From assembly GCA_963760795.1 (NCBI GenBank), contig CAVXEP010000032.1, positions 192,001 to 256,000 of the forward strand: a stretch of 64,000 nt of DNA. The letters are read 5' to 3'. Source of the stretch: an uncultured delta proteobacterium (GTDB taxonomy: Bacteria; Desulfobacterota; Binatia; UBA9968). The position numbers and the translations under genes were made by a program. Under the pieces are notes generated by a model. It did not search any database, had not been told where the DNA came from, and saw only the letters and a program-made list of their open reading frames with translations. Shown here in pieces: positions 1-64,000 of the stretch. Each line of letters begins with the position of its first letter. Positions within the stretch are counted from its first letter, which is position 1.

Positions 1-144
1 GCGCATATCGACTGTTGCTGATCTCCAAATTCAAATCGAGCAAGGGGTTGACTAGTCGTTCGTTCAAAGCGTCGTCAGCTCGGGCCGGCAGTCGGTGCTC
101 CGACCGCGTCTTAACCGCTGCGAAGGCAACTTTCGTAATGGGAA

Positions 145-238
145 ATCTCAGTACATAGGGCGAAATCGTCAAGCCGACCTGCTTGGCCACCTTGTGATGG
201 ATGACCAGATCGAACTTAGTGGGAGGTCCGACCGGATC
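145..238 (-). pseudogene. Remnant C-terminus of an ABC transporter substrate-binding protein
   Basis: Minus strand reads DPVGPPTKFDLVIHHKVAKQVGLTISPYVL, matching the family tail ([27 protein letters not shown]). No N-terminal part is present. Confidence 0.6.
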
Positions 239-1795
239 TCAGCAGTATTGGCGACTCGAGGATCTCATGTTGCGCGAGATGGTGTGCTTGTTGGACTGCG
301 AGCGCTTGAAGGGCGAGGCACCTTCAGCTGTTTCAAGCGGTCTGTGCGCCTGGTAGACAACGACACAGTCACCCCCGGCATGCTTGGCGTCATACATGGC
401 CTTGTCCGCGGCTTGGAGCAATTCAGCAGCCGTGGAACCATGTTCTGGCGCGCTGGCAATGCCGGCCGATATTGTTATGTCTGGTCTTGGAGCGCCGTTC
501 TGAGTAGGTAATTCTGCGACCAGAGCAAGTATCTGCTCCATGCGTTGCTCGGTGTCCGCCACCGATGAATCGGGCAGCACCACAACGAACTCGTCGCCCC
601 CATAGCGGCACGAGATATCGCTCTTGCGCAGCTTATCGCGGATCATGTTTCCCAATTGGCGTAAAAGCGAATCGCCGGCATCATGGCCGAAAGTGTCGTT
701 GAATGGTTTGAAGTTGTCGAGGTCGAGCATCACGACACAGAGCGGCGATTTGCTACGCCTTCCTCGATGCAACTCGCGCGATAGGCTTTCGTCTAAATAG
801 CGCCGATTGCACATGCCGGTCAGCGGATCATGGGTCGCCTGTTCTCGCAATTCGTCTCTTAGCCTCAAACTATACAAGCACTGCTTGATCGTTTGTCCCG
901 CAGTCACGGCCACGCGTTGCCTAGCGCTCGAACCCACCGTTCCCAGCCCGCCAGTTAGATACAACAGTCCGCTGGTTCCGCTCGCGACTATCAAAGGTAC
1001 GCACAAATAACCTGCCTGTGGATCATGGACAAAGTGATGGCACAGTAAATCCACCCGGGGATCGCTCACTTCGTGCAATTTACCGCGCCGTAACGCCCAA
1101 CAATCCTCTAATGAAAAACTGGGCACTAGCGCTGTCTCATCGCCCCAACGCGCGACCGTCTCCATGGTTTGATCCCTGGGATGCAACATGGCCAAACAAC
1201 CACTCTCCCCGGCGAATAATTCGGGTGCCACGAGAGCAACCACCTGATAGGCCTCGGCCTGGGTTGTGCAGCTTTGCAGCAGCTCGTTGAGATGGATGAG
1301 CGACTTCATTTCCTCGTCGCGTTTTAGCAATTGCGCCACTGAAGCGCGCAACTCCCCGTTGGCTGTCCTTATAATCTCCTCGTTCCGACGGCGGGCCGTG
1401 ACATCGCGGATGTGACATTGGATCTCGTGGCAGTCATTGACCAGGTAGACATTGCCGACAAATTCCACCTGGATGTGTTGTCCGCTTTTGGTTTCCAACG
1501 GCAAATTTTCGTAACGGACGTATTCCTTGTTTTGCAATTGGCGCATAACGTCCTGGGTGGCGTTAATATCTTTGACCGGGCCGATCTCCCAGAGGGCCTT
1601 GCCAAGCAACTCCTGCAGACTATATCCCAGCATGTCTTGCAGGAATGGGTTGGCGTCGGTGATCCGTCCCGTATCCCCATCCAAGATAATGATGCCATCC
1701 TTGGCCGTCTCGAAAAGTCGCCGGTAGCGAGTTTCGCTATCGTGCGACTTGTTGCGCTTCCTATTTCGCTCAATGACTATCTCGGTCTCTTCCAA
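239..1795 (-). CDS. PAS-GAF-GGDEF diguanylate cyclase
   Basis: PAS (YRRLFETAKDGIIILD), GAF-like middle, DPLTG..NRR, DLDNFKPFNDTFGHDAGD, RYGGDEF. Start placed at TTG 1795 behind a GGGAG RBS; the ORF track starts at 1861. Confidence 0.9.
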   Translation of the reverse strand: MEETEIVIERNRKRNKSHDSETRYRRLFETAKDGIIILDGDTGRITDANPFLQDMLGYSLQELLGKALWEIGPVKDINATQDVMRQLQNKEYVRYENLPLETKSGQHIQVEFVGNVYLVNDCHEIQCHIRDVTARRRNEEIIRTANGELRASVAQLLKRDEEMKSLIHLNELLQSCTTQAEAYQVVALVAPELFAGESGCLAMLHPRDQTMETVARWGDETALVPSFSLEDCWALRRGKLHEVSDPRVDLLCHHFVHDPQAGYLCVPLIVASGTSGLLYLTGGLGTVGSSARQRVAVTAGQTIKQCLYSLRLRDELREQATHDPLTGMCNRRYLDESLSRELHRGRRSKSPLCVVMLDLDNFKPFNDTFGHDAGDSLLRQLGNMIRDKLRKSDISCRYGGDEFVVVLPDSSVADTEQRMEQILALVAELPTQNGAPRPDITISAGIASAPEHGSTAAELLQAADKAMYDAKHAGGDCVVVYQAHRPLETAEGASPFKRSQSNKHTISRNMRSSSRQYC

Positions 1796-2520
1796 TGTAG
1801 GACTCCCTTTTCGGCAAGAGCAATGTGCCGTAGAACAAATCATCGGATTCACTGCCGGCATATTTGAGTGGACTGTTTTCTCCCCAGTACGAGTCTATAT
1901 GGTTGCCCAACGCAAGTGCTGGTCCAAAGAGGAAACTCAGCAGCATTTATCGCAAACCGCTAATTTTTTTAGGATAGAAAAGCAGTTAAGGGGCGTGCTG
2001 TACGCTCAGATCTGAAGGAACCTACAGAGATAAACTGGCCGCATAGAAGGAGGTAACAGTTGACTTGGTGATGTCAGTTACGTCCGCTTCAGAGCACTGT
2101 TATTCCTTTTGTCTCCATCCTGAGTGTCGTGAATGTGTCGGAAATTTCCTCTAGCATTCTCTCCTGCTGTAAGTTTTGGGTCGGAAAAAGCATCAGCCGC
2201 TTCACATATTTTTCAGAAAAAAACTATCGGACTACGCAGACTTCAATTCCGTAACCGTGATCAGTAGGATGTGCCACAGAATAAAGCGGTGTCCCAATAC
2301 TGAGGCAAAAAAATATAAACTCTGCTCCAGCCGTGGGACAAATCGCCAAGTTCAAATCTAAGGCAACGCAACGAATTATGCTAACCTTTCCAACTATCGA
2401 CACCAATAGAATTCCGATGTAACCGCACCGACACGCGCCGCTTTTTAGGTTCAACCGGGGACTTGCGCCGCTGTTACGACGAAGAGCGGCGGGATTGGGA
2501 AGGAGACTCACCAATCGATT

Positions 2521-2943
2521 TTACAAGTGGTAGATTACCGCGGTTGAAAAGGAAATTGCGACGTTGCACTGGCTTCGTATATGCTTTCGCAGCAGGGTTT
2601 CTAGCTCGGAGAATTTAAACGGCTTGTGCAAAACTTCTACGGCGCCGGCTACGATGGCTCGGTTTACTCTGCGGCTGGCATCGTAAGCCGTACAGATAAT
2701 AACCGGTATCTCCCTTGTAGAAGGTAGATTTTTTAACTGCACGATTGCCTCCTCACCACTCATTTTGGGCATACTTAGGTCCATTAGGATGAGGTCGGGT
2801 TTCTCAGCGAGTGCCTCCTCTATTGCTGCAGCTCCATTGTCGGCCTCAATCACCTCATACCCCAGACGCCTGATGACGACGGCCTGTAGCTCTCGGCAAT
2901 CCTCATTGTCTTCGACTATAAGAATTTTTTTGTTGGTGTTCAC
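2521..2943 (-). CDS. Single-domain response regulator (CheY-like receiver)
   Basis: ILIVEDNED, PDLILMDLSMPKMSG, IICTA, KPF receiver motifs. Confidence 0.9.
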   Translation of the reverse strand: MNTNKKILIVEDNEDCRELQAVVIRRLGYEVIEADNGAAAIEEALAEKPDLILMDLSMPKMSGEEAIVQLKNLPSTREIPVIICTAYDASRRVNRAIVAGAVEVLHKPFKFSELETLLRKHIRSQCNVAISFSTAVIYHL

Positions 2944-3060
2944 TCACGAATGTGAAACAAGCAGTAATTATGCCGTACAAGACTACTGGTTGCTCAACGC
3001 TACGGTGCATGGTGCAGTACTCACTCCTGAAATCTAAATTTTAGAGTTGTTGCCGAGGCC

Positions 3061-3190
3061 AAATCTCGCCGTCGACGAGCGTGCCGGTCGGCAGAAGTTC
3101 ACCTGCCTTGGCAATTGCTGGGAACTGAGACGTAGGGCATTCCCTCTGCGCGACCATAGACTCACACCGGCGCGGGATTTGACCGCGATC
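3061..3190 (-). pseudogene. ATP-dependent DNA ligase (LigD-type) fragment
   Basis: Close nucleotide similarity to 45585-45700 (atctcgccgtcgac.agcgtgccggtcggcagaagttcac.tgc.ttggcaattgc.gggaactgagacgt). Encodes GVSLWSRRGNAL; frameshifted and truncated. Confidence 0.8.
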
Positions 3191-3311
3191 ACGAGTGACA
3201 AAGTAAGGGGGGACAAAAACAGAGAGTCTGGCTAGCGGCTAAGTTGCGGGAGTTACAGCGCCGCTGCCGAGTGCCTTAATCCATATCTGAAAAGTCCTGA
3301 CTATCGGCGGG

Positions 3312-4253
3312 TTACCGCGACCGGGCGGTTAACCCTTGCTCCTTGAACCACGCAGCGACCGCTTGCCGTAGACTCGCGCTTCGCAGCGCGCCGCCGACGA
3401 TGTCGAAGGTGTTGGCGAGTTTTCCCGCCAAATCCGCGCGGCTGTGCTTGAATCCACTGCTGCGCATGAGAGCGACGGGGTGGTCCAGAGCTTTCATGAA
3501 ACCGTACTCGAGGGCGACGTTAGGATTCAATTCGCTGGCGACCTCGTCCTCCAGGACGGCGATCCCATACTTGGAACCGATGATGTACACACAGATGTTT
3601 TCCCAAAGCTGGTCGTGATAGCCCTGCAGGTCGGCTCGTCTCGCCTCGAGGCCGTGGCGGGCCGCCTGGGAGCTGATCACCTCCCAGACATCGTTGAGGA
3701 GCCGGATATGCCGTGCCGGCATACTCGTCTTGTCTGGGAATTTCATCATGACGAAGACGTTGCGCTCGAACGGAGAGTCTTCGCAGAAGCGGCGGACTTG
3801 TGGGCTAAGGTGCTCGTACCCTGATGGCACGGTAACACCAAGCAGGGCAGCTGAGCGTCGGAGGTGAGCCGTAACCGCCTCGTCGATCTTTTTGACGGCC
3901 TTGCGGATCTCACGTGTTGAGCTCGAAGGAATGCGAATGGCGTAGATGTCCTGAACCACCGGGTGAATAGGCAGGTCACCGACAATCACTGGAATGAGGA
4001 AGCGGCGCGACGATGCACGCGCCGAACCGATCTCGGAAAACACAAACGGGGAGCCCACCGCGTTCGCGGTTAATAGCACCACGACGCCGTCGCAGAGCAG
4101 CAACTTGTCCATCAGCTCCCGCCGCCACTCGATTCCCGGCACCAACGAATCGACGTCAATAGCGATCTGATGGCCAAAAGCACGGAGCTGCGCTGTCAGC
4201 TGCAACGCAAGGTGGCGATCCCTCGAGCTATAAGTGATGTACAGACGGGCCAT
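3312..4253 (-). CDS. TIR domain fused to a C-terminal nucleoside 2-deoxyribosyltransferase/TIR-like domain; candidate defence effector
   Basis: N-terminal LYITYSSRD...GIEWRRELMDKL..CDGVVVLLTANAVGSPFVFSEIGSA (TIR_2 with catalytic Glu). C-terminal VFVMMKF...ARRAD...ELNPNVALEYGFMKAL. ATG 4253 with GGAGGG RBS. Confidence 0.8.
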   Translation of the reverse strand: MARLYITYSSRDRHLALQLTAQLRAFGHQIAIDVDSLVPGIEWRRELMDKLLLCDGVVVLLTANAVGSPFVFSEIGSARASSRRFLIPVIVGDLPIHPVVQDIYAIRIPSSSTREIRKAVKKIDEAVTAHLRRSAALLGVTVPSGYEHLSPQVRRFCEDSPFERNVFVMMKFPDKTSMPARHIRLLNDVWEVISSQAARHGLEARRADLQGYHDQLWENICVYIIGSKYGIAVLEDEVASELNPNVALEYGFMKALDHPVALMRSSGFKHSRADLAGKLANTFDIVGGALRSASLRQAVAAWFKEQGLTARSR

Positions 4254-4435
4254 CGTGCCCTCCAATCGGCAATGGCATTTCGCTGCGATCGATGACTGAA
4301 TGCTTCGACAAGCCACCGCGTCGGCGGCCGATGGCCCGGCGGCATTGACACCGCTCTAGGCTAACAACTGTCCATCCACGTTCACTCGGGTCATGACGAT
4401 ATCGCCTATTCGCGCGGACCGGCCGCTCTCCCGAC

Positions 4436-6317
4436 TCATAAATCCAACGCCAACCGCTTCTCCCGGCAGTAGTTCGAAATCGCTTCAAGGAATGGCTGTC
4501 CGATATCCGCTAGTTTCTTTTCACCGACGCCGCGAATATTCAGCAGTGCGCTAGCGGAGCCCGGCCGCGTGCGCGCCATGTCGCGCAATGTTGCGTCGTT
4601 GAATAGGACGTAGGCCGGCACGCCGCGTTGATCGGCGAGCTTTCGACGCAAAGCCCGCAGCGCTTCAAATAAACCTTCGTCGACATTTGCCCAGGACTGC
4701 TCGTCGAAGCGAGTCTTCTTCACCTTCGCTTTGATTTTCGGCTGCAAAAGCTTGACGGTGCGTTGGCCTTTGAGTACTTCCCGGGAGGCGTCGTTGAGGC
4801 GCAGCACGGGATAATCTTCGTCGGTGCGATCGAGCAGACCATTGTCGATGAGCTGGTAAAGCATGTTCGTCAAAGTTTTGCGGTCGGTGTCTTTCATCAA
4901 CCCATGGGTGCTGAGCTTTTCGTGTTCCCAGCGGCGCACTCGCTCGGTGTTGGCGCCTGCCAGGACATCGACGATATGGGCGATGCCGAAGCGTTCGCCG
5001 GCGCGGGCGACGCAGGAAAGGATCTTCTGCGCCGTCACTGTCGCGTCGGCGAGACCTTCGACTTCACTGAGACAGACATCACAGGCTTCGCAATTGGGTT
5101 TTGGGTAGGCTTGGCCAAAGTATTCAGACAGCTTGCTTATGGCGGCAGTGCGCAACGCCGCAGATCTGGCGCATGTGCTCGAGCAGTTGGCGCGAGGCGG
5201 CGATGGATTCCGGCGTCGCGTCCGCGTCGTTGGCGTTGCGCGCAATCAGCGAGTCCCAGCGCAGCACGTCGGCGGCGGAGTAGAGCAGCACGCACTCCGC
5301 TTCCAAACCGTCGCGGCCGGCGCGGCCGGTTTCCTGCTGGTAGTGCTCCACCGACTTCGGCATGGCGGCGTGGATGACGCAGCGCACGTCGCTGCGGTCG
5401 ATACCCATGCCGAAGGCGACGGTGGCGGCGACCACGTCGAGAGCTTCGGAAGCGAACTCTTCCTGGGTGCGCCGACGCTGGTCGGGTTCCATGCCGGCGT
5501 GATAATGGGCCGCGCGAATTTTATTGGATTGGAGAAATGACGCCATCGACTCGGTGTCGTTGCGGCTCAGGCAGTAAACGATCGCCGCCTGATTGGCGTG
5601 GCGCTGCAAGATTTCCAAAACTTGCGCGCGCGCGTCGACGCGCGGCACGATACGATAAACCAAGTTGGGCCGGTCGAAGGTGCCGACCAGCAGCTCGGGA
5701 TTGCGCAGTTTCAACTGCTGGGCGATGTCGAGGCGGACTCTTTCCGTAGCCGTCGCGGTGTAGGCATGCAGGCTGGCCTTGGGAAAATGTTTTTTCAGTT
5801 CGGCCAGGCGGCGGTATTCAGGTCTGAAGTCATGGCCCCAATGGCTGATGCAATGCGCTTCGTCGATGGCGAAGGCGTGAATTTTGATCTTCTCGGCGAG
5901 CTCCATGAAATGCGGCGTAAGCAAGCGCTCCGGCGCGACGAACAGCAAACGATAGCGCCCGGCGAGAAACTGCGCTTCGGTTTCGTGCACCGCGTGGGAC
6001 GGCATGCCGCTATAAAGCGCGGCGGCGGGATAGCCGCACTCGCGCAGGCCGTCGACCTGGTCTTTCATCAGCGAGATCAGCGGCGAAATAACAATATCGG
6101 TGCGCTTCGCCACGGCGGCGGGGATTTGGTAGCACAGCGACTTGCCGCCGCCGGTGGGCATGACGACCAGCGAGTCGCGGTGTGCCAACTCTGCCTGGAT
6201 CGCCTGCTCTTGCAGCGGCCGCAGCTCGTTGTAGCCCCAGTAGCGGCGCAGGGTCTCGAGGATGTCGGGATTTGTCGAATCTGTGGTTGATTGCTCGCGT
6301 TTCACACCATCATTCAA
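4436..6317 (-). CDS. recQ: ATP-dependent DNA helicase RecQ (one frameshift near 5130)
   Basis: MPTGGGKSLCYQ, DEAHCISHWGHDFRPEY, VATVAFGMGID, QETGRAGRDG. Continues in a second frame with LSEYFGQ..CEACDVC, RQC and HRDC (VPAYVLFNDATL). Confidence 0.93.
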
Positions 6318-6434
6318 AACACGAGATACGTCATAGAGTCAATGCAGTGAAGTTGAGGCAACGCGGATCAGCCAGCAGTAAGAATGAGATCGTGGAAAGC
6401 GATTGTGAATTTGGAATCTGCACTCTGAAATATT

Positions 6435-7145
6435 TCAGATCCCTTCCCCCGAGCCGCGTTGCCGGTAGATCGGCGTGCGGTTCCACTCCAACGCTTCCTG
6501 GATTTTGCGCGGCAGGGGAGGATGGCGCGAGGTCATGAACTGGATGAATTCGTCCCGCGAGGCGATGGTCAGGCGCGGATTTTTTTGTTTTTCGTCGCCG
6601 AGGGTCGACACCGCTTCGCGATAGTCGTGGCCGGGATAGACGCGCAGGTCGTTGCCTAGCGCTTGCAAGCGGCGCAGGCTGTCCCATTGCTGTTCGGCGC
6701 TGCCGCCGGGCAAATCTGTACGGCCGCAACCGCCGATGAGCAAGGTGTCGCCGGTGAAGATGCGGTCGTCGAACAGCAGGCACATGGCGTCTTGGGTATG
6801 ACCCGGTGTGTAGATGACTTTTAACCTCTGCGTGCCGAAGCGAATTTCCTCGCCGTCCTCGACTCTGATATCGACGTAAGGCGCGTCGGTGGCGCGATGC
6901 ATGATGACCTTGACGTCGTATCGTTCGCGCATAAGCTTGCAGGCCGAGTTGTGGTCGGCGTGGGTGTGGGTGTCGATGGCATAGACTAGTTTCGCCCCGA
7001 AGAATTTTACCAAACCGGCGTAGTCGTCGGCCTTATCGATCTCGGGGTCGATGACGATGCAAGTTTTTTCCTGGGCGCAACCGAGCACATAGGACAGGCA
7101 GCCGCTGGAGCGAATTTGTTCGAAGAGGATCTCGTTGCCACTCAT
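6435..7145 (-). CDS. MBL-fold metallohydrolase, persulfide dioxygenase (ETHE1)-like
   Basis: DTHTHADHNS, TPGHT, FTGDTLLIGGCGRTD, YPGHDY. Confidence 0.85.
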   Translation of the reverse strand: MSGNEILFEQIRSSGCLSYVLGCAQEKTCIVIDPEIDKADDYAGLVKFFGAKLVYAIDTHTHADHNSACKLMRERYDVKVIMHRATDAPYVDIRVEDGEEIRFGTQRLKVIYTPGHTQDAMCLLFDDRIFTGDTLLIGGCGRTDLPGGSAEQQWDSLRRLQALGNDLRVYPGHDYREAVSTLGDEKQKNPRLTIASRDEFIQFMTSRHPPLPRKIQEALEWNRTPIYRQRGSGEGI

Positions 7146-7204
7146 TTGGATTTGTGGTTAGTCAGGTGTCTGTTTGATTAGTGTGTCGCGTGCGGTTTGC
7201 TTTG

Positions 7205-7277
7205 TTCACCACGAAGGCACCAAGATCACGAAGTTCGGAATTAAAATTATCCGAACCCTTCGTGTCTTCGTGGTTAA
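7205..7277. repeat. Intergenic REP-like palindrome (CACGAAG 9-mer family), copy 1
   Basis: ttcaccacgaaggcaccaagatcacgaagttcgga...tccgaacccttcgtgtcttcgtggttaa. Related copies at 54994, 57591, 60995. Confidence 0.85.
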
Positions 7278-7310
7278 GACATCTTCACCATAAATCTGGA
7301 ATAACCAAAT

Positions 7311-7874
7311 TTACCGCGCCGGCACCGGGATGATCGTGCCTTTCTCCAGGTTGAATCGGCTGCGGTTGATCTTATCCAGATCGTAGCTGAGAAAGCGGAA
7401 AACCACGCCCGGTCCTTGGGCCGCATGGGTCGAGTGGATGTCGCCAGTGACATAGGGGACGACTACTCCGGCGGTAAGCGTATCGAGGCGTTCTTTTTCG
7501 AGAGCGCATTTGCTCGGCTGCGAGCCGTCGTCAGTGCGTTTGTATTTGGTGATCTCAGTGACGCCGCTGAAGGCGCCATAAACCACCCAGCAAGGGCCAT
7601 GGTCATGGGGCGCGTTGCCGTGGCCTTGTTTGTGCACATGGCCCATTTGAATGAAACCATGGTCGGGATCGCGATGCAGCTCGCGGGAGGGTTTGCCGTC
7701 GCGAATGATCTCGGCCATCCAGGGGTCGTCGGGGCTGGTCGAGGCGAAGAGTTTTTCCATCAGTCCAGCCACTTTGTAGGGCAGCTGCGGGTCCTTGCCA
7801 TCGCCCCAGACGGCGCGCACCTCGGCGATATACCGGTCAAAAGTGTTTTCCGCTTTGCGTTCCTGTACAGCCAT
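7311..7874 (-). CDS. Cupin, cysteine dioxygenase-like protein
   Basis: PHDHGPCWVVYG and GDIHSTH His motifs. ATG 7874 with GGAGG RBS. Confidence 0.7.
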   Translation of the reverse strand: MAVQERKAENTFDRYIAEVRAVWGDGKDPQLPYKVAGLMEKLFASTSPDDPWMAEIIRDGKPSRELHRDPDHGFIQMGHVHKQGHGNAPHDHGPCWVVYGAFSGVTEITKYKRTDDGSQPSKCALEKERLDTLTAGVVVPYVTGDIHSTHAAQGPGVVFRFLSYDLDKINRSRFNLEKGTIIPVPAR

Positions 7875-8191
7875 AGAACCTCCTAAATATGAAACTCTAG
7901 ATAACACTTTTCACGCCGTCGCGTCTAGCGCGGCGTAGTCGATTGACAGTCAAGCCAAGCTTTCGCCAAGCAGTATCATGCGGAAGCTAACGAGGCGAAT
8001 TGCAAAGGTTCTATGGCTGTTGTGTGCGCTTCGGCGCTGTTGGCTGTTGGTGGTTTGGGCACAGCGACGGGCACAGTTTGGGCACATGGGCGCGCCCCCC
8101 GTACCCCATGGGCGCGGAGGGGACCCGCCTTCAGCCATTGCAATCATAAAAGGCCCCAATTCCCGCTTGTGAAAAACTATAAAAGCGATTT

Positions 8192-8533
8192 ATGGCCAAA
8201 CGCACTGAAACAAACGTCGCCGTTCTCGTTCAAGTCATGGCCGACTTAGGCTTCGATCAAGAAACCATCGGCAAGGTGACCGGCGTACCGCTACGGACGA
8301 TCAACGACATTGCCAATCGGCGCGGCTACTGGCGCTATACAGCCGAGTTTAACGAGCTGCGAGAGTCGTACAGGCTTCACCTTAGAAAATTCATCCTAGA
8401 CGACGCCATGGCGCTTAGCCTTATGGTTCAGAAGCGGTTCGAGGAGTTGATAGTCGGGGCGGACACAATGACTGCGGCGACCATTTACAGTGTCCTTATG
8501 CGGGCAACTTCAAGGATGGACGAAATGAGGTAA
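8192..8533 (+). CDS. HTH-containing hypothetical protein
   Basis: GFDQETIGKVTGVPLRTINDIA is helix-turn-helix-like; directly followed by an xis-like ORF. Confidence 0.55.
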   Translation: MAKRTETNVAVLVQVMADLGFDQETIGKVTGVPLRTINDIANRRGYWRYTAEFNELRESYRLHLRKFILDDAMALSLMVQKRFEELIVGADTMTAATIYSVLMRATSRMDEMR

Positions 8534-8541
8534 GCATAATC

Positions 8542-8718
8542 ATGGAAACTGAAAAGTATCTCAGCACCAGCCAGCTAATGGACTTCCTGGAAATATCGCG
8601 CAGCACGGTCTATAGGCTCATGGCCAAGGGTATGCCGAATATCATGGTTGGAAGTGTGCATCGGTTCCCTAGAGGTCGGGTGGTAATTTGGCTGGAGAAT
8701 CAGCGGGCAACAAATTGA
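8542..8718 (+). CDS. Excisionase-family (HTH_17/AlpA-like) DNA-binding protein, 58 aa
   Basis: Not in the ORF track. METEKYLSTSQLMDFLEISRSTVYRLMAKGMPNIMVGSVHRFPRGRVVIWLENQRATN; GAGG RBS upstream. Confidence 0.8.
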   Translation: METEKYLSTSQLMDFLEISRSTVYRLMAKGMPNIMVGSVHRFPRGRVVIWLENQRATN

Positions 8719-8879
8719 ATGACATAGAAAACCGCGATGACGGATTTGCTGGATGGAGAATTGAGTTCAATTAGAACATTAACGACCAGCGCTTGAGCCG
8801 CGGGAAACTGTTCCTCAGAAAAGCGAAAAGTATCGCGCTCTTCTGACCGGGACAGCGGTTAATGCCGTGCGCGTCTGCC

Positions 8880-9038
8880 TCAGAATTTTTTAGTTGCTTT
8901 GCCTATCAGAAAGATTCCCGCAAGCAGACCGATCGTAGCGAAGAGAGCTAATCCAGGAAATTCGCGAATGTGGTAGATACCAAAAACGCCCACGATGATG
9001 AGGAGCACGCCGCCGATAATCTGAGTCGTCGAGTTCAT
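8880..9038 (-). CDS. 52-aa two-TM small membrane protein
   Basis: Not in the ORF track. MNSTTQIIGGVLLIIVGVFGIYHIREFPGLALFATIGLLAGIFLIGKATKKF; GGGAGG RBS. Confidence 0.65.
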   Translation of the reverse strand: MNSTTQIIGGVLLIIVGVFGIYHIREFPGLALFATIGLLAGIFLIGKATKKF

Positions 9039-9085
9039 GTCCTAGACCTCCCTGGTTTATTAGCGCCTTTGCCGAACGCTTGAGC

Positions 9086-9125
9086 AAAAAAAGGCCGACC
9101 GGAAAGCTGAGTTTCCTGGTCGGCC
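9086..9125 (-). terminator. Intrinsic terminator
   Basis: Minus-strand hairpin GGCCGACCAGGAAA-ctcagc-TTTCCGGTCGGCC followed by T7. Confidence 0.7.
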
Positions 9126-9186
9126 CATTGTCCGACTGGTTAGGTTTGTTTCAAACCAACCCTTCGGAAAATCGTCAGACTGCGCA

Positions 9187-9215
9187 CTTATAGAAATGGC
9201 TCGGTCGGTTGTCAA
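9187..9215 (-). promoter_or_regulatory. Sigma70-type promoter
   Basis: TTGACA (9215-9210), 17 bp spacer, TATAAG (9192-9187). Confidence 0.65.
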
Positions 9216-9596
9216 GAGGTCTAGTTGTGCCCTAGGGTTTTCTCGACGTTGTTTTTCAGGGCAAAGACAACACCCGTTCGGCGCAAAATAAGCGCGCCGA
9301 GCGCGCGCATTTCGCGGGCTAAAAACGGGTAAATAACTGAGTCACGTTAGTAGCGTCACTTTCCCGACAAGACCTCTTGATTGAGCTAGTTTTTTGGCTT
9401 AACTGGAAGAGAGAAGCTGAGGTCTTGTTCAGTGGTCAAGCCGTGCCCTATAACTGCTAACGGCGCTGAGTGCCGTGTTGAAACCACCGAAGAACCAAAT
9501 CGCGGGCCGCTTCGCGTCTCTCACCCAGCGCCGTCATCTGAAGCGCTAGGTGGAGTCGGTTTTTAGGATGTTCTAGTGGCGCCCTGCCTATTCTAG

Positions 9597-10079
9597 CTCT
9601 ACCTCGTTGGAGACATTCACCAGCCACTTCACTCGGTGCAACTATTCACGACCGACTACCCCAACGGTGATCGGGGCGGTAACTTGATTTGTATACGACC
9701 GAGCGAGAAGAGCCGGGCCATCGACCTTCATCGTTTATGGGATGGCCTGCTAACATCGAGCAATAAATTTACACAGGTCAGGAATACGGCGCCGCTGCTT
9801 AGGTATCGTCCAGAGTTTTCCAAGAGCCAACTCGGTGAACTGTCGAGCACTGACTATGAGTCTTGGGCGAAAGAGAGCTTCAATATCGCGGCGAAGATCG
9901 CTTACCAGAACGGCGCTATACCGGGCACATCAAAAGGTGAGGCGAAGGAGTGCAGCACCGTCTCAAACGTGAAGGTTTTGCATTCGGGTTACGCACGAAC
10001 GGCTGGTCATATCGCGGATCGCCGGATCATGCTGGCGGGCTTCCGGCTTGCTGATTTGTTGAAGCGCGATTTTCACTAA
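9597..10079 (+). pseudogene. S1/P1 nuclease, C-terminal fragment
   Basis: YLVGDIHQPLH, GDRGGN, DLHRLWD, AGFRLADLL motifs. In-frame stop just upstream; N-terminus absent. Confidence 0.8.
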
Positions 10080-10320
10080 ACACTCCGACGATTGACATGC
10101 GCGCCGGTTCGGCGATAAAACTCCCGTCAGAAAAAAAGGTGGTTTAAATTTCCTATACTCTCGTTGCGCAGCCGGAAGGCATAAAGAAAATCGATTGCTT
10201 GGGATTCGTGCGCTTTCTCATGGACGACGATTACAAGTAGATCCGCTTTTAGATTAACGAATAGCTCGCCCCCGAGACCAGGAGAGGCAGTATGTCAAAC
10301 AACCCTAGCAGGAGGTCTAC

Positions 10321-11118
10321 GTGAAAGCCGCATCATCAACGGAGCAGGCTACTAACCAGATTGGCTGGCGTTTGACTGGCATAGGGTTGGTGATCATTTG
10401 GTTGTTGCTGTGGGAATGGAGCGTGCGTTTTGGTCTGACGCAAAGTTTTTTTTCTCCTCCGACTACTATCCTGGCGCTCCTTTATCAATCGCTGTTCGTC
10501 AGTGGCGATCTAAGGCCGCATCTGTGGGCTACAGTAATGCGGCTGGTCGGCGGATTTATCATCGGAGCCGTGCCGGCGCTATGGCTTGGCTTCGTTATGG
10601 GCAGAAATAGACGGGCTTGGCTCCGCTATGGGCCATTTTTCGCGGCGCTGGGGCTCGTCCCGATGCTTTTTGCGTTACCCTGGTTCATCATCATGTTTGG
10701 AGTGCGAGAGCCCGGCAAATGGGCCATCGTCAGCGCCGCTGTCTTCTACCCTGTTCTGTACTGCACAACCACAGGTGTTCGGATTTCTCAGGCTTTCCAG
10801 CATGACGGCAGTTCTCTTGGTGTTTGGGTGAAGCCGAGCGACTGGCGCTATAAGGCCGTTCCGTGGATTTTCACGGGACTTAAGCTAGGCAGTATTGTCG
10901 GCATCGCGACCCTTTTTGGCGCGGAGATGTACGCCTCGACAACTGGACTCGGGTTCGAGGTCGTTGTGGCTGCAGCGACATTTCAAATGGCACGCGTTTA
11001 CACCGCCATTTTCGCTGCTGCCTTAGTAGTGTACGCAATCTGGCTGAGTCTCAGCGCAATAGAATTCGCTTTGAGTCGGAGGATTTCGGTTGGTCTGGAC
11101 AAACCATCAACCGTTTGA
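10321..11118 (+). CDS. ABC transporter permease (NitT/TauT/SsuC family), orphan
   Basis: LLLWEW..FFSPPTTI, six TM segments, PWIFTGLKLG..GAEMYASTTGLGF. Confidence 0.8.
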   Translation: MKAASSTEQATNQIGWRLTGIGLVIIWLLLWEWSVRFGLTQSFFSPPTTILALLYQSLFVSGDLRPHLWATVMRLVGGFIIGAVPALWLGFVMGRNRRAWLRYGPFFAALGLVPMLFALPWFIIMFGVREPGKWAIVSAAVFYPVLYCTTTGVRISQAFQHDGSSLGVWVKPSDWRYKAVPWIFTGLKLGSIVGIATLFGAEMYASTTGLGFEVVVAAATFQMARVYTAIFAAALVVYAIWLSLSAIEFALSRRISVGLDKPSTV

Positions 11119-12433
11119 TTGAGAAGCGCTGGGCCCCTTCCAAAGCTGGCCGAGAGCGCTGCGTTTCAACAGATACGTGTAAATGCTCGTCGTGCTCACG
11201 TCCTTATGCGCCGTAAGTCAATACGAATGCCTGGCGCTAATTACTCGCATCCCCCCTTTTTCCCTCAGGCGCGCTCAGACGAGAATGAGATTGAGCACGG
11301 TGATACCCAACAAGGCAGGCGTACCCAGTACCACATGGAGAAACGGATTTGATGTGTGCAGTGTGACAAAGGTGGAACGATAAGCTGTCAAAAACGATAC
11401 GAGTTGATTTGTCACAATCCACCAGAAAAGTGTCATGCCAATCAGTCGTTGCCAATGCCAGATAAGCCAACCGTTGAGCGGAACAAGCAAAATAACAACG
11501 ACAGTCAAGACCCCAGCCAAGGATATCGATACATGATATGGGGGCGAGTGGCTATTGTTTGGGTCGGATCAGCTATATATCCCGTAATTTCATGACATCC
11601 ACGAAAACACAATGAAGCCACGCTTGCGGTAATGACAAATCGTAAAATTTCACTCATCCGGGATCATCTATCGCATGCACAGTCTCTTAAGCAGGCATCG
11701 CTAAAACTCAGTGGGAGTCCATGTGGACGGACGGGCGCGTGGATGTCTGGCGTAGCGGAGCGATGTCTCTCGAAGTGAAAGCGTCAAAGAACAGCGTCGA
11801 AGAGAAACGAAGAGAGGCGTCGCGAAGCGCAGGAGTCATCCGCGCATGGGCGGGTAGGAGATCTATAAATAGCTGTGGCGCTAAAGTGGAGCGGAGCGAG
11901 GTCCGCGAGTGGAGAGTAGCGCAAGTGCGACGGCTCACCGCCGTTGATCGGGATTCTCGGCGCGAGCGTTCCGAGGGCGCGCAGTGTCGTTCGGAATACG
12001 CCATAGACTCTGAAGAGCGGGCCTCCGAGCGATGCGCCCTGGATTCGGCCCGCGGCGCCCGCACGGTTCATAGCGGTGGGGGGTGTTGGTGCCGGTTGTG
12101 GCGTGGCGGTCACGAGCGAGCGCTCGGCGCGGCCTTAGCGAGCGGTCCTATGGGGTGGGAGAACTAGCGACGCGGGTTGTTGGGTGTCCGGTAAGGGTGG
12201 CGATGGCAAAGAGCCCTCGTCTCGCCCTTGAGCGTCTCCAGTGTAATCACTCCGCAACCTAATTCGCCCGAAGGGCAAGGGGAAAGAGTGGGAGGCTAGA
12301 GGTCTGGAGAGCGCCGGGCGAGAAGGGGGCGGCGGCGTGACGGGCTCAACGGCGGGGCGGGTGTTGGGTTGGGTGGTTGGGCATGGTGCTTAATTTTAAT
12401 TTTGGCAAGCTAGTCGGTTGTTATAAAATTTAA

Positions 12434-13135
12434 TTACGGTATTGCGCGAACAATGGTGCCCTTTTCATCCCAGAGTCTCAGAGTAGGACCGAAAGAGAAT
12501 AGCCCAAGCCCTATTCTTGAGTTTCCCTTGGTATCCTTCATCAGCAATACCGGGCCGGTTTTTGACTCACCAAGTGCCAACTGGGGATTTTCATTTCTAT
12601 CGAGCAATGTAAGCGCCACTAACCCATCGTCCCCAATAAACATACTCGCACGCTTTCTCTCTGCTGTGTCGGAAAGTAGGATGCCGGCGGAGGCGGACTT
12701 GCTATCAACGACCAAACCAACCCGCCTTTTTTCATGCTCATCGAAAAGCGCTAGTTCCGGGCGGTCATCGTCTTTTACAAACAAGATAAATCGACGCCGT
12801 CCATCTTTGCCGCGAAGGTCTAACGATGGGGAACCGTCAGGCTCAACACCGAGTGTCATCCGCGTCTTTCCATCTCTATCGTTGATTCCCATTATCAGTG
12901 CTCCAGTTGAACCAATGCCCCACGACGCCCGAGGCATCCCGTTTGCGTCTCGTACTGTAAATCGCTCAGCGTCTATGACCTTCGGAATATTTGTTAGTGC
13001 TGATTGCCCCATTATAGTTAGTGCAACGATCAAGAGCATCGTGCCGCCCCACAGTTTCTTGAGTGTCAGGTTCTGGCGTTCAACGCGGTCAAGTCTTCGC
13101 ACGAGGTATTGCAAATCGGCTGGTTCGCGATCCAT
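12434..13135 (-). CDS. Membrane-anchored protein with ~22-aa beta-hairpin repeats
   Basis: Coiled-coil plus TM N-terminus, then repeats of L.L.D..GK.R..L.V..DG.P. Confidence 0.7.
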   Translation of the reverse strand: MDREPADLQYLVRRLDRVERQNLTLKKLWGGTMLLIVALTIMGQSALTNIPKVIDAERFTVRDANGMPRASWGIGSTGALIMGINDRDGKTRMTLGVEPDGSPSLDLRGKDGRRRFILFVKDDDRPELALFDEHEKRRVGLVVDSKSASAGILLSDTAERKRASMFIGDDGLVALTLLDRNENPQLALGESKTGPVLLMKDTKGNSRIGLGLFSFGPTLRLWDEKGTIVRAIP

Positions 13136-13364
13136 AGCTATTGCCCTCTTTTAGCGTTAATTTTTGCCGGCCAAGACTGCCGGCATCCTGTCACCACGAG
13201 ACAACTAGCGTCAAGAGATTTACTATTGGCTTCATTATTCAATTCCGTTACCGTGACGAGGCTTATTTTGGGGCCTAGCCTGATCAGCGAAAAGCCGGAG
13301 GTCTGCTGCCCGGCCTGGCACCGTCTCTCAGAAATAGCATAAGCAACCGTTAGGAGGCGATAGG

Positions 13365-14579
13365 ATGGGATTTCAAGAACTACTAGACCCGCACGGTAAC
13401 AAGCGAAAACGATTCGATAAGCTCATAGACCTTGTCGCTAAGGTTCCGCGACCAAAGACGGATTATCGGTTTCTAAGTCACGTTGATTTTCTTGGGCTCG
13501 ACTTTCTTCGCCGACTTCCTGAGATTCAAACGTCTTATATGCTCTTGCTCAGGAGTTTTGCAGCGATTTATTCCATGAAGTTTGTCAGGAAGGATTCGAC
13601 GGTAAGGTTCTTGCCAGAGCCAATAGCAACGAAAGGCGAACTTTCACTTGAAGAGATAGGGAATTGGAGTCGTCGTGTTGGAACGAAAGAACTGTATGAA
13701 ATTTTTTGCAGTTATCCCCATCGAGGACTGATTTCGTTATTCGCAGACCTGAAACTCGAAGAACCTTTTTTTCACGAGGAATTTGCGGTTAGGGTCACAA
13801 ATAAGCCGTTCACCGCGGAGATGATTTTGTCGGACTGGGGCGGTTTGGATCGTGTGAAAGAGGTCGAAAAGCTCTTGCGGGTAAACAATAACAAAAGCTT
13901 TCGACCCGAGAAGCAGTCAGACGATGACATTAAGCAGTCAGCTTGGGTGAAAGCTCTTAGCCTTTGGCATCAACCAGGGGTTGAATTGTGGCGATTGGGA
14001 AACGTCAATGACGAAGTGTTAACGCCGTTGCCCGAGTTCCCCGGCGCACCTTACATCAAAATGTTACCTTCCGAGAAAGAATTTTGGGAAGGCCCGATGG
14101 CTAGGGCTTGGCGCGACGGCAAGTTGGCCTTTTTGCGCGAGAGCGTTCCAATGCTAGCCGGTGAAAAAGAAAACATACCGGAAAAGGTTCGACAGGATCA
14201 GCGCAATGAATGGAAAAAGCTAGCGAGGCACGAAAAAATTTTAAAAGGTCAAGATGTCTTCCCCGTGGATGGTCCCGAAGCATGGCGAGCGAATTGGGAT
14301 TATTCAGATTCCGCAATAAACCATAGGCAAGCCGACATCCGTGACACTATCCACCCCGATCCTAAAGATAAAACTAACCAACGGCCTGACGTATCGAGCC
14401 AGCTCTTTAAGCTTTTACAATTCGCAAAAAAAAGATGGGGTAGTAACGCTGCAAAGGCATTTAAGGCAATGGCAGAGGGCGCGACCGAGAAAGACGCCGC
14501 GCTACGCTACAACATCCCATATCAGTCTATGCGTCGATACGTGTCTAAGCTAAAGAAAGAATTTTCGCAAAAATCCTAG
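13365..14579 (+). CDS. Hypothetical protein with C-terminal HTH
   Basis: 404-aa ORF with AGGAGG RBS; C-terminus AEGATEKDAALRYNIPYQSMRRYVSKLKK. Confidence 0.7.
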   Translation: MGFQELLDPHGNKRKRFDKLIDLVAKVPRPKTDYRFLSHVDFLGLDFLRRLPEIQTSYMLLLRSFAAIYSMKFVRKDSTVRFLPEPIATKGELSLEEIGNWSRRVGTKELYEIFCSYPHRGLISLFADLKLEEPFFHEEFAVRVTNKPFTAEMILSDWGGLDRVKEVEKLLRVNNNKSFRPEKQSDDDIKQSAWVKALSLWHQPGVELWRLGNVNDEVLTPLPEFPGAPYIKMLPSEKEFWEGPMARAWRDGKLAFLRESVPMLAGEKENIPEKVRQDQRNEWKKLARHEKILKGQDVFPVDGPEAWRANWDYSDSAINHRQADIRDTIHPDPKDKTNQRPDVSSQLFKLLQFAKKRWGSNAAKAFKAMAEGATEKDAALRYNIPYQSMRRYVSKLKKEFSQKS

Positions 14580-14633
14580 TCCCCCTGCTACAAATTCCAC
14601 CCTCGTCCCCCCTTGTCTATATAAGGGGGCACA

Positions 14634-14831
14634 ATGATTATTGTTCACATCAACCCGGCTGGCATCGAAAAAGTCTACTTTCATGCGGATTCCGATCTTG
14701 TCGAGGATTTATGTCTCGCCGTTTGGCCGCTGGTCCGTAGCGATCTCGACCGACTTCACAGAAAACTTAGAAAAACTGCCAAGCAAACTTTGGAGCGAGT
14801 CGAAGCCGGTGAGTCGAGGGCTAAGCCGTGA
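14634..14831 (+). CDS. Hypothetical protein (phage early region)
   Basis: RBS AAGGGGG; stop overlaps the next start (GTGA). Confidence 0.55.
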   Translation: MIIVHINPAGIEKVYFHADSDLVEDLCLAVWPLVRSDLDRLHRKLRKTAKQTLERVEAGESRAKP

Positions 14832-15529
14832 GCATCAAGATCATGTCCCGCGTCTGGGCTCACTCACAGCAAAAGGGCGGTGAGCTTCTGGTCATGCTCG
14901 CGCTGGCTGACTTTGCCAACGACACTGGAGAATGCTGGCCGTCGATTCCGGTGCTGGCTCAAAAGTCTAGGCTATCAGAACGGCAGACCAGGCGCGTTCT
15001 AAATACACTCCAAGCAGGCGGTGAACTGCGGCCACGACGGAGCAATGGAGGACGGAATCGGCGTAACCATTACTACGTAACGGTCACTGAAAACACTGAT
15101 AAAATAACCCTGACAGAATTACCCTGTAAAAATAACACTGTCACCGGTGACCGAGAAACCCTGACGCCCATGTCAGGGGCATTAAACCATCATAGAACCA
15201 TCAGTAAGAGGGCGAAGAGTTCTTCGCTCTCTAGAGACCGTGATCCAAGGGTAAAAGAGTTTCTGGCGGCGTGGGCGATCGCCTACCGCGAGCGTGCCGG
15301 GCAGCCGTACCATGTCGCCGGTGGCAAGGACGGAGCGCTGGTTAAAGGACTGCTTAATACCTTTGAGTTACCGCGTCTCACGGACCTATTGACGACCTTC
15401 TTCAATACGGCGGACCCGTGGATCCAACAAAAGAGCGGTTATACCATCGGTGTCTTTGCCAGCCAGATCAACAAACTTAACTCGATCGGGCAAGATCACA
15501 GCCCGACGCGTCGGGAGATGCCAGCATGA
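14828..15529 (+). CDS. Phage replication initiator (HTH, lambda O-like)
   Basis: MSIKIMSRVW..LLVMLALADFANDTGECWPSIPVLAQKSRLSERQTRR; translationally coupled to dnaB; contains internal iterons. Confidence 0.8.
   Translation: MSIKIMSRVWAHSQQKGGELLVMLALADFANDTGECWPSIPVLAQKSRLSERQTRRVLNTLQAGGELRPRRSNGGRNRRNHYYVTVTENTDKITLTELPCKNNTVTGDRETLTPMSGALNHHRTISKRAKSSSLSRDRDPRVKEFLAAWAIAYRERAGQPYHVAGGKDGALVKGLLNTFELPRLTDLLTTFFNTADPWIQQKSGYTIGVFASQINKLNSIGQDHSPTRREMPA
15092..15179. repeat. Iteron-like repeats (putative origin) inside the initiator gene
   Basis: AACACTGAT 15092, AACCCTGAC 15106, TACCCTGTA 15120, AACACTGTC 15134 (14-bp period), AACCCTGAC 15157, inverted GTCAGGGG 15172. Confidence 0.6.
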
Positions 15530-16824
15530 ACACGTCAGGCGTAATGCCACAGAATCGCGAAGCCGAGGCCGCGGTAATCGGCGCCATCATCACGACGGGA
15601 GCCGAGTTAGTCCCCGACATCGCCGCGATTCTATCGCCGAGTGATTTTTATTATCCGTCAAATCAGCACACCTTCGCGGCAATCCTGAATTTGCAGGACC
15701 AGGGCCAGCCTATCGATTTGATCACCGTTAGCGAAAGTCTGCGCGGGCAGGATATTTTCGCCGCGGATCTTGCTGGCATGGCCGACAGCGCCTTACCGTT
15801 CAATGCCGTTACTCATGCGCAAATCGTCAAAGAGGCATCGCAAAGCCGCCAGCTGTTAACTGCTTTGCGGAAGGCCGAAGCTGCGATCTACGAGGGCGAT
15901 ACTGACTCGGCGACCATCGCCGGTGGTTTGGGTTCGTGTTTGATCGAGCTGCAAAGCGGGCGGGTCGAAGGGTTCACTCATGTCGAAGGCGTCATGATCG
16001 AAGTGCTAAAGGAAATCGAATCCGCCCACGCTGGTAAAAACCCGGTGGTCGGTGTGCCGACCGGGTTGTCGAGCATCGATAGCAAGTTTGGCGGGATAGG
16101 CCGAGGAGACTTGATTCTTATTGCCGGCCGGCTGGGCATGGGCAAAACAGCACTCGCTGAAACTATCGGAACCGGCGCAGCGTCGCGGGGCTACGGTGTG
16201 GCGTTCGTGACGGCGGAAACGCCGAAACCGAAGATTGTTCAGCGCATGCTGTCGGCAGCAACCGGCATTGAAAATAGGAACCTTCGCCGCGGTATCATTG
16301 AAGATCGGGAGTTCGGACGGATAGTTGAGAAAGCCGGACGGATTGGAGCGTTGCCGTTTTGGCTGCTCGATCGGGATCGTAATTGGGATCGGATCAAGGC
16401 CAAGATTCGTTCACTGAAACTCCAAGAGCGAAGTTTGCAATTGGTGATTGTAGATTATGTCGGGCTGCTCTCTGCACCGGTGCCGGGTAAAGAACGATAT
16501 TTAGAAGTCGGTAGAATTTCCGCCGAAGCCAAGACTCTGGCGATCGAACTCAACGTCGGGTTTGTCCTCTGTGCACAACTCAATCGCGAGGTCGAGAATC
16601 GCACCGACAAGCGGCCAAAATTAAGCGACCTGCGGGAGTCGGGAAATCTTGAGCAGGACGCTGACAGCGTTTGGCTACTGTTTCGAGAAGGTTACTATCA
16701 CGACGCGGCCAAAGCGGAAGGTTTCGCCGAGTTGGACATTGCTAAGTTCCGTGATGGTGCGACCGGCATCATCAGACTTCGCTTCGATGAAAAAACGGTT
16801 TCGTTTCACGATATTGAGTCATAA
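15526..16824 (+). CDS. dnaB: Phage-type replicative helicase DnaB
   Basis: PQNREAEAAVIG, AGRLGMGKT (Walker A), IVDYVGLL, QLNREVENRTDKRPKLSDLRESGNLEQDAD, IAKFRDGATG. Confidence 0.92.
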   Translation: MNTSGVMPQNREAEAAVIGAIITTGAELVPDIAAILSPSDFYYPSNQHTFAAILNLQDQGQPIDLITVSESLRGQDIFAADLAGMADSALPFNAVTHAQIVKEASQSRQLLTALRKAEAAIYEGDTDSATIAGGLGSCLIELQSGRVEGFTHVEGVMIEVLKEIESAHAGKNPVVGVPTGLSSIDSKFGGIGRGDLILIAGRLGMGKTALAETIGTGAASRGYGVAFVTAETPKPKIVQRMLSAATGIENRNLRRGIIEDREFGRIVEKAGRIGALPFWLLDRDRNWDRIKAKIRSLKLQERSLQLVIVDYVGLLSAPVPGKERYLEVGRISAEAKTLAIELNVGFVLCAQLNREVENRTDKRPKLSDLRESGNLEQDADSVWLLFREGYYHDAAKAEGFAELDIAKFRDGATGIIRLRFDEKTVSFHDIES

Positions 16825-16987
16825 CGCAGCGATCGAGATTGAGCCAATTCGATGTTAACCCAAGGATTGCGAATCCCCTGTACCAAACGAGAAGTAAGTT
16901 AACTGTCAATCAATTGCGCTGAGGATTGACAGTCCTCGGCGGGCTCTGCTACCACTTGGAAAAGTTTTGTTTGAAGCGGGAGAAAAA

Positions 16988-17467
16988 ATGGCCATCGAAG
17001 CTCAAGAACTGCGCCGCGTCATGGGACACTTCGCCACCGGTGTTACCGTGATCACGGCCACGGACAAGGACGGTGCGCCGCAGGGTTTGACCGCCAATGC
17101 TTTTATGTCGCTGTCGCTCAATCCGCCGCTGGTGATGATCAGTGTCGATAAGGGCGCGACTTGCTACGCCTGCTTCGTGCCGGGCAAGGGTTTTAACGTG
17201 AATTTTTTGAGTGAAGATCAGGAAGATGTCTCGCGTCGCTTTGCGACCAAAGGGATCGACAAATTTGCCGATTTGAACTGGCACGCCGGCAGCAACGGTG
17301 TTGCTCTCATCACCGGCGCCTTGGGTCAGGTGGAGTGTCGAATCACCGCCTGCCACGACGGCGGCGATCATACCATCGTCGTCGGTGAGATCCTCAACGT
17401 CGCGGCTGACGGCGAGCGGCCGCTGTTATTTTTCAAAGGCAAGTATCAGAAGTTGCCGGCGGCGTAA
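16988..17467 (+). CDS. Flavin reductase family protein
   Basis: LRRVMGHFATGVTVIT, SLSLNPPLV, GGDHTIVVG. Confidence 0.93.
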   Translation: MAIEAQELRRVMGHFATGVTVITATDKDGAPQGLTANAFMSLSLNPPLVMISVDKGATCYACFVPGKGFNVNFLSEDQEDVSRRFATKGIDKFADLNWHAGSNGVALITGALGQVECRITACHDGGDHTIVVGEILNVAADGERPLLFFKGKYQKLPAA

Positions 17468-17468
17468 T

Positions 17469-17497
17469 AAAAAAGGGGCGACCAACCAGTCGCCCCT
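17469..17497. terminator. Terminator hairpin between convergent genes
   Basis: A-run followed by AGGGGCGAC-caacca-GTCGCCCCT. Confidence 0.65.
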
Positions 17498-17518
17498 ACA
17501 TCGGATTAATCGCTACGA

Positions 17519-18490
17519 TTACGCGCCCAATGCCAGCGCGTTGATGCATGGCACACCGCTAACCAACGTGCGAGTCTTGCCAGTGGAATCGACGTTGACG
17601 ACTTCCCCGTCAGCGGTAGCGATGAGGACGCCGTTGCCGTCCGCGTTCGGACACATTTCCATGACACCGCCGCTCATCCGGTCGGTTAGAAATTCCCAGT
17701 TGGCGCCGTCTTGGGATTTGAAGATCGCCGTCTTGGCGCGGCCGGCGCGTGTCCATGTGCGCGGGCGGTCTTGGGTGATGCCGAGATAGATATTGCCGTT
17801 GTCGTCTTCGGCGAGCGCATTGCCGTATGTCCGGCCGCCGGCGGGGGTGACGGGTTGCCAGTTGTTGCCGCGATCGGTGCTGCGCGCGACCCCTTCGCCG
17901 CAAGCTGCTACCAATAGGCCTGGCTTGTTGCTTGCCGATAAAATCTGGTGCAGGTCGTGATCAGTTAGACCGTCGTTGCGTTTGACCCAGGTCTCGCCGT
18001 CGTCGTCGCTGACCAAAATGCCACCGACTTCGATGCCGGCATAGAGCCGGTTACCGGGAGCTTTCTCCGTGGTTAGCACGCGCGTGCGCGGCGCCAAATC
18101 AGGATTGGGCGGAAACGTGCCGCCAAAAGCGCCTTGGCGAATGCCTTTTACTTCCTGCCAGCCGCTGTTGTTGTTGCGCATGTAAAGCGCCGCGGGGCGA
18201 GTGCCGACCAGGACTTTCCCGGGTAAGGCGAGCATCGCCGACATTTCCAAAATCGGCACGTTAGGTTCGGCGCGCTGCCAGTCGTTGCCGCCGTCTTTGC
18301 TGACGAACATGCCGGAATGCTCCGTGCCGGCGTAGACATGCTTGGGGTCGTCGGGATCCACTTGAATACAACTCATTTGCCAGAAAGTCAGTGCGCGGTC
18401 CGTTTGCTCCCAGTTCTCGCCGCGCCGTTCATAGCGATACCAGCCAGAGTGGGTCGCGAGATGCAAAGCATTTTTTTCGTTAGCAGCCAT
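17519..18490 (-). CDS. BNR/Asp-box beta-propeller protein
   Basis: Repeated S.DGG..W boxes (SKDGGNDW, SDDDGETW, STDRGNNW, SQDGANW). Confidence 0.85.
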   Translation of the reverse strand: MAANEKNALHLATHSGWYRYERRGENWEQTDRALTFWQMSCIQVDPDDPKHVYAGTEHSGMFVSKDGGNDWQRAEPNVPILEMSAMLALPGKVLVGTRPAALYMRNNNSGWQEVKGIRQGAFGGTFPPNPDLAPRTRVLTTEKAPGNRLYAGIEVGGILVSDDDGETWVKRNDGLTDHDLHQILSASNKPGLLVAACGEGVARSTDRGNNWQPVTPAGGRTYGNALAEDDNGNIYLGITQDRPRTWTRAGRAKTAIFKSQDGANWEFLTDRMSGGVMEMCPNADGNGVLIATADGEVVNVDSTGKTRTLVSGVPCINALALGA

Positions 18491-18573
18491 AGAATCCTCC
18501 AAATAATTTGCTTGAGGTAATGATCGACAGCGAGCATACGCCCGCAGGGGATTTTGCGTCAAGTCAAATGCGG

Positions 18574-19380
18574 CTAACTCTGCTCCCATAGATCCTCAAA
18601 TTGTTTTACCGATCCGGGCGAGAAGCCGGCGTAATGATTGTTGAAAAATGCGTAGGTTTTGACCCCCTTGTCGGTGATCTTCTTGAGTTCGTTAGCCCAC
18701 ACTTTCATTTCCGGAGTTTTATCTTCGATCAATTTGTCCCAGCGCCTGGTTTTCGCCTCGATGGCTTTGCGGTCGCCCACGAAACGGACATAGGCGAAGT
18801 CGCTGGTGACCAAATCGAGCGCCTTGGCCAAGGTATCGATGCTCGGCATCCAGGCCTCGGCGACCAAGGCGTAGGCCACCTGGTGCTCGCGCAGCATTTC
18901 GAGGAAATCCCAGCTGATCCAGTTTTTATTGCGAATCTCCAGGGCGAACTTGAACTCTTTCGGCAAACTTTGCAGGAACGGCTTGAGCAGTCTGTCGAAG
19001 GGCTGGCGCGACGGAAAAGCGTTGCGATTGAAATAGGGGAACTGCAACAGCAGCGGCCCCAGGCGGTCGCCCAAAAGGGAAATGTTGTTGAGAAAGCTGG
19101 TGAACTCGGCCTGGCAGTCTTTCAATACCTTCTCGTGGGTAATCGCGCCGGGGATCTTCGCGGTAAAGATAAATCCCGGCGGCGTTTTCTCGCGCCAGTT
19201 CGCCACCACATGGGCCGGCGGGATGCTGTAGTAGGTGGAGTCGATCTCCACCGCGGGAAATTTGCGCGCGTAGGCCTCGATGAACTGTCCGGGTTTTAAG
19301 TTCGCCGGATAGAATGAGCCCAACCAGTCGCTGCTCGACCAGCTGGAAGTACCGACGAGTAGATTAGCGGGAAATGGCAT
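18574..19380 (-). CDS. DUF72 (YecE-like) protein
   Basis: GTSSWS, VEIDSTYY, LGPLLLQFP, ALEIRN, FFNNHYAG. Confidence 0.9.
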   Translation of the reverse strand: MPFPANLLVGTSSWSSSDWLGSFYPANLKPGQFIEAYARKFPAVEIDSTYYSIPPAHVVANWREKTPPGFIFTAKIPGAITHEKVLKDCQAEFTSFLNNISLLGDRLGPLLLQFPYFNRNAFPSRQPFDRLLKPFLQSLPKEFKFALEIRNKNWISWDFLEMLREHQVAYALVAEAWMPSIDTLAKALDLVTSDFAYVRFVGDRKAIEAKTRRWDKLIEDKTPEMKVWANELKKITDKGVKTYAFFNNHYAGFSPGSVKQFEDLWEQS

Positions 19381-19560
19381 GGCTACTTTTCACCATATCG
19401 ACGGCGCCCGTTCAATAGTAGACGCGCGGTTTCAGCGCTCGGTAACGCTGTTGGGCAATCAAGACGAGATTTCTCGCTGGGCTCGAACATGTCCGTTTGC
19501 GAGTCGCTGTCGTACCGGCCCAGCAGACCAGTCATGCCTATGCCGAAGGGCGGCTTTTAG

Positions 19561-19589
19561 TTGACTTCCCGCTACCTTGCGTTTACTTT
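19561..19589 (+). promoter_or_regulatory. Probable sigma70 promoter of the merR-mutS-amiC-glnD-xerD run
   Basis: TTGACT, 17 bp spacer, TACTTT. Confidence 0.45.
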
Positions 19590-19642
19590 GATGAAAACAA
19601 AGTTGTTTCCATTTTTCGACCCTGACCATCTCGGATATCTAC

Positions 19643-20122
19643 TTGGATAACTACGATAGCAAGACCGCTAGCCGCATTGTTGGGGTCAGCTTGCGCCAGC
19701 TGCAATATTGGGACGAGCAGAATTTTCTCCGGCCGTCGATCAAGCTCGCCGGCGGGCGCGGCACCAAGCGGCTTTATTCATTTCACGATCTGGTTTGCTT
19801 GAAGGTGGTCAAGGATCTGGCGCGCTACGGTTTTAGCCTGAAAAAGATTCGCCGCTGCCTGCGGCCGTTGCAGGAACAAACCGATCCGTCGGCGCGGCTG
19901 CCGGAGTCGCTGCGCTATCTCACCGACGGCGAGGAACTATTCGTCTTGACCAGCGACCGGCAGAAAATTCGCCACGCCATGGAGCGCCAGTTCGTGCTTT
20001 CTCTGGGTATCGGCAGCTTGGTGCGCGAACTCGATGGCGCGGTCAAGCGCTTTGGCGGCATGGCGGGTAAGGCCAGTCGCGACACACGGCGGCTCGACGA
20101 GGCGCGGAGCGGCTCCGCCTGA
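19643..20122 (+). CDS. MerR-family transcriptional regulator
   Basis: IVGVSLRQLQYWDEQNFLRPS..GTKRLYSFHDL. Confidence 0.85.
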   Translation: MDNYDSKTASRIVGVSLRQLQYWDEQNFLRPSIKLAGGRGTKRLYSFHDLVCLKVVKDLARYGFSLKKIRRCLRPLQEQTDPSARLPESLRYLTDGEELFVLTSDRQKIRHAMERQFVLSLGIGSLVRELDGAVKRFGGMAGKASRDTRRLDEARSGSA

Positions 20123-20127
20123 TCGCC

Positions 20128-22701
<2,574 letters not shown>

Positions 22702-22723
22702 TGGGCCGAAATCATGAGTAATA

Positions 22724-24124
22724 GTGATGGTTATTAAGCTAGGTAGTCAGGTTAGCATCGGATTAGTTGGATTGGCGGCAGTGTGGCTGTGGTCTGAGAG
22801 CAAGCTTTCAGCGCAAGTCCGCAGTGCTCCGGCGTCGCACCAGTCACTATCGACCTATGCGCAATCGGGCTCGCCCAAGCACGGAGAAAATCAACCGCTG
22901 CCGCCGCTGCGCGCCGTCGAGAAAGACAAAAAGCCAATGGCTGCCGCGGCGGCTTCAGGCACGGTGTCGACCGCCGCTGCGGATAAAGTTCAAGTTACCG
23001 GCTTGCGTTTGTTATCGTGGAAAAATTTCACCCGCGTCATGTTGGAGCTATCGCACGACGCCCAATACGAAGTGCTCCGACTCAAGGACGATCCTGCCAA
23101 GGGCATACCGCCGCGCATGTACGTCGATATCCGCGGCGCGCGCTTGGCGCTGAACTCAAAGGAGCTGGTGCCGGTGCCGGTAGATGATCGTCTGTTGCGT
23201 CAGGTGCGCGTCAGCCAATACAGCGCTGAGGTCGTGCGCGTGGTCTTAGATCTCACCAGCCTGGGCGATCACAATGCGTTCATGCTGCCCGACCCTCATC
23301 GTTTGGTGATCGATTTACACGGGCAGCAGACGCCGGAGCGCGCAGCCGTCAAGGAGGAGGCCGCCAAGGGGGAAAAATCTCCCCGTCTCGGTGCTTCGCG
23401 AGACAAAAAGGCGACCCTGCCGCTGGCTAATGCTACCGGCATTCGCAAGATCGTCATCGATCCGGGCCATGGCGGCAAAGATCCCGGTGCCGTCGGCGTC
23501 GGTGGTATCATGGAAAAAGACGTGGTGTTGAGCATCGCTAAGAAGCTCGCTCTAAAGCTCAAGAATGAAATGGGTGTTCAGGTGGTCTTGACCCGCAATG
23601 ACGACCGCTTCGTCGCCCTGGAGGACCGCACCCATCGGGCCAACGCCGAGGATGCCGATCTGTTTATTTCGTTGCATATGAACGCCAGCGCCAGTGGCGA
23701 AGCGCGCGGCGTCGAGACCTATTATCTCGACAACACCAGCGATGAAGCGGCGCTGCGGCTGGCGGCGCGCGAGAACGGCGGCGCGCGCAAGAACGTCTCC
23801 GATTTGCAATTTATCCTGAGCGACATGACCCAGAACCTGAAGCTCGAGGATTCGATCACGCTAGCGCACCGCTTGCAGCAGTCGGTAGTCGGCGGCATGA
23901 CCGAAGCGGTCGGCGAGGTGCGCGACCTCGGCGTCAAGACGGCGCTATTTTATGTCTTGGTCGGCGCGCGCATGCCGAGCGTCTTGGTGGAGATGTTTTT
24001 CGTCACCCATCGCGTCGAGGGACCGGCGATGAGCCGTGAGGCCAGTCAAGATGCCATGGCCAACTCGCTGTTCGACGGCATTCAGAAATATGGTCATTCG
24101 ATCATGGTCGCCAAACCGCTATAA
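22724..24124 (+). CDS. amiC: N-acetylmuramoyl-L-alanine amidase with AMIN domains
   Basis: IVIDPGHGGKDPGA, EKDVVL, FISLHMNA, PSVLVE; RLVID AMIN motifs. Confidence 0.9.
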   Translation: MMVIKLGSQVSIGLVGLAAVWLWSESKLSAQVRSAPASHQSLSTYAQSGSPKHGENQPLPPLRAVEKDKKPMAAAAASGTVSTAAADKVQVTGLRLLSWKNFTRVMLELSHDAQYEVLRLKDDPAKGIPPRMYVDIRGARLALNSKELVPVPVDDRLLRQVRVSQYSAEVVRVVLDLTSLGDHNAFMLPDPHRLVIDLHGQQTPERAAVKEEAAKGEKSPRLGASRDKKATLPLANATGIRKIVIDPGHGGKDPGAVGVGGIMEKDVVLSIAKKLALKLKNEMGVQVVLTRNDDRFVALEDRTHRANAEDADLFISLHMNASASGEARGVETYYLDNTSDEAALRLAARENGGARKNVSDLQFILSDMTQNLKLEDSITLAHRLQQSVVGGMTEAVGEVRDLGVKTALFYVLVGARMPSVLVEMFFVTHRVEGPAMSREASQDAMANSLFDGIQKYGHSIMVAKPL

Positions 24125-24132
24125 TATCAATT

Positions 24133-26853
24133 ATGGACGCAGTCGCTATTTCCTTAGCCTTACTTCAAGACAGTCAGGTCGAAGTCAACCTCAAAGCGCT
24201 GGGTCGGAGCTATCTCGAGCGTGGCCGGCGCATTTTGTTCGAGCGCCATCGCCAGGGCGCCGGCGGCATGGAAGTCGCGGCGGCCTACTCGACGGTGACG
24301 GATCATATCATCCGCTATTTGTTTAGCTCCTTGGGCGCTGAACTCCTGCCGCGCTTTCGCGGCCAGGGGGCTGGACTGGCTTTGATCGCTCAAGGGGGTT
24401 ATGGCCGGGGCGAACTAAGTCCTTATTCCGATATCGACTTATTATTTTTGCACAACGGTCGGGTCAATCCGTTCGTCCAAGCTCTCAACGAACGATTGTT
24501 ACACACGTTGTGGGATTTGGGTTTGGAGGTCGGGCCCGCGACGCGCAGCATCTCCGATTGCGTGCGCTTGGGCGAATCGGACATGAAGATCCGCACGGCA
24601 TTGCTTGACGCGCGCTTTCTCTGTGGCGACTACCTGCTGTTTGGCGAATTCAGTAAGACTCTCGACAACAAATTGCTCAAGAAGGGAATCGGCCGTTTCA
24701 TTCGTGAGAAGCTCAATGAAACCATTGCCCGTCACAAAACCTATGGCGGATCGGTCTATTTGCTCGAACCCGAGGTCAAAGAGGGTTTGGGTGGATTGCG
24801 CGATGTCCAGACCGCCCGCTGGATCGCCCGCGCACAACTTAAGATCAAGGATTTAGACGGTCTCGTGAATCACGGCATGATCAGCGCAGCCGACGTGGTC
24901 AGTCTCAAGGAGTCGCAGGATTTTCTTCTGCGAGTGCGCAATGAAATGCACTTTGCCACCGGCAAGCATCAGGACCAGCTGACCTTCGAGCAGCAAGAAA
25001 AAGTCAGCGAGGCCTTGGGATTTCAGAGCGAGGGAACGCTGCGCGGCGTCGAAGTGTTTATGCGCGCGTACTACTTGCACGCCATGCAGATTTGCCGGAT
25101 TTCGGATCTGATCGTGCACCGGGTCACCGACTGTGACAAGCCGCGCTTCAGCGACAAATTGGCCTTCGGCCGTACCCTGCGCGACGGCGTGCGCATTTCG
25201 AAGGGTCATCTCACCCTGACCAAGCCCGAGATACTCAAAAACGATCCGAGTAATTTGATCCGCCTGTTCGATGATAGGCAGAAATATCGCTGCCGCTTGA
25301 GCCATGAGACCCGCGAATTACTGCGCGGCCAAGTCGACTTGATCGACGAAGAGTTTCGCGGTTCGGCGGCCGCCAACCGGCCGTTTTTCTCGATTCTCGA
25401 ATGGAAAGATTCCGTCTATGAGACGCTCTTGGAAATGCATCACTCAGGCGTGCTTGGCGCGTTCATCCCGGAGTTCGGCCGCTTGCTGTGCATGGTCTTG
25501 CACGACGCCTATCACACCTACACGGTGGATGAGCATTCTCTCATGCTGATTCAAGAGATCGAACGGCTGCGCGCCGGCGACTACGAAGCGACGCTGCCTT
25601 TGCTGACGCAAGTGGCGCGCGAGGCGGAGAAGATAGAGCTACTCTACTTGGGCATGATGTTTCATGACATCGGCAAGGGCTTCGGCGGCGGTCACTCGGA
25701 AGTCGGCGCCAACATGGTGCGCCCGATCGCCCGGCGCATGGGGCTCAATGCCGATGATGGCGCGTTGGTGGAGTTTCTCGTGCGCCATCATTTGCTTATG
25801 ACTCACACCGCCCTTCGGCGCGACCTGGAGGACGAGAAAACCATTTTTGAGTTCGCGAAAACCATGGGTAGCGTCAACAATTTGAAGATGCTCTATCTCC
25901 TGACCTTCGCCGATGTCAAAGCAGTGGGGCCGGATGTTTGGAATCCTTGGAAGGGTTCGCTCCTGGGCGAGCTCTACGTAAAAACTTTGAACCTCCTCGA
26001 AGAAGCCGAGAAGGGCGAGTTCCCGCGCGAAGACGTGCGCGCCGTCTTACAGCGCATCCAAGGCCGCGTCCGGCGCCAATTGCTCGCGCTGCCGCAACCC
26101 GAGGCCGAGGTCGATGATTTTATCGATGCCATGCCCGACCGTTATTTCCTCTCCACCTCCGAGGCTGAGATCCCCAAGCACTTTGCTTTGATGGAGAAGT
26201 TTCGCGGCAAAGGCGCGCTGTTCTATGTCGAGCATTTCCCCGAACGCAACTGTAGCTCGGTGGTCATCTGCACCCAGGACCGGCCCGGCCTGTTCGCCTC
26301 CATCACCGGCGTCTTGACCTCGCTCAGCCTCGATATTCTCAACGCGCGGATCTTTACCGCCAGCGACGGCCGCATTCTCGACGTCTTTCGTATCTCGCAT
26401 CGGGGCCGGCCGGAACTGGTCATGGCCGATGCGAAATGGGCCAAGTTCAAGACCGTCTTGGACCATGTGTTGGACGGCAAAAGCGAAGTCGTCCGCCTGG
26501 TCGAAGCGGCCAAGCCTTCGTTTTACCTGCTCAAGCGAGCGCCCAAGGTATCCACTGTTATCAAAATCGACAACCATGTATCGGATGATTTTTCTGTCGT
26601 TGAGATCTTTACCGATGACCGGATCGGCGTGCTGTTTACCATCGCTCATAACTTGCATCAGTTGGGACTGTCGATCCATGTCGCTAAGATCTCGACCAAT
26701 GTCGATCAAGTGGCCGATGTTTTTTACGTCACCGAGAGCTCGGGCGAGAAAATCGCCGGGGCCGAAAGGGTCGAGCAAGTCAGAAGGTCCCTTTTCCAAA
26801 GTCTGGCGCCAGAGAATGTTACCAACGAAAGACGCGCTGAGTCCGTACATTGA
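24133..26853 (+). CDS. glnD: [Protein-PII] uridylyltransferase
   Basis: AQGGYGRGELSPYSDIDLL, HTYTVDEH, FHDIGKG, two ACT domains (DRPGLF, DRIGVLF). Confidence 0.97.
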   Translation: MDAVAISLALLQDSQVEVNLKALGRSYLERGRRILFERHRQGAGGMEVAAAYSTVTDHIIRYLFSSLGAELLPRFRGQGAGLALIAQGGYGRGELSPYSDIDLLFLHNGRVNPFVQALNERLLHTLWDLGLEVGPATRSISDCVRLGESDMKIRTALLDARFLCGDYLLFGEFSKTLDNKLLKKGIGRFIREKLNETIARHKTYGGSVYLLEPEVKEGLGGLRDVQTARWIARAQLKIKDLDGLVNHGMISAADVVSLKESQDFLLRVRNEMHFATGKHQDQLTFEQQEKVSEALGFQSEGTLRGVEVFMRAYYLHAMQICRISDLIVHRVTDCDKPRFSDKLAFGRTLRDGVRISKGHLTLTKPEILKNDPSNLIRLFDDRQKYRCRLSHETRELLRGQVDLIDEEFRGSAAANRPFFSILEWKDSVYETLLEMHHSGVLGAFIPEFGRLLCMVLHDAYHTYTVDEHSLMLIQEIERLRAGDYEATLPLLTQVAREAEKIELLYLGMMFHDIGKGFGGGHSEVGANMVRPIARRMGLNADDGALVEFLVRHHLLMTHTALRRDLEDEKTIFEFAKTMGSVNNLKMLYLLTFADVKAVGPDVWNPWKGSLLGELYVKTLNLLEEAEKGEFPREDVRAVLQRIQGRVRRQLLALPQPEAEVDDFIDAMPDRYFLSTSEAEIPKHFALMEKFRGKGALFYVEHFPERNCSSVVICTQDRPGLFASITGVLTSLSLDILNARIFTASDGRILDVFRISHRGRPELVMADAKWAKFKTVLDHVLDGKSEVVRLVEAAKPSFYLLKRAPKVSTVIKIDNHVSDDFSVVEIFTDDRIGVLFTIAHNLHQLGLSIHVAKISTNVDQVADVFYVTESSGEKIAGAERVEQVRRSLFQSLAPENVTNERRAESVH

Positions 26854-27736
26854 CTCGTTCCTCTCGATGCTCGCCGTCGAGAAGGGGCTGGCGAAGAATA
26901 CCCTCGATGCTTACAGCCGCGATCTGGCCGGCCTGTCGGCCTTTCTTATCGGGCAAAAGGTTTCCGATTGGCGCGAAGTTGACACGAACCATATTCGCGC
27001 CTACGTCGGCGCGCTGCGCACCAAGGGACTGAGTTCGAAGAGCGTCGCCCGTCACGTTGTGACGTTGCGCCGGCTCTTGCGCTTCCTCCAAACCGAAAAC
27101 CTGCTCAAAGAAAATCCCATGCCGACGCTCTTGCCGACGCCGGGACAGAGAAAGCTGCCACAGACACTGTCGGCGGCGGACATTCAATGCCTGCTCAACC
27201 AGCCGGACGCCAACGAACCGCTGGGCGCGCGTGACCAGGCGATGTTTGAGTTGCTCTACGCTACCGGCCTACGGGTGTCGGAGTTGGTGCGATTGCAGAC
27301 GCAGCAGGTCAATTTCCAGGGCAACTACGTCATCGTCAAAGGCAAGGGAGCGAAAGTGCGCGCCGTGCCCTTCGGCAATTACGCGCGCGAAAAGTTGAAC
27401 TACTTCATGACCGATGGCCGGCGGCGATTGCTCAAGGGCAAATTGAGTCCGTATGTCTTCATCAACCGTTCCGGCAAACCGCTGAGCCGCCAAGGTTTCT
27501 GGAAACTCATCCGCCGCTACGCTCTGATCGCCGGCATCGATAAACGAGTCACGCCGCACACCCTGCGCCACTCCTTCGCTACGCACCTACTCGAAGGCGG
27601 CGCCGACTTGCGCTCGGTGCAGACCATGCTCGGCCACGCCGATATCTCGACGACGCAGATCTACACCCACGTCGACGGCGCAAGGTTGAAGAAGGTCCAT
27701 CAACAGTATCATCCACGGGAGAAAGGAAGCGGGTAA
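26816..27736 (+). CDS. xerD: Tyrosine recombinase XerD
   Basis: [68 protein letters not shown]. Confidence 0.95.
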
Positions 27737-28291
27737 GCAATCCTAACGTCGGCCTCTAATAAGTTCGGTATTCAGTCGCTTTCGTCGTGACAAAACAGAT
27801 CGACACACCCTGAGAGAGAAAGAGAGAAGCGGATAAATTTTTGGTTACGACGAGCTGACAAGAAAGTCTGGAAGTAAAGGTCTGACGCCCTATCCGGTGC
27901 GCGGTGCATCACTCCAACAAAGTGAATTATTCTGATTGCCGTCCAATATTGAACCGCGTAATCCTTCGGACCGGGGTCTACTATGAAAATGAACATTGCT
28001 TGGTCAGAGTCGCCGCGAAACTAGCTTGCTGTCGCTTTTATCAACTCGCCTCCCTGAAGCGAAAATGAATCAGCTTAACGTTCACTTCAGGCGAGAGGAT
28101 TGTCTGACTCCGCTACTTCACATCAAGCAAAGCTGTGAGTAAGATTGGAATAATAGCGAGAAATAGCATGCCTATAGTCCATCGCGAGAGGGACCGTACG
28201 CAGCAAAGTAAGAGCCGAGCCGCCAAGGCAGGGATATTCCGCAATGAAAGATCCGGCGACCGTCACCAATGAACCTATGAAACGGAGAATT

Positions 28292-28642
28292 ATGCAATCA
28301 GAAAAAATCCCATCCAAGCCCAAAGGACTCGCCGGCGCCGAAGTCACGACGGCCGCCGGGTTGGTGAACTACCAGGACGGCGCCGTTGTCAGTCGTGAAA
28401 TTATCAAGAAGCCAACGGGTAGCGTGACTATCTTCGCGTTTGACGAAGGGCAAGGCTTGAGTGAGCACACGTCCCCGTTCGATGCGCTGGTGCAAGTGGT
28501 GGAAGGCGCGGCCGAGATCATAATTTCTGGCCAGCCACAGCCGTTGCAGGGCGGCGAGATGATTCTCCTGCCCGCCGGTCAGCCGCACGCGCTCAAGGCG
28601 CTCAAGCGGTTCAAGATGATTCTGACGATGATTCGATCCTGA
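28292..28642 (+). CDS. Cupin domain protein
   Basis: FAFDEGQGLSEHTSPFDALV, PAGQPHALKA. Confidence 0.88.
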   Translation: MQSEKIPSKPKGLAGAEVTTAAGLVNYQDGAVVSREIIKKPTGSVTIFAFDEGQGLSEHTSPFDALVQVVEGAAEIIISGQPQPLQGGEMILLPAGQPHALKALKRFKMILTMIRS

Positions 28643-28654
28643 ACCAACACTGCG

Positions 28655-31038
28655 ATGAAAACAAAGACGAACTTAAAGACACTTAGTCCACAATTGCTAC
28701 GCACGATGGACGCCTATTGGCGCGCGGCGAACTATCTTTCCGTGGGACAGATTTATCTGTATGACAATCCCCTGCTGAAGCAGCCGCTCAAGCTGGCGCA
28801 CATCAAACCGCGCCTGCTCGGCCATTGGGGCACGACGCCGGGGCTGAACTTCATTTACGTTCACCTGAACCGAGTCATCAAGGAACACGACCTCAACGTC
28901 ATCTACATCACCGGGCCGGGCCACGGCGGACCGGGGCTGGTGGCGAATGCATATCTCGAAGGCACCTACAGCGAAGTCTACCCCAACATTTCACAAGACG
29001 AGGACGGGATGCAGCGGCTGTTCAAGCAGTTTTCTTTCCCGGGCGGGATTCCGAGCCACGTGGCGCCGGAGACGCCTGGTTCGATTCACGAGGGTGGCGA
29101 ATTGGGTTATTCGCTGTCGCACGCTTTCGGCGCGGCGTTCGATAATCCCAACCTGCTGGTCGCGTGCGTTGTCGGCGACGGCGAAGCGGAGACCGGCCCG
29201 CTCGCTACCAGTTGGCACTCGAACAAATTTTTGAATCCGGTCCACGACGGCGCCGTGTTGCCGATTCTGCACTTGAACGGCTACAAGATTGCCGGCCCCA
29301 CTGTGCTGGCGCGCATTCCCCATGACGAACTGGTAGCGCTTTTTCGCGGCTATGGTTACACGCCGTATTTCGTCGAGGGTAACGACCCGATCAAGATGCA
29401 CCAACTCATGGCCGCTACACTCGATGTTGTCGTGGCCGACATTCGGCGCATCCAACTGCATGCCCGTACCAAGGGGTTCACGGCGCGGCCGCGCTGGCCG
29501 ATGATTATTTTGCGCTCACCGAAGGGTTGGACCGGCCCGAAAATGGTCGATGGCAAGCCGAGCGAAGGCACGTTTCGCTCGCACCAGGTGCCGATGGGCG
29601 ACATGAGCCATCCAGGGCACGTAAAGATCTTGCAGAAGTGGCTGAAGAGCTATCGCCCGCAGGAGTTGTTCGATCAGTCGGGCAAGTTGCGCGCTGAACT
29701 CGCAGAGCTCGCGCCGAAAGGCGAGCGGCGCATGAGCGCCAATCCCCACGCCAATGGTGGCCTCCTTGCTACGCGACCTGAGCCTGCCTGATTTCCGCAG
29801 CTACGCGGTGAAAGTGCCGAAGCCCGGCGGCGTAGATGGCGAAGCTACAAGCGTCCAAGGCGCATTTATCCGCGACGTGATCAAACTCAACCGCGAAAAT
29901 TTTCGTGTCTTCAGCCCGGACGAAACCTCCTCGAACCGCTGGGCCGCGGTGTTCGAAGCGACCAACCGTTGTTCGACTGCTGAAATCATTCCCGGCGACG
30001 ATCGCGTCGCCCCGGATGGCCGCGTGATGGAGATGTTGAGCGAGCACCAGTGCGAAGGCTGGCTGGAAGGTTACTTGCTCACCGGCCGTCACGGCTTTTT
30101 CTCGTGCTACGAAGCGTTCATTCACATCGTCGATTCGATGTTCAATCAGCACGCCAAGTGGCTCAAGGTGACTCGGGAAATTCCCTGGCGTCGGCCGATC
30201 GCCTCGCTAAATTACCTTCTCACGTCGCATGTCTGGCGTCAGGACCACAACGGCTTCAGTCATCAAGACCCCGGCTTCATTGACCATGTCGTAAACAAGA
30301 AAGCGGAAGTCATCCGGGTCTACCTGCCGCCCGACGCAAACACACTGCTCTCCGTGACCGATCACTGCCTGCGCAGCCGGAACTACGTGAACGTGATCGT
30401 CGCTGGGAAACAACCCGCAGCGCAGTGGCTCGACATGGACGCTGCCATCAAGCATTGCGCTGCCGGCATCGGTATCTGGCCTTGGGCCAGCAACGATCAG
30501 GGCGGCGAGCCCGATGTCGTCATGGCGTGTGCCGGCGACGTGCCGACGCTCGAAACCCTCGCCGCAGTGCAGTTGCTTCGAAAGTTTTTTCCCGAGTTAA
30601 AAATCCGGGTGATTAACGTGGTTAATTTAATGAAGCTCCAGCCGCAGAGCGAACATCCGCACGGTCTGAGCGACAAAGAGTTCGATGTGCTCTTTACGAC
30701 GGACAAACCGATCATCTTCGCCTATCACGGTTATCCCTGGTTGATCCATCGGCTCACCTATCGGCGCACCAACCACGAAAACCTCCATGTGCGCGGTTAC
30801 AAAGAGGAAGGCACGACGTCGACGCCGTTCGACATGGTGGTGTTGAACGACTTGGACCGTTTCCATCTCGTCGCCGACGTCATCGATCGGGTGGCGCAGC
30901 TCGGTCCCAAGGCCGCCTATGCCAAACAAACCATGCGCGATAAGCTCATCGAGCACAAGCAATTACATCGCAGAACACGGCCAGGATATGCCGGAGATTC
31001 GCAATTGGAAATGGGGCGGAAAAAAGTCATCAAGATGA
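28655..31038 (+). CDS. xfp: Phosphoketolase (two +1 frameshifts, near 29766 and 30963)
   Basis: [56 protein letters not shown]. The corrected tail [17 protein letters not shown] ends at TGA 31038. Confidence 0.93.
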
Positions 31039-31174
31039 ACAACATAAACGCGCATTTACCTCATTAGCCGCGTTGAAACCGAATGCACGATGTGTTTCAG
31101 CTGCTTGCTTACGACAGCAATTTGGCTAGGAGGGGAGAGATGCGTGGCTTTCTCTCAGAAGAGCATCCGCGCTT

Positions 31175-31426
31175 GTCCGCTACCGTTCGCCGGATCCCGT
31201 GCTGACGCCTGAGTTGCCGCAAGAACGCTGGGGAACAGTTTCTAATGTCGTATTCGCCATCGGCATCGACCGGCGCGACGCTCTTGGCTTGCCAGATCGC
31301 TTCGATGTTTATTACGGCATGGCCGACAACCGGATCGGTGTGGCACGGCTGGACGTGCCGGACAGCTGCCGCCAGGCGCGCCCGCCGATGCGCCGGAAGC
31401 GAAGGTGTAATTTTTCATCGCCGTGA
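31175..31426 (+). pseudogene. GH130-like glycosidase/phosphorylase, C-terminal fragment
   Basis: RSPDPVLTPE..E..GTVSNVVF..G...DVYYGMADNRIGVA; N-terminal part missing. Confidence 0.7.
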
Positions 31427-31714
31427 ATAGGCAAGCGAGGTTCGCTGACGACGACTAAAATGGCGCTACAGTCGGCTCTTATTCGGCGCGATATTTCCTA
31501 TCGGGTCGTCCACTATGGAGCACTAATTCACGCTGAATTCGCTTAGTCTCGAGAATCCAAAACTACTGAAATACAGTCCAGGGCGAATATCTAGTTCAAT
31601 CTGAGGGTCAGTCTATCAACGCTAAAGTTGCACCGTCCCGAATAGCCCGCTCTCGCCTTGTGTTTTCGCATTTCATACCGTATTTCTAGAGAAGCATCTC
31701 GCCGCGAGAAGGTA

Positions 31715-32368
31715 TTGGAAGACACCATCCAGAAAATTGCCATTTGGGCGTTTCCCGTGCTCGTAGCTGTGGTTTTTCATGAGGTTTCCCATGGTTGGGT
31801 GGCAAACCAGCTGGGCGATCCGACGGCTAAAAATTTGGGCCGACTGACGCTCAATCCGATCGCGCACATCGATTTGTTCGGGACGATTCTCGTGCCGGCG
31901 ATGTTGATCTTGGTCAGTTCGCCGTTTGTCTTCGGTTACGCCAAGCCGGTGCCGGTGAACTTTTACAACCTGCGCAATCCCAAGCGCGATATGGTGTGGG
32001 TAGCCTTGGCGGGGCCGGTGACGAATTTACTGCTAGCGTTGGGTTTCGTCATGATCTGGCGACTGTTCCTGCCGCAAAGCCGGGCGGATTTAGGAAACTC
32101 AACCTTCTTGACTACGCTGGTGCTGATGGCCCAGGCCGGTTTATTGATCAATATCTCGTTGGCGGTTTTTAATATGTTCCCATTGCCACCGCTAGACGGT
32201 GGCAGGGTGTTGGTCGGGCTTTTGCCGGAACCGTTGTCATCGAAAGTTGCCGGTATCGAGCGCTTTGGAATGTTGATTCTGATCGGTCTCCTGTATACGC
32301 GCGTGATTGATCGATTCATCGACGCGCCAACGAACTTTTTGTTGAAACTGTATTTGGGAATTTTCTAA
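31715..32368 (+). CDS. Site-2 protease (M50) family
   Basis: FHEVSHG, LGRLTLNP, FNMFPLPPLDGGR. Confidence 0.93.
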   Translation: MEDTIQKIAIWAFPVLVAVVFHEVSHGWVANQLGDPTAKNLGRLTLNPIAHIDLFGTILVPAMLILVSSPFVFGYAKPVPVNFYNLRNPKRDMVWVALAGPVTNLLLALGFVMIWRLFLPQSRADLGNSTFLTTLVLMAQAGLLINISLAVFNMFPLPPLDGGRVLVGLLPEPLSSKVAGIERFGMLILIGLLYTRVIDRFIDAPTNFLLKLYLGIF

Positions 32369-32378
32369 TTGAGGAGAC

Positions 32379-33356
32379 ATGGACACCATCGTTAGCGGCA
32401 TGCGGCCCACCGGACGGCTTCATCTTGGACATTATTTTGGCGCGTTGACCAATTGGCTCAAACTCCAAGAGCAATACCGTTGCTACTTTTTCGTTGCCGA
32501 TTGGCACGCGCTGACGACCGATTATGCGACGCCGCAGGGGATCAATCAGAACACCATCGAGATGGTCATGGATTGGTTGAGCGTCGGCCTCGATCCGGCA
32601 AAGGCGGTGGTGTTTCGCCAGTCGCGGGTGAAGGAGCATGCCGAGCTGCATCTGCTCTATTCGATGATCGTGCCGGTCCCTTGGCTTGAGCGCAACCCGA
32701 CCTACAAAGATCAGCTCAAGGAGTTGGTCGGCAAGGATCTGTCGACCTATGGCTTTCTCGGTTATCCAGTGCTTCAGGCGGCCGATATTACGATGTACAA
32801 GGCCAACAAGGTTCCCGTAGGTGTCGACCAGGCGCCCCATGTGGAGTTGACCCGCGAGATCGTGCGTCGTTTCAATCAGGTTTACACGCCGATCTTTCCT
32901 GAGCCTGAGGTTCTGCTGACCGAGACCCAGAAGCTTCCAGGACTCGACGGGCGCAAGATGAGCAAGAGCTTCGGTAACGCGGTAATGCTCTCGGACACGC
33001 CCAAGGAGATCGATCAGAAGCTGAGCAAGATGATTACCGATCCGGCGCGAGTGCGGCGCAGCGATCCCGGCGAGCCGGAGAAGTGCCCGGCGTTTCAATT
33101 TCATAAAATCTATTCGACCCCGGAAGAAATCGCCGAGGTCACTCAAGGTTGCCGCACCGCAGGAATCGGCTGTCTCGATTGTAAAAAAATCATGATTAAA
33201 CATGTAGTGGCGCAGTTGGCGCCAATCGCGGAGAAACGCGCGGCGTTGGAGCAGCGGCCGAAGGATGTCGAAGATATTTTGCTCGCTGGCAACAGGGTCG
33301 CACAGCACAAGGCCGGCGAAACCATGACTGAAGTCAGAGAGGCCCTGGGACTGTGA
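32379..33356 (+). CDS. trpS: Tryptophanyl-tRNA synthetase
   Basis: SGMRPTGRLHLGH, YPVLQAADI, PVGVDQ, KMSKS. Confidence 0.97.
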   Translation: MDTIVSGMRPTGRLHLGHYFGALTNWLKLQEQYRCYFFVADWHALTTDYATPQGINQNTIEMVMDWLSVGLDPAKAVVFRQSRVKEHAELHLLYSMIVPVPWLERNPTYKDQLKELVGKDLSTYGFLGYPVLQAADITMYKANKVPVGVDQAPHVELTREIVRRFNQVYTPIFPEPEVLLTETQKLPGLDGRKMSKSFGNAVMLSDTPKEIDQKLSKMITDPARVRRSDPGEPEKCPAFQFHKIYSTPEEIAEVTQGCRTAGIGCLDCKKIMIKHVVAQLAPIAEKRAALEQRPKDVEDILLAGNRVAQHKAGETMTEVREALGL

Positions 33357-34126
33357 GTACCCGCGTCGAATTGGAAATTTTCGAAGGCCCTCTGGACCTG
33401 CTGCTGCATCTGATCAAGAAAAATGAAGTCAGCATCACCGACATTCCGATCGCGACCATCACCGAGCAGTATTTAGCCACTCTCGACCTGTTGCAGACTT
33501 TGAGTCTGGATGTCGCCGGAGAGTTTTTGGTCATGGCCTCGACGTTGATCCACATCAAGTCGCGCATGCTGCTGCCGGCGGGGGACGACGGCGGCGACGA
33601 TGAGGATGAAGGGTTTGACCCGCGCGATGAATTGGTGCGCCGTCTGCTCGAATACCAGCGCTACAAGGAAGCGGCGCAAGATCTTGACCAGCGCGAGGTG
33701 TTGAGCCGCGACGTGTTCGCCCGTTCGGCTTCACCCACCGAAGAGGCCGGACCGCGCGGCTTCCGCGAGGTGTCGGTATTTGAACTGCTGGCGGCGTTGA
33801 AGCGCATTATCGACCGCTTGCCCAAGGATACTTTTCACGAGGTTACGCTGGAAAAGATCACGGTGCGCGAGAAGATGACCCATCTGCTCGATATCCTGCG
33901 GGCGCAGAGTTCGATCTTGTTCGAATCTCTTTTCGCCGAGGTCAGTTCGCGCATGGAGATCATCGTAACCTTTCTCGCTATGTTGGAGTTGGTCAAGGTC
34001 CGGGCGATTCGTATCGTTCAGGAGGAAATGGCCGGGCCGATCAAGATTGAGGCCGCGGCCGACATGGACGGCGTCGTTGAGAACGTAGTGCGCGATCAGT
34101 CTGAGGAAGATCCCTATGGAGCGTGA
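33353..34126 (+). CDS. scpA: Segregation/condensation protein A
   Basis: FEGPLDLLLHLI, AGEFLVMASTLIHIKSRMLLP, TFLAMLEL. Confidence 0.95.
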   Translation: MSTRVELEIFEGPLDLLLHLIKKNEVSITDIPIATITEQYLATLDLLQTLSLDVAGEFLVMASTLIHIKSRMLLPAGDDGGDDEDEGFDPRDELVRRLLEYQRYKEAAQDLDQREVLSRDVFARSASPTEEAGPRGFREVSVFELLAALKRIIDRLPKDTFHEVTLEKITVREKMTHLLDILRAQSSILFESLFAEVSSRMEIIVTFLAMLELVKVRAIRIVQEEMAGPIKIEAAADMDGVVENVVRDQSEEDPYGA

Positions 34127-34691
34127 GGAAGTCAAATCGATCTTGGAAAGTTTGCTGTTCGTCGCCGATGGGCCGCTGACCGTGCAGCGATTCTCCGAAG
34201 TGGTCGATGGCATCGACAAGGAGACGATTCACACCCTGCTTCAGGAACTGCAAAGCGATCTCGAAGCGCCGAGCCGCGGTTTGCAATTGGTTGAAGTGGC
34301 CGGCGGTTATCAACTGCGCACCGCCAAGATCAACGGCGAGTGGGTGAAAAAGCTTCTCGGCGGCCGGCCGGCGCGCATGGGCCGGGCGACCTTGGAGACC
34401 TTGGCGATTATCGCTTACCGCCAGCCGATCACCAAAGCGGAGATCGAAGCGATTCGCGGTGTCGATGTCGACGGCGTGATTACGACGCTCTTGGAGCGCA
34501 ATTTGATTCGCGCGGTGGCGCGCAAGGATGTGCCGGGGCGGCCGTTTCTGTATGGCACGACGGCGGAGTTCTTACAGTTGTTTAATCTCAACGACTTGAC
34601 CGATTTACCGACGCTCAAGGAAACTGACGAAATCTCGCTGCCGGAGATTTCCCGCGATACGATTCCGCTCGAACAGGCCGAAGAAAGTTAA
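34116..34691 (+). CDS. scpB: SMC-Scp complex subunit ScpB
   Basis: VEVAGGYQLRT, LETLAIIAYRQPITKAEIEAIRGV, GRPFLYGTT. Confidence 0.95.
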   Translation: MEREEVKSILESLLFVADGPLTVQRFSEVVDGIDKETIHTLLQELQSDLEAPSRGLQLVEVAGGYQLRTAKINGEWVKKLLGGRPARMGRATLETLAIIAYRQPITKAEIEAIRGVDVDGVITTLLERNLIRAVARKDVPGRPFLYGTTAEFLQLFNLNDLTDLPTLKETDEISLPEISRDTIPLEQAEES

Positions 34692-34703
34692 GCGCTAACC
34701 GAG

Positions 34704-35570
34704 ATGGAACGGCTGCAAAAAATTATCGCGCGGGCGGGATTGGCTTCACGCCGGGAGGCGGAGCGCTGGATCGTCGAGGGACGCATCACGGTCAATGGGA
34801 CGGTGGTCGATAAGTTGGGTTCGCAAGCCGATCCCTTCAAAGACAGTATCAAGATCGATGGCAAGCGGGTGAAGTCGGCCGCGGAGCCGCTTTATTACGC
34901 GCTGCACAAACCGCCTGGCGTCATTACCACCTTGAACGATCCGCAGCACCGGCCGGACATCACGCCGTATGTCGCGCGCCTGGGCGAAAAAAAGCGGCTC
35001 TTTCCGGTGGGCCGCTTGGACTACAACACCACGGGGTTGTTGCTCTTGACCAATGACGGCGATCTGGCCATGCGCATTGCCCATCCCAGGTATGGTATTC
35101 CAAAGCTCTATCAGGTGAAGTTGAGCGCTTGTCCGACCGAGGACGATTTCGCGATTTTGCGCAAAGGCATCCGCTTGGAAGACGGCATGACCGCTCCGGC
35201 GCGGGTGCGGGTGATCGAGAAACTGCGTAAAAACGCCTGGGTCGAGATCGAAGTCCATGAGGGCAAGAAGCGCGAGGTGCGCCGGATGTTCGAAGCACTC
35301 AATTACTTCGTCGAGAAACTCATTCGCGTCAAGGTCGGACCGATTGAATTGGGCGCACTACCGGTCGGCGAGTTGCGGCCGTTGTATCAAAGCGAAGTGA
35401 CGGCGCTTAAAATTGCCGTTGGTCTGGCCAAGCCAGGTCGATCAGGCGTTGAGCGCCGCCCTGTGATCACGCCAAAAAAAAGCGGCGGCTTCAACAGCCG
35501 CCGCTCCACTTACTCGAATAAACCGCCGGCGTTTAGTGGCGCAAGGAACAGAACTCCTCGTAGTCGATAA
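34704..35570 (+). CDS. rluB: 23S rRNA pseudouridine synthase (RluB/RsuA family)
   Basis: S4 domain ERLQKIIARAGLASRRE; VGRLDYNTTGLLLLTNDG; follows scpB. Confidence 0.9.
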   Translation: MERLQKIIARAGLASRREAERWIVEGRITVNGTVVDKLGSQADPFKDSIKIDGKRVKSAAEPLYYALHKPPGVITTLNDPQHRPDITPYVARLGEKKRLFPVGRLDYNTTGLLLLTNDGDLAMRIAHPRYGIPKLYQVKLSACPTEDDFAILRKGIRLEDGMTAPARVRVIEKLRKNAWVEIEVHEGKKREVRRMFEALNYFVEKLIRVKVGPIELGALPVGELRPLYQSEVTALKIAVGLAKPGRSGVERRPVITPKKSGGFNSRRSTYSNKPPAFSGARNRTPRSR

Positions 35571-36702
35571 GTTCCTTGATCGTCGGGTTGTCGCCGCACA
35601 TCGGACAGTTGGGATCGCGCCGCAGCTTAAGCGTGTTGATCTCCATGGTCAGAGTGTTGAAATGCAGCAGCCGGCCGACCAAGCTGTCGCCTTTGCCGAG
35701 AATTAGCTTCACCGCTTCCAACGCTTCAATAACGCCAATCAATCCGGGAAGCACACCTAGGACGCCGGCTTCGGCGCAGCTCGGCGCCATTTCCGCCGGA
35801 GGCGGCTCGGGGTACAAGCAGCGATAGCAGGGGCCTTTGCCCGGATAAAAAACCGTCGCCTGTCCCTCGAACTGAAATATACTGCCATGGACGTTAGGCT
35901 TGCCGGCGAGCACGCAAGCGTCATTGACGAGATAGCGCGTCGGAAAATTATCGCAACCGTCGAGCACCAGGTCATAGTCCTTCAAGATCTCCATGATATT
36001 CTCCGACGTGAGCTTGGCTTGATAGGGCACCACCTTCACATCGGGATTTAACCCTTCCAAAGTTTTCTTCGCCGACTCGACCTTGGGCATGCCGACGCGG
36101 TCGTTGGCGTGCAGGATCTGCCGCTGCAAGTTGGAAATATCGACCACGTCGTTGTCGATAATACCGAGAGTGCCAACACCAGCCGCCGCAAGATAGTAAG
36201 CTGCAGGCGAGCCCAGGCCGCCGGCGCCAACCAGCAAGACTTTTGCTTGGAGCAATTTAGCCTGGCCGTCTTCGCCGACTTCCGGCAGGAGAAAATGGCG
36301 GCTGTATCGGATCAGTTGCTCTGGCGTATACTGAAAGTCTTGCACCCACTTGAAGCCGCCGTTCTTCCAGGCGCCGTAACCACCGGCCATGGAAGTGACG
36401 TTTTGATAGCCCATCTCACGCATGACTTTGGCGGCCAATAGCGAGCGCACGCCGCCGGCACAATAGGCGACGATCGGCGTGTTCTTGTCGGGAATGGCGG
36501 TTTCGACTTTGATTTCGAGAAAGCCGCGGGGCAATGGAATCGCTCCCTCCAGATGACCCTGGCGCCACTCGTCGCTCTCACGAACATCAAGTAAAACCGG
36601 CGACTTGCCGTTGTTTTTCAACAGTTCGCTGACTTGCTGTGGCGACGCTTCGGGGATCTCCTTGCGCGCCTCGGCCATGATATCTTGAAAACTCTTGGCC
36701 AT
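35533..36702 (-). CDS. moeB: Rhodanese + MoeB/ThiF adenylyltransferase (MoeZ-like)
   Basis: LDVRESDEW..YCAGGVRS; RYSRH, GAGGLGSP, SNLQRQ, CYRC, CPMC. Confidence 0.92.
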   Translation of the reverse strand: MAKSFQDIMAEARKEIPEASPQQVSELLKNNGKSPVLLDVRESDEWRQGHLEGAIPLPRGFLEIKVETAIPDKNTPIVAYCAGGVRSLLAAKVMREMGYQNVTSMAGGYGAWKNGGFKWVQDFQYTPEQLIRYSRHFLLPEVGEDGQAKLLQAKVLLVGAGGLGSPAAYYLAAAGVGTLGIIDNDVVDISNLQRQILHANDRVGMPKVESAKKTLEGLNPDVKVVPYQAKLTSENIMEILKDYDLVLDGCDNFPTRYLVNDACVLAGKPNVHGSIFQFEGQATVFYPGKGPCYRCLYPEPPPAEMAPSCAEAGVLGVLPGLIGVIEALEAVKLILGKGDSLVGRLLHFNTLTMEINTLKLRRDPNCPMCGDNPTIKELIDYEEFCSLRH

Positions 36703-36965
36703 GTTTCCTCCTAGATGGACCTTAGAGGTCTAAGTTATGTCTCGGTATGCTCAAAGTCAAGGTCGTGTGTTCGTGCGGCAGGCGCAATTCCATTTTGACG
36801 CCGTGACAATCTTTGACAAATAAAGTCGTTACCATGCCTTCGTTAGATTCTTGTAAGAGCGCGATGTAGTCCAAGCGCTAGTTCATGTGTCGCCGCAAAA
36901 TTTAATGAATGTGAAAGTAACCGGAAAGGGTTTCCACCGTCAAGCCGTCTAGCCTCTCAGGGTTG

Positions 36966-37241
36966 TCAGGGTGCACTACTCTGACGCGCGAAGCCGCTTC
37001 TCTCTAATTGACGGGCGCAGGCCTCGACGGTGTCGGCAAGCATATCGCGATCGGCCCGGCCCAGATCGCGGGCTTCACAGTTAAGCGTGGTGTTGGTCTG
37101 GGCATTGAACATTTTGATCGACAGCGGGCGCTGTCCGACGGCACAGCCATGGAGTAGGGTTAGGAAAATTACCAGTGCAGCCGGGAAAAAAATCGCCGTG
37201 AGCCTGGTTTGTGGTCTTTGCCGCGCTGTTTTTCGTTTCAT
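36966..37241 (-). CDS. Small lipoprotein
   Basis: Basic N-terminus, hydrophobic stretch, LHGC lipobox. Confidence 0.6.
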   Translation of the reverse strand: MKRKTARQRPQTRLTAIFFPAALVIFLTLLHGCAVGQRPLSIKMFNAQTNTTLNCEARDLGRADRDMLADTVEACARQLERSGFARQSSAP

Positions 37242-37353
37242 AAAGTCGCAATCACGCCTCGCTGGCTGAATGTCGCCGCCTCGAGTGACCCGCGTTCGCC
37301 ATTGATGGTAACAAATAGCCGAGCCAACGACAAAACAACACTGGCTTTCGCCA

Positions 37354-37402
37354 AGAAAACCTATTCGCCCCCGTAGCTCAGGTGGATAGAGCGCAGGATT
37401 CC
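37354..37402 (+). repeat. Displaced 5' half of tRNA-Arg(CCT) plus 13 bp upstream (att site)
   Basis: 49 bp, one mismatch versus 39932-39980; ends inside the anticodon loop (..caggattcc). Confidence 0.9.
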
Positions 37403-39980
37403 CAAGAAAGTTCAGCCGTCCAACTCGGTTAACTTCCGTTCAAGTCAGCTAGGAAATACGATTTGTGTTAATGCATTTCAGTTGAAGTGCCATTGGCACG
37501 GCGGTTGGCACAAAGGGCTGATGCTATCACAGCTACTTGTGTCGCTATGTCGCGCCGCAGCGAAGTCGAACGGAACCGCCAGCAAGCCTATGGCAGAGCC
37601 GCGAAGACGCCAAGCCGGACTTACTCGGCTGCGTTTGCTCATATCCCGCTATTCCTTAATCTCCAGCACCATCGTCGCCACGTTCTTATTGACGGCAATG
37701 AACGGGCTTCCCATTTCTCGTTAGGATCGGGTCAGGCCTCTACCCTCGTCTTAATCAGTGCAAGGACCTGAACTTCTCATTTGTTTAGTAGGTCAGACAG
37801 GTGGGAACTATAGCCAACCTCGCCAGCCATCGGGAAGAACAGCGTCCGGCGAATCTTGTAGGTGTCAGTGAGTAACTTAACGTCAACTCGTTTGCACTTA
37901 GAGGTGCCTGGGCCATGGTGCCGCATTATTGCTGCGTTGGACTGGCTACAAGTGGTGGCACGCATATCGCCGCCCGCACCGGCGAGTCAACTTGTGCTAT
38001 GAGACGACTGAAACACCGGAGAATTAACCCTCGATGAGGCGCGTGCTGGCTATGCTTTTGGTTACGTTTCTTTCACGGCATCCAACCGTCTGAACGAAAT
38101 CTGTAGCTTGTATCGCCTGCCCATTAAAAGTCTCTCCTGAGATTGAAACGCTGCTATCGCCGCATTGGATACCACTTTGCGAAATGTTGAAACGCAGAAT
38201 CAAGTCATCGAGACCGTCTCCATTAACATCCCTAAAACGCCCCTTTCCATCGATATCTGAAACCTGATTAGGTCCGAATCTCACAGTCTCTGGATCAATT
38301 GCGCGAGCGTCAAAACTTGTGGAGCTAAGGATGGCGACAGGACTATCGCTTCTGCTTGGATTGACCGTATTGGCAGGGTCGTTGGGTTGAAAATCGAGAG
38401 CAACATTCAAGGGGCCAGTCTGAAACTCGACCGCGCCGATGTCGCAGGTTGCCACGCGGAAAAAGCCAAGCTGATCGGTCTGTGGACAGGCGGCTGAATT
38501 ACCTGCGCCGATCGCCGGACTGTCGGAGAGGAGCGGGAAATATCCAAGCCCCGGTTCGCCGTTGTCGGTAAAGGGACCCAATTTTGGATCACCGATGAAA
38601 TCGGTTGGCTGTAGTTCAACAGTGCAGCCAATGAGGTCGTCGAATAAGTTGTTGCCTAGCGAGGTAATTTCACCGTCGCAATTGGGCCCTCCAACGAAAG
38701 GGGCACTGGAAGTATTTTTTGCCAGGATCGTGTTTTGTAGGATCATTGAGTCGTTGTTTTGAACGTCATTGGCTATGCCGCCAGTACGGGGGAAAGCTAT
38801 AGCGGTGAACGACAAATTTTCCGCAATCGTGCCATTGGTGATACGAACAAGCCCAAGTATATTGCGAATGCCGCCGACACCAATCCCAGAATTGTTAGCA
38901 ATCGTCGTATTTATAATGGTCATTTCTCCGCTGGAGTTTAAAATACCGCCCGTGCGATCGCCGATATTGTTGGTTATGGTCGTATCCCTTATGGTTACAA
39001 GACCAGTGTCATTACTTATGCCTCCTACATGATGAAATCCACTGTTGCGGGCGACGCTGCTACCGGTAATAGTTAAAGTACCATGATTCGCGATACCGGC
39101 GCCGCCGAATTCATCAGCCGTGTTTCTTTCTATCACGCTGTTCGTTACGGTCGCCGTACCAAGATTGAATAGTCCAGCACCGCCACGTAAGGTATCGCCT
39201 TGCGTAAGAACCAGCGCATCGAGAGTAACTATTGCGCCAACCGCGACGTGAAAGATACGGAAGCGAGGCGCGTTGACATCCCTCTGTATTACGGCTTCCC
39301 CTGGTGAGCCACCACGGATCGTCAATTTCCCCGTTATAATCGGTAAACCATTTGGGCCATCGTTGTCGTTATCGACCTGCGTCAATGTATAGGTTCCAGG
39401 ATCGAGAAGTATCGTGTGCGGTCCCACCTTGAGATTGGCTTTGTTGATGGCTGCGATTAAGCAAGTCACATTACCCGATGAGCAGTGGAATTTAGCGGCG
39501 TGGAGCGGCGCCGACACTCCAAATATCAGTATGATTATGGCGAGAGTGAATACAGTCATACTTTACCCTCCGGTCCTTACTGAATGATTGAACCGCGAGC
39601 CATATCGTAGGGCCGCCAGGGAGTCAACCTATTTATGACTTAGGAAGAAACGCCGTCATGGACAGCCAAACCGCATCGAACCTACTGCAAACGGCTAAAG
39701 ATCGTTGCCGCACCGAAAGCTCGATGCACCACAAACCCATGCTGCGCGTGATACTCTTGAAGCGCGTGCCAGCGTCAAGTGGCCAGTTCCGTGAAGCGCT
39801 AAAGAATAAGCCCGGTTAAGGCTGGGAAATTGAGGGGCGCCGTCACCCTAAGGAAACGCTGGCGTGAAATTGGTTGACACAATCGGCACAGGGCCGAGGA
39901 TGGTAGAAAAATTACGTAGCTGATATATAACAGAAAACCTATCCGCCCCCGTAGCTCAGGTGGATAGAGCGCAGGATTCC
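37403..39980. mobile_element. Mini-island integrated at tRNA-Arg with 5'-half duplication; no integrase
   Basis: Bounded by 49-bp direct repeats. TTGGCAC x2 at 37493/37505 and TGACACA/CGGCACA at 39875/39884 resemble arm sites. Confidence 0.75.
38024..39559 (-). CDS. Secreted beta-helix (choice-of-anchor Q / Pmp-like) protein
   Basis: Signal peptide, GGAGI.N.G repeats, LQNTILA.N, SPAIGAG..C...DQ.G..R...CDIGAVE, C-terminal DVNGDGLDDL. Confidence 0.85.
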   Translation of the reverse strand: MTVFTLAIIILIFGVSAPLHAAKFHCSSGNVTCLIAAINKANLKVGPHTILLDPGTYTLTQVDNDNDGPNGLPIITGKLTIRGGSPGEAVIQRDVNAPRFRIFHVAVGAIVTLDALVLTQGDTLRGGAGLFNLGTATVTNSVIERNTADEFGGAGIANHGTLTITGSSVARNSGFHHVGGISNDTGLVTIRDTTITNNIGDRTGGILNSSGEMTIINTTIANNSGIGVGGIRNILGLVRITNGTIAENLSFTAIAFPRTGGIANDVQNNDSMILQNTILAKNTSSAPFVGGPNCDGEITSLGNNLFDDLIGCTVELQPTDFIGDPKLGPFTDNGEPGLGYFPLLSDSPAIGAGNSAACPQTDQLGFFRVATCDIGAVEFQTGPLNVALDFQPNDPANTVNPSRSDSPVAILSSTSFDARAIDPETVRFGPNQVSDIDGKGRFRDVNGDGLDDLILRFNISQSGIQCGDSSVSISGETFNGQAIQATDFVQTVGCRERNVTKSIASTRLIEG

Positions 39981-40018
39981 TAATCCTGAGGCCGCGCGTT
40001 CGAATCGCGCCGGGGGCA
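39945..40018 (+). tRNA. tRNA-Arg (CCT)
   Basis: GCCCCCG acceptor stem, D-loop AGGTGGATA, anticodon arm CAGGA-TTCCTAA-TCCTG, T-arm GCGCG-TTCGAAT-CGCGC; CCA not encoded. Confidence 0.97.
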
Positions 40019-40038
40019 TTTTTAAGCAGTCGGAATGT

Positions 40039-40076
40039 AAGGGGAAAGCTGGAAACGGTTTTCCCTTTTTCTTTTT
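40039..40076 (+). terminator. Terminator after the tRNA
   Basis: AAGGGGAAAGCTG-gaaa-CGGTTTTCCCTT followed by T-rich sequence. Confidence 0.7.
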
Positions 40077-40086
40077 CAAGTTCACC

Positions 40087-40112
40087 AAGGTCAACAAAAG
40101 GTCAACATGACG
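40087..40112. repeat. Arm-type integrase site pair near attL
   Basis: AAGGTCAACAAAAGGTCAACATGACG; near-identical copy at 52571-52596; related AAGTCAACA x2 at 40246-40265. Confidence 0.7.
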
Positions 40113-40291
40113 GTGCGTCGGGGTTTCGCATCGACGCACTTGCTCGCCTTGGCCATGATCCGCGATTCTTACTCGCGAACCGACCCAGGATTGTCAATGC
40201 TGCGCTTGAAAAAAACTCTTGTGATTTCTGCAAGTTGAAAAGAGCAAGTCAACATCAAGTCAACAGAGTACAAAACGGTGTTGAGACAAGC

Positions 40292-40744
40292 ATGAACCCA
40301 GCACAGAACGGCAAGACAAAGCCCCGGACCTACTCGAAGCATGGCCTTACTACCTTGAAGCGAGCCGTTAACGGGCTTGGTAACCGTGTGATCGACAAGA
40401 GGACGGCAACGGGCAAAGCCTTGGCTAAATGGCGCGCTGACTTGATTGAGGATCTCGGCGGCGACGACACCATTAGTACCCAACGAGTGGCGCTCATAGA
40501 TCTTGCCGTCAAATCCAAGCTTCTGTTGGATAGCATCGACACATGGTTACTCACCCAACCAACGCTTGTGAATGTCCGCAAGCGCTCGCTCATCCCGATC
40601 GTGCTTCAACGCCAGACCCTAGCCGATGGACTGGCGCGCTATCTGACACAGCTCGGCCTTGAGCGCCGGCACAAAGTCAAAACCATCACCGATCTACTCA
40701 ACGGCCATGATGAAACCAGGCCGGAGACCGAGACAAGGCAATGA
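40292..40744 (+). CDS. Probable terminase small subunit
   Basis: SKHGL motif, helical core, C-terminal LTQLGLERR; upstream of and coupled to terL through a short ORF. Confidence 0.55.
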   Translation: MNPAQNGKTKPRTYSKHGLTTLKRAVNGLGNRVIDKRTATGKALAKWRADLIEDLGGDDTISTQRVALIDLAVKSKLLLDSIDTWLLTQPTLVNVRKRSLIPIVLQRQTLADGLARYLTQLGLERRHKVKTITDLLNGHDETRPETETRQ

Positions 40745-41004
40745 CCATGCTCGCGACTGAGCCTGTCACAAGCGCAGAGCACGTAGCGTGCGCCAGAACT
40801 GCGTTAACGGCACCAGACAGCCACTCTCACGCGTGTGCTAATCCTTTCTGCAAGGCTTCAATGGGTGAGGCATCGCCACAGGGGAAGCATCGCCTTTATT
40901 GCTGTGACCGTTGCCGGCTGGATGCCTACGCACTGCGGCGGGCTAGAGCTCTGCTAAATCAATTCGGCATAGTTCGATTTCACAGTCTCTTGGATCAAGT
41001 ATGA
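40741..41004 (+). CDS. Small Cys-rich (zinc-finger-like) protein
   Basis: CANPFC...YCCDRCR; ATGA overlaps on both sides. Confidence 0.6.
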   Translation: MTMLATEPVTSAEHVACARTALTAPDSHSHACANPFCKASMGEASPQGKHRLYCCDRCRLDAYALRRARALLNQFGIVRFHSLLDQV

Positions 41005-43070
41005 AAATAATTCACCCGCTAACCGTCATCGACCAGCTGATCAAGAAGAACGAGCTAGGCCAGCCCTTCACCCTCATGGATCACCAGCGGGAAGTCTTGC
41101 GGCTGGCGTTCGACTTCGACAAAGACGGCCGGCTTCCTTGGGATACGATCATTTACAGCTGCATCAAGAAGAGCGGCAAGACCACGTTGAACGGCGCCAT
41201 CACCCTGGCATGGGGCTTTACCCAAGAGGCACCGAACGAGATTCTTATACTCGCCAACGACCTTGAGCAAACCCTGGCGCGCGTGTTCAAGACCATGGAA
41301 GGCATCATCCAGCATAACCCCGAGCTCCAGCGCGAAGCCGAAGTACAGGCCCGCAATATCTACCTGGCCAATCTGACCACCATCACGGCGATCAGTGGCG
41401 ACTATCAGGGCGCCGCGGGTTCTAATCATGGCTTTGTTTCCTATGACGAGCTGTGGGGCTACACCAGCGAAGCATCAACGCGTTTATGGGAAGAACTCAC
41501 ACCGGTGCCCACGCGCAAGAACTCGATTCGTTTCATTACCACCTATGCCGGCTTCGAGGGCGAGTCAAAACTGTTGTGGGATCTTTACAAGCAGGTGGTA
41601 AGCAAGGACGAACACCCCGAGGGGCAAGGCGAGCGGCTACACCCGGATTTACCGATCTTCGCCAATCGCGAAGCCAGGATCTTCGCCTATTGGGACCACG
41701 AACCGCGCATGGCTTGGCAGACTCAGGAATATTACCAGAGCCAGAAGAAAACCCTGCGGCCTGGAACCTATCTTCGCCTGCATGAAAACAAGTGGGCTAG
41801 TGCAGAGCAGATATTCATCACCGGCGAAATGTGGGACCCCTGCGTCGATCAATCCCATAGCCCGACTACCACCAGCCGCGAACCGTTATTTGTTGGCGTC
41901 GACATTGGCATCAAGCACGACAATGCGGCACGCGTCGCTGTTCGGTGGGATGAGGCCGGCGAGAAGTTGATACTTGTCAGCCATCGAATCTGGAAGCCGA
42001 CAGCAAGCCAGCCCCTAGACCTGGAAAACACCGTTGAGCAGGATCTCCGCGACCTGCACGATCACTGCGACGTCGTTGAATGTTTGGCCGACCCGTACCA
42101 GTTCCATCGGTCCATGACCACGCTACAGGCGGCCGGGTTGCCTATCCGCGAGTTTGCTCAGACCACTGCCAACACGACCTTGATGGGTCAAACCCTATTC
42201 GAGCTGCTCACCGGCAAGAATCTGGTGATCTATCCATCCGACGAGTTGAGACAGCAAGCCCTCTCGACCGTGGCGATTGAGAATCCCCGCGGCTGGCGCA
42301 TCGCCAAGGAAAAGTCATCGAAGAAGATCGACGCCATTGTCGCCTTGACCATGGCCTGTGTCGCCGCCATGGCTCACCGTGGCGAAGTCGGCGCGAGAGT
42401 GGCCCGGGGCTTCAACCGATCGCAGCACGTACCACAGGAAGGCATTGCTGCCGCAGGCGGGCCGGTATTCATCGGCCAGGTGTTTGGCGATTGTCCGTCA
42501 ACGGTGATTGTTCAAGCGGAGAATAGCGGCCAGGTGCGCGTATTGGCCGCGTTTGCCAGCGACGGCATGAGCCTGCGCCGGCACATTGAAACCACCGTTC
42601 GCCCCTGGTTATCCATCCATGCGCGGCAGGTGTTCAGTAATCGCCGCTTACTCTTGGGCACCCATGACGATACAGAGAGCTGGGACCTCATAGAGATCCT
42701 CGAAGAGCTACTAGGGGGAAGATGGGAACCTCCGACAAGCCCATGGGACAGCCGCAAAGACGCCATTCTGGATTTGCTCGCCAAGGCCACGCCTTTTAAT
42801 TTCACCCCCATGCTTCAGATCGATAGGACCAATGCACGGCTGGTTGTCGACGCGTTAAGCGGCCGGTGGAGCTATCACAAGGAACGCACCGACCGGCAGA
42901 ACACTTTCTACCATGTCGCCAACGCGTTGAGCCTGGCGATTTCACGGATCGCGCCGGAAACGGCTAACCGCAACCGCGAACCGTTCACGGTGAATATGAA
43001 ATTCAACCCTAGAAAGCCCCCGCAAGCGACAACGACCAACAGCCGATTTAATGTTTTTGGGCGGCGATAA
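41001..43070 (+). CDS. terL: Terminase large subunit with an extra C-terminal RNase H-like domain
   Basis: HQREVL (Q motif), KKSGKT (Walker A), VSYDELW (Walker B), ITTYAG, VGVDIGIKHD, KIDAIVA, then about 230 extra aa. Confidence 0.88.
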   Translation: MKIIHPLTVIDQLIKKNELGQPFTLMDHQREVLRLAFDFDKDGRLPWDTIIYSCIKKSGKTTLNGAITLAWGFTQEAPNEILILANDLEQTLARVFKTMEGIIQHNPELQREAEVQARNIYLANLTTITAISGDYQGAAGSNHGFVSYDELWGYTSEASTRLWEELTPVPTRKNSIRFITTYAGFEGESKLLWDLYKQVVSKDEHPEGQGERLHPDLPIFANREARIFAYWDHEPRMAWQTQEYYQSQKKTLRPGTYLRLHENKWASAEQIFITGEMWDPCVDQSHSPTTTSREPLFVGVDIGIKHDNAARVAVRWDEAGEKLILVSHRIWKPTASQPLDLENTVEQDLRDLHDHCDVVECLADPYQFHRSMTTLQAAGLPIREFAQTTANTTLMGQTLFELLTGKNLVIYPSDELRQQALSTVAIENPRGWRIAKEKSSKKIDAIVALTMACVAAMAHRGEVGARVARGFNRSQHVPQEGIAAAGGPVFIGQVFGDCPSTVIVQAENSGQVRVLAAFASDGMSLRRHIETTVRPWLSIHARQVFSNRRLLLGTHDDTESWDLIEILEELLGGRWEPPTSPWDSRKDAILDLLAKATPFNFTPMLQIDRTNARLVVDALSGRWSYHKERTDRQNTFYHVANALSLAISRIAPETANRNREPFTVNMKFNPRKPPQATTTNSRFNVFGRR

Positions 43071-43106
43071 AAAACTACACCATACAGGAGGGCTTACCAA
43101 GCGATA

Positions 43107-43135
43107 TTGACGCGCCTCGTGGGCGCGAATAGAAT
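43107..43135 (+). promoter_or_regulatory. Sigma70 promoter of the cargo nuclease gene
   Basis: TTGACG, 17 bp spacer, TAGAAT. Confidence 0.6.
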
Positions 43136-43175
43136 CGCGCCTCTAAGCCAAAATCAAATCTAGAGAGGCGCGCGC

Positions 43176-44012
43176 ATGGCTGAATTTGACGCGGAGTCGT
43201 TGCGAAAGGATGTAAACAAGTCGGGATTTCCTTTCCAGCTCAAAGTCGCCGACCAAATAAATTCTGCAAAACCTAAGCACCCCTGGTCAGTTGAATCCTC
43301 GGAACACTCTTGGGTCGATCCGGAATCAGGGAGTCGAGGGTTTATTGATCTAGTTCTCGCACACGAAACCTCCAACGGGTTAAAGCTCATTGTCGAATGC
43401 AAGCGTCCGCTCGGCGGCCGTTGGATTTTTTTAGTTGATAGGAAGGCAACCCCACAGTCCATGATTAAAAGCTTCTGGGCGTCCGGGGATAGCCCGCCGA
43501 AAAGCGGTTGGGACGACTTGCCATTTCAGCCCGTATCGCTTGAGGCTTCGGATTGCATAATTGCCGGACAGGACGAACGATCACCTTTACTTGAACGACT
43601 TGCTGATGGACTTCTACAGTCAATTAACGGCGTATCCGACCAAGAGCAGAAAATATTTGAGCGCTATCGTCGCTGCTCGCTCAGAATTTATATTCCCGTA
43701 ATAGTTACCGCCGCTGAGCTATTCGTCTGTTATGTTGACCCCACGTCGGAAATCTCAATCGATGGGGTGCTAGCCAAATCCGTAACATTCGAGTCGGTAG
43801 ACCATATTCGCTTCCGAAAGAGCCTCGCGAGTAAACTAAATTACCGCGAGATTTCCCACACCTTGCGCGGGGAAAACCTCCAAAAGGCGCGGAGCGTGTG
43901 GATTTTTAATGCTAACAATCTTGTGGAGTCGCTTCGCCAGTTAGATCTGATTCGTCCCACTAAGCGGGAATTGGCTATCGGTTTGGGGCACCCCTGGCCG
44001 TGGGCCATATAA
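43176..44012 (+). CDS. PD-(D/E)XK restriction-endonuclease-fold protein
   Basis: SGFPFQLKV, RGFIDLVL...LIVECKR, IPVIVT. Confidence 0.7.
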   Translation: MAEFDAESLRKDVNKSGFPFQLKVADQINSAKPKHPWSVESSEHSWVDPESGSRGFIDLVLAHETSNGLKLIVECKRPLGGRWIFLVDRKATPQSMIKSFWASGDSPPKSGWDDLPFQPVSLEASDCIIAGQDERSPLLERLADGLLQSINGVSDQEQKIFERYRRCSLRIYIPVIVTAAELFVCYVDPTSEISIDGVLAKSVTFESVDHIRFRKSLASKLNYREISHTLRGENLQKARSVWIFNANNLVESLRQLDLIRPTKRELAIGLGHPWPWAI

Positions 44013-44032
44013 AAAACTTCAGGCGCCGACCC

Positions 44033-44287
44033 CTACGCCCGCGGGTGCGACTTACCGTCGATACGGCGATTTCCGGGTTTGCCGTCCAATAACTCGCCCG
44101 TTTCCTCCCGCTCGCGCAGAAGTTCAGAGTAGCAAGTGTCAACGATCAGCCTGGCGAGTTCCAGACCGATCAACTCAGCTACATCGGGGTTCTCCAACTC
44201 GAAGTTGTGTACATTCAGTGTCGTTAGCTCCACCACTGAGTTGTTGGGGCGCTGATATAGGACGCAAGCGCCAGGCGCGGTAAGCAC
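44033..44287 (-). CDS. Hypothetical protein (possibly a fragment)
   Basis: 84-aa ORF, no recognised motif. Confidence 0.35.
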   Translation of the reverse strand: MLTAPGACVLYQRPNNSVVELTTLNVHNFELENPDVAELIGLELARLIVDTCYSELLREREETGELLDGKPGNRRIDGKSHPRA

Positions 44288-44302
44288 TAAAATGGGATCC
44301 GT

Positions 44303-44487
44303 TCAAAGAATGGCATAGGCAAGGCTTAATATCGCGGTAAAATAAGTTAGCCAGAAAGTTAGAAATGGCCAGTTAAACTTTTGTTCGATTGGCTGGATTC
44401 TGCTTGGCTGAATTTTACTTGGACGATGTCGTGATGTGGTCCGGAAGCCGCCAGGTGTTGGGCTCTGCGCCAGCGTTGTTTTCATCT
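44303..44487 (-). CDS. Small protein with C-terminal TM helix
   Basis: GAGAGGAG RBS before MKTTLAQ; tail NWPFLTFWLTYFTAILSLAYAIL. Confidence 0.5.
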
Positions 44488-44856
44488 TGTTTCTCCTCTC
44501 TGACAAGAACATACGCAATGGATATGCCAGATTCATAACCGCCTAATCTTACAGGATTACTGCTTCACAGATAGGGGAGACAAAGTTCCATTGCAGGTGC
44601 AAATTTGGGAATCTGTCAGTGTTCTTCCTACACTAACCATCGATATAATATCTTGTCGTCCGAGGAATTATCGTGGCTGGGTGTGAAGTGCGAACGGCCT
44701 TTGCCGTTTCCGATATGATGATTGCCCGCCGTTGTATTCGATTGCAGCTTATCTCGGAATCGTTGTCCGACGGTATGGCGTAGGCGCGAGAATCTGTAGC
44801 GCTACGATGAGAAAAGTGAATTTACGGGATCTTCGGCAGTCTAACCGCACGACTGG

Positions 44857-45838
44857 CTACCCCAACTCGCGCACCACGTCTCGCGCTTTCTTGTCATTGC
44901 GAAGCCCGACAAACGAGGCATGCCGCAAGTGATCGTCCGGTGTCCATTCCGTAAATTCGATTTGTACGACTAGCCGAGGTTTGAGCCAGACGCAGTTTTT
45001 CATTTCTTCAGCAGTAAGCGCCCATTGGGTGCGTCTCTTTTTCTCCGGCAGATTCGCGAACGGGCAGACATCGGTTTCCAGTGGTTTCATCCGGGCCATG
45101 ACCTCGCGCCGTACATGGTGCACAAAGCCGGCGCGAACTTTACCGGCGTAGAGCAGCTTGTCGCCCTGATAATACCCTACGATTATGGCATCGAATGGAT
45201 TGCCAGGCGTGTAGCCGCCAACGACGAGCTCCTGGCCTTGGTTGACCTTATATTTGACCCAGGCTCCGCTGCGCTTGCCAGGCTCGTAAAACGAATCTTG
45301 CCGCTTGGCGATGATACCTTCGAGTCCGAGTTCCGTGATCGCCCGAATCATGTCGTGGGCGGAAGCGGTGACGGTTTGCGACAGGTCAACCGCTGATGAC
45401 TTCTTACGGACAGGTCCCAACAGGTCGCGTGAGCGCCTCACGGCGTTTCAACAGCGGCTCATGGAGCATGCTTCGGCCACGAAGGATCAGAAGATCAAAG
45501 ACGTAAAAGCGGATCGCGGACGCTTCGGAGCGGTGGCGCTGGAGCGTATTGAACGAGACTTGACCCGCGGAATCCATCGCGACGATCTCGCCGTCGACAA
45601 GCGTGCCGGTCGGCAGAAGTTCACATGCTTTGGCAATTGCGGGGAACTGAGACGTGAGAGCATTTGCTCTGCGCGACCACAGGCTCACGCCGCTGGCATC
45701 CTTCCCTGCCAAACATCGATAGCCGTCTAACTTGATTTCGTAGAGCCAGTCCGGTCCTTCGGGCAGGTTACGGACGCCGAGCGCATACATCGGCTCGATA
45801 AAGCTGATTTTCTCTGGAAGTGATTTCGGCACGCTCAT
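44857..45838 (-). CDS. ligD: ATP-dependent DNA ligase (LigD ligase domain); frameshift near 45430
   Basis: YEIKLDGYR, LVDGEIVA, FYVFDLL, then LEGIIAK, WVKYK, IEFTEWTPDDHLRHASFVGLRNDK. Confidence 0.88.
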
Positions 45839-45974
45839 GTTAACGGGTGGAGAAGGGCGTTGCTAAAAGGCAACCGAGGCCCATTGCGTGAAGATGAGCG
45901 CCGAGCCCGAAGACGCGCCCGATCCTCAAGCCCGCGGGTGCGTATTCGTGTTTGCGCACTGAGCCCCAATTCTT

Positions 45975-46823
45975 TCAAATCAAATGAAACTTCTTCTCTA
46001 AAATTCTTAATGCATCGCACGGCAGGTCTTTCCTAAATGCCGGTATGCTCGGCGCAGCTTCCAGTTTTTTTAGTAAGTCATCTTGCGCTTTTCGCCGGGC
46101 GTTAGGACCACCGGGCAAGGCTTTGTTAAAATCAAACCCTTGTAAAATGCGTTTCATCGCTGCTTTGTCTTGGGCATCCTTTTTTTGTTGGAGCGTCTGT
46201 CGTTTTTTGCTTCTAACTTGGGCTTTTAGCTCGTTCCGTCTTCGATTGTCGTAAATCTTGCCACAGGTTTTGGGGTTACAGCAGACCTGCCGCTGACGCT
46301 TTTTGGCGAAGAACTTTTGACACACCAAGCAGCTTCCTAGGTTTAGGATTTCGCCCGTTTCTAACAGTCGAGCGAGGTCAAGCCACATAGCCCCGGCGTC
46401 GATTGAAAATGAACCGTTGCCCGTTTTAATCTTGCCGCGCGGGTTAGAAAGTAAACGCCATTGCGGCTTGCGCGCTCGGGCGTTAACGAAGCGGACTAGC
46501 TGGCGCAATCGATTAACCGGAGTCAGGTATTTCACGATGATCGTTTTCTTGAAATGTTCTCGAATATCTCTGTTTACTGTCCAGGGTAGTGTGGCTTCCG
46601 GTGCGACTAGGTGTCGAAGCTCATCTTGAATTCGCTCGTGACGTTCTCGGTTTTTTGCCAGTACCGCGTCTCCCGATTCATTTCCAAACATCCATTTGTG
46701 GAGAAGGGACCCTTCGCCCTCCTTGGCGAACTTGTGGCTTTTTGGAGGCGACGTGTTTAGGTAATGAATCAGTTTGGTGAGTTCGGCGCTTGGTCCGGTC
46801 ATATAAAAAGAAGTTCCTACCAT
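45975..46823 (-). CDS. Hypothetical protein with CGNR-like zinc finger
   Basis: CLVCQKFF....QVCCNPKTCG..YDNRRR; divergent from the MerR-like HTH gene. Confidence 0.6.
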   Translation of the reverse strand: MVGTSFYMTGPSAELTKLIHYLNTSPPKSHKFAKEGEGSLLHKWMFGNESGDAVLAKNRERHERIQDELRHLVAPEATLPWTVNRDIREHFKKTIIVKYLTPVNRLRQLVRFVNARARKPQWRLLSNPRGKIKTGNGSFSIDAGAMWLDLARLLETGEILNLGSCLVCQKFFAKKRQRQVCCNPKTCGKIYDNRRRNELKAQVRSKKRQTLQQKKDAQDKAAMKRILQGFDFNKALPGGPNARRKAQDDLLKKLEAAPSIPAFRKDLPCDALRILEKKFHLI

Positions 46824-46901
46824 GTGAAACGATTTTTGTTGATCTAATGCTATATCGGATTTAGATTGCGGTCAACAACGTTAAGCAGAAAGGGGCAATA
46901 C

Positions 46902-47084
46902 ATGTTGATTTCAGAAATCGCCGAGAAGGCTGGCCTGCATCCCGAGACTATCAGGCGCCTAGAAAAACGCGGGCTCATTAGTTCCAAGCGCGACGTGAAC
47001 GGCTGGCGCAATTACTCGCCGGAGGTTCTCGTTAAATTAAAAAGTCTCTATGTGCGCGGCACTGAGGAGCAAACAGCAGCGTAA
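46902..47084 (+). CDS. MerR-type HTH small DNA-binding protein
   Basis: MLISEIAEKAGLHPETIRRLEKRGLISSKRDVNGWRNYS. Confidence 0.85.
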   Translation: MLISEIAEKAGLHPETIRRLEKRGLISSKRDVNGWRNYSPEVLVKLKSLYVRGTEEQTAA

Positions 47085-47166
47085 CGTATTTTGTCATGAG
47101 TCCGGTGCGGGTAAAAAAAGCCCGCCGGCCACCACGCCGAACGGGCTTTAAACGAAAGGAAATGAT

Positions 47167-47403
47167 GTGCAGACCATTACCGCAGCCAAACAATTTAGTC
47201 AACGACGAAGAATCGACCCCGACTTTGAGCCCGAGCTTCGCAAGCTCTTCGATCTTGCATTTGTTTTTCTAAACGCCAGTGACGGCGACATGGCGGAAGC
47301 TGAGGGCTTACTTGATGACTTCATTGATCTGCTTTTCGAAGGCGGCGTTTTGTCTACGTGGCGCTATCGAATCTTACTGGCACAGGTGCGCGAGGGTCTG
47401 TGA
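47167..47403 (+). CDS. Hypothetical protein
   Basis: AAAGGA RBS; stop overlaps the primase GTG. Confidence 0.55.
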   Translation: MQTITAAKQFSQRRRIDPDFEPELRKLFDLAFVFLNASDGDMAEAEGLLDDFIDLLFEGGVLSTWRYRILLAQVREGL

Positions 47404-49399
47404 GTAATCTCGATACTGCGATCGGTTATCGGCGCCGCGGCTTCTCGGTTATCCCGATCAGGCCCAAAGGTAAAAAACCCTCGTCGCCTGGGAACCCTTT
47501 CAGTCAGAACCCGCATCCGAAGAAATTATCAAATTTTGGTTTACCAATTGGCCTAACGCAAACATAGCAATCGTGACGGGCGCTATCTCGGATGTTGTTG
47601 TGATTGACCTGGACAGCGACGGAGCCAAGGAGAAGATCAAGGCGCTAGTCCCTGACTATGATCTTTCCGCTGTGCCAAGAGTGCGGACCGGCCGCGGCGG
47701 GTATCATCTGTTTTTCAAGCATCCGGGGGGCAGCGTTCAAACTCGCGCGGGCGTTCTTCCAAAGACCGACATCCGCGCCGATGGCGGCTATGTCGTCACG
47801 GCGCCTTCTATCCATGAGAGCGGGAAAACCTACATATGGGAAGTACCGGTAAGCGCGGAACTGCCCACATTGCCCCCAGAGCTATTCAAGCTTCTTTCGG
47901 CGCCATCTAGCAACAACAACAACAACGACAATGGCTATCGCGAGCGATTCAATACAGCGCAATCGCTAGACGGAGTTCCCGAAGGCCAGCGCGATGAAAC
48001 CATTTTTAAACTCGCCTGCAAATTGAGATCAGCCGATGTGCCGCAAGAGATGGCCGAGACTCTAATTGTTGAAGCCGCGAGAAACTGCCAGCCGGCGTTT
48101 TCTGAAAAAGTAGCATTAGAGAAAGTCAAAAGGGCTTATGTTCGATACCAGCCGACGGGAGCGAAGGGACCACCTAATCAGAAGGAAATATGGCCAGAGT
48201 TTTTGACCGCGAAAGAGATTCTTCAGGCGCCGAAGGATCCGACCCGATGGATAGTTTCGGAGTGTTTGCCGGCTGGCGGTGCTTCCGTCCTAGTCGCGAA
48301 GCCGAAGGTAGGAAAGAGCACAATCGCCGCGGACCTCGCTATATCGGTATCGCGTGGCGAACCATGGCTAGAGCGCTCGACACAACAATCGCCAGTTGCC
48401 TACGTATTCCTTGACGGTCCGCTTACCGATATTGCCGATACGTTCGTGCAGCTTGGGCTGCGTGAATCGGATCCGGTGTTCATTCATGCCGGCAGCGCGC
48501 CTGCTGATTCTATCCCGTGGATACTGGCCGCGGTGAAAGAGAAAGGCGCCCGGCTGGTGATCATCGATGTTTTACAGAAGTTCTGCCGGTTCGAAAACAT
48601 CAACGACTATTCCGAAGTCTCGACGAAGATGGAGCCCCTACTCGAGGCGGCCCGGGCCGGGAACTGCCACTTGATGACGTTGCATCACGCCAAGAAGGAT
48701 TCCCACGACGACCTTGACGCGGCGATTGGATCAACGGCCATCCGGGGGCTTTGCTACACCTACGTATTCGCCAAGCGGCTGGCTAATAGCGAGCGGCGCA
48801 TCCTGAGCAGCGACCAACGCGGCGGAAAAAACTTCGGCGAAGTGGGTATCGGCTTCGATAAACTCACCGGGCGGCTTTACGTGCAAGGCACGATTGACGA
48901 TGTTGAGATCGAAGAGGCATCGCCGTTGATTCTCAAAGTGCTTGAAGGCGACGACGAACAGCGCGAGAACGAAATCCGAAAGTCCGTTCCTATGCGCGGC
49001 TGGATTGTCGGCAAGGCGCTGCGTTCGTTAGTCAAAAAAGGTGACGTTGAGCGCACTGGTACCGGGAAGAAGGGAAGCGCATTCCGCTATTCTCTAGCCT
49101 CTAACCTGCTGGCCAATAGCGAAGGACCGATGGGCCATTCCGATGGCCTCTTAGGAAGGGGGATTGTTAAGGGGGAAACGGATTCTAGTCCCTCTTTTCA
49201 TTCTCTAGGAAACGGCACTGTGGGACTAGCATCCCAAAAAAACCTTCAAGATGTTGAAAACACTAAAAAAGATTCTAGTCCCAAGGTTCGGGACGAGCAT
49301 GGGACGAGCAGGGACGAGAATCTTTTTTCGGGGGGGTCGGGACTAGCATTTACTGGCGCCGAAAATGTTCCTGAAAGTGGCTGGACAAAGGTGCGATGA
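47400..49399 (+). CDS. Bifunctional primase/polymerase + PriCT + AAA (RepA-like) helicase; frameshift near 47479
   Basis: GFSVIPIRPKGKK[P]LVAW..WPNANIAIVTG..VVIDLD, RTGRGGYHLFF, DIRADGGYVV, VPEGQRD, AKPKVGKS, LVIIDV, LHHAKK. Confidence 0.9.
49181..49350. repeat. Iteron cluster (putative ori) in the 3' end of the primase gene
   Basis: GATTCTAGTCCC at 49181 and 49271; opposite-sense GGGAC(T/G)AG(C/A)A at 49222, 49290, 49301, 49311, 49339, around A-rich 49236-49270. Confidence 0.7.
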
Positions 49400-49596
49400 G
49401 ATACGCCGAAGACATACTGATTGAAGTCAAGATTCTTGACGATGGCGCCATACTGGGGCGTCGCAAAGATCGAAAGCCGATGACCGCGGTCGACCTAAAA
49501 GCGGCGCAGCAGTTGGCAGACAGTGAGCCGGGAATCACGGTCGGTGACGTGCTGCGAGTAATTCCGGGCGCAAAGGTTCTACAGAAAGGCCGATGA
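49396..49596 (+). CDS. Hypothetical protein
   Basis: ATGA overlap with the primase stop. Confidence 0.55.
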   Translation: MRYAEDILIEVKILDDGAILGRRKDRKPMTAVDLKAAQQLADSEPGITVGDVLRVIPGAKVLQKGR

Positions 49597-49663
49597 GACA
49601 GTTTAGTTTCACGGGATTTTAGAAAACCAAGGAGAGGCTCATTTCTCTCGGAGACCTGATTTT

Positions 49664-50038
49664 ATGATCACCACAGGCGCGCTGAATTTTGAGAGGGTTG
49701 GATTATCCGAGCTAATCATCACCGCCGGCCCGGACAGTCTGCGAACTATCACCAGCGCCGCCGCGATGCATGAACACGCGGTCCAGATTCGCGCGGCATT
49801 GGCGCAATTAGCTCAGCACGGGACGCCGCGCATCATGGACATTGTGCTAAACCACAATCGCTTTTCTTCCCCATACGTCCCTTACCTGTTTACGATTACC
49901 GCCGAGGGCTCGCAGCGTAAGCTTGATGTCGGTACCCGCGGTTACATATGCGTTGCTGACCATCGCCCTGGTGTTCTTACTAGCGGTTTGGTCGAACCTT
50001 CAGTCTTGGAGTCATTAGCCGACTTTTTGGATGGATGA
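49664..50038 (+). CDS. Hypothetical protein
   Basis: 124-aa ORF with GGAG RBS in the satellite operon. Confidence 0.6.
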   Translation: MITTGALNFERVGLSELIITAGPDSLRTITSAAAMHEHAVQIRAALAQLAQHGTPRIMDIVLNHNRFSSPYVPYLFTITAEGSQRKLDVGTRGYICVADHRPGVLTSGLVEPSVLESLADFLDG

Positions 50039-50059
50039 TAAACAAGGAGAAATCTATTT

Positions 50060-50676
50060 ATGAGTATAGATCTTGAACAATTGCGCACCGACCGCGGCCA
50101 GATCGCCAACGATCGCGCATGGCGAGAACCGCGGCGCCTGTTGGAAGATTTAGAACCAGAGTTAGCCGAATTACGCGGCGAAAGGGCTGTGCTTGAAAAT
50201 CCGCCGGCATCGGTCAAGTCAACGGCGGACAGGATTTTACGCGAGTGGAATCCTTCGCCGACCGATCCGAAGGGGTTGGCGACAGCGGTTCGCGAGCTGC
50301 GTAGCGCCGCCATCGGCGCCTTGCAACTGATTTTTGACAAGCCCGCAGAGATCGCGGCATTACTGGAGGAGATCGAAACCGTAATCCGGCAACCTTTACG
50401 AGTACCAGCCCGGCCGTGCTCGCCGCTGTCTATCGTAGACGGATCGCGCCGTTACTTGGCAACGCCAAGGGCCTTGAGACCATCGTTGATGAGCTGTTGC
50501 GCCAGGAGCAAGACGCGCTTGCGCTGGCAAAGCAGCATTTAGAAGCGCAGCAGGCAAACCAAGCTGAGCCCGTACCGAAACAGCGTCGCACGCTTTCGAC
50601 TGTGCTGTCCCCCGACGATGAGCCCAAGCATCGGTCGTCGCGCGAATTCTCGGTGCTATCCGGCTCGGTGCGATAA
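50060..50676 (+). CDS. Helical coiled-coil protein, probably one gene frameshifted near 50410
   Basis: AAGGAG RBS; 50060-frame and 50416-frame ORFs join into a continuous helical sequence. Confidence 0.55.
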
Positions 50677-50692
50677 TTGGCCGAGCGCAGGT

Positions 50693-51238
50693 ATGAGCGA
50701 GCCGGCGAAAAATCCGTTTGACCTGTTAGTCGATCAGATCCGCGAAGTTGTGCGCGAAGAGATCCGGGCAACCACAAAGGAGACCCCGCAGAAGAGTCTT
50801 TTTTCAACCAAAGAGGCGGCCGCCATTTTGAACGTCGAAGAGTCATGGCTTGGCGCGAAAGCGAGAGCCGGAAAAATTCCGCACCGTATGCTTGGCCACT
50901 ACCGTTATTTTTCCGTGAGCGACATTGACGAGATCATTGCAAGCGCTGGTGTACCCGTGGTACACATGAGCCATGAAGGGCAAGGAGTTCAAGCGAACAC
51001 GGAAGGCGTTGAAGATGAGTCAAGCCCAACTGGCGAAAGTGATGGGCGTTACGGTGACGGCGGTGGCGAGATGGGAGAGGGACGAGCGGCCAATCTCCGG
51101 GCCGGTAGCGTTGGCGATGAAACTCTTGCTCGAAAAAAAATAGCCGGAGGGGAAAATGTCGACACACAAAACCAGCGCGGACACTTGGGAAGTCAGATTT
51201 CGAGTCCAAGGGCAGCAAAAGCAAAAGACCTTTCGTAA
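50693..51238 (+). CDS. Excisionase-like HTH_17 protein with a long acidic tail
   Basis: LFSTKEAAAILNVEESWL..ARAGKIPHRMLGHYRYFS; the tail overlaps an XRE gene and the integrase start. Confidence 0.7.
   Translation: MSEPAKNPFDLLVDQIREVVREEIRATTKETPQKSLFSTKEAAAILNVEESWLGAKARAGKIPHRMLGHYRYFSVSDIDEIIASAGVPVVHMSHEGQGVQANTEGVEDESSPTGESDGRYGDGGGEMGEGRAANLRAGSVGDETLARKKIAGGENVDTQNQRGHLGSQISSPRAAKAKDLS
50973..51143 (+). CDS. XRE/Cro-like HTH regulator, 56 aa
   Basis: Not in the ORF track. MKGKEFKRTRKALKMSQAQLAKVMGVTVTAVARWERDERPISGPVALAMKLLLEKK; preceded by palindrome GTGTAC-N5-GTACAC (50949-50965). Confidence 0.8.
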   Translation: MKGKEFKRTRKALKMSQAQLAKVMGVTVTAVARWERDERPISGPVALAMKLLLEKK

Positions 51239-52051
51239 CTACCGGGCGGCGGTGAGTTTTGACGAGAAAACCAAAACGCAATTGCGCGACGGCGACTACG
51301 TGGCGCCGTCGGTTTTCAACGTGAAGGAGATCGTTGAAAAGTGGCTGGAGGCGCGCCGGCCCCGGTGGAAGGAGCAAACCTATCTCAGCCACAAAACACA
51401 CTTGAGCAAATACATCACGCCACGGCTTGGGGAGATAAAGGCAACGAGCCTTCGGGCGGTTGATGTGGAGACGGCCGGCGCCGAGTGGGAAAAATCAGTG
51501 AGCGCGAAAACCGTCAACAAAATATTCGCCACGTTGGCGAGTTGAACGCCTTGCGTTGGGCGACGATTAGTTTCAAAACTTCAAAGATTTTTGTGAACCG
51601 ATCGCTAACCGAGCTCAAAGGCGGCGCCGTACTCGAAAAGCCCAAGACACCTAACGCATATGGTTACGTCAAGGTACCGGCCGAGCTTGTCGCAGAGCTT
51701 CGACGCTGGAAACTTCGCTGTCCGCCGTCGCCGAACGACTTTGTTTTTGCCGATGAGTTGGGCCGGCCGATGAACCGCAAGCCAAACAACCGGATGCTTA
51801 AAGCGGTATGCGATCGCGCCCAAGTCCGAGCCTTGACGATGAATAACTTGCGCCATTCCTTTGCCAGCCAACACTTGATCGCTGGAACCGCGCCGCTCGA
51901 AGTCTCAAAACTCATGGGCCATAGCGATCCGGCCGTCACGCTGAAAGTTTATTCACGATGGGCAGAGCGAGAAGAGTCAAAGGCGGAACTGGCACTGGCG
52001 AGCCGGATATTCGGAGCCGCAGAACCGCAGGAACAAACCGGGAGCGAGTGA
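51156..52051 (+). pseudogene. int: Tyrosine integrase with internal deletion and frameshift
   Basis: Arm-binding/SAM N-part up to NKIFATL, then directly VGELNALRW in another frame; NNLRHSFAS, LMGHSDPAVTLKVY. Box I TGxR is missing. Confidence 0.88.
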
Positions 52052-52599
52052 TGAAAGAGGACGCACCATTCGAGACCGTAACCAAGTTGGAAGCGGCAGA
52101 GCGGCAGTTGCGTGTCGCTATCCGAATGTTCTTTGAGTGTAAAGACATGATCGCGGTCCACGTACTTGCGGTTGGCGCGCAGGAAATTTTCAGCAAATTG
52201 GGTAAGAAGCATGGATTCAAAGGAATGTGGGAATCTATCGACTCTTTACCGCCGGAAAACAAAAAAGTGCTTGTCGACCATCTGAGAAAGGCGCAGAATT
52301 TCTTTAAGCATGCCAGCCGGGACCCAGAGGAGAAATTAGACTTCGATTATGAGGATACACGCTTTGTCCTTTTTGATGGGGTTGGGCTATGCCACGCCCT
52401 CATCGGTCGCTTCAGCCCAGAGATGACGATGTATCTCGGCTGGTTTGCGTCAAAGTACCCCGCGATGCTGAGACTAACGCCGCTGAGAGAAATACTCATC
52501 GATTCGACCAGCAAAATTAACTTTGAAAACTTCGAGAACGTCCTTCAGTTCCTCGATAAGCGGAACACTGAAGGTCAACACAAGGTCAACATGACGTGA
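52051..52599 (+). CDS. Helical protein, HEPN-like (inferred)
   Basis: TKLEAAERQLRVAIRMFF..D..AVHVLA and LRKAQNFFKHA; ATG overlaps the int stop. Confidence 0.6.
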   Translation: MKEDAPFETVTKLEAAERQLRVAIRMFFECKDMIAVHVLAVGAQEIFSKLGKKHGFKGMWESIDSLPPENKKVLVDHLRKAQNFFKHASRDPEEKLDFDYEDTRFVLFDGVGLCHALIGRFSPEMTMYLGWFASKYPAMLRLTPLREILIDSTSKINFENFENVLQFLDKRNTEGQHKVNMT

Positions 52600-52647
52600 G
52601 ATTTTCTGAAGTAAGGTCAGTTAAGAGAAACATGCAACCCGTTGATT
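52571..52647. promoter_or_regulatory. Arm-type sites and IHF site next to attR
   Basis: AAGGTCAACACAAGGTCAACATGACG at 52571; reverse complement of 52635-52647 is AATCAACGGGTTG, matching WATCAANNNNTTR. Confidence 0.65.
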
Positions 52648-52698
52648 TACATAGCGCAGGTGAGTTGATAACACCGGATGAACGCAATGTCCCATCGT

Positions 52699-52744
52699 TT
52701 CCTAATCCTGAGGCCGCGCGTTCGAATCGCGCCGGGGGCATTTT
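52699..52744 (+). repeat. attR: displaced 3' half of tRNA-Arg
   Basis: Identical to 39977-40022. Confidence 0.95.
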
Positions 52745-52978
52745 AAATCAAGTCTCTCCCACGCCGGTTGCAAGTTATCCTCTGTCGAAGTTTCTCCATG
52801 GTGTGGCGTTTTCAACTTATTGAATCTGCCGTCGGATACAGCAACTGGCCGAATGGTTTGGGCTGGAGGTTGCCCAGGTCGTGGCAATTGCGCGCGCGCC
52901 TCTAACTAACCCCTTTCTTCTCCTGCTTGCATTACCACCTGGTATAGCGATAAGAGTGCGGCAAGGAAAAGGTGCACC

Positions 52979-53245
52979 ATGCCGACATATGACCTAACTG
53001 TTCGTTGCAAGGATTGCGGCCACGATCATTCGATTCTCATGAGGCTCCACATCGAAGAGGGTGCGGACCGCAAGCAAAGCATCGCTGAGCTATATCATGG
53101 GCGTTCTGTCCCTCCACAGGTTGCGGCCATTCGCGGGCACCTCGCGTTCTGTCACAAAACGGGTAGGAAGTTCCCGCTGGAAAACGATAGCGAAATTTAT
53201 TTAGTGCCGCCGACGGTTTTCAGACGATATACGGTCACCCAATAA
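52979..53245 (+). CDS. Small Cys/His protein
   Basis: CKDCGHDH...CHKTG; AAGG RBS. Confidence 0.55.
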   Translation: MPTYDLTVRCKDCGHDHSILMRLHIEEGADRKQSIAELYHGRSVPPQVAAIRGHLAFCHKTGRKFPLENDSEIYLVPPTVFRRYTVTQ

Positions 53246-53474
53246 GCGCGCCAAAAGCCTGGTTAATAACGCCAACATCATTCATAAAGTCGATTAGGTT
53301 GTGTCCCGTAACGCACTCCCCGGGCTTGGTGTGGCGGAGCGAAGCCTGCCATCGCTATCAAGAGCCGAATTGACCAATGCGATAAAGGCGGCCAACTGTC
53401 TTTCCAGGTTTTTTTTCATGTGGTAAGTGTTCTTAAGTGTTGCAGCTTCCGGTCTGTTTTTCAGTCCCGTATTG

Positions 53475-53502
53475 GCACGTGCGAATCGCGCCGGTGGCAT
53501 TT
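53475..53502 (+). repeat. Degenerate tRNA-Arg 3' end (older att remnant)
   Basis: gcacgtgcgaatcgcgccggtggcattt versus tRNA gcgcgttcgaatcgcgccgggggcattt, 25/28 identical. Confidence 0.7.
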
Positions 53503-53543
53503 ACTTTGTTTACGAGTTACCGACAATCGAGGAGATAGTTGCC

Positions 53544-54290
53544 ATGGCGGTGGTGTCGAGCAGCGATTTCGTTAAAGAGATCCAGCAAATGGTGCGGGCC
53601 AAGCACTCCAAGCATCATCCGATTATCGGCATGATCGAAGACGGCAAGCTCGACCGCGAAGCGCTCAAAGGCTTTATCGGCCAGTTTTATTTATTTTTCC
53701 CCAAGCCCTTCCCGAAACCGATCGCGGCGATGTTGGCGCGTTGCCCGGACGATCCCGAGCTCGAAAAAATGTGGATCGAGAACGTCGTCGAAGAGGGCAC
53801 GGGAGAGATCACCGGCACCGATAGCCACAAGGCGCTGTTTATCCGCTTCGCCAAAGCTTGCGGTTACGCCAACAAGGAAGAGCTCGACCGCATCGAGCCG
53901 ACGCCGGAGACCCAGGCGTTTCTCGACTGGCGCGAGCTGTTGATGTCCCAACGCACTTGGCTGGAGCTCTATGCTTGCCAGGGATTCTGTCTCGAAGGCA
54001 CGGCGAACGAGCGCATGACGCGCATCGTCAACGGCCTCACCCAGCATTATGGCTTTACCCGCGAGTCGGAAGATATCCGTTACTGGACGCTGCACATGGG
54101 CGTCGACGAGGAGCATATGAAAGTCGGACCGCTGGCGGTGGAACGTTACGCCGTGACCGAACCGCAGCAAGTGGCGGTGCGCGCCGCGGTGTTGAAAACT
54201 TTAGACCAGTTCTGGTTGGCGTTCGACGGCATTGTCCGGGCCTACGTCGACAAAGATCCGCTCTACGGACGCTGGCGCGGCGGCAAGTAA
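53544..54290 (+). CDS. Heme-oxygenase-like diiron protein (TenA/PqqC/CADD-like)
   Basis: NVVEEGTG..DSH, CLEG, LHMGVDEEH ligand pattern. Confidence 0.75.
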   Translation: MAVVSSSDFVKEIQQMVRAKHSKHHPIIGMIEDGKLDREALKGFIGQFYLFFPKPFPKPIAAMLARCPDDPELEKMWIENVVEEGTGEITGTDSHKALFIRFAKACGYANKEELDRIEPTPETQAFLDWRELLMSQRTWLELYACQGFCLEGTANERMTRIVNGLTQHYGFTRESEDIRYWTLHMGVDEEHMKVGPLAVERYAVTEPQQVAVRAAVLKTLDQFWLAFDGIVRAYVDKDPLYGRWRGGK

Positions 54291-54300
54291 ACAAGGAGAT

Positions 54301-54963
54301 ATGTCTATGGAAATGATCGATTTGTCACGGCTGATTTACGACGGCATGCCGAAGATTCCGATCCTACCGGAAGTCCACGTGACGAAGTTTTTGAGCCTGG
54401 ATAAGGGCCACCCCTTGAACGTCACTGAGTTGTCGATGCCCTGTCATGCTGGTACTCATGTCGACGCGCCGATCCACATAATGCCCAACGGCAAATCTAT
54501 CGACGAGTTACCGGTGGATGCCTTCGTCGGCACCGGCGCGGTGATCAGCGTCAAGAAGAACGGCGGCGAAGAGGTGACGGCAAAAGATTTAGAAGCATCC
54601 GGCGTCGCGGTCAATCGCGGCGATATCCTCATGCTCCATACCGGCTGGGACGTGAAGTTCGACAGCCCGGATTACAATCTGCATCCTTATCTTTCCGTCG
54701 ACGCCGCCGAGTGGATGGTCAAGAAGGGTATCAAGATGTTCGGCATCGACTGCATCACCGTCGACCTGCCGACGCCGCTGCGGCCCAAAGGGTTCGATTT
54801 TCCGGTGCATCGAACCTTGCTCGGCAATAATGTTCTGATCGCCGAGAACGTCACCAACTTGGGTGCGGTGGTCGGCAAGCGCACGCGCATCATGGCGCTG
54901 CCGCTGCGGGTCAAAGGCAGCGACGCCGGCCATGCGCGCATCGTCGCTGAAGTTTTAAATTAG
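54301..54963 (+). CDS. Cyclase / kynurenine formamidase family
   Basis: HAGTHVDAPIH, GIDCITVD, HRTLLG..IAENVTNL. Confidence 0.9.
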   Translation: MSMEMIDLSRLIYDGMPKIPILPEVHVTKFLSLDKGHPLNVTELSMPCHAGTHVDAPIHIMPNGKSIDELPVDAFVGTGAVISVKKNGGEEVTAKDLEASGVAVNRGDILMLHTGWDVKFDSPDYNLHPYLSVDAAEWMVKKGIKMFGIDCITVDLPTPLRPKGFDFPVHRTLLGNNVLIAENVTNLGAVVGKRTRIMALPLRVKGSDAGHARIVAEVLN

Positions 54964-54993
54964 CGGTGTCGCCGGGTTGCTGTGAAGACGATT

Positions 54994-55067
54994 TTCACCA
55001 CGAAGGACACGAAGATCACGAAGTTCGGAAAAGTAAATTATTGAAAACCTTCGTGCCTTCGTGGTGA
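54994..55067. repeat. REP-like palindrome (CACGAAG family), copy 2
   Basis: ttcaccacgaaggacacgaagatcacgaagttcgga...cttcgtgccttcgtggtga. Confidence 0.85.
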
Positions 55068-55127
55068 GCTAAACATTTCTGCATCGCACAAATGTTTCAC
55101 ATCTGGCTGAAGAGCTTGAACTAGACT

Positions 55128-56096
55128 ATGGTAACGACCAAACCTATCAGTGGCATCATTGGCGCCTGTTTGACGCCCTTCGACGTGAATGATCGCGTCG
55201 ATTACAAGGCGCTTGAAAAGGAAATCGAATTTCTTATTCCCGACTGCGACGCGATCACGGTGGCGGCGGTGGAAGCGGCGGAATACACCATGCTGTCGCG
55301 CGACGAGCGCAAGGAAGTGCTCAAAGTCGCCACCGAAATGATCGGCGGCCGGGTGCCGGTGATCTTGGGCTGCTCCAGTCCGGCGCCGCGCGAGGTTATT
55401 GAACTCGCCGAGTATGCCGCTACGGTGAACGGCGACTTCATTCAGGTGCTGATGCCGCTGCGTCCCTGGGGCGGTCAGCCGACCATCGCCGAGCTCATGG
55501 AGTTCTACACCCAAGTGGCTTCGGCTAGTCCTTTGCCGGTTACTTGTTATCACAATCCCGGTCCGGGCGCCGATCCACCTCAGGATGCCTTCGTTAAGAT
55601 CAGCGAGATCGACAACATTCGTTACTTCAAAGAAAGCTCCCGCGACATCACCAAGATTTCGCGTTTGATCGAGCAGATCGAGCTGGCTGGGCGCGGTCAC
55701 TATTTTACCACTATGCAGCCGCTCTTGGTCACGCTCATGCTTGGCGGTTCCGGCGCCACCATGCCGCCGCCGGGGACGCGCATTGGCGCGCAGATCGTCA
55801 AAGCATTTCGCGCCGGCGATTTGGAGACAGCCAGATTTTGGGCGCGCTGCTACGCGTTATTTCCCGGGAAATGGGGCGCCTACGGTTTGCCGCCGGTGAT
55901 GAAGTCGGCGATGAAACATTTCGGTGTTGATCTCGGCCAGCCTTGCCGGCCGTATGCGCCGGTGAGTCCGCGCGACCATGAGCAGATTGGCCAGTTCTTG
56001 CGCCAAGTCGGTCTCATCGGCGAGTCCGGGCCATCGCCACAGGGTTTGCTTGCTGCCGGCGAAAAGCTCCGGCAAGAAGATACCTTCTTAAGATAG
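55128..56096 (+). CDS. DHDPS/NAL family aldolase
   Basis: LTPFD..RVDY, GGRVPVILG, CYHNP, Schiff-base FKESS. Confidence 0.88.
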   Translation: MVTTKPISGIIGACLTPFDVNDRVDYKALEKEIEFLIPDCDAITVAAVEAAEYTMLSRDERKEVLKVATEMIGGRVPVILGCSSPAPREVIELAEYAATVNGDFIQVLMPLRPWGGQPTIAELMEFYTQVASASPLPVTCYHNPGPGADPPQDAFVKISEIDNIRYFKESSRDITKISRLIEQIELAGRGHYFTTMQPLLVTLMLGGSGATMPPPGTRIGAQIVKAFRAGDLETARFWARCYALFPGKWGAYGLPPVMKSAMKHFGVDLGQPCRPYAPVSPRDHEQIGQFLRQVGLIGESGPSPQGLLAAGEKLRQEDTFLR

Positions 56097-56163
56097 TCAA
56101 CGACGCAGCTGCGGCAGTTTTGGATAAGCGAAGCCGGACGGCGTGGCGGAGGTTTGTACAATT

Positions 56164-56349
56164 ATGGAATGGCTTAAAGATCTTTCCGACAAATTGATCA
56201 TCTGGTTTTTGCGCGCGTTATCCGGCTTTGGCAAGGAACTCACCGCCGACGGCAGGCGCGAGCAGCAACTCTGGCGCGAGCAGCGGCTGAGAAATCTCCA
56301 GGGACTGGCGCAACGCTCGAAGCAGCGCTTTGGCGCTCAAGATAAATAA
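56164..56349 (+). CDS. Hypothetical small protein
   Basis: GGAGG RBS; 61 aa; directly upstream of the SQR-like gene. Confidence 0.5.
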   Translation: MEWLKDLSDKLIIWFLRALSGFGKELTADGRREQQLWREQRLRNLQGLAQRSKQRFGAQDK

Positions 56350-56373
56350 ATTCCGCGAAACCAAGAACTCAAC

Positions 56374-57531
56374 ATGCAACTCGTATCGCGGCGAAAAAAG
56401 ATTGTCATTTTAGGCGGCGGCTGCGGCGGCGTGGTGGCGGCGACCCATTTGGGCCGCAAGCTCGGCGCGGATCACGACGTCATTCTAATCGACCGACGCG
56501 CCGATCATATTTTCATGCCGGCGTTTCTGTTCATCATGATCGGCGAGCGCCAACCCCGCGATATCAGCCGGAATTTGAAAGTAATCGAGAAGCGCAACGT
56601 TAGAGTCATTCAGTCGGAGATACTTGGCATCGATCCGATCCGCCAGGAAATTTCTCTGGAAAACGAAAAGATCAATTACGACTACTTGATAACTTCGCTA
56701 GGGTTGCAGACCCGTCCCGACTTGGTTCCCGGCTTTGCTGACGCCTCGCAGCATCCCTGGGAGATGGAATCGGCGCTGCGTTTGCGTGCGAGCCTGGAAT
56801 TGTTTCGCGGTGGCAGGGTAGTCGTTGGTGTGCCGCTTGGACCGTACCGCTGCCCGCCGGCGCCCTATGAGGCGCAGTGGATGCTTGACGGCTATTTCCG
56901 CCAAAAGGGCATCCGCGACCGCGTTCAGATCGATTACTTCACTCGAGAGGCGGAACCAACCGGCGAAGCTCATGATCCGACGGTGTGGATGAATGCCGAA
57001 AGCAAACGGCGCGGCATCAAGCAGCACTTCGAGTTTGTCGTCCGGTCAATCGACCCGGAGAAAAAGGTTGTGCAGGGTTTGTACAATTACAGTGTACCCT
57101 ACGATCTGCTGGTCATGGTGCCGCCGCACCGGCCGGCGCAGGTGCTGCTCGATAGCGGTCTGGCCGAGAGCGAAACCGGTATCCGCGTCGACTACGACAC
57201 GCTGCAAACCAAATGGGACAATGTTTACGCCATCGGCGATTGCGCCGACATGCCGGCGTCGAAAGCCGGCGGCGTTGCGCACCAAGAAGCGGATGTGCTG
57301 GCGCATAATCTCGCCGTCGAGATCACCGGCAAGGGCAGACCGGTGGACCTCTGGCTGCACACCATATGACTACTCGCCTTCGGCGCTGGACGCGCCGCCG
57401 CAAACCGAACGACGTATCCTACCGGCTGGCCGCCCTTCGGCGTCACCGATCCGCGCACCTGGGGGCCGTCTAGGGCGATCTATTGGGCGAAGGTCGGCTT
57501 CGAGAAATGGTGGCTGTGGCGTTATTTTTAA
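56374..57531 (+). CDS. sqr: Sulfide:quinone oxidoreductase-like flavoprotein, probable selenoprotein (U332), 385 aa
   Basis: GGGCGG FAD motif, YRCPPAPYE, VYAIGD. TGA at 57367 continues in frame to LLAFGAGRAA...PSRAIYWAKVGFEKWWLWRYF-TAA. Confidence 0.85.
57381..57397 (+). promoter_or_regulatory. Bacterial SECIS-like hairpin
   Basis: CGGCGC-TGGAC-GCGCCG begins 11 nt after the TGA; G-containing apical loop. Confidence 0.65.
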
Positions 57532-57590
57532 TAGTTAAATGGACTCGTCTGTGGTCGAAACGAATCTGCTTATTGAATAACATCACTTTC

Positions 57591-57668
57591 CACCACGAAG
57601 GCACGAAGGACACGAAGGTTTCGGATGATTAAAATTCCGAATTTCGTGCTCTTCGTGCCTTCGTGGTG
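57591..57668. repeat. REP-like palindrome (CACGAAG family), copy 3
   Basis: caccacgaaggcacgaaggacacgaag...ttcgtgctcttcgtgccttcgtggtg. Confidence 0.85.
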
Positions 57669-57729
57669 AAGACAATCTTTGCTTCGTCGATTGCGGCGTG
57701 ATCACGCTGCTCTATTCACAATCGCCCGC

Positions 57730-59229
57730 TCAGGACCACGCTTGCTCCGCCGCGGCATTCTGCCCGGCGATTTTTCCCGCGACGAAACATTCGGTGATGT
57801 TGCCGGCTTCCAAATAGAGATGGCCGTAGATCGAGCTGATCTCGCCGGCGACGTAGAGGCGCGGGATCGGGCGCTTCATCGGATCGAGCACGCGTTGATT
57901 GACGTCGTGTTCGGGGCCGCCCTGAGTGTTGTTGACGATGGGCCAGGCTTCCATGACGTAGAACGGCCCGGTCTTGATCGGCATCATGGTTTTCGGCGGC
58001 CGTTTGTGGTCCTCGTCCTGGCCTTTGGCGCAGAGTTCGTTCCAGCGTTCCACCGTGGCTCTGAGCACTTTGGGATTGACGTCGATCTGCGCCGCGATGT
58101 CTTCCAGCGAGTTGCCTTTTTTGATCCAGCCTTTGTCGATCTCGGCGAGATTGTCCGCGCTCCAGCTGGCGTCATAACGCTCGTCATTGACGATGGGAAT
58201 GCCGATCGGGCCCAACTTGCGGCCTTCCTCGTCGAAGATCAGATAGCAGGGGATGCGCGGATAGTCCTGAATATCGGCGTCGTAGTATTCCAGCGCCCGG
58301 GTGCCGGTGTCCTGGGGCGCGGGCGGGTACTCGTCCATGAAGCGCTTGCCAGATTTGTCGACGCCGATCCAGATCATCTTGCGGTTCTCGTTTCTCGGTC
58401 CGGCCCAGACATGGCGGATGGCGAAGGGCAGTTCGGCAAACTTGAAGCCGTAGCCGCCGTGAAAGTGCCACATATGCCAGAGGCCGGCGCCGGCTTTCTG
58501 CGCCATCTTCAAGCCGTCGCCGGTGTTGCCGAGATAGACCGGATAGACCGGCTGGGCTTGGAAGTATTGCAGCTTCAGGGCATCGTCGTTTTCGTAGCCG
58601 CCGCAGCACAGAATGACGCCCTTATTCGCCTTGATACGAATCGTCTTGCCGTTATGCTCGGCGACCAGGCCGATCACTTCGCCGTCGCCATTCAAGACCA
58701 ATTCTTTCGCCGGCGTCGAGAGCATCACTTCGATGTTGCGCTGGTTGACGTTGTCGTAGACGACTTTGAACAGCCGCGCGCCGCCGCGCAGTCCTTTGGC
58801 CCAGGGGAATTCCTCGTAGGCTTGGAAGTCTTTGAGCTTGATCGAATCGATCTCGTTGGTGCCGGGAAATGGATAGGTGCCATGGCCGCGGGTCTCGGTC
58901 TTGGACGGCTCGGTGCCGCTGACTTTGGCGAGCTCGGTGACCCAGTCGATCATGCCGACCATCTCTTCGGCCATCTTGCGCAGTATGTCGTCCGGCGTGG
59001 TGCCGTTGCAGGTCCGTTGCAAATATTGAAAAGCGCCTTCGGCGTTATGCGCGAAGGCGACGCCGCCGCCGGAGAGAATCGAGATGCCGCCGGGGTGGGG
59101 CATTTTTTCGATCAATAAAACTTTCGCGCCGGCGTCGTGGGCGGTGATCGCCGCGATGCCACCCGCGGCGCCGTAGCCGACAACGAGCACGTCGACTTCT
59201 TTGTCCCAAACTAAATTCGCTGTTGCCAC
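57730..59229 (-). CDS. FAD_binding_2 flavoprotein (3-ketosteroid dehydrogenase / fumarate reductase-like)
   Basis: DVLVVGYGAAG, GGISILSGG, NTGDG, NTQGG, PIPRLYVAGE; GTG start with GGAGG RBS. Confidence 0.85.
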   Translation of the reverse strand: MATANLVWDKEVDVLVVGYGAAGGIAAITAHDAGAKVLLIEKMPHPGGISILSGGGVAFAHNAEGAFQYLQRTCNGTTPDDILRKMAEEMVGMIDWVTELAKVSGTEPSKTETRGHGTYPFPGTNEIDSIKLKDFQAYEEFPWAKGLRGGARLFKVVYDNVNQRNIEVMLSTPAKELVLNGDGEVIGLVAEHNGKTIRIKANKGVILCCGGYENDDALKLQYFQAQPVYPVYLGNTGDGLKMAQKAGAGLWHMWHFHGGYGFKFAELPFAIRHVWAGPRNENRKMIWIGVDKSGKRFMDEYPPAPQDTGTRALEYYDADIQDYPRIPCYLIFDEEGRKLGPIGIPIVNDERYDASWSADNLAEIDKGWIKKGNSLEDIAAQIDVNPKVLRATVERWNELCAKGQDEDHKRPPKTMMPIKTGPFYVMEAWPIVNNTQGGPEHDVNQRVLDPMKRPIPRLYVAGEISSIYGHLYLEAGNITECFVAGKIAGQNAAAEQAWS

Positions 59230-59257
59230 GATAAATCCTCCGAGGAGTAAAATCTTT

Positions 59258-59371
59258 GTTCCAAGGGTTCCAGCCGTTTCAGCTGTTCCAACCCCCACAT
59301 CTTTCCTCCCCCGCGACGCGGGGGATGAAGGAGGGGGCTTGAACGATTGGAACTATTGAAACGATTGAAAC
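59258..59371. repeat. Composite intergenic palindrome (9-mer arms plus GC hairpin)
   Basis: GTTCCA/GTTTCA 9-bp units, core TCCCCCGCG-a-CGCGGGGGA, then TTGAAC/TGGAAC/TGAAAC units in inverted orientation. Confidence 0.75.
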
Positions 59372-59383
59372 ATTTTGTCTTTT

Positions 59384-60493
59384 TTAGAGCCTTTCTTCGA
59401 GCCAATCCAACATGTACGGCAAATTATGCGCCCAGTAGTCGTGGCTGCAATGAATCCGGCCGCCGCCGTCTGTTTCGCCGTAGATTTTTAACGTTTTGTC
59501 GGTGGCGCCGATTTCATTGAATAACTTCTTCGCGCCTTCGACGGACATCAGCGTGTCCTTGTCACCATGGGTGATCAGCGTCGGGCAGGTGATGTTCTTG
59601 GCGATGCCGGCCATGGTGAAATCTTTCAATTGCCGGCGTGCTTCTTCGTGGCTGACGCCGCCGAGCAATCGTTGACACACCGGCTGTAGATGCACGCACC
59701 AGTCGTAGAGATCGTCCAAAATACTGTAGCAGCCGCTCCAGGCAACCAGTGCTCTCAAGCGTTTTTCGAAGGCCGCGACGCGCGGCGCGTAATAACCGGC
59801 CATGCTGATGCCAAGGAGCGCGACGCGGTTGGCGTCGACTTCCGGCCGTGAGACTAAATAATCGATGCAGGCTTTGCCGGGCACTTCGTAGTCGGGCCGG
59901 GTCTTGATGCCTTTCAGGTACATCGACGAGCCGCGTCCCGGCGTGTCGACCAAGAGCATCGCCCAGCCGCGCTCGAGCATCTGCTTGCCGCCGAAATATA
60001 TCTCTTCGGCGTAGGCGTCGGCGCCACCGAGAAAAAGTACCGCCGGCCATTTGCCCGGCTTGGGACTCACGGGATGGCAGAAATAGCCGTCGTACTGTTC
60101 ATCGCCGCAGCGCACTGAAATCACTTCGATCTTGGGGGAATTGAGATTAGCGGCGGCGCGAAACATTGCTTGGGACCGGCGAAAGCGCTCGCCGCGTTTG
60201 CTTTCCTCGGCGATGGTCAGGAGCACGTCGGACATCCGATAATAATTGCTGGCGTGGAAAAAATTCTGCCGCGCCGTGCCTTGATGGCCGGCCGCCATTG
60301 CGCTATGGGCGCGTGCTTCAGTCTTTTCAGCTAAGGCCAGCCACTCGCGCTCCCAGCCGTCCTTGTCGCCGGCTTCGACGTTCTTCATCGCCCGGGCGAT
60401 ATCGAAGACATCGCCGCCGCCTTGCTGCGCTTGCGCGACCAGGCGCAACGTGTGGCCGCCGAATGGATGGGTGGGAAAAAGAAAATCGAACAT
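59384..60493 (-). CDS. Alpha/beta hydrolase (FrsA / 2,6-dihydroxypseudooxynicotine hydrolase-like)
   Basis: GGADAYAEE, DTPGRG, GISMAGYYAPRVAA, HGDKD, IHC. Confidence 0.88.
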   Translation of the reverse strand: MFDFLFPTHPFGGHTLRLVAQAQQGGGDVFDIARAMKNVEAGDKDGWEREWLALAEKTEARAHSAMAAGHQGTARQNFFHASNYYRMSDVLLTIAEESKRGERFRRSQAMFRAAANLNSPKIEVISVRCGDEQYDGYFCHPVSPKPGKWPAVLFLGGADAYAEEIYFGGKQMLERGWAMLLVDTPGRGSSMYLKGIKTRPDYEVPGKACIDYLVSRPEVDANRVALLGISMAGYYAPRVAAFEKRLRALVAWSGCYSILDDLYDWCVHLQPVCQRLLGGVSHEEARRQLKDFTMAGIAKNITCPTLITHGDKDTLMSVEGAKKLFNEIGATDKTLKIYGETDGGGRIHCSHDYWAHNLPYMLDWLEERL

Positions 60494-60665
60494 GCTGCCT
60501 CCGATAGCGTCAAACTGAATAAACCTATTTTGAACGCTCGCCGCAAAGTGTCAGAATTAATCCGAATCGCAGCAAAAGTACAAGAGTTTGCACGTGGATC
60601 ATATGATTTTGTGTTGCGCCGTGGTTTCGTCGAAATACGGCAACGGTATCAGGTGGTGTGTGGAC

Positions 60666-60736
60666 AAATTCTCCATCGCCCTTTCTCAAAGGGGAATGAA
60701 AAGTCTCCCTTTGTAAAGGGAGATTTAGAGGGATTT
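60666..60736. repeat. REP-like double hairpin (CCCTTT..AAAGGG family)
   Basis: ccctttctcaaaggg and tctccctttgtaaagggagatttagagggattt. Confidence 0.7.
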
Positions 60737-60914
60737 GTTTTTCAAACGTCTTTGACGAAAACCGATCGTTGCAAAGTTAAGCTTGACAGTGGCGAGGGGC
60801 GTTGGTAGTTGTCTCATCACAACAAGATTTCCTCAACTTTGATAATCTCTCGCGATTCAGAGCAGCAGTGCAAGGAGCGCGGCGTGATATTTAAAGGGGA
60901 ATTAGGTGGCGAAG

Positions 60915-60960
60915 AGCCGGTTGCTTTTGCGACATGTCGCGGGAGCTGGCCGGCTTTTTT
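60915..60960 (+). terminator. Long intrinsic terminator hairpin
   Basis: AGCCGGTTGCTTTTGCGACA/TGTCGCGGGAGCTGGCCGGC followed by T6. Confidence 0.7.
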
Positions 60961-60994
60961 ATTTGGCACGTGCGAGCTCACTGTGAATTTGGTT

Positions 60995-61069
60995 TTCACT
61001 GCGAAGGAGGCGAAGGGTTCGGATGATTAAATCTCCGAACTTCGTGCTCTTCGTGTCCGTCGTAGTGAA
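60995..61069. repeat. REP-like palindrome (CACGAAG family), degenerate copy 4
   Basis: ttcactgcgaag...ttcggatgattaaatctccgaacttcgtgctcttcgtg...gtgaa. Confidence 0.75.
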
Positions 61070-61149
61070 CAAGACCATCTGAACGGCACCGATAATTCAC
61101 GTCAAGGCGTGAAGAGCCATTCAATTGGTCAATCAGCCGGGAGGTTTCA

Positions 61150-61467
61150 ATGGCGACTTATGTTTCGCTGGTAAACTTTACCGAAGAAGGCGCGCGTCAT
61201 ATCCGCCACACCACCGAGCGCGCCAAAGGGCTAGTCAATGCGGCGGCTAATCTTGGCATCAAGATCAAAGATATTTACTGGACCATGGGCGTATTTGACG
61301 CGGTGTTTACCGCCGATGCGCCGGACGATGAGACGATGACGGCGTTCGCCATAAGCATGGCGTCTCTCGGTAATATCCGCACGCAGACCCTGAGAGCCTT
61401 TTCCGTTAGTGAAATGAGCAAGATTGTCGCAATGCTTCCGGCAACCGATGTGACTGCGACCAAATGA
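61150..61467 (+). CDS. GYD domain protein
   Basis: MATYVSLVNFTEEG, YWTMGVFDAV, GNIRTQTLRAF. Confidence 0.88.
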   Translation: MATYVSLVNFTEEGARHIRHTTERAKGLVNAAANLGIKIKDIYWTMGVFDAVFTADAPDDETMTAFAISMASLGNIRTQTLRAFSVSEMSKIVAMLPATDVTATK

Positions 61468-61500
61468 AGGCTTAACAACCGGTCAGAGGAGGTCTTGAGT

Positions 61501-63292
61501 ATGGCGAAAGTCGATCTTTCCATCGCAATTGGCGGCGCAGCCGGCCAGGGCATCGCCACGCCCGGCGATATCCTGGCGCGCATCTTCGTGCGCCGCGGGT
61601 TGCATCTAAACGCCTACAACGCCTATCAGTCGATTGTGCGCGGCGGTCATATTTTTCTCACCCTGCGCACCAGCGACGCGCCGGTGCTGAGCTTCGGCGA
61701 CAAGCTCGATGTTTTAATCGCGCTCAATCAAGATACCATGAATCGCCATCTCGGCTTGATGACGCCGGGCTCTTCGGTGCTTTACAACAAGGACAAGATC
61801 AAACCTGGACGCTGCTCGGCCGGGCGTCCAGCTTTGCGGTTTCTCGGTGAAGGAACTGGCGCCGGCGGTCCGAGGCGATTTGGTGCAGAATACCATTGCG
61901 TTGGCCGCGGTGCTGCAGTTGATCGGCGTCGAATTTAAAATTCTCGAAGAGATACTCACCTTGCAGTTCAAGCGAAAGGGCGACGCGGTGGTCGCCGAAA
62001 ACGTCGGCGTGGCGCGCGCCGGTTACGATTACGCCGCGGCGCAATTCAAGTCCTTGCCGGTCACGCTGCCGGATACCGGCAAAAGACTTGCGTTCTTCGA
62101 AGGCAACCAGGCGTTGGCCATGGGCGGCGCGGCGGCGGGAGTTCGATTTTACTGCGCCTATCCGATGAGCCCGGCCTCCGGCGTGTTGCACTGGATGGCG
62201 CGCCACGCGCGCCAATTGGACATCATGGTGCGCCAAGTGGAGGACGAGATCGGTGTCATCAATATGGCCATCGGCGCCGCCCACGCCGGCTGCCGCGCCA
62301 TGTGCGCGACCTCAGGTGGCGGGTTCGCTTTGATGACCGAGGGACTGGGCGCCGCGGCGATGATGGAAATCCCCGTTGTCTGTATCAACGTGCAGCGCGC
62401 CGGGCCGGCCACCGGCGTGCCGACGAAAACCGAGCAGGGCGATTTGTGGCAAGTGTTGGGTGCGGGGCAAGGAGATTATCCGCGCATCATCGTGGCGCCG
62501 ACAACGATCCCGGATTGTTTCAAAACGGTACCGAAACTTTTTAACCTAGTCGATAAGTTTCAGTGCCCCGGTATCATCTTGTCGGATTTACTTCTCTCCG
62601 AGGGCAGATCGAGCGTCGACCCGGCGGAGTTGGATTTCAATGTAGCGATCGAGCGCGGTGAGGTGATCGGCCTAAACGGCGCGACGCCGCCGCTCAACGG
62701 CGGCTACAAACGTTATGAGATCAACGACAGCGGCATCTCGCCGCGCGCGCTGCCGGGCACGCTGGGGTTCGAGCATGTGGTCGCCACCGACGATCACGAT
62801 GAAGACGGCGTGCTGATCAGCGACGAGTACACCAATCCGCACAAGCGCCAGGCGATGCATGAGAAGCGCATGCGCAAGATGGATTCGATTCTGCCGCTGC
62901 TCGACGCGCCCAAGCTCTGGGGCGCCGCTGACGCGCAAGTCACGCTGGTCGGCTGGGGCTCCACCGAAGGGGTCGTCCAGGAGGCGATCCAGAAGCTGGC
63001 CGACGAGGAAGGCATCGCCGCCAATCAGCTGCAGATCAAATGGCTCGTGCCGTTACATGGCGAAGCGATCGTTTCGACTCTGGCAAAGAGCAAGAAAACC
63101 ATCATCGTCGAGAACAACTATAGCGGCCAGTTCGCGCGTTATTTACGGTCGGAGACCGGCATCGTCGCCGACGGTCATATTCGCAAATATGACGGCGAAC
63201 CGTTCATGCCTCATCATATTGTCGATGGTGTGAAAGCGATCTTGGCCGGCGGAACGAAACAATATGTGCCGGTGCATGAAATTATGGTCTAA
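61501..63292 (+). CDS. korA: 2-oxoacid:ferredoxin oxidoreductase alpha subunit (frameshift near 61810)
   Basis: IGGAAGQGI, YQSIVRGGH, then GNQALAMG, AYPMSPAS, QVEDEIG, TSGGGFALMTEG, VENNYSGQF. Confidence 0.92.
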
Positions 63293-63302
63293 CAAATCCT
63301 TG

Positions 63303-63363
63303 TTTCGAGTCTCGTGTTCCGGGTTTCGGGTTGAACTCGAAACGCAAAACTCGTAACCCGAAA
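63303..63363. repeat. Heptamer tandem inverted repeat
   Basis: TTTCGAG TCTCGTG TTCCGGG TTTCGGG / CTCGAAA CGCAAAA CTCGTAA CCCGAAA. Confidence 0.75.
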
Positions 63364-63379
63364 TAATCAAAAGGAGCGA

Positions 63380-64000
63380 ATGATGACATTATCTACGGTC
63401 GAACTTGAATCTAAGGCTTCTGTGCCGCCGCGGGCGAACATGCCGTTGACGGTCAAGGATTTTAAAGGCAAGGCCGAACCGGATTGGTGCCCGGGCTGCG
63501 GCGACTTTGGCGTGCTCGTCGCGTTAAAGCAGGCGCTCGTGGAGCTGGGTATTCGTCCGCACCAGGCGATGGTGATCAGCGGTATTGGCTGCTCTTCGAA
63601 CCTGCCCGGTTACATGAGCACCTACGGCATGCATACTTTGCACGGCCGCGCGCTGTCAGTCGCCACCGGCGCGCAGATGGCCAATCACGAGCTGAAAATC
63701 ATCGTCACCGGCGGCGACGGCGATGGCTACGGCATCGGCGGCAATCATTTCGTTCACTCGATGCGGCGCAACGTCGATCTCACTTATATCGTGATGAACA
63801 ATCAAGTTTATGGGCTGACGACCGGCCAGATCTCGCCGACCAGCACCAAGGGAATGAAAACCAAGAGCACGCCGGCGGGCAGCGTGGAGAATCCGCTTAA
63901 TCCGATCCCGCTGGCGATCGCCGCCGGCGCGACCTACGTCGCCAGGGCGTACACTGGGCAGGTGAAACATATGGTCGAGCTCATCAAGGGCGGCATTCAA
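63380..64000 (+). CDS. korB: 2-oxoacid:ferredoxin oxidoreductase beta subunit (runs off the window)
   Basis: Not in the ORF track. PDWCPGCGDFG, SGIGCSS, LHGRA, GGDGDGYGIGGNH, NNQVYGLTTGQ. Confidence 0.93.
   Translation, partial: MMTLSTVELESKASVPPRANMPLTVKDFKGKAEPDWCPGCGDFGVLVALKQALVELGIRPHQAMVISGIGCSSNLPGYMSTYGMHTLHGRALSVATGAQMANHELKIIVTGGDGDGYGIGGNHFVHSMRRNVDLTYIVMNNQVYGLTTGQISPTSTKGMKTKSTPAGSVENPLNPIPLAIAAGATYVARAYTGQVKHMVELIKGGIQ

Follow-up and report, generated by a model that had tools for sequence, protein, structure and literature searches.

A bounded tRNA-Arg element encoding its own terminase and no recognised head genes in an uncultured delta proteobacterium

To our knowledge, known satellites fall into those that borrow the packaging motor of a helper (P4, PLE, and PICIs, which have TerS at most) and those that bring an entire head (cf-PICIs). 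Classical PICIs and SaPIs use the TerL of the helper. Mycobacterial elements of the phiRv1/phiRv2 type are ~10-kb islands with a recombinase, a prim-pol, and a terminase, and additionally contain a prohead protease, a capsid gene, and a serine integrase. In de Sousa et al. (2023; PMC10085698), phiRv1/phiRv2-type elements are listed among putative satellites, and TerL is named a distinguishing core component of cf-PICIs, whose further genes include those for capsid, the portal region, and head-tail adaptors/connectors. The element reported herein resembles cf-PICIs as a small integrative island with an integrase, an AlpA/excisionase-type regulator, a primase-replicase, a TerS-like gene in place of TerS, and its own TerL, whereas capsid, portal-region, and adaptor/connector genes are undetected by profiles in the element and its bounded relatives. 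It shares with classical PICIs and SaPIs the size, tRNA or site-specific integration, replication genes of its own, and a gene for packaging specificity (TerS there, TerS-like here), and the PICI components int, HTH_17, and prim-pol are seen; unlike them, it carries TerL as well. Small size, a recombinase, a prim-pol, and a terminase are likewise shared with phiRv1/phiRv2-type elements, although the present element has a tyrosine integrase and neither a recognised prohead protease nor a recognised capsid gene. The closest TerL among 50,697 deposited phage records is 23–25% identical over ~65% of the protein, and the nearest deposited-phage TerLs belong to HK97-like siphophages (Streptomyces phage Lilbooboo and Pontimonas phage phiPsal1), in which the portal gene follows within ~140 bases of TerL and is succeeded by protease and capsid genes, whereas unrelated cargo follows TerL here.

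Insertion site and gene content

The analysed window is a stretch of 64,000 nt from an uncultured delta proteobacterium (GCA_963760795.1, contig CAVXEP010000032.1, positions 192,001–256,000). The element is inserted in a tRNA-Arg(CCT) gene between two identical 46-nt repeats, the match extending to 52 nt at 96%, and by alignment attL covers the 3′ portion of the tRNA beginning at the anticodon loop. The empty integration site is seen in three related genomes (G013, G017, and G003), and the initial annotation of both att repeats and of a fully bounded 12.7-kb element is thus confirmed. The features are as follows.

39945..40018, +: tRNA-Arg(CCT), integration target (ARAGORN; Rfam tRNA 68.9 bits)
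39977..40022, no strand: attL core, 46 nt, exact direct repeat of 52699–52744 (alignment)
40087..40112, +: 26-nt repeat with two tandem 11-nt GGTCAACA units; second copy at 52571–52596
40235..40744, +: g01, TerS-like by position and weak fold similarity; probable start 40292, 150 aa
40741..41004, +: g02, 87-aa Cys-rich (zinc-ribbon-like) ORF between g01 and TerL
41001..43070, +: TerL, 689 aa; ATPase, nuclease, and predicted second terminase-nuclease-like domain (residues ~466–689) (phrog_9, motifs, model)
43176..44012, +: g04, 278-aa cargo protein, possible PD-(D/E)XK nuclease (Atlas lead)
44033..44287, −: g05, 84-aa gene repeated in the genome beside ligase fragments
44857..45838, −: ATP-dependent DNA ligase of the LigD-ligase-domain type, split between two ORFs (DNA_ligase_A_M, DNA_ligase_A_C)
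45975..46823, −: g09, 282-aa ORF, divergently oriented to MerR and containing a Cys4 motif; no family match
46866..47084, +: MerR-family regulator (PF00376, E 5.7e-11)
47400..49399, +: Prim-Pol/PriCT_1/AAA_25 replicase (Pfam)
50618..51238, +: HTH_17 excisionase-type protein, start probably internal (PF12728, E 9.7e-9; phrog_1840 excisionase; TIGR01764 weak)
51156..52051, +: tyrosine integrase pseudogene with a ~220-bp internal deletion (Pfam and PHROGs domains)
51958..52599, +: g20, 213-aa ORF
52699..52744, no strand: attR core, 46 nt, exact direct repeat of the attL core
52745..53500, no strand: remnant of an older insertion, with a degenerate third att copy (88%) at its end, 53475–53500

Window positions 53475 and 53554 directly adjoin the tRNA in G013 and G017. 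The 26-nt repeat is a candidate for arm-type Int/Xis sites, and seven of the eight RGTCAACA sites of the window lie inside the element (~2.5 are expected in the whole window). The iterons of the initial annotation were not recovered: an 11-nt unit is repeated just 2.7 times inside the prim-pol gene, at its 3′ end, and short GTCAACA repeats lie elsewhere.

Among the remaining genes, the MerR regulator and the xis gene were identified as initially annotated, and MerR homologues in two related loci (L017 and L089) precede the replication module. No profile match was obtained for the putative XRE gene, for the "HEPN-like" g20 (Pfam, PHROGs, NCBIfam, and PADLOC), or for the "CGNR-like" g09 (Pfam, NCBIfam, and PADLOC; no named family above a 26% share in Atlas), which has a 28% homologue in L019. 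The supposed nuclease g04 likewise lacks a match in Pfam, PHROGs, NCBIfam, and PADLOC and a homologue in related loci; an Atlas lead of 0.82 to the GAPS4 PD-(D/E)XK family and a motif seen by eye are what point to a nuclease. Copies of g05 occur on contigs C12, C13, C22, and C3 (blastn and tblastn). The annotated ligD retains its ligase domains but is divided by a 1-nt frameshift near 45404–45441; soil-run contigs of relatives have one base fewer at 45428, and the copy on C13, 93% identical, is split as well.

The terminase module

The terL gene is secure: its product matches phrog_9 (E 5.5e-41 over residues 11–470) and Pfam models, and carries by sequence both the N-terminal ASCE ATPase with Walker A/B and the C-terminal RNase H-like nuclease with its acidic triad (G59-K60-T61, E150, D301, D364, and D444 conserved), with Walker A, the DELW motif, and the three nuclease aspartates (D301, D364, and D444) invariant in an alignment of 22 sequences. 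Relative to six relatives, with dS saturated, dN/dS is 0.06–0.11 in the core and 0.17–0.26 in the extra domain, and on these ratios TerL, an intact gene, is under purifying selection. The modeled extra domain (pTM 0.76) has a predicted terminase-nuclease-like fold, matching the nuclease domains of TerL proteins with VIA Z scores of 16.6 (D6E), 16.1 (P22), 14.4, and 14.1 (HK97) and a Foldseek E of 2.5e-6. An invariant Gln replaces the acidic residue of the first strand, and the domain is therefore probably not catalytic. The long form of TerL constitutes one clade of 14 rows (SH-aLRT 99), and the domain marks one derived TerL clade. Speculatively, it may serve docking or competition with the terminase of the helper.

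Judged from sequence, TerL belongs to a conserved three-gene module with the TerS-like protein and the small Cys-rich protein. The position of g01 agrees with its annotation as a TerS-like gene, since in 16 of the 36 loci that span at least 4.5 kb it sits immediately before TerL in the same orientation, but profiles did not identify it: g01 matches nothing in Pfam, PHROGs, or NCBIfam and no TerS profile, and none of its 651 homologues is named. Its AF2 model (pLDDT 73) yielded no match in PDB by Foldseek, and seven of the ten top matches in BFVD are named terminase small subunit (probability 0.9–1.0, E 0.04–0.3, none ≤0.001), which faintly suggests a TerS identity. The annotated Zn-finger gene is present as g02, with homologues at the same position in eight loci (L016, L017, L018, L020, L026, L030, L031, and L100); it is zinc-ribbon-like in its Cys content, but without a family match.

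A resident helper is not evident in the genome of the host (88.9% complete), in which five Pfam models (Phage_capsid, Phage_portal, Peptidase_S78, SPP1_portal, and Terminase_6N) found no match; the sensitivity of this search is low because the sixth model tried, TerL_nuclease, missed the TerL of the element itself. No relative was found in IMG/VR with the patterns used, the only sequencing run found contained 7% of the words of the element, as contigs of relatives, and the data searched yielded no read from virions, no attP junction, and no packaging terminus. This lack of helper or particle evidence would also suit a defence or replication island, in which TerL and its partners cut or mis-package phage concatemers, block the phage portal, or process the replication products of the element; packaging enzymes do not usually have an additional nuclease-like domain such as this one, which is probably inactive, and the neighbouring cargo of relatives includes toxin-antitoxin and methyltransferase/helicase genes. 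We nonetheless regard such an island as unlikely: the motifs of a functional terminase, ATPase and nuclease alike, show no variation and are under strong purifying selection, the TerS-like partner is retained upstream of TerL, PADLOC defence models matched none of 14 element proteins, and own replication and integration modules are present, as in transmissible satellites.

Relatives, decay, and the search for head genes

The family is widespread in soil bacteria as judged from 1659 TerL homologues (E ≤ 1e-3 among 8000 candidates scored) and from 381 of 492 metagenome stretches confirmed as relatives. Syntenic relatives without recognised head genes include L026 and L089. L026, whose TerL is 69% identical, lies between exact 103-nt repeats at tRNA-Leu and has the order g01, g02, an IS21 insertion, TerL, primase-helicase, xis, and int. 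L089 (TerL 75% identical) has the order att, g01, TerL, toxin-antitoxin pair, MerR, RepO, DnaB, NrS-1-type polymerase, HTH_17, and int. Neither has a head or portal match, and all three elements share the order TerS-like gene, (Zn), TerL, cargo, replication module, xis, and int, the replication module being exchangeable. In L092, TerL and int are separated by ~6 kb, and no portal match was found across 34 scanned loci. The closest relatives thus do not turn out to be larger prophages with portal and capsid genes, and since L026 and L089 share the head-less layout, the window element is probably not a deleted prophage. Because most related loci are short contigs, a firm statement that head genes are absent applies to just a few bounded elements. 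Three loci with TerL identities of 45–66% (L067, L098, and L036) have a prohead-protease-like gene after TerL, and two of these loci (L098 and L067) are closer to the phiRv1/phiRv2 layout than the window element; within the TerL family, the capsid-less form thus seems to be one extreme of a continuum.

The window copy itself is damaged. The integrase has tyrosine integrase domains, as initially annotated, but is not a functional gene: it lies in two out-of-frame pieces (51156–51545 and 51485–52051; frameshift near 51524–51533), the Pfam Phage_integrase match starts at profile position 38, and relative to the closest intact homologue (L102, 406 aa) residues 1–142 and 217–389 align in different frames with ~74 residues missing. 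An active tyrosine recombinase is accordingly rejected, as no frame holds complete core-binding and catalytic domains, and this copy is probably stranded and immobile. The annotated replicase shows the Prim-Pol, PriCT_1, and AAA_25 domains but no intact frame, owing to a 1-nt frameshift near 47474–47485 in an A6C3 run; residues 3–37 of P0242 align in one frame and its residues 25–644 in another, and intact homologues measure 655–675 aa. Because the host genes recQ and xfp of the same window also contain 1-nt frameshifts, those of prim-pol and ligase may be assembly errors.

The broken integrase, the two 1-nt frameshifts, the older remnant adjoining attR, and decayed copies elsewhere in the genome and genus, where copies are often fragments (contigs C31, C22, and C6 of G000; 20 matches in G018), together with the prohead-protease-like gene of the more distant TerL relatives, would fit a decayed, non-functional remnant of a larger phiRv1-like or cf-PICI-like island or prophage that has lost its head genes. 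We consider this improbable, because the head-less layout recurs in the independently bounded L026 and L089 with intact integrase and replicase, none of the 14 rows of the long-TerL clade shows a protease homologue, TerL remains intact (dN/dS near 0.1), and the frameshifts in recQ and xfp leave assembly error as a possible source of those in the element.

The initial annotation of an element without portal or capsid genes held against sequence profiles: head, portal, tail, and lysis families are absent from the 20 main ORFs (Pfam and PHROGs), from the 14 of these searched with NCBIfam and PADLOC, and from nine alternative-strand ORFs (PHROGs). A tailed prophage (Caudoviricetes) is rejected, as these profiles found no major capsid, portal, tail, or lysis family in a fully bounded element of 12.7 kb. 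With regard to cf-PICIs, an own terL, integrase domains (in a broken gene), HTH_17, MerR, and Prim-Pol/AAA_25 are present, and no capsid or head-tail adaptor/connector gene was found by Pfam, PHROGs, and NCBIfam profiles. Portal proteins usually exceed ~350 aa. A self-sufficient minimal virus with capsid and portal too divergent for recognition is highly improbable: several ORFs lack a recognisable family and PHROGs cover phages from these uncultured soil phyla poorly, but the ORFs without a family reach at most 282 aa, none at the usual portal length, g04, g09, and g20 lack conservation across the family, and profile searches found no tail or lysis genes.

Proposed packaging cycle and its meaning

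We place the probability at roughly 0.5 that this is an integrated, small, tRNA-targeting element with its own terminase, a phage-satellite life cycle, and packaging into helper capsids. Upon helper infection or induction, an intact copy would excise via Int/Xis at the 46-nt att core and replicate with its own prim-pol helicase; the TerS-like protein would select element DNA, and TerL would dock on the helper portal and fill helper procapsids. The initial proposal of a satellite that brings its own motor to helper proheads is thereby partly supported: the bounded, head-less layout with an own terminase stands, but the broken integrase, the prohead-protease-like genes of distant TerL relatives, and the lack of a helper-prophage match in the host genome with the six Pfam models tried call for reservation. 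More tentatively, the family might represent an undescribed, widespread class of soil satellites between PICIs (TerS only) and cf-PICIs (whole head), in which head genes were discarded and a complete terminase was kept, with a second, inactivated terminase-nuclease domain in one clade that would let the motor bind the portals of unrelated helpers or out-compete their terminase there.

Tandem nuclease-fold domains make this TerL a structural curiosity that deserves to be solved for its own sake. If true, a motor-only satellite would imply that TerL–portal docking can be hijacked across elements, and would offer a natural system for asking what sets terminase–portal specificity. The family is abundant in soil metagenomes (the 1659 TerL and 651 g01 homologues), in lineages from which few phages have been cultured, and may therefore contribute notably to gene transfer there.

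Integration site and gene content

The window holds a single tRNA gene, tRNA-Arg(CCT) at 39945-40018 (ARAGORN and Rfam), and the 46 nt at 39977-40022, which form the 3′ part of this tRNA from the anticodon loop on, recur as an exact second copy at 52699-52744, 12,722 bp from start to start. Three genomes of the same genus lack the element: in G013 an identical tRNA directly adjoins the sequence at window position 53475, in G017 a tRNA of 97.5% identity adjoins position 53554, and in G003 the sequence behind a diverged tRNA-Arg corresponds to the window from position 52923 onward. At the equivalent site, the related genome G022 carries an attR-like copy together with the right-hand terminus of a related element. 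A third, degenerate att copy (88%) lies at 53475-53500, and 52745-53475 is therefore regarded as the remainder of an older insertion. Taken together, the exact repeat, the three element-free genomes and the third copy show that the bounded 12.7-kb insertion, which had been proposed from the att repeats, is real.

Furthermore, a 52-nt copy (96%) at 37354-37405, 2.6 kb left of the tRNA, reproduces the 13 nt upstream of this tRNA-Arg plus its 5′ half; the sole ORF of the adjoining 37406-39931 stretch encodes 511 aa with a choice-of-anchor Q domain (38024-39559, minus strand). This copy and stretch resemble another insertion at the anticodon loop, made from the opposite side. Elsewhere in the window, a TIR_2-domain protein is encoded at 3312-4316 (minus strand), and 14828-16824 encodes an HTH_36 protein and then a DnaB-type helicase, a pair that may be the replication module of a different mobile element.

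Gene content of the element (39977-52744)
g01: first after attL; listed at 169 aa, with a probable length of 150 aa; no family match
g02: after g01; 87 aa, Cys-rich
TerL: after g02; 689 aa; phrog_9 at E 5.5e-41, residues 11-470
g04: after TerL; 278 aa; no match
Two small ORFs: between g04 and the ligase; minus strand
ATP-dependent DNA ligase: in two ORFs; A_M and A_C domains
g09: 282 aa, divergent from the MerR regulator gene; no match
78-aa ORF: between MerR and the replicase; conserved in the related loci L020 and L089
Replicase: Prim-Pol, PriCT_1 and AAA_25 domains; then three small ORFs
HTH_17 excisionase-type protein: between the three small ORFs and the integrase
Tyrosine integrase: two pieces; then g20, 213 aa, no match

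No capsid, portal, protease, tail or lysis family was matched by the 20 ORFs in Pfam and PHROGs, and no head, portal, tail or lysis family by 14 of them in NCBIfam and PADLOC or by nine alternative-strand ORFs of the element in PHROGs; the absence of portal and capsid reported in the initial annotation is thus upheld in these profile searches. No PADLOC defence model was matched among the 14 proteins, and a phmmer search of g04, g09 and g20 against PDB sequences gave no meaningful match. The domains of the MerR regulator, the prim-pol/AAA replicase and the excisionase-type protein were recovered as first annotated, whereas a nuclease and CGNR-like, XRE and HEPN-like genes received no support from Pfam, PHROGs, NCBIfam or PDB phmmer, nor did the iterons from repeat searches.

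TerL and the putative small terminase subunit

The identification of TerL is confirmed by its phrog_9 match and by the conservation, in an alignment of 22 sequences, of the Walker A motif (G59-K60-T61), E150 of the DELW motif, D301, D364 and D444. The protein extends beyond this core: a model of residues 466-689 (12 sequences; pLDDT 76.9, pTM 0.76) displays an RNase H-like domain, the best structural matches of which are terminase nuclease domains, with VIA Z of 16.6 (D6E), 16.1 (P22), 14.4 (SPP1) and 14.1 (HK97). Terminases fill the first 14 rows of the VIA list, ahead of RuvC at 9.6, and Foldseek gave an E value of 2.5e-6 with 31 matches at E≤0.001. The first strand contains an invariant Gly-Gln, at the position of which we assume the first catalytic Asp of a working terminase nuclease to sit; because Gln would then replace this Asp, the modeled domain is predicted not to be catalytic. 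Nei-Gojobori dN/dS values between the window and six relatives are 0.06-0.11 for the TerL core and 0.17-0.26 for the extra domain, at saturated dS (1.4-2.3) and with two further pairs giving no estimate.

The AF2 model of g01, built from 36 sequences (pLDDT 73), consists of helices and a small hairpin. Foldseek returned nothing at E≤0.001 from the PDB; in BFVD, seven of the top 10 matches bear a small-terminase annotation (P27 family in one case), with probabilities of 0.9-1.0, TM-scores of 0.45-0.57 and E values of only 0.04-0.3. The predicted complex of g01 with TerL residues 1-470 has a median score of 0.22, against a mark of 0.32, a value that counts neither for nor against the pairing. 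Of 36 loci 4.5 kb or longer, 16 have g01 upstream of TerL and in the same orientation. Owing to the BFVD fold matches and this conserved position, TerS is the best reading of g01, as a putative assignment.

The motif RGTCAACA occurs at eight sites in the window (approximately 2.5 expected), seven of them inside the element:
40089/40100: tandem pair
40247/40258: tandem pair
52573/52584: tandem pair
MerR/g09 intergenic palindrome: single site
The outer pairs would flank the att core in an excised circle, and the sites are candidate arm-type Int/Xis or regulator sites. A family-wide pac site is ruled out, since the GTCAACA repeats are absent from 19 related loci and are thus specific to this element.

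Relatives and head genes in the wider family

TerL homologues number 1659 at E≤1e-3 among 8000 scored candidates and occur in two sizes, long (~670-690 aa) and short (~470-530 aa), with source names including Binatia, Methylomirabilales and Nitrospira; the 651 homologues of g01 are all unnamed. TerL matches were found in 12 of 61 related genomes, all 12 within the family of the window, often as stop-containing fragments (20 matches in G018), and the element's own genome has a degenerate TerL copy on contig C31 as well as pieces on C22 and C6. In a scan of metagenomes, 381 of 492 stretches proved to be relatives, from which 80 loci were kept, and a scan of IMG/VR with TerL peptide patterns gave no relative. 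Among sequencing runs, one of soil DNA contained 7% of the words and none of RNA was listed; the soil run yielded only short contigs from relatives, none of which spanned the att sites, and two joints (skips of 915 and 84 nt) each came from a single low-depth contig of 88% likeness.

Syntenic elements at tRNA genes, for which the initial annotation proposed a search, were found. Locus L026, with a TerL 69% identical to that of the window and a TerL core identical to that of the genus member G024, is bounded at tRNA-Leu(TAA) by exact 103-nt repeats (5233-5335 and 21720-21822) and is arranged as g01, g02, an IS21 insertion, a PD-(D/E)XK-like ORF, long TerL, a response-regulator domain protein, primase-helicase, excisionase and an intact integrase of 338 aa. 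The IS21-type pair (transposase and IstB/DnaC-like ATPase; L026:6834-9240) lies between g02 and TerL in an otherwise intact element, and an older tandem remnant can be recognized by a TerL C-terminal fragment (2980-3247) and an att copy of 70% (2363-2465). Locus L089 (TerL 75% identical) has the same layout: att, g01, TerL, a Gp49/HTH pair, MerR, the 78-aa ORF, RepO, DnaB, an NrS-1-type polymerase, HTH_17 and int. TerL and integrase lie within a few kilobases of each other in L092 and L098, and the module is also found near tRNA genes for Ser-GGA (L031, beside g01), Ser-CGA (L019, L059) and Leu-TAA (L018). Because the head-less layout is shared by the bounded relatives L026 and L089, descent of the element by deletion from a prophage is rejected.

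Head genes were sought in the flanks of 34 loci (74 ORFs of seven loci; 57 ORFs by Pfam, including L089; 135 ORFs of 26 loci; 63 further plus-strand ORFs), across which no portal family was matched. A head protease or capsid-type match was obtained in L067 and L098, and tblastn detected a protease homologue in L036, the identical L035 and, weakly, L088; L036 also has a tape-measure-like ORF. The TerL of these loci is 45-66% identical to that of the window. The prohead-protease-like genes (L098:10313-11149, L067:2572-3798 and L036:3572-4474) lie 0.45-0.7 kb downstream of TerL, a gap too short for a portal gene. In the phages with the nearest deposited TerLs (23-25% identical to that of the element), a portal gene lies within ~140 bases downstream of TerL and is followed by protease and capsid genes. 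The element's own genome has no homologue of the protease from L098/L036-type loci. Locus L093 has 10 kb of same-strand ORFs downstream of a 54% TerL, including repeat-rich paralogues of 416 and 446 aa (9389-10639 and 12089-13429; 33-39% identical over most of their length, in several registers); this candidate structural module gave no Pfam or PHROG match and has nothing similar in other loci or the own genome.

In a quick maximum-likelihood TerL tree of 53 rows, the long forms constitute one clade (14 rows, SH-aLRT 99) nested among short-form lineages that also carry g01, and the protease-bearing loci fall outside this clade. Since the tree is a quick search, midpoint-rooted and with one distant phage as outgroup, it is only a hypothesis that the head-less long-TerL elements arose from ancestors with a protease.

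State of this copy and interpretation

The tyrosine integrase domains named initially are present, but the gene is in two pieces: residues 1-142 of the closest intact homologue (G006, 406 aa, ~38% identity) align to 51156-51533 and residues 217-389 to 51524-52036 in a different frame, so that ~74 residues (~220 bp) are gone, from the last part of the core-binding domain into the first part of the catalytic domain. The frames overlap by ~10 nt at the junction, which a deletion between short repeats would fit, and this is likely a real lesion, the only one so treated. Prim-pol homologues have 655-675 aa; against P0242 (82% identical), residues 3-37 and 25-644 align in different frames, owing to a single 1-nt shift in an A6C3 run near 47474-47485. 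The ligase is likewise borne out by its domains, but its frame is shifted near 45404-45441, and three contigs of relatives from the soil run are one base short at 45428. In the window, host recQ (5124-6317 and 4436-5245) and phosphoketolase xfp (28655-29791 and 29754-31067) are also split by 1-nt indels, an indication that the assembly (88.9% complete, 35 contigs) contains indel errors. Therefore, the prim-pol and ligase shifts are treated as possible assembly errors, and reading them as decay is rejected as unsafe. Pyruvate:ferredoxin oxidoreductase (61495-63292) is possibly split in the same manner.

Copies or fragments of the ligase and the 84-aa gene g05 also occur at window 2975-3133 and, in the own genome, at C13:35266-40672, C12:213662-220326, C22:106187 and on C5, C9 and C18; on C12 and C13 only a few kb separate the two, and the C13 ligase (93% identical) is also frameshifted, at a different place. 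They may represent a separate repeated module.

Among known satellites, cf-PICIs are defined partly by terL and head-tail genes and phiRv1/2 are counted as putative satellites (PMC10085698), AH14b has no terminase (PMC4936722), VEIMEs have TerS and "motor-like ATPases" (PMC9618062), and EPIPs have TerS (PMC12822802). The available text of these four articles, the supplements of which could hold such cases, describes no satellite with TerS and TerL and without head genes. No helper was found: the own genome has no match to Phage_capsid, Phage_portal, Peptidase_S78, SPP1_portal or Terminase_6N, blanks that are weak because a TerL_nuclease search missed even the element's own TerL. The satellite with its own packaging motor envisaged by the initial annotation is retained in part, in that the layout recurs across a family, but these searches revealed no helper and the present copy is probably dead. 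The element is a member of a conserved, widespread family of small integrative elements with a full terminase and no head genes, for which, judged from sequence, satellites that would package into helper capsids are the best explanation, with a probability of approximately one half.

Follow-up and report, generated by a model that had tools for sequence, protein, structure and literature searches.

A predicted selenocysteine flavoprotein of the sulfide:quinone oxidoreductase superfamily, truncated in current annotation, in Candidatus Binatia

Several sulfide:quinone oxidoreductases (SQRs) related to the gene described herein have been reported; the types used are those defined by Marcia et al. 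(cited in PMC10205796). Type III SQRs couple sulfide oxidation to quinone reduction, according to PMC10205796 and PMC9666304. The characterized members of this type carry cysteine (Cys) and are those of Caldivirga maquilingensis and Sulfurimonas denitrificans, together with the sulfide-induced enzyme of Methylacidiphilum fumariolicum. A counterpart containing selenocysteine (Sec) has also been described by prediction. This family is curated in NCBIfam as NF049943 ("type III SQR, selenoprotein subtype"); its prediction dates from 2025, when deep-Sep (Xiao & Zhang 2025, PMC12013277) reported it from Desulfosediminicola as an NAD(P)/FAD-dependent oxidoreductase selenoprotein, and a review (PMC13188914) lists it with the motif HxxU. 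In the present study, a window, i.e. the whole stretch of 64,000 nucleotides of an uncultured bacterium of Candidatus Binatia, was analyzed following a prediction that it encodes a selenocysteine-containing SQR. The novelty of that prediction was overstated. No biochemically characterized Sec-SQR was found in the literature consulted, so this portion of the claim still appears true, but the gene is not the first Sec-SQR, since a family with Sec in the same column has already been curated and predicted in print.

The gene is mis-annotated as a 331-aa protein, in which one catalytic residue of the pair and a portion of the fold are missing. The sequence was checked, and an ATG at 56374, a single in-frame TGA, 53 sense codons and a TAA closing the same frame were all present (Table 1). 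Translation with TGA read as Sec (U) gives 385 residues, with U at position 332 and a 53-residue tail ending in ...FEKWWLWRYF. As had been noticed originally, the conventional ORF list stops at the TGA (56374..57369, 331 aa) while the frame remains open beyond it, and truncation by standard annotation was borne out in public protein sets, where 119 of the best 120 database matches are 327-334 aa long. Both of the two matches inspected among these 120 end in ...LHTI, and the 331-residue public entries of the clade are named "FAD/NAD(P)-binding oxidoreductase" or "sulfide:quinone oxidoreductase".

Table 1. Features of the predicted selenoprotein gene and its neighbours (positions within the window)
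Feature	Position	Strand	Evidence or remark
Heme-oxygenase-like/CADD-PqqC-like iron enzyme	53427-54290	+	Pfam, NCBIfam
Putative cyclase/arylformamidase-like	54232-54963	+	Pfam, NCBIfam
DHDPS-family lyase	55128-56096	+	Pfam, NCBIfam
Small conserved ORF, ~60 aa	56143..56349	+	25 nt upstream of selenoprotein gene; tblastn in 40/40 loci
Full predicted selenoprotein CDS, SQR-family FAD flavoprotein	56374..57531	+	385 aa, U332, TAA 57529-57531
FAD-binding N-terminal dinucleotide glycine motif GGGCGG, residues 14-19	56413..56430	+	G14, G19 invariant
Cys160 codon (YRCPPAPYE), first redox Cys, presumed Sec332 partner	56851..56853	+	Human SQOR alignment
UGA, predicted Sec codon 332, motif H-T-I-U	57367..57369	+	TGA in 40/40 loci; Cys in homologues
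Read-through tail, 53 codons	57370..57528	+	Three beta strands + C-terminal helix; helix residues 367-384 = 57472-57525
SECIS-like hairpin	57381..57397	+	Stem 57381-57386 with 57392-57397; loop 57387-57391 (N-G-G-N-C); 11 nt after UGA

The product belongs almost certainly to the SQR superfamily. First, in a phmmer alignment with human SQOR, U332 and C160 fall on its two redox cysteines, which we take to be C379 and C201 and which are presumably bridged as a trisulfide in the human enzyme; C160 aligns with the Cys of the human segment "vkCagap". The alignment of U332 with the C-terminal redox Cys agrees with the original inference that the UGA occupies the second catalytic position, giving a Cys/Sec pair, and the YRCPPAPYE motif noted at that time is present. 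The U332 column is occupied by Cys in 111 of 152 homologues and by invariant Cys in an alignment of 80 sequences that were selected for Cys there; G14, G19 and Cys160 are also invariant in this alignment, whose rows were picked for Cys at 332. Second, the 385-aa product is matched in Pfam by Pyr_redox_2 (from residue 9, E 6e-20) and FCSD_central. Third, an AF2 model of the whole length has a pLDDT of 95.3, with values of 92-98 in the tail except for one 10-residue block at 75. In this model, strands occupy residues 328-337, 340-348 and 358-366 and are followed by the terminal helix, and a K..FE..W motif is conserved in the tail. The best Foldseek matches are the SQRs from Aquifex, human and Acidithiobacillus (TMq 0.83-0.86). 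Alternation of TGA and TGY among homologues, which the original prediction had proposed to look for, was also seen. The closest example is P0027, a natural Cys homologue that is 71% identical, carries Cys at the 332 position and is nested in the Sec clade (SH-aLRT 96 in a 116-row tree and 88 in a 45-row tree); as a natural Cys revertant, it offers a ready Sec/Cys pair for kinetic studies.

Herein, we propose a scheme for the decoding of this gene and the action of its product. On arrival of the ribosome at UGA332, SelB with Sec-tRNA(Sec) would bind the downstream hairpin and insert Sec, and translation would continue for 53 codons to the UAA. The fold of an SQR would then be completed by the tail, through its three beta strands and C-terminal helix. 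Sec332 would stand in for the C-terminal redox Cys and, with Cys160 near the flavin, form a selenenylsulfide or a Se-S(n)-S bridged centre. The reaction is most likely an oxidation of sulfide, or of a chalcogenide or persulfide close to it, and the electrons would pass via FAD to the membrane quinone. We hold with good confidence to the explanation as a whole, namely that the gene encodes a 385-residue Sec flavoprotein of the SQR superfamily, most likely transferring electrons from sulfide (or a related compound) to quinone, and represents a separate lineage. Sulfide:quinone activity seems somewhat favored as the physiological role.

The gene neighbourhood bears on this last point. The selenoprotein gene is the last of a five-gene cluster whose order and strand are the same in all five loci seen with wide flanks, which represent all three families. 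Within 1.5-kb flanks, all 40 loci have the DHDPS gene and 34 of them the cyclase gene; the two genes nearest to the selenoprotein gene are present in every locus. Gaps of 47 and 25 nt suggest co-transcription. The small ORF has a conserved core; it matched no Pfam or NCBIfam family, and its matches in the ESM Atlas scored 0.80 or lower only. No rhodanese, persulfide dioxygenase or sulfur carrier was detected among the neighbours scanned, unlike the surroundings of two 35%-identical Cys homologues, both of which adjoin genes for rhodanese, ArsR-rhodanese, metallo-beta-lactamase-fold and methyltransferase proteins. None of the conserved neighbours is evidently tied to sulfur oxidation, which leaves the physiological substrate uncertain. 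Sec might be inserted into an enzyme that is not a sulfide-detoxifying or energy-conserving SQR and that serves as the redox component of the pathway of the five-gene cluster, acting on another thiol, a persulfide, selenide or sulfide released within the pathway. Mammalian SQOR is reported to oxidize selenide in a preprint (bioRxiv 10.1101/2023.04.13.535674), which is consistent with this alternative, and PDB entry 3sz0 is, by its title, a selenide complex of Acidithiobacillus SQR. Nevertheless, both redox residues are kept, as are the SQR fold and its C-terminal helix, the nearest Cys homologues lie in sulfide-type contexts, and synteny alone defines no substrate; a role of this kind is possible, yet we regard it as unlikely. 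A more specific version is more doubtful still. In this version, the heme-oxygenase-like diiron enzyme, the cyclase, the DHDPS-family lyase and the 60-aa protein would belong to an undescribed pathway in which the Sec flavoprotein is dedicated to the chalcogen-redox step, for example by passing electrons to quinone from selenide or from a persulfide or thiol that the pathway yields; the 60-aa protein would perhaps be an accessory subunit, and Sec would have arisen independently of the Desulfobaccales-type Sec-SQRs and gone to fixation in an entire order of abundant soil bacteria.

The proposed Sec flavoprotein depends on the TGA being read through, and an open frame of 53 codons in GC-rich DNA is weak evidence by itself. 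It might be argued that the TGA is a real stop, that the product has 331 residues and that the downstream frame is untranslated or a relic, as the gene callers imply by ending there. This is very improbable given the conservation of the UGA and the tail. In 40 of 40 loci, i.e. the gene itself and 39 relatives that are 68-96% identical and come from three families of one order, codon 332 is TGA and the frame closes with a true stop (TAA, TAG or TGA) at codon 386, so that the TGA is kept in close homologues and the tail has exactly 53 codons throughout. The tail peptide is strongly conserved across these loci and shows a pN/pS of 0.167, compared with 0.233 for the body (38 sequences); the tail is under purifying selection and evolves as coding sequence. 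In addition, a 331-aa product would be left without the three strands and the terminal helix of a confidently modelled fold, and would also lack the second redox residue, a position without variation in the alignment of homologues selected for it. In a broader search, a match covering codon 332 was obtained in 51 of 60 relatives, each with exactly one TGA (49 of 58 when two unpublished genomes, G004 and G035, are left out). A class-wide sample placed the gene in 32 of 37 genomes of the order, all with one TGA, and no orthologue at E <= 1e-80 was found outside the order in a phylum-level sample of 300 genomes. Contigs assembled from RNA libraries cover 56372-56669, 56719-56980 and 57454-57604, none of them bridging the UGA; DNA carry-over is possible in these libraries, and such contigs cannot show transcription or strand.

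The hairpin downstream of the UGA provides further evidence against termination. Bacterial SECIS elements, as in E. coli fdhF and in the rules used by bSECISearch, are stem-loops located shortly 3' of the UGA with a G in the apical loop, and the hairpin has both of these characteristics. It consists of a 6-bp G+C stem and starts 11 nt after the UGA, exactly as originally described. In a single sequence the hairpin is not significant: the 60 nt after the UGA of the gene itself fold at -14.3 kcal/mol (z +0.84), a stability equalled or exceeded by 160 of 200 shuffles, and this is in line with a real stop. The same structure is, on the other hand, the consensus of the 40 sequences, in which 99.6% of 234 cells are paired versus 17-79% when the hairpin is slid along the alignment. 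Three of the 67 fourfold-degenerate sites fall within the stem, as the third bases of codons 337, 340 and 341, and no other site varies as little (entropies of 0.18, 0 and 0.30 against a median of 1.43); the third bases in the loop and just outside the stem vary freely. One of the 40 sequences has a G-G mismatch at the closing pair, and the other single changes are wobble-compatible. A covariation test detected compensatory changes on both sides in none of the six stem pairs; the columns barely vary, and the shuffle control of this test is therefore uninformative. An Rfam scan of 57200-57700 with E up to 10 returned no SECIS family. The only matches in that scan were weak and miRNA-like, and they lay on a palindromic repeat. 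The natural Cys form P0027 has F-E-P-G-K-A-A where the Sec forms have F-G-A-G-R-A-A, and by the genetic code this peptide cannot be encoded together with the hairpin stem. Thus, the open frame and the hairpin are each weak alone, and the comparative data, i.e. the TGA in all 40 loci and the synonymous conservation in the stem, show them to be more than chance.

The host genome also encodes the machinery expected for Sec insertion, as the original prediction had proposed to check. Profile matches over the cut-offs were obtained for selA (612 bits), selB (410 bits) and selD (379 bits), the selD gene carries a TGA of its own, and tRNA-Sec was found at 76.7 bits, over the cut-off, with ARAGORN calling a tRNA-SeC with anticodon tca. 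Among the 60 relatives, selA is present in 55. Taking the conservation, the hairpin and this machinery together, the TGA is very probably decoded as Sec. An error of sequencing or assembly, or a recent nonsense mutation of a TGC or TGT Cys codon creating a pseudogene, is extremely improbable. TGA is one base from either codon and the genome is a draft (88.9% complete, 6.2% contamination), but TGA occupies the same codon in 39 other genomes, and an independent soil-metagenome contig covering 56856-57408 carries it unaltered; moreover, in the one close Cys form the peptide encoded by the hairpin region is different as well. Just as far-fetched is an altered code in which TGA stands for an ordinary amino acid, such as Trp or Gly, for which nothing speaks besides the in-frame TGA, given that 14 of the 39 loci reaching the end use TGA as their true stop at codon 386, that the conventional ORFs of the window are intact under table 11, that no internal stop interrupts selA, selB or the neighbouring genes, and that a dedicated tRNA-Sec and SelB are present. 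Contigs of soil metagenome X1, the run examined in detail, span the full length of the gene, and the predicted Sec flavoprotein may thus bear on sulfur or selenium turnover in that soil.

Among PDB entries, human SQOR (type II) matches the Sec flavoprotein best in sequence (E 3e-32), with both redox cysteines aligned to C160 and U332; human SQOR, which is mitochondrial, and the bacterial type I SQRs of solved structure are 22-25% identical to the gene product and contain two cysteines instead of Cys/Sec. The flavoprotein of flavocytochrome c sulfide dehydrogenase (FccB) has the FCSD_central domain and the fold in common with it. Identity with FccAB was considered and rejected, because the Rossmann strand begins at residue 9 and leaves no room for a signal peptide, Pfam detected no cytochrome c gene among the scanned neighbours, and an SQR-type C-terminal helix is modelled. 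The best NCBIfam match is NF049943 (255.2 bits, E 1e-75), followed by the next model at 64 bits; the PDB SQRs of types I, II and V score 58-115 bits. Assignment to type III is presumed from this best NCBIfam match, the trees having been built without reference type III sequences. With the characterized type III SQRs the gene product presumably shares the subfamily (an indirect relatedness, via NF049943), the size and a C-terminal membrane-binding region, whereas those enzymes have Cys at the position that is predicted to be Sec here. In addition, PMC10205796 places TusA/DsrE2-like genes beside the Methylacidiphilum SQR gene, and such genes do not adjoin the Binatia gene.

The closest known system is the Sec family of NF049943 itself. 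Both belong to the same superfamily and have the Sec codon in the same column after H-x-x (HTIU here and DGHAT-U there), and both are truncated by ordinary gene callers. For example, P0167, a truncated NF049943 member scoring 525.3 bits, ends one residue before the U332 column, and 78 loci of its relatives have at that codon 43 TGA and 35 TGY (25 TGC and 10 TGT). Nevertheless, several differences were observed. The gene scores 255 bits and misses the 525-bit cut-off of NF049943, to which it is about 33% identical. The tail has 53 aa, compared with 80-98 aa in NF049943-type loci, and the 6-bp stem, N-G-G-N-C loop and 11-nt spacing of the SECIS-like hairpin contrast with an 8-bp stem, a GGUC loop and 20 nt in the NF049943 type. 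The hosts differ as well, being Thermodesulfobacteriota-type MAGs for NF049943 and a single order, named Candidatus Binatia by the sources, for the present gene, whose own clade has Sec in all genomes searched. In the trees, a split with 100% SH-aLRT support separates the gene from NF049943, and Cys forms surround each of the two. An AU test on the 45-row tree, for a group named after the first tree had been seen, did not reject one joint Sec clade (p 0.085), and a metagenome scan with P0183, a representative ending exactly before the Cys column, gave no confirmed locus. The gene is a separate lineage from NF049943, confined to one order among the genomes searched. The present analysis corrects a systematic mis-annotation, in a gene that the curated NCBI exception model would miss on account of its score. 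It also reveals a second lineage of SQR-type enzymes with predicted Sec at the same catalytic position, with a SECIS unrelated in sequence and an origin probably independent of the first. Two Sec lineages of this kind, with unrelated SECIS elements and probably independent origins, argue that selection has repeatedly favored Sec over Cys at the redox site of these enzymes.

The UGA at codon 332 of this sulfide:quinone oxidoreductase (SQR)-like flavoprotein gene is very probably read as selenocysteine, and the original prediction of a selenoprotein is supported by a conserved TGA, a constrained tail, a hairpin and the selenocysteine machinery of the genome. First, the frame that begins at ATG 56374 stays open, as had been claimed, beyond the in-frame TGA (57367-57369) for 53 sense codons to the TAA at 57529-57531; the conventional call in the mechanical ORF list ends at the TGA and gives 331 aa. 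Orthologous loci were fetched from 39 relatives in two rounds (19 + 20; 68-96% identical, from three families within a single order). In all 40 loci, including our own, the frame first meets a stop at codon 332, always TGA, and a second in-frame stop (TAA, TAG or TGA) follows exactly 54 codons later. A reassigned genetic code is ruled out, because 14 of the 39 loci reaching the gene end also use TGA as their genuine terminator. Among 60 relatives, 51 gave a match that includes codon 332 and contains a single TGA (49 of 58 when the unpublished genomes G004 and G035 are set aside), and the other nine had no orthologue or a match ending short of this codon. In three drafts (G019, G020 and G025), the orthologue is split into two overlapping matches, e.g. 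residues 1-322 and 319-385, which may reflect a frameshift or misassembly; the fragment covering codon 332 retains the TGA. The tail peptide is highly conserved across the 40 loci, and when 38 sequences were aligned by codon without gaps (L033 and L035, cut by contig ends, were left out), pN/pS was 0.167 for codons 333-385 compared with 0.233 for codons 10-331, indicating that the tail evolves as protein.

Features of the selenoprotein locus in the window and of the sel genes on contig C11 of the same genome
Feature	Position	Strand	Remark
Heme-oxygenase-like/CADD-PqqC-like iron enzyme	53427-54290	+	Pfam/NCBIfam
Putative cyclase/arylformamidase-like protein	54232-54963	+	Pfam/NCBIfam
DHDPS-family lyase	55128-56096	+	Pfam/NCBIfam
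Small conserved ORF, ~60 aa, without known family	56143-56349	+	25 nt upstream of selenoprotein gene
Sec flavoprotein	56374-57531	+	Last of five co-oriented genes
Hairpin	57381-57386 with 57392-57397	+	6-bp G+C stem, 5-nt loop; 11 nt after TGA
Imperfect palindrome, ~80 nt	57591-57670		Just 3' of selenoprotein gene
FAD_binding_2 flavoprotein	57730-59298	-	Convergent, downstream
selD, selB, selA	C11:1948-7514	-	Side by side (loci L001, L008, L009)

Second, the TGA was unchanged in public soil-run contigs covering 56856-57408, in which two other letters differ; this is weak independent support, because the DNA run that matches best may come from the source sample itself. No RNA-library contig bridges the UGA, those found covering parts of the gene on either side. 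The palindrome beyond the gene recurs across the same genome as a dispersed repeat: at least 40 copies have 86-94% identity (40 of 180 candidates scored), each scored copy matching on both strands. The soil-run contigs give it about 100x the summed depth of the flanking gene and show many distinct loose ends, and Rfam returned weak miRNA-like hairpin matches only; it resembles REP or MITE elements.

Third, the perfect hairpin originally described 3' of the TGA was recovered. Folded as a single sequence, it reaches -14.3 kcal/mol, and of 200 shuffles 160 do as well or better (z +0.84); the hairpin alone is therefore not special, and the case rests on comparison. The RNAalifold consensus of 40 sequences is exactly this hairpin, and standard pairs occupy 99.6% of its 234 pair cells compared with 17-79% after sliding of the 3' arm. 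In each of the five single changes, U replaces C opposite a G, and the closing pair is a G-G mismatch in one sequence; as none of the 40 sequences has a pair altered on both sides, there is no strict covariation. The signal at synonymous sites is stronger. Third-base entropy was ranked over the 67 codon columns that have an invariant fourfold-degenerate prefix (median 1.43). The lowest values belonged to codons 340 (0), 337 (0.18) and 341 (0.30), exactly those whose third base falls in the stem; within the loop and immediately 3' of the stem, third bases take any of the four letters. The chance of picking these three codons is 1 in 47,905, a figure that is indicative only, the sequences being related. 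Furthermore, a natural Cys form of the protein (P0027; 385 aa, 71% identical) reads ...LHTIC-LLAFEPGKAA..., compared with ...GAGRAA... in all Sec forms; since under the genetic code these P0027 residues cannot encode the stem, the peptide imposed by the hairpin travels with the UGA. No Rfam SECIS model matched the hairpin in an Rfam scan.

Fourth, the machinery sought in the genome was found in an assembly of 88.9% completeness: adjacent selD (379 bits), selB (410 bits) and selA (612 bits), and a tRNA-Sec (76.7 bits; anticodon TCA by ARAGORN). The selD gene has one in-frame TGA of its own (...AG-U-AAK...), and 12 nt 3' of it lies a small hairpin whose loop is G-rich. selA is present in 55 of the 60 relatives, and the five genomes without it are 60-93% complete.

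In Pfam, the 385-aa product of read-through (P0001, with U entered as C) hits Pyr_redox_2 and FCSD_central. By sequence search, its closest solved structure is human SQOR (E 3e-32), followed in order by Acidianus SQR, flavocytochrome c flavoproteins, and the Aquifex and Acidithiobacillus SQRs. Cys160 (YRCPPAPYE) and U332 align pairwise with both redox cysteines of human SQOR, which agrees with the proposed placement of the UGA at the second catalytic Cys. An AlphaFold2 model with 80 homologues as input (mean pLDDT 95.3) has SQRs as its top fold matches (TM 0.83-0.86 over ~390-410 columns), and the tail after the TGA forms strands 328-337, 340-348 and 358-366 and a terminal helix, 367-384. Judged from this model, a 331-residue product would miss these elements and would keep only one catalytic residue of two. 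In general, Sec is more nucleophilic than Cys, has a lower pKa and resists irreversible over-oxidation. The expected truncation by standard annotation was evident in the best 120 database matches, of which 119 have 327-334 aa and the remaining one, with 385 aa, is the Cys form; near-identical truncated proteins are labelled by their sources as Candidatus Binatia or Deltaproteobacteria MAGs. Public protein sets misannotate this gene as truncated.

The gene neighbourhood is conserved. The two genes nearest the flavoprotein, the lyase and the small ORF, were found in 40 of 40 loci, and the complete five-gene set in all five wide loci, representing all three families. The small ORF has a core of roughly ...SD.L...LR..S.FG.ELT..G..EQ..WR.QR.RNL.GL..., with no Pfam or NCBIfam family and Atlas matches scoring at most 0.80; its product may act as a partner with an accessory or regulatory role. 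The FAD_binding_2 gene (flavocytochrome c/3-ketosteroid dehydrogenase-like) was seen in 4 of 40 loci, flanks of 1.5 kb perhaps not reaching so far, and probably lies outside the conserved cluster. None of the four cluster neighbours is an obvious sulfur-oxidation partner, whereas in other families the neighbours of two Cys homologues (35% identical) include genes for ArsR-rhodanese, rhodanese-MFS, metallo-beta-lactamase-fold and methyltransferase proteins. SQR-type chemistry is the most likely function, and we favour it with some confidence because of this gene context of the Cys homologues and the activity of type III SQRs, which two reports describe as coupling sulfide oxidation to quinone (PMC10205796, PMC9666304). 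A physiological substrate tied instead to the conserved five-gene cluster is a less likely alternative.

In a class-wide sample of 250 genomes, the gene occurs in 32 of the 37 genomes of the order, with one TGA in all; outside the order, 2 of 213 genomes have a homologue at E <= 1e-60, both 35% identical and without a stop, and among 300 genomes across the phylum no match outside the order reached E <= 1e-80. A full-library phmmer search with the product gave 323 representatives at E <= 1e-30, and the best 150 were aligned with P0001 and P0027. The U332 column is Cys in 111 of these 152 sequences, and 11 stop exactly one residue short of it; the others are fragments or have different residues. 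The rows that end there include clade fragments, the P0123 lineage (57% identical) and the distant proteins P0167, P0183 and P0226. P0183 (33%), P0226 (30%) and P0123 represent three further lineages whose termini suggest more unrecognised Sec forms; a DNA scan with P0183 found no confirmed locus.

P0167, also one residue short of the column, scores 525.3 bits against NF049943 (positions 1-330 of 406), the NCBIfam model of a type III SQR selenoprotein subtype, reaching its 525-bit cut-off. Eighty related loci (L059-L138) were fetched from Desulfobaccales, Syntrophobacterales and similar MAGs, and two were dropped as their match fell short of residue 330. The codon after residue 330 is TGA in 43, TGC in 25 and TGT in 10 of the 78, followed by a conserved tail of 80-98 aa; together with P0027, this is the TGA/TGY alternation sought among homologues. 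Sec and Cys forms of this family are interleaved on the tree, and some records carry both kinds of paralogue, one contig having L076 (TGA) and L113 (TGC). Sec at the C-terminal redox column of SQR is thus already known, as a prediction, and a 2026 review (PMC13188914) tabulates the NF049943 family with motif HxxU, citing the deep-Sep paper (PMC12013277). The earlier statement that no characterised Sec-SQR was known appears to hold for biochemistry, of which a literature search found none, but such a family had already been predicted.

On a 116-row tree, the Sec/Cys label changes at least seven times, five of them forced by well-supported branches, two 'Sec' rows being assigned from truncation only. 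P0027 nests within the present Sec clade, which suggests, from the tree topology, a reversion from Sec to Cys. In a 45-row tree, the present clade and the NF049943 group, each among Cys forms, are split by a branch with 100% SH-aLRT; forcing both together costs 41.9 log-likelihood units (AU p 0.085, the joint clade not being rejected). The gene adds a member, order-wide and always with Sec, to the already predicted Sec-SQR-type flavoproteins. It is ~33% identical to NF049943 members, and its SECIS is unrelated in sequence and spacing to that of NF049943-like genes, in which an 8-bp stem with a GGUC loop lies 20 nt after the UGA.
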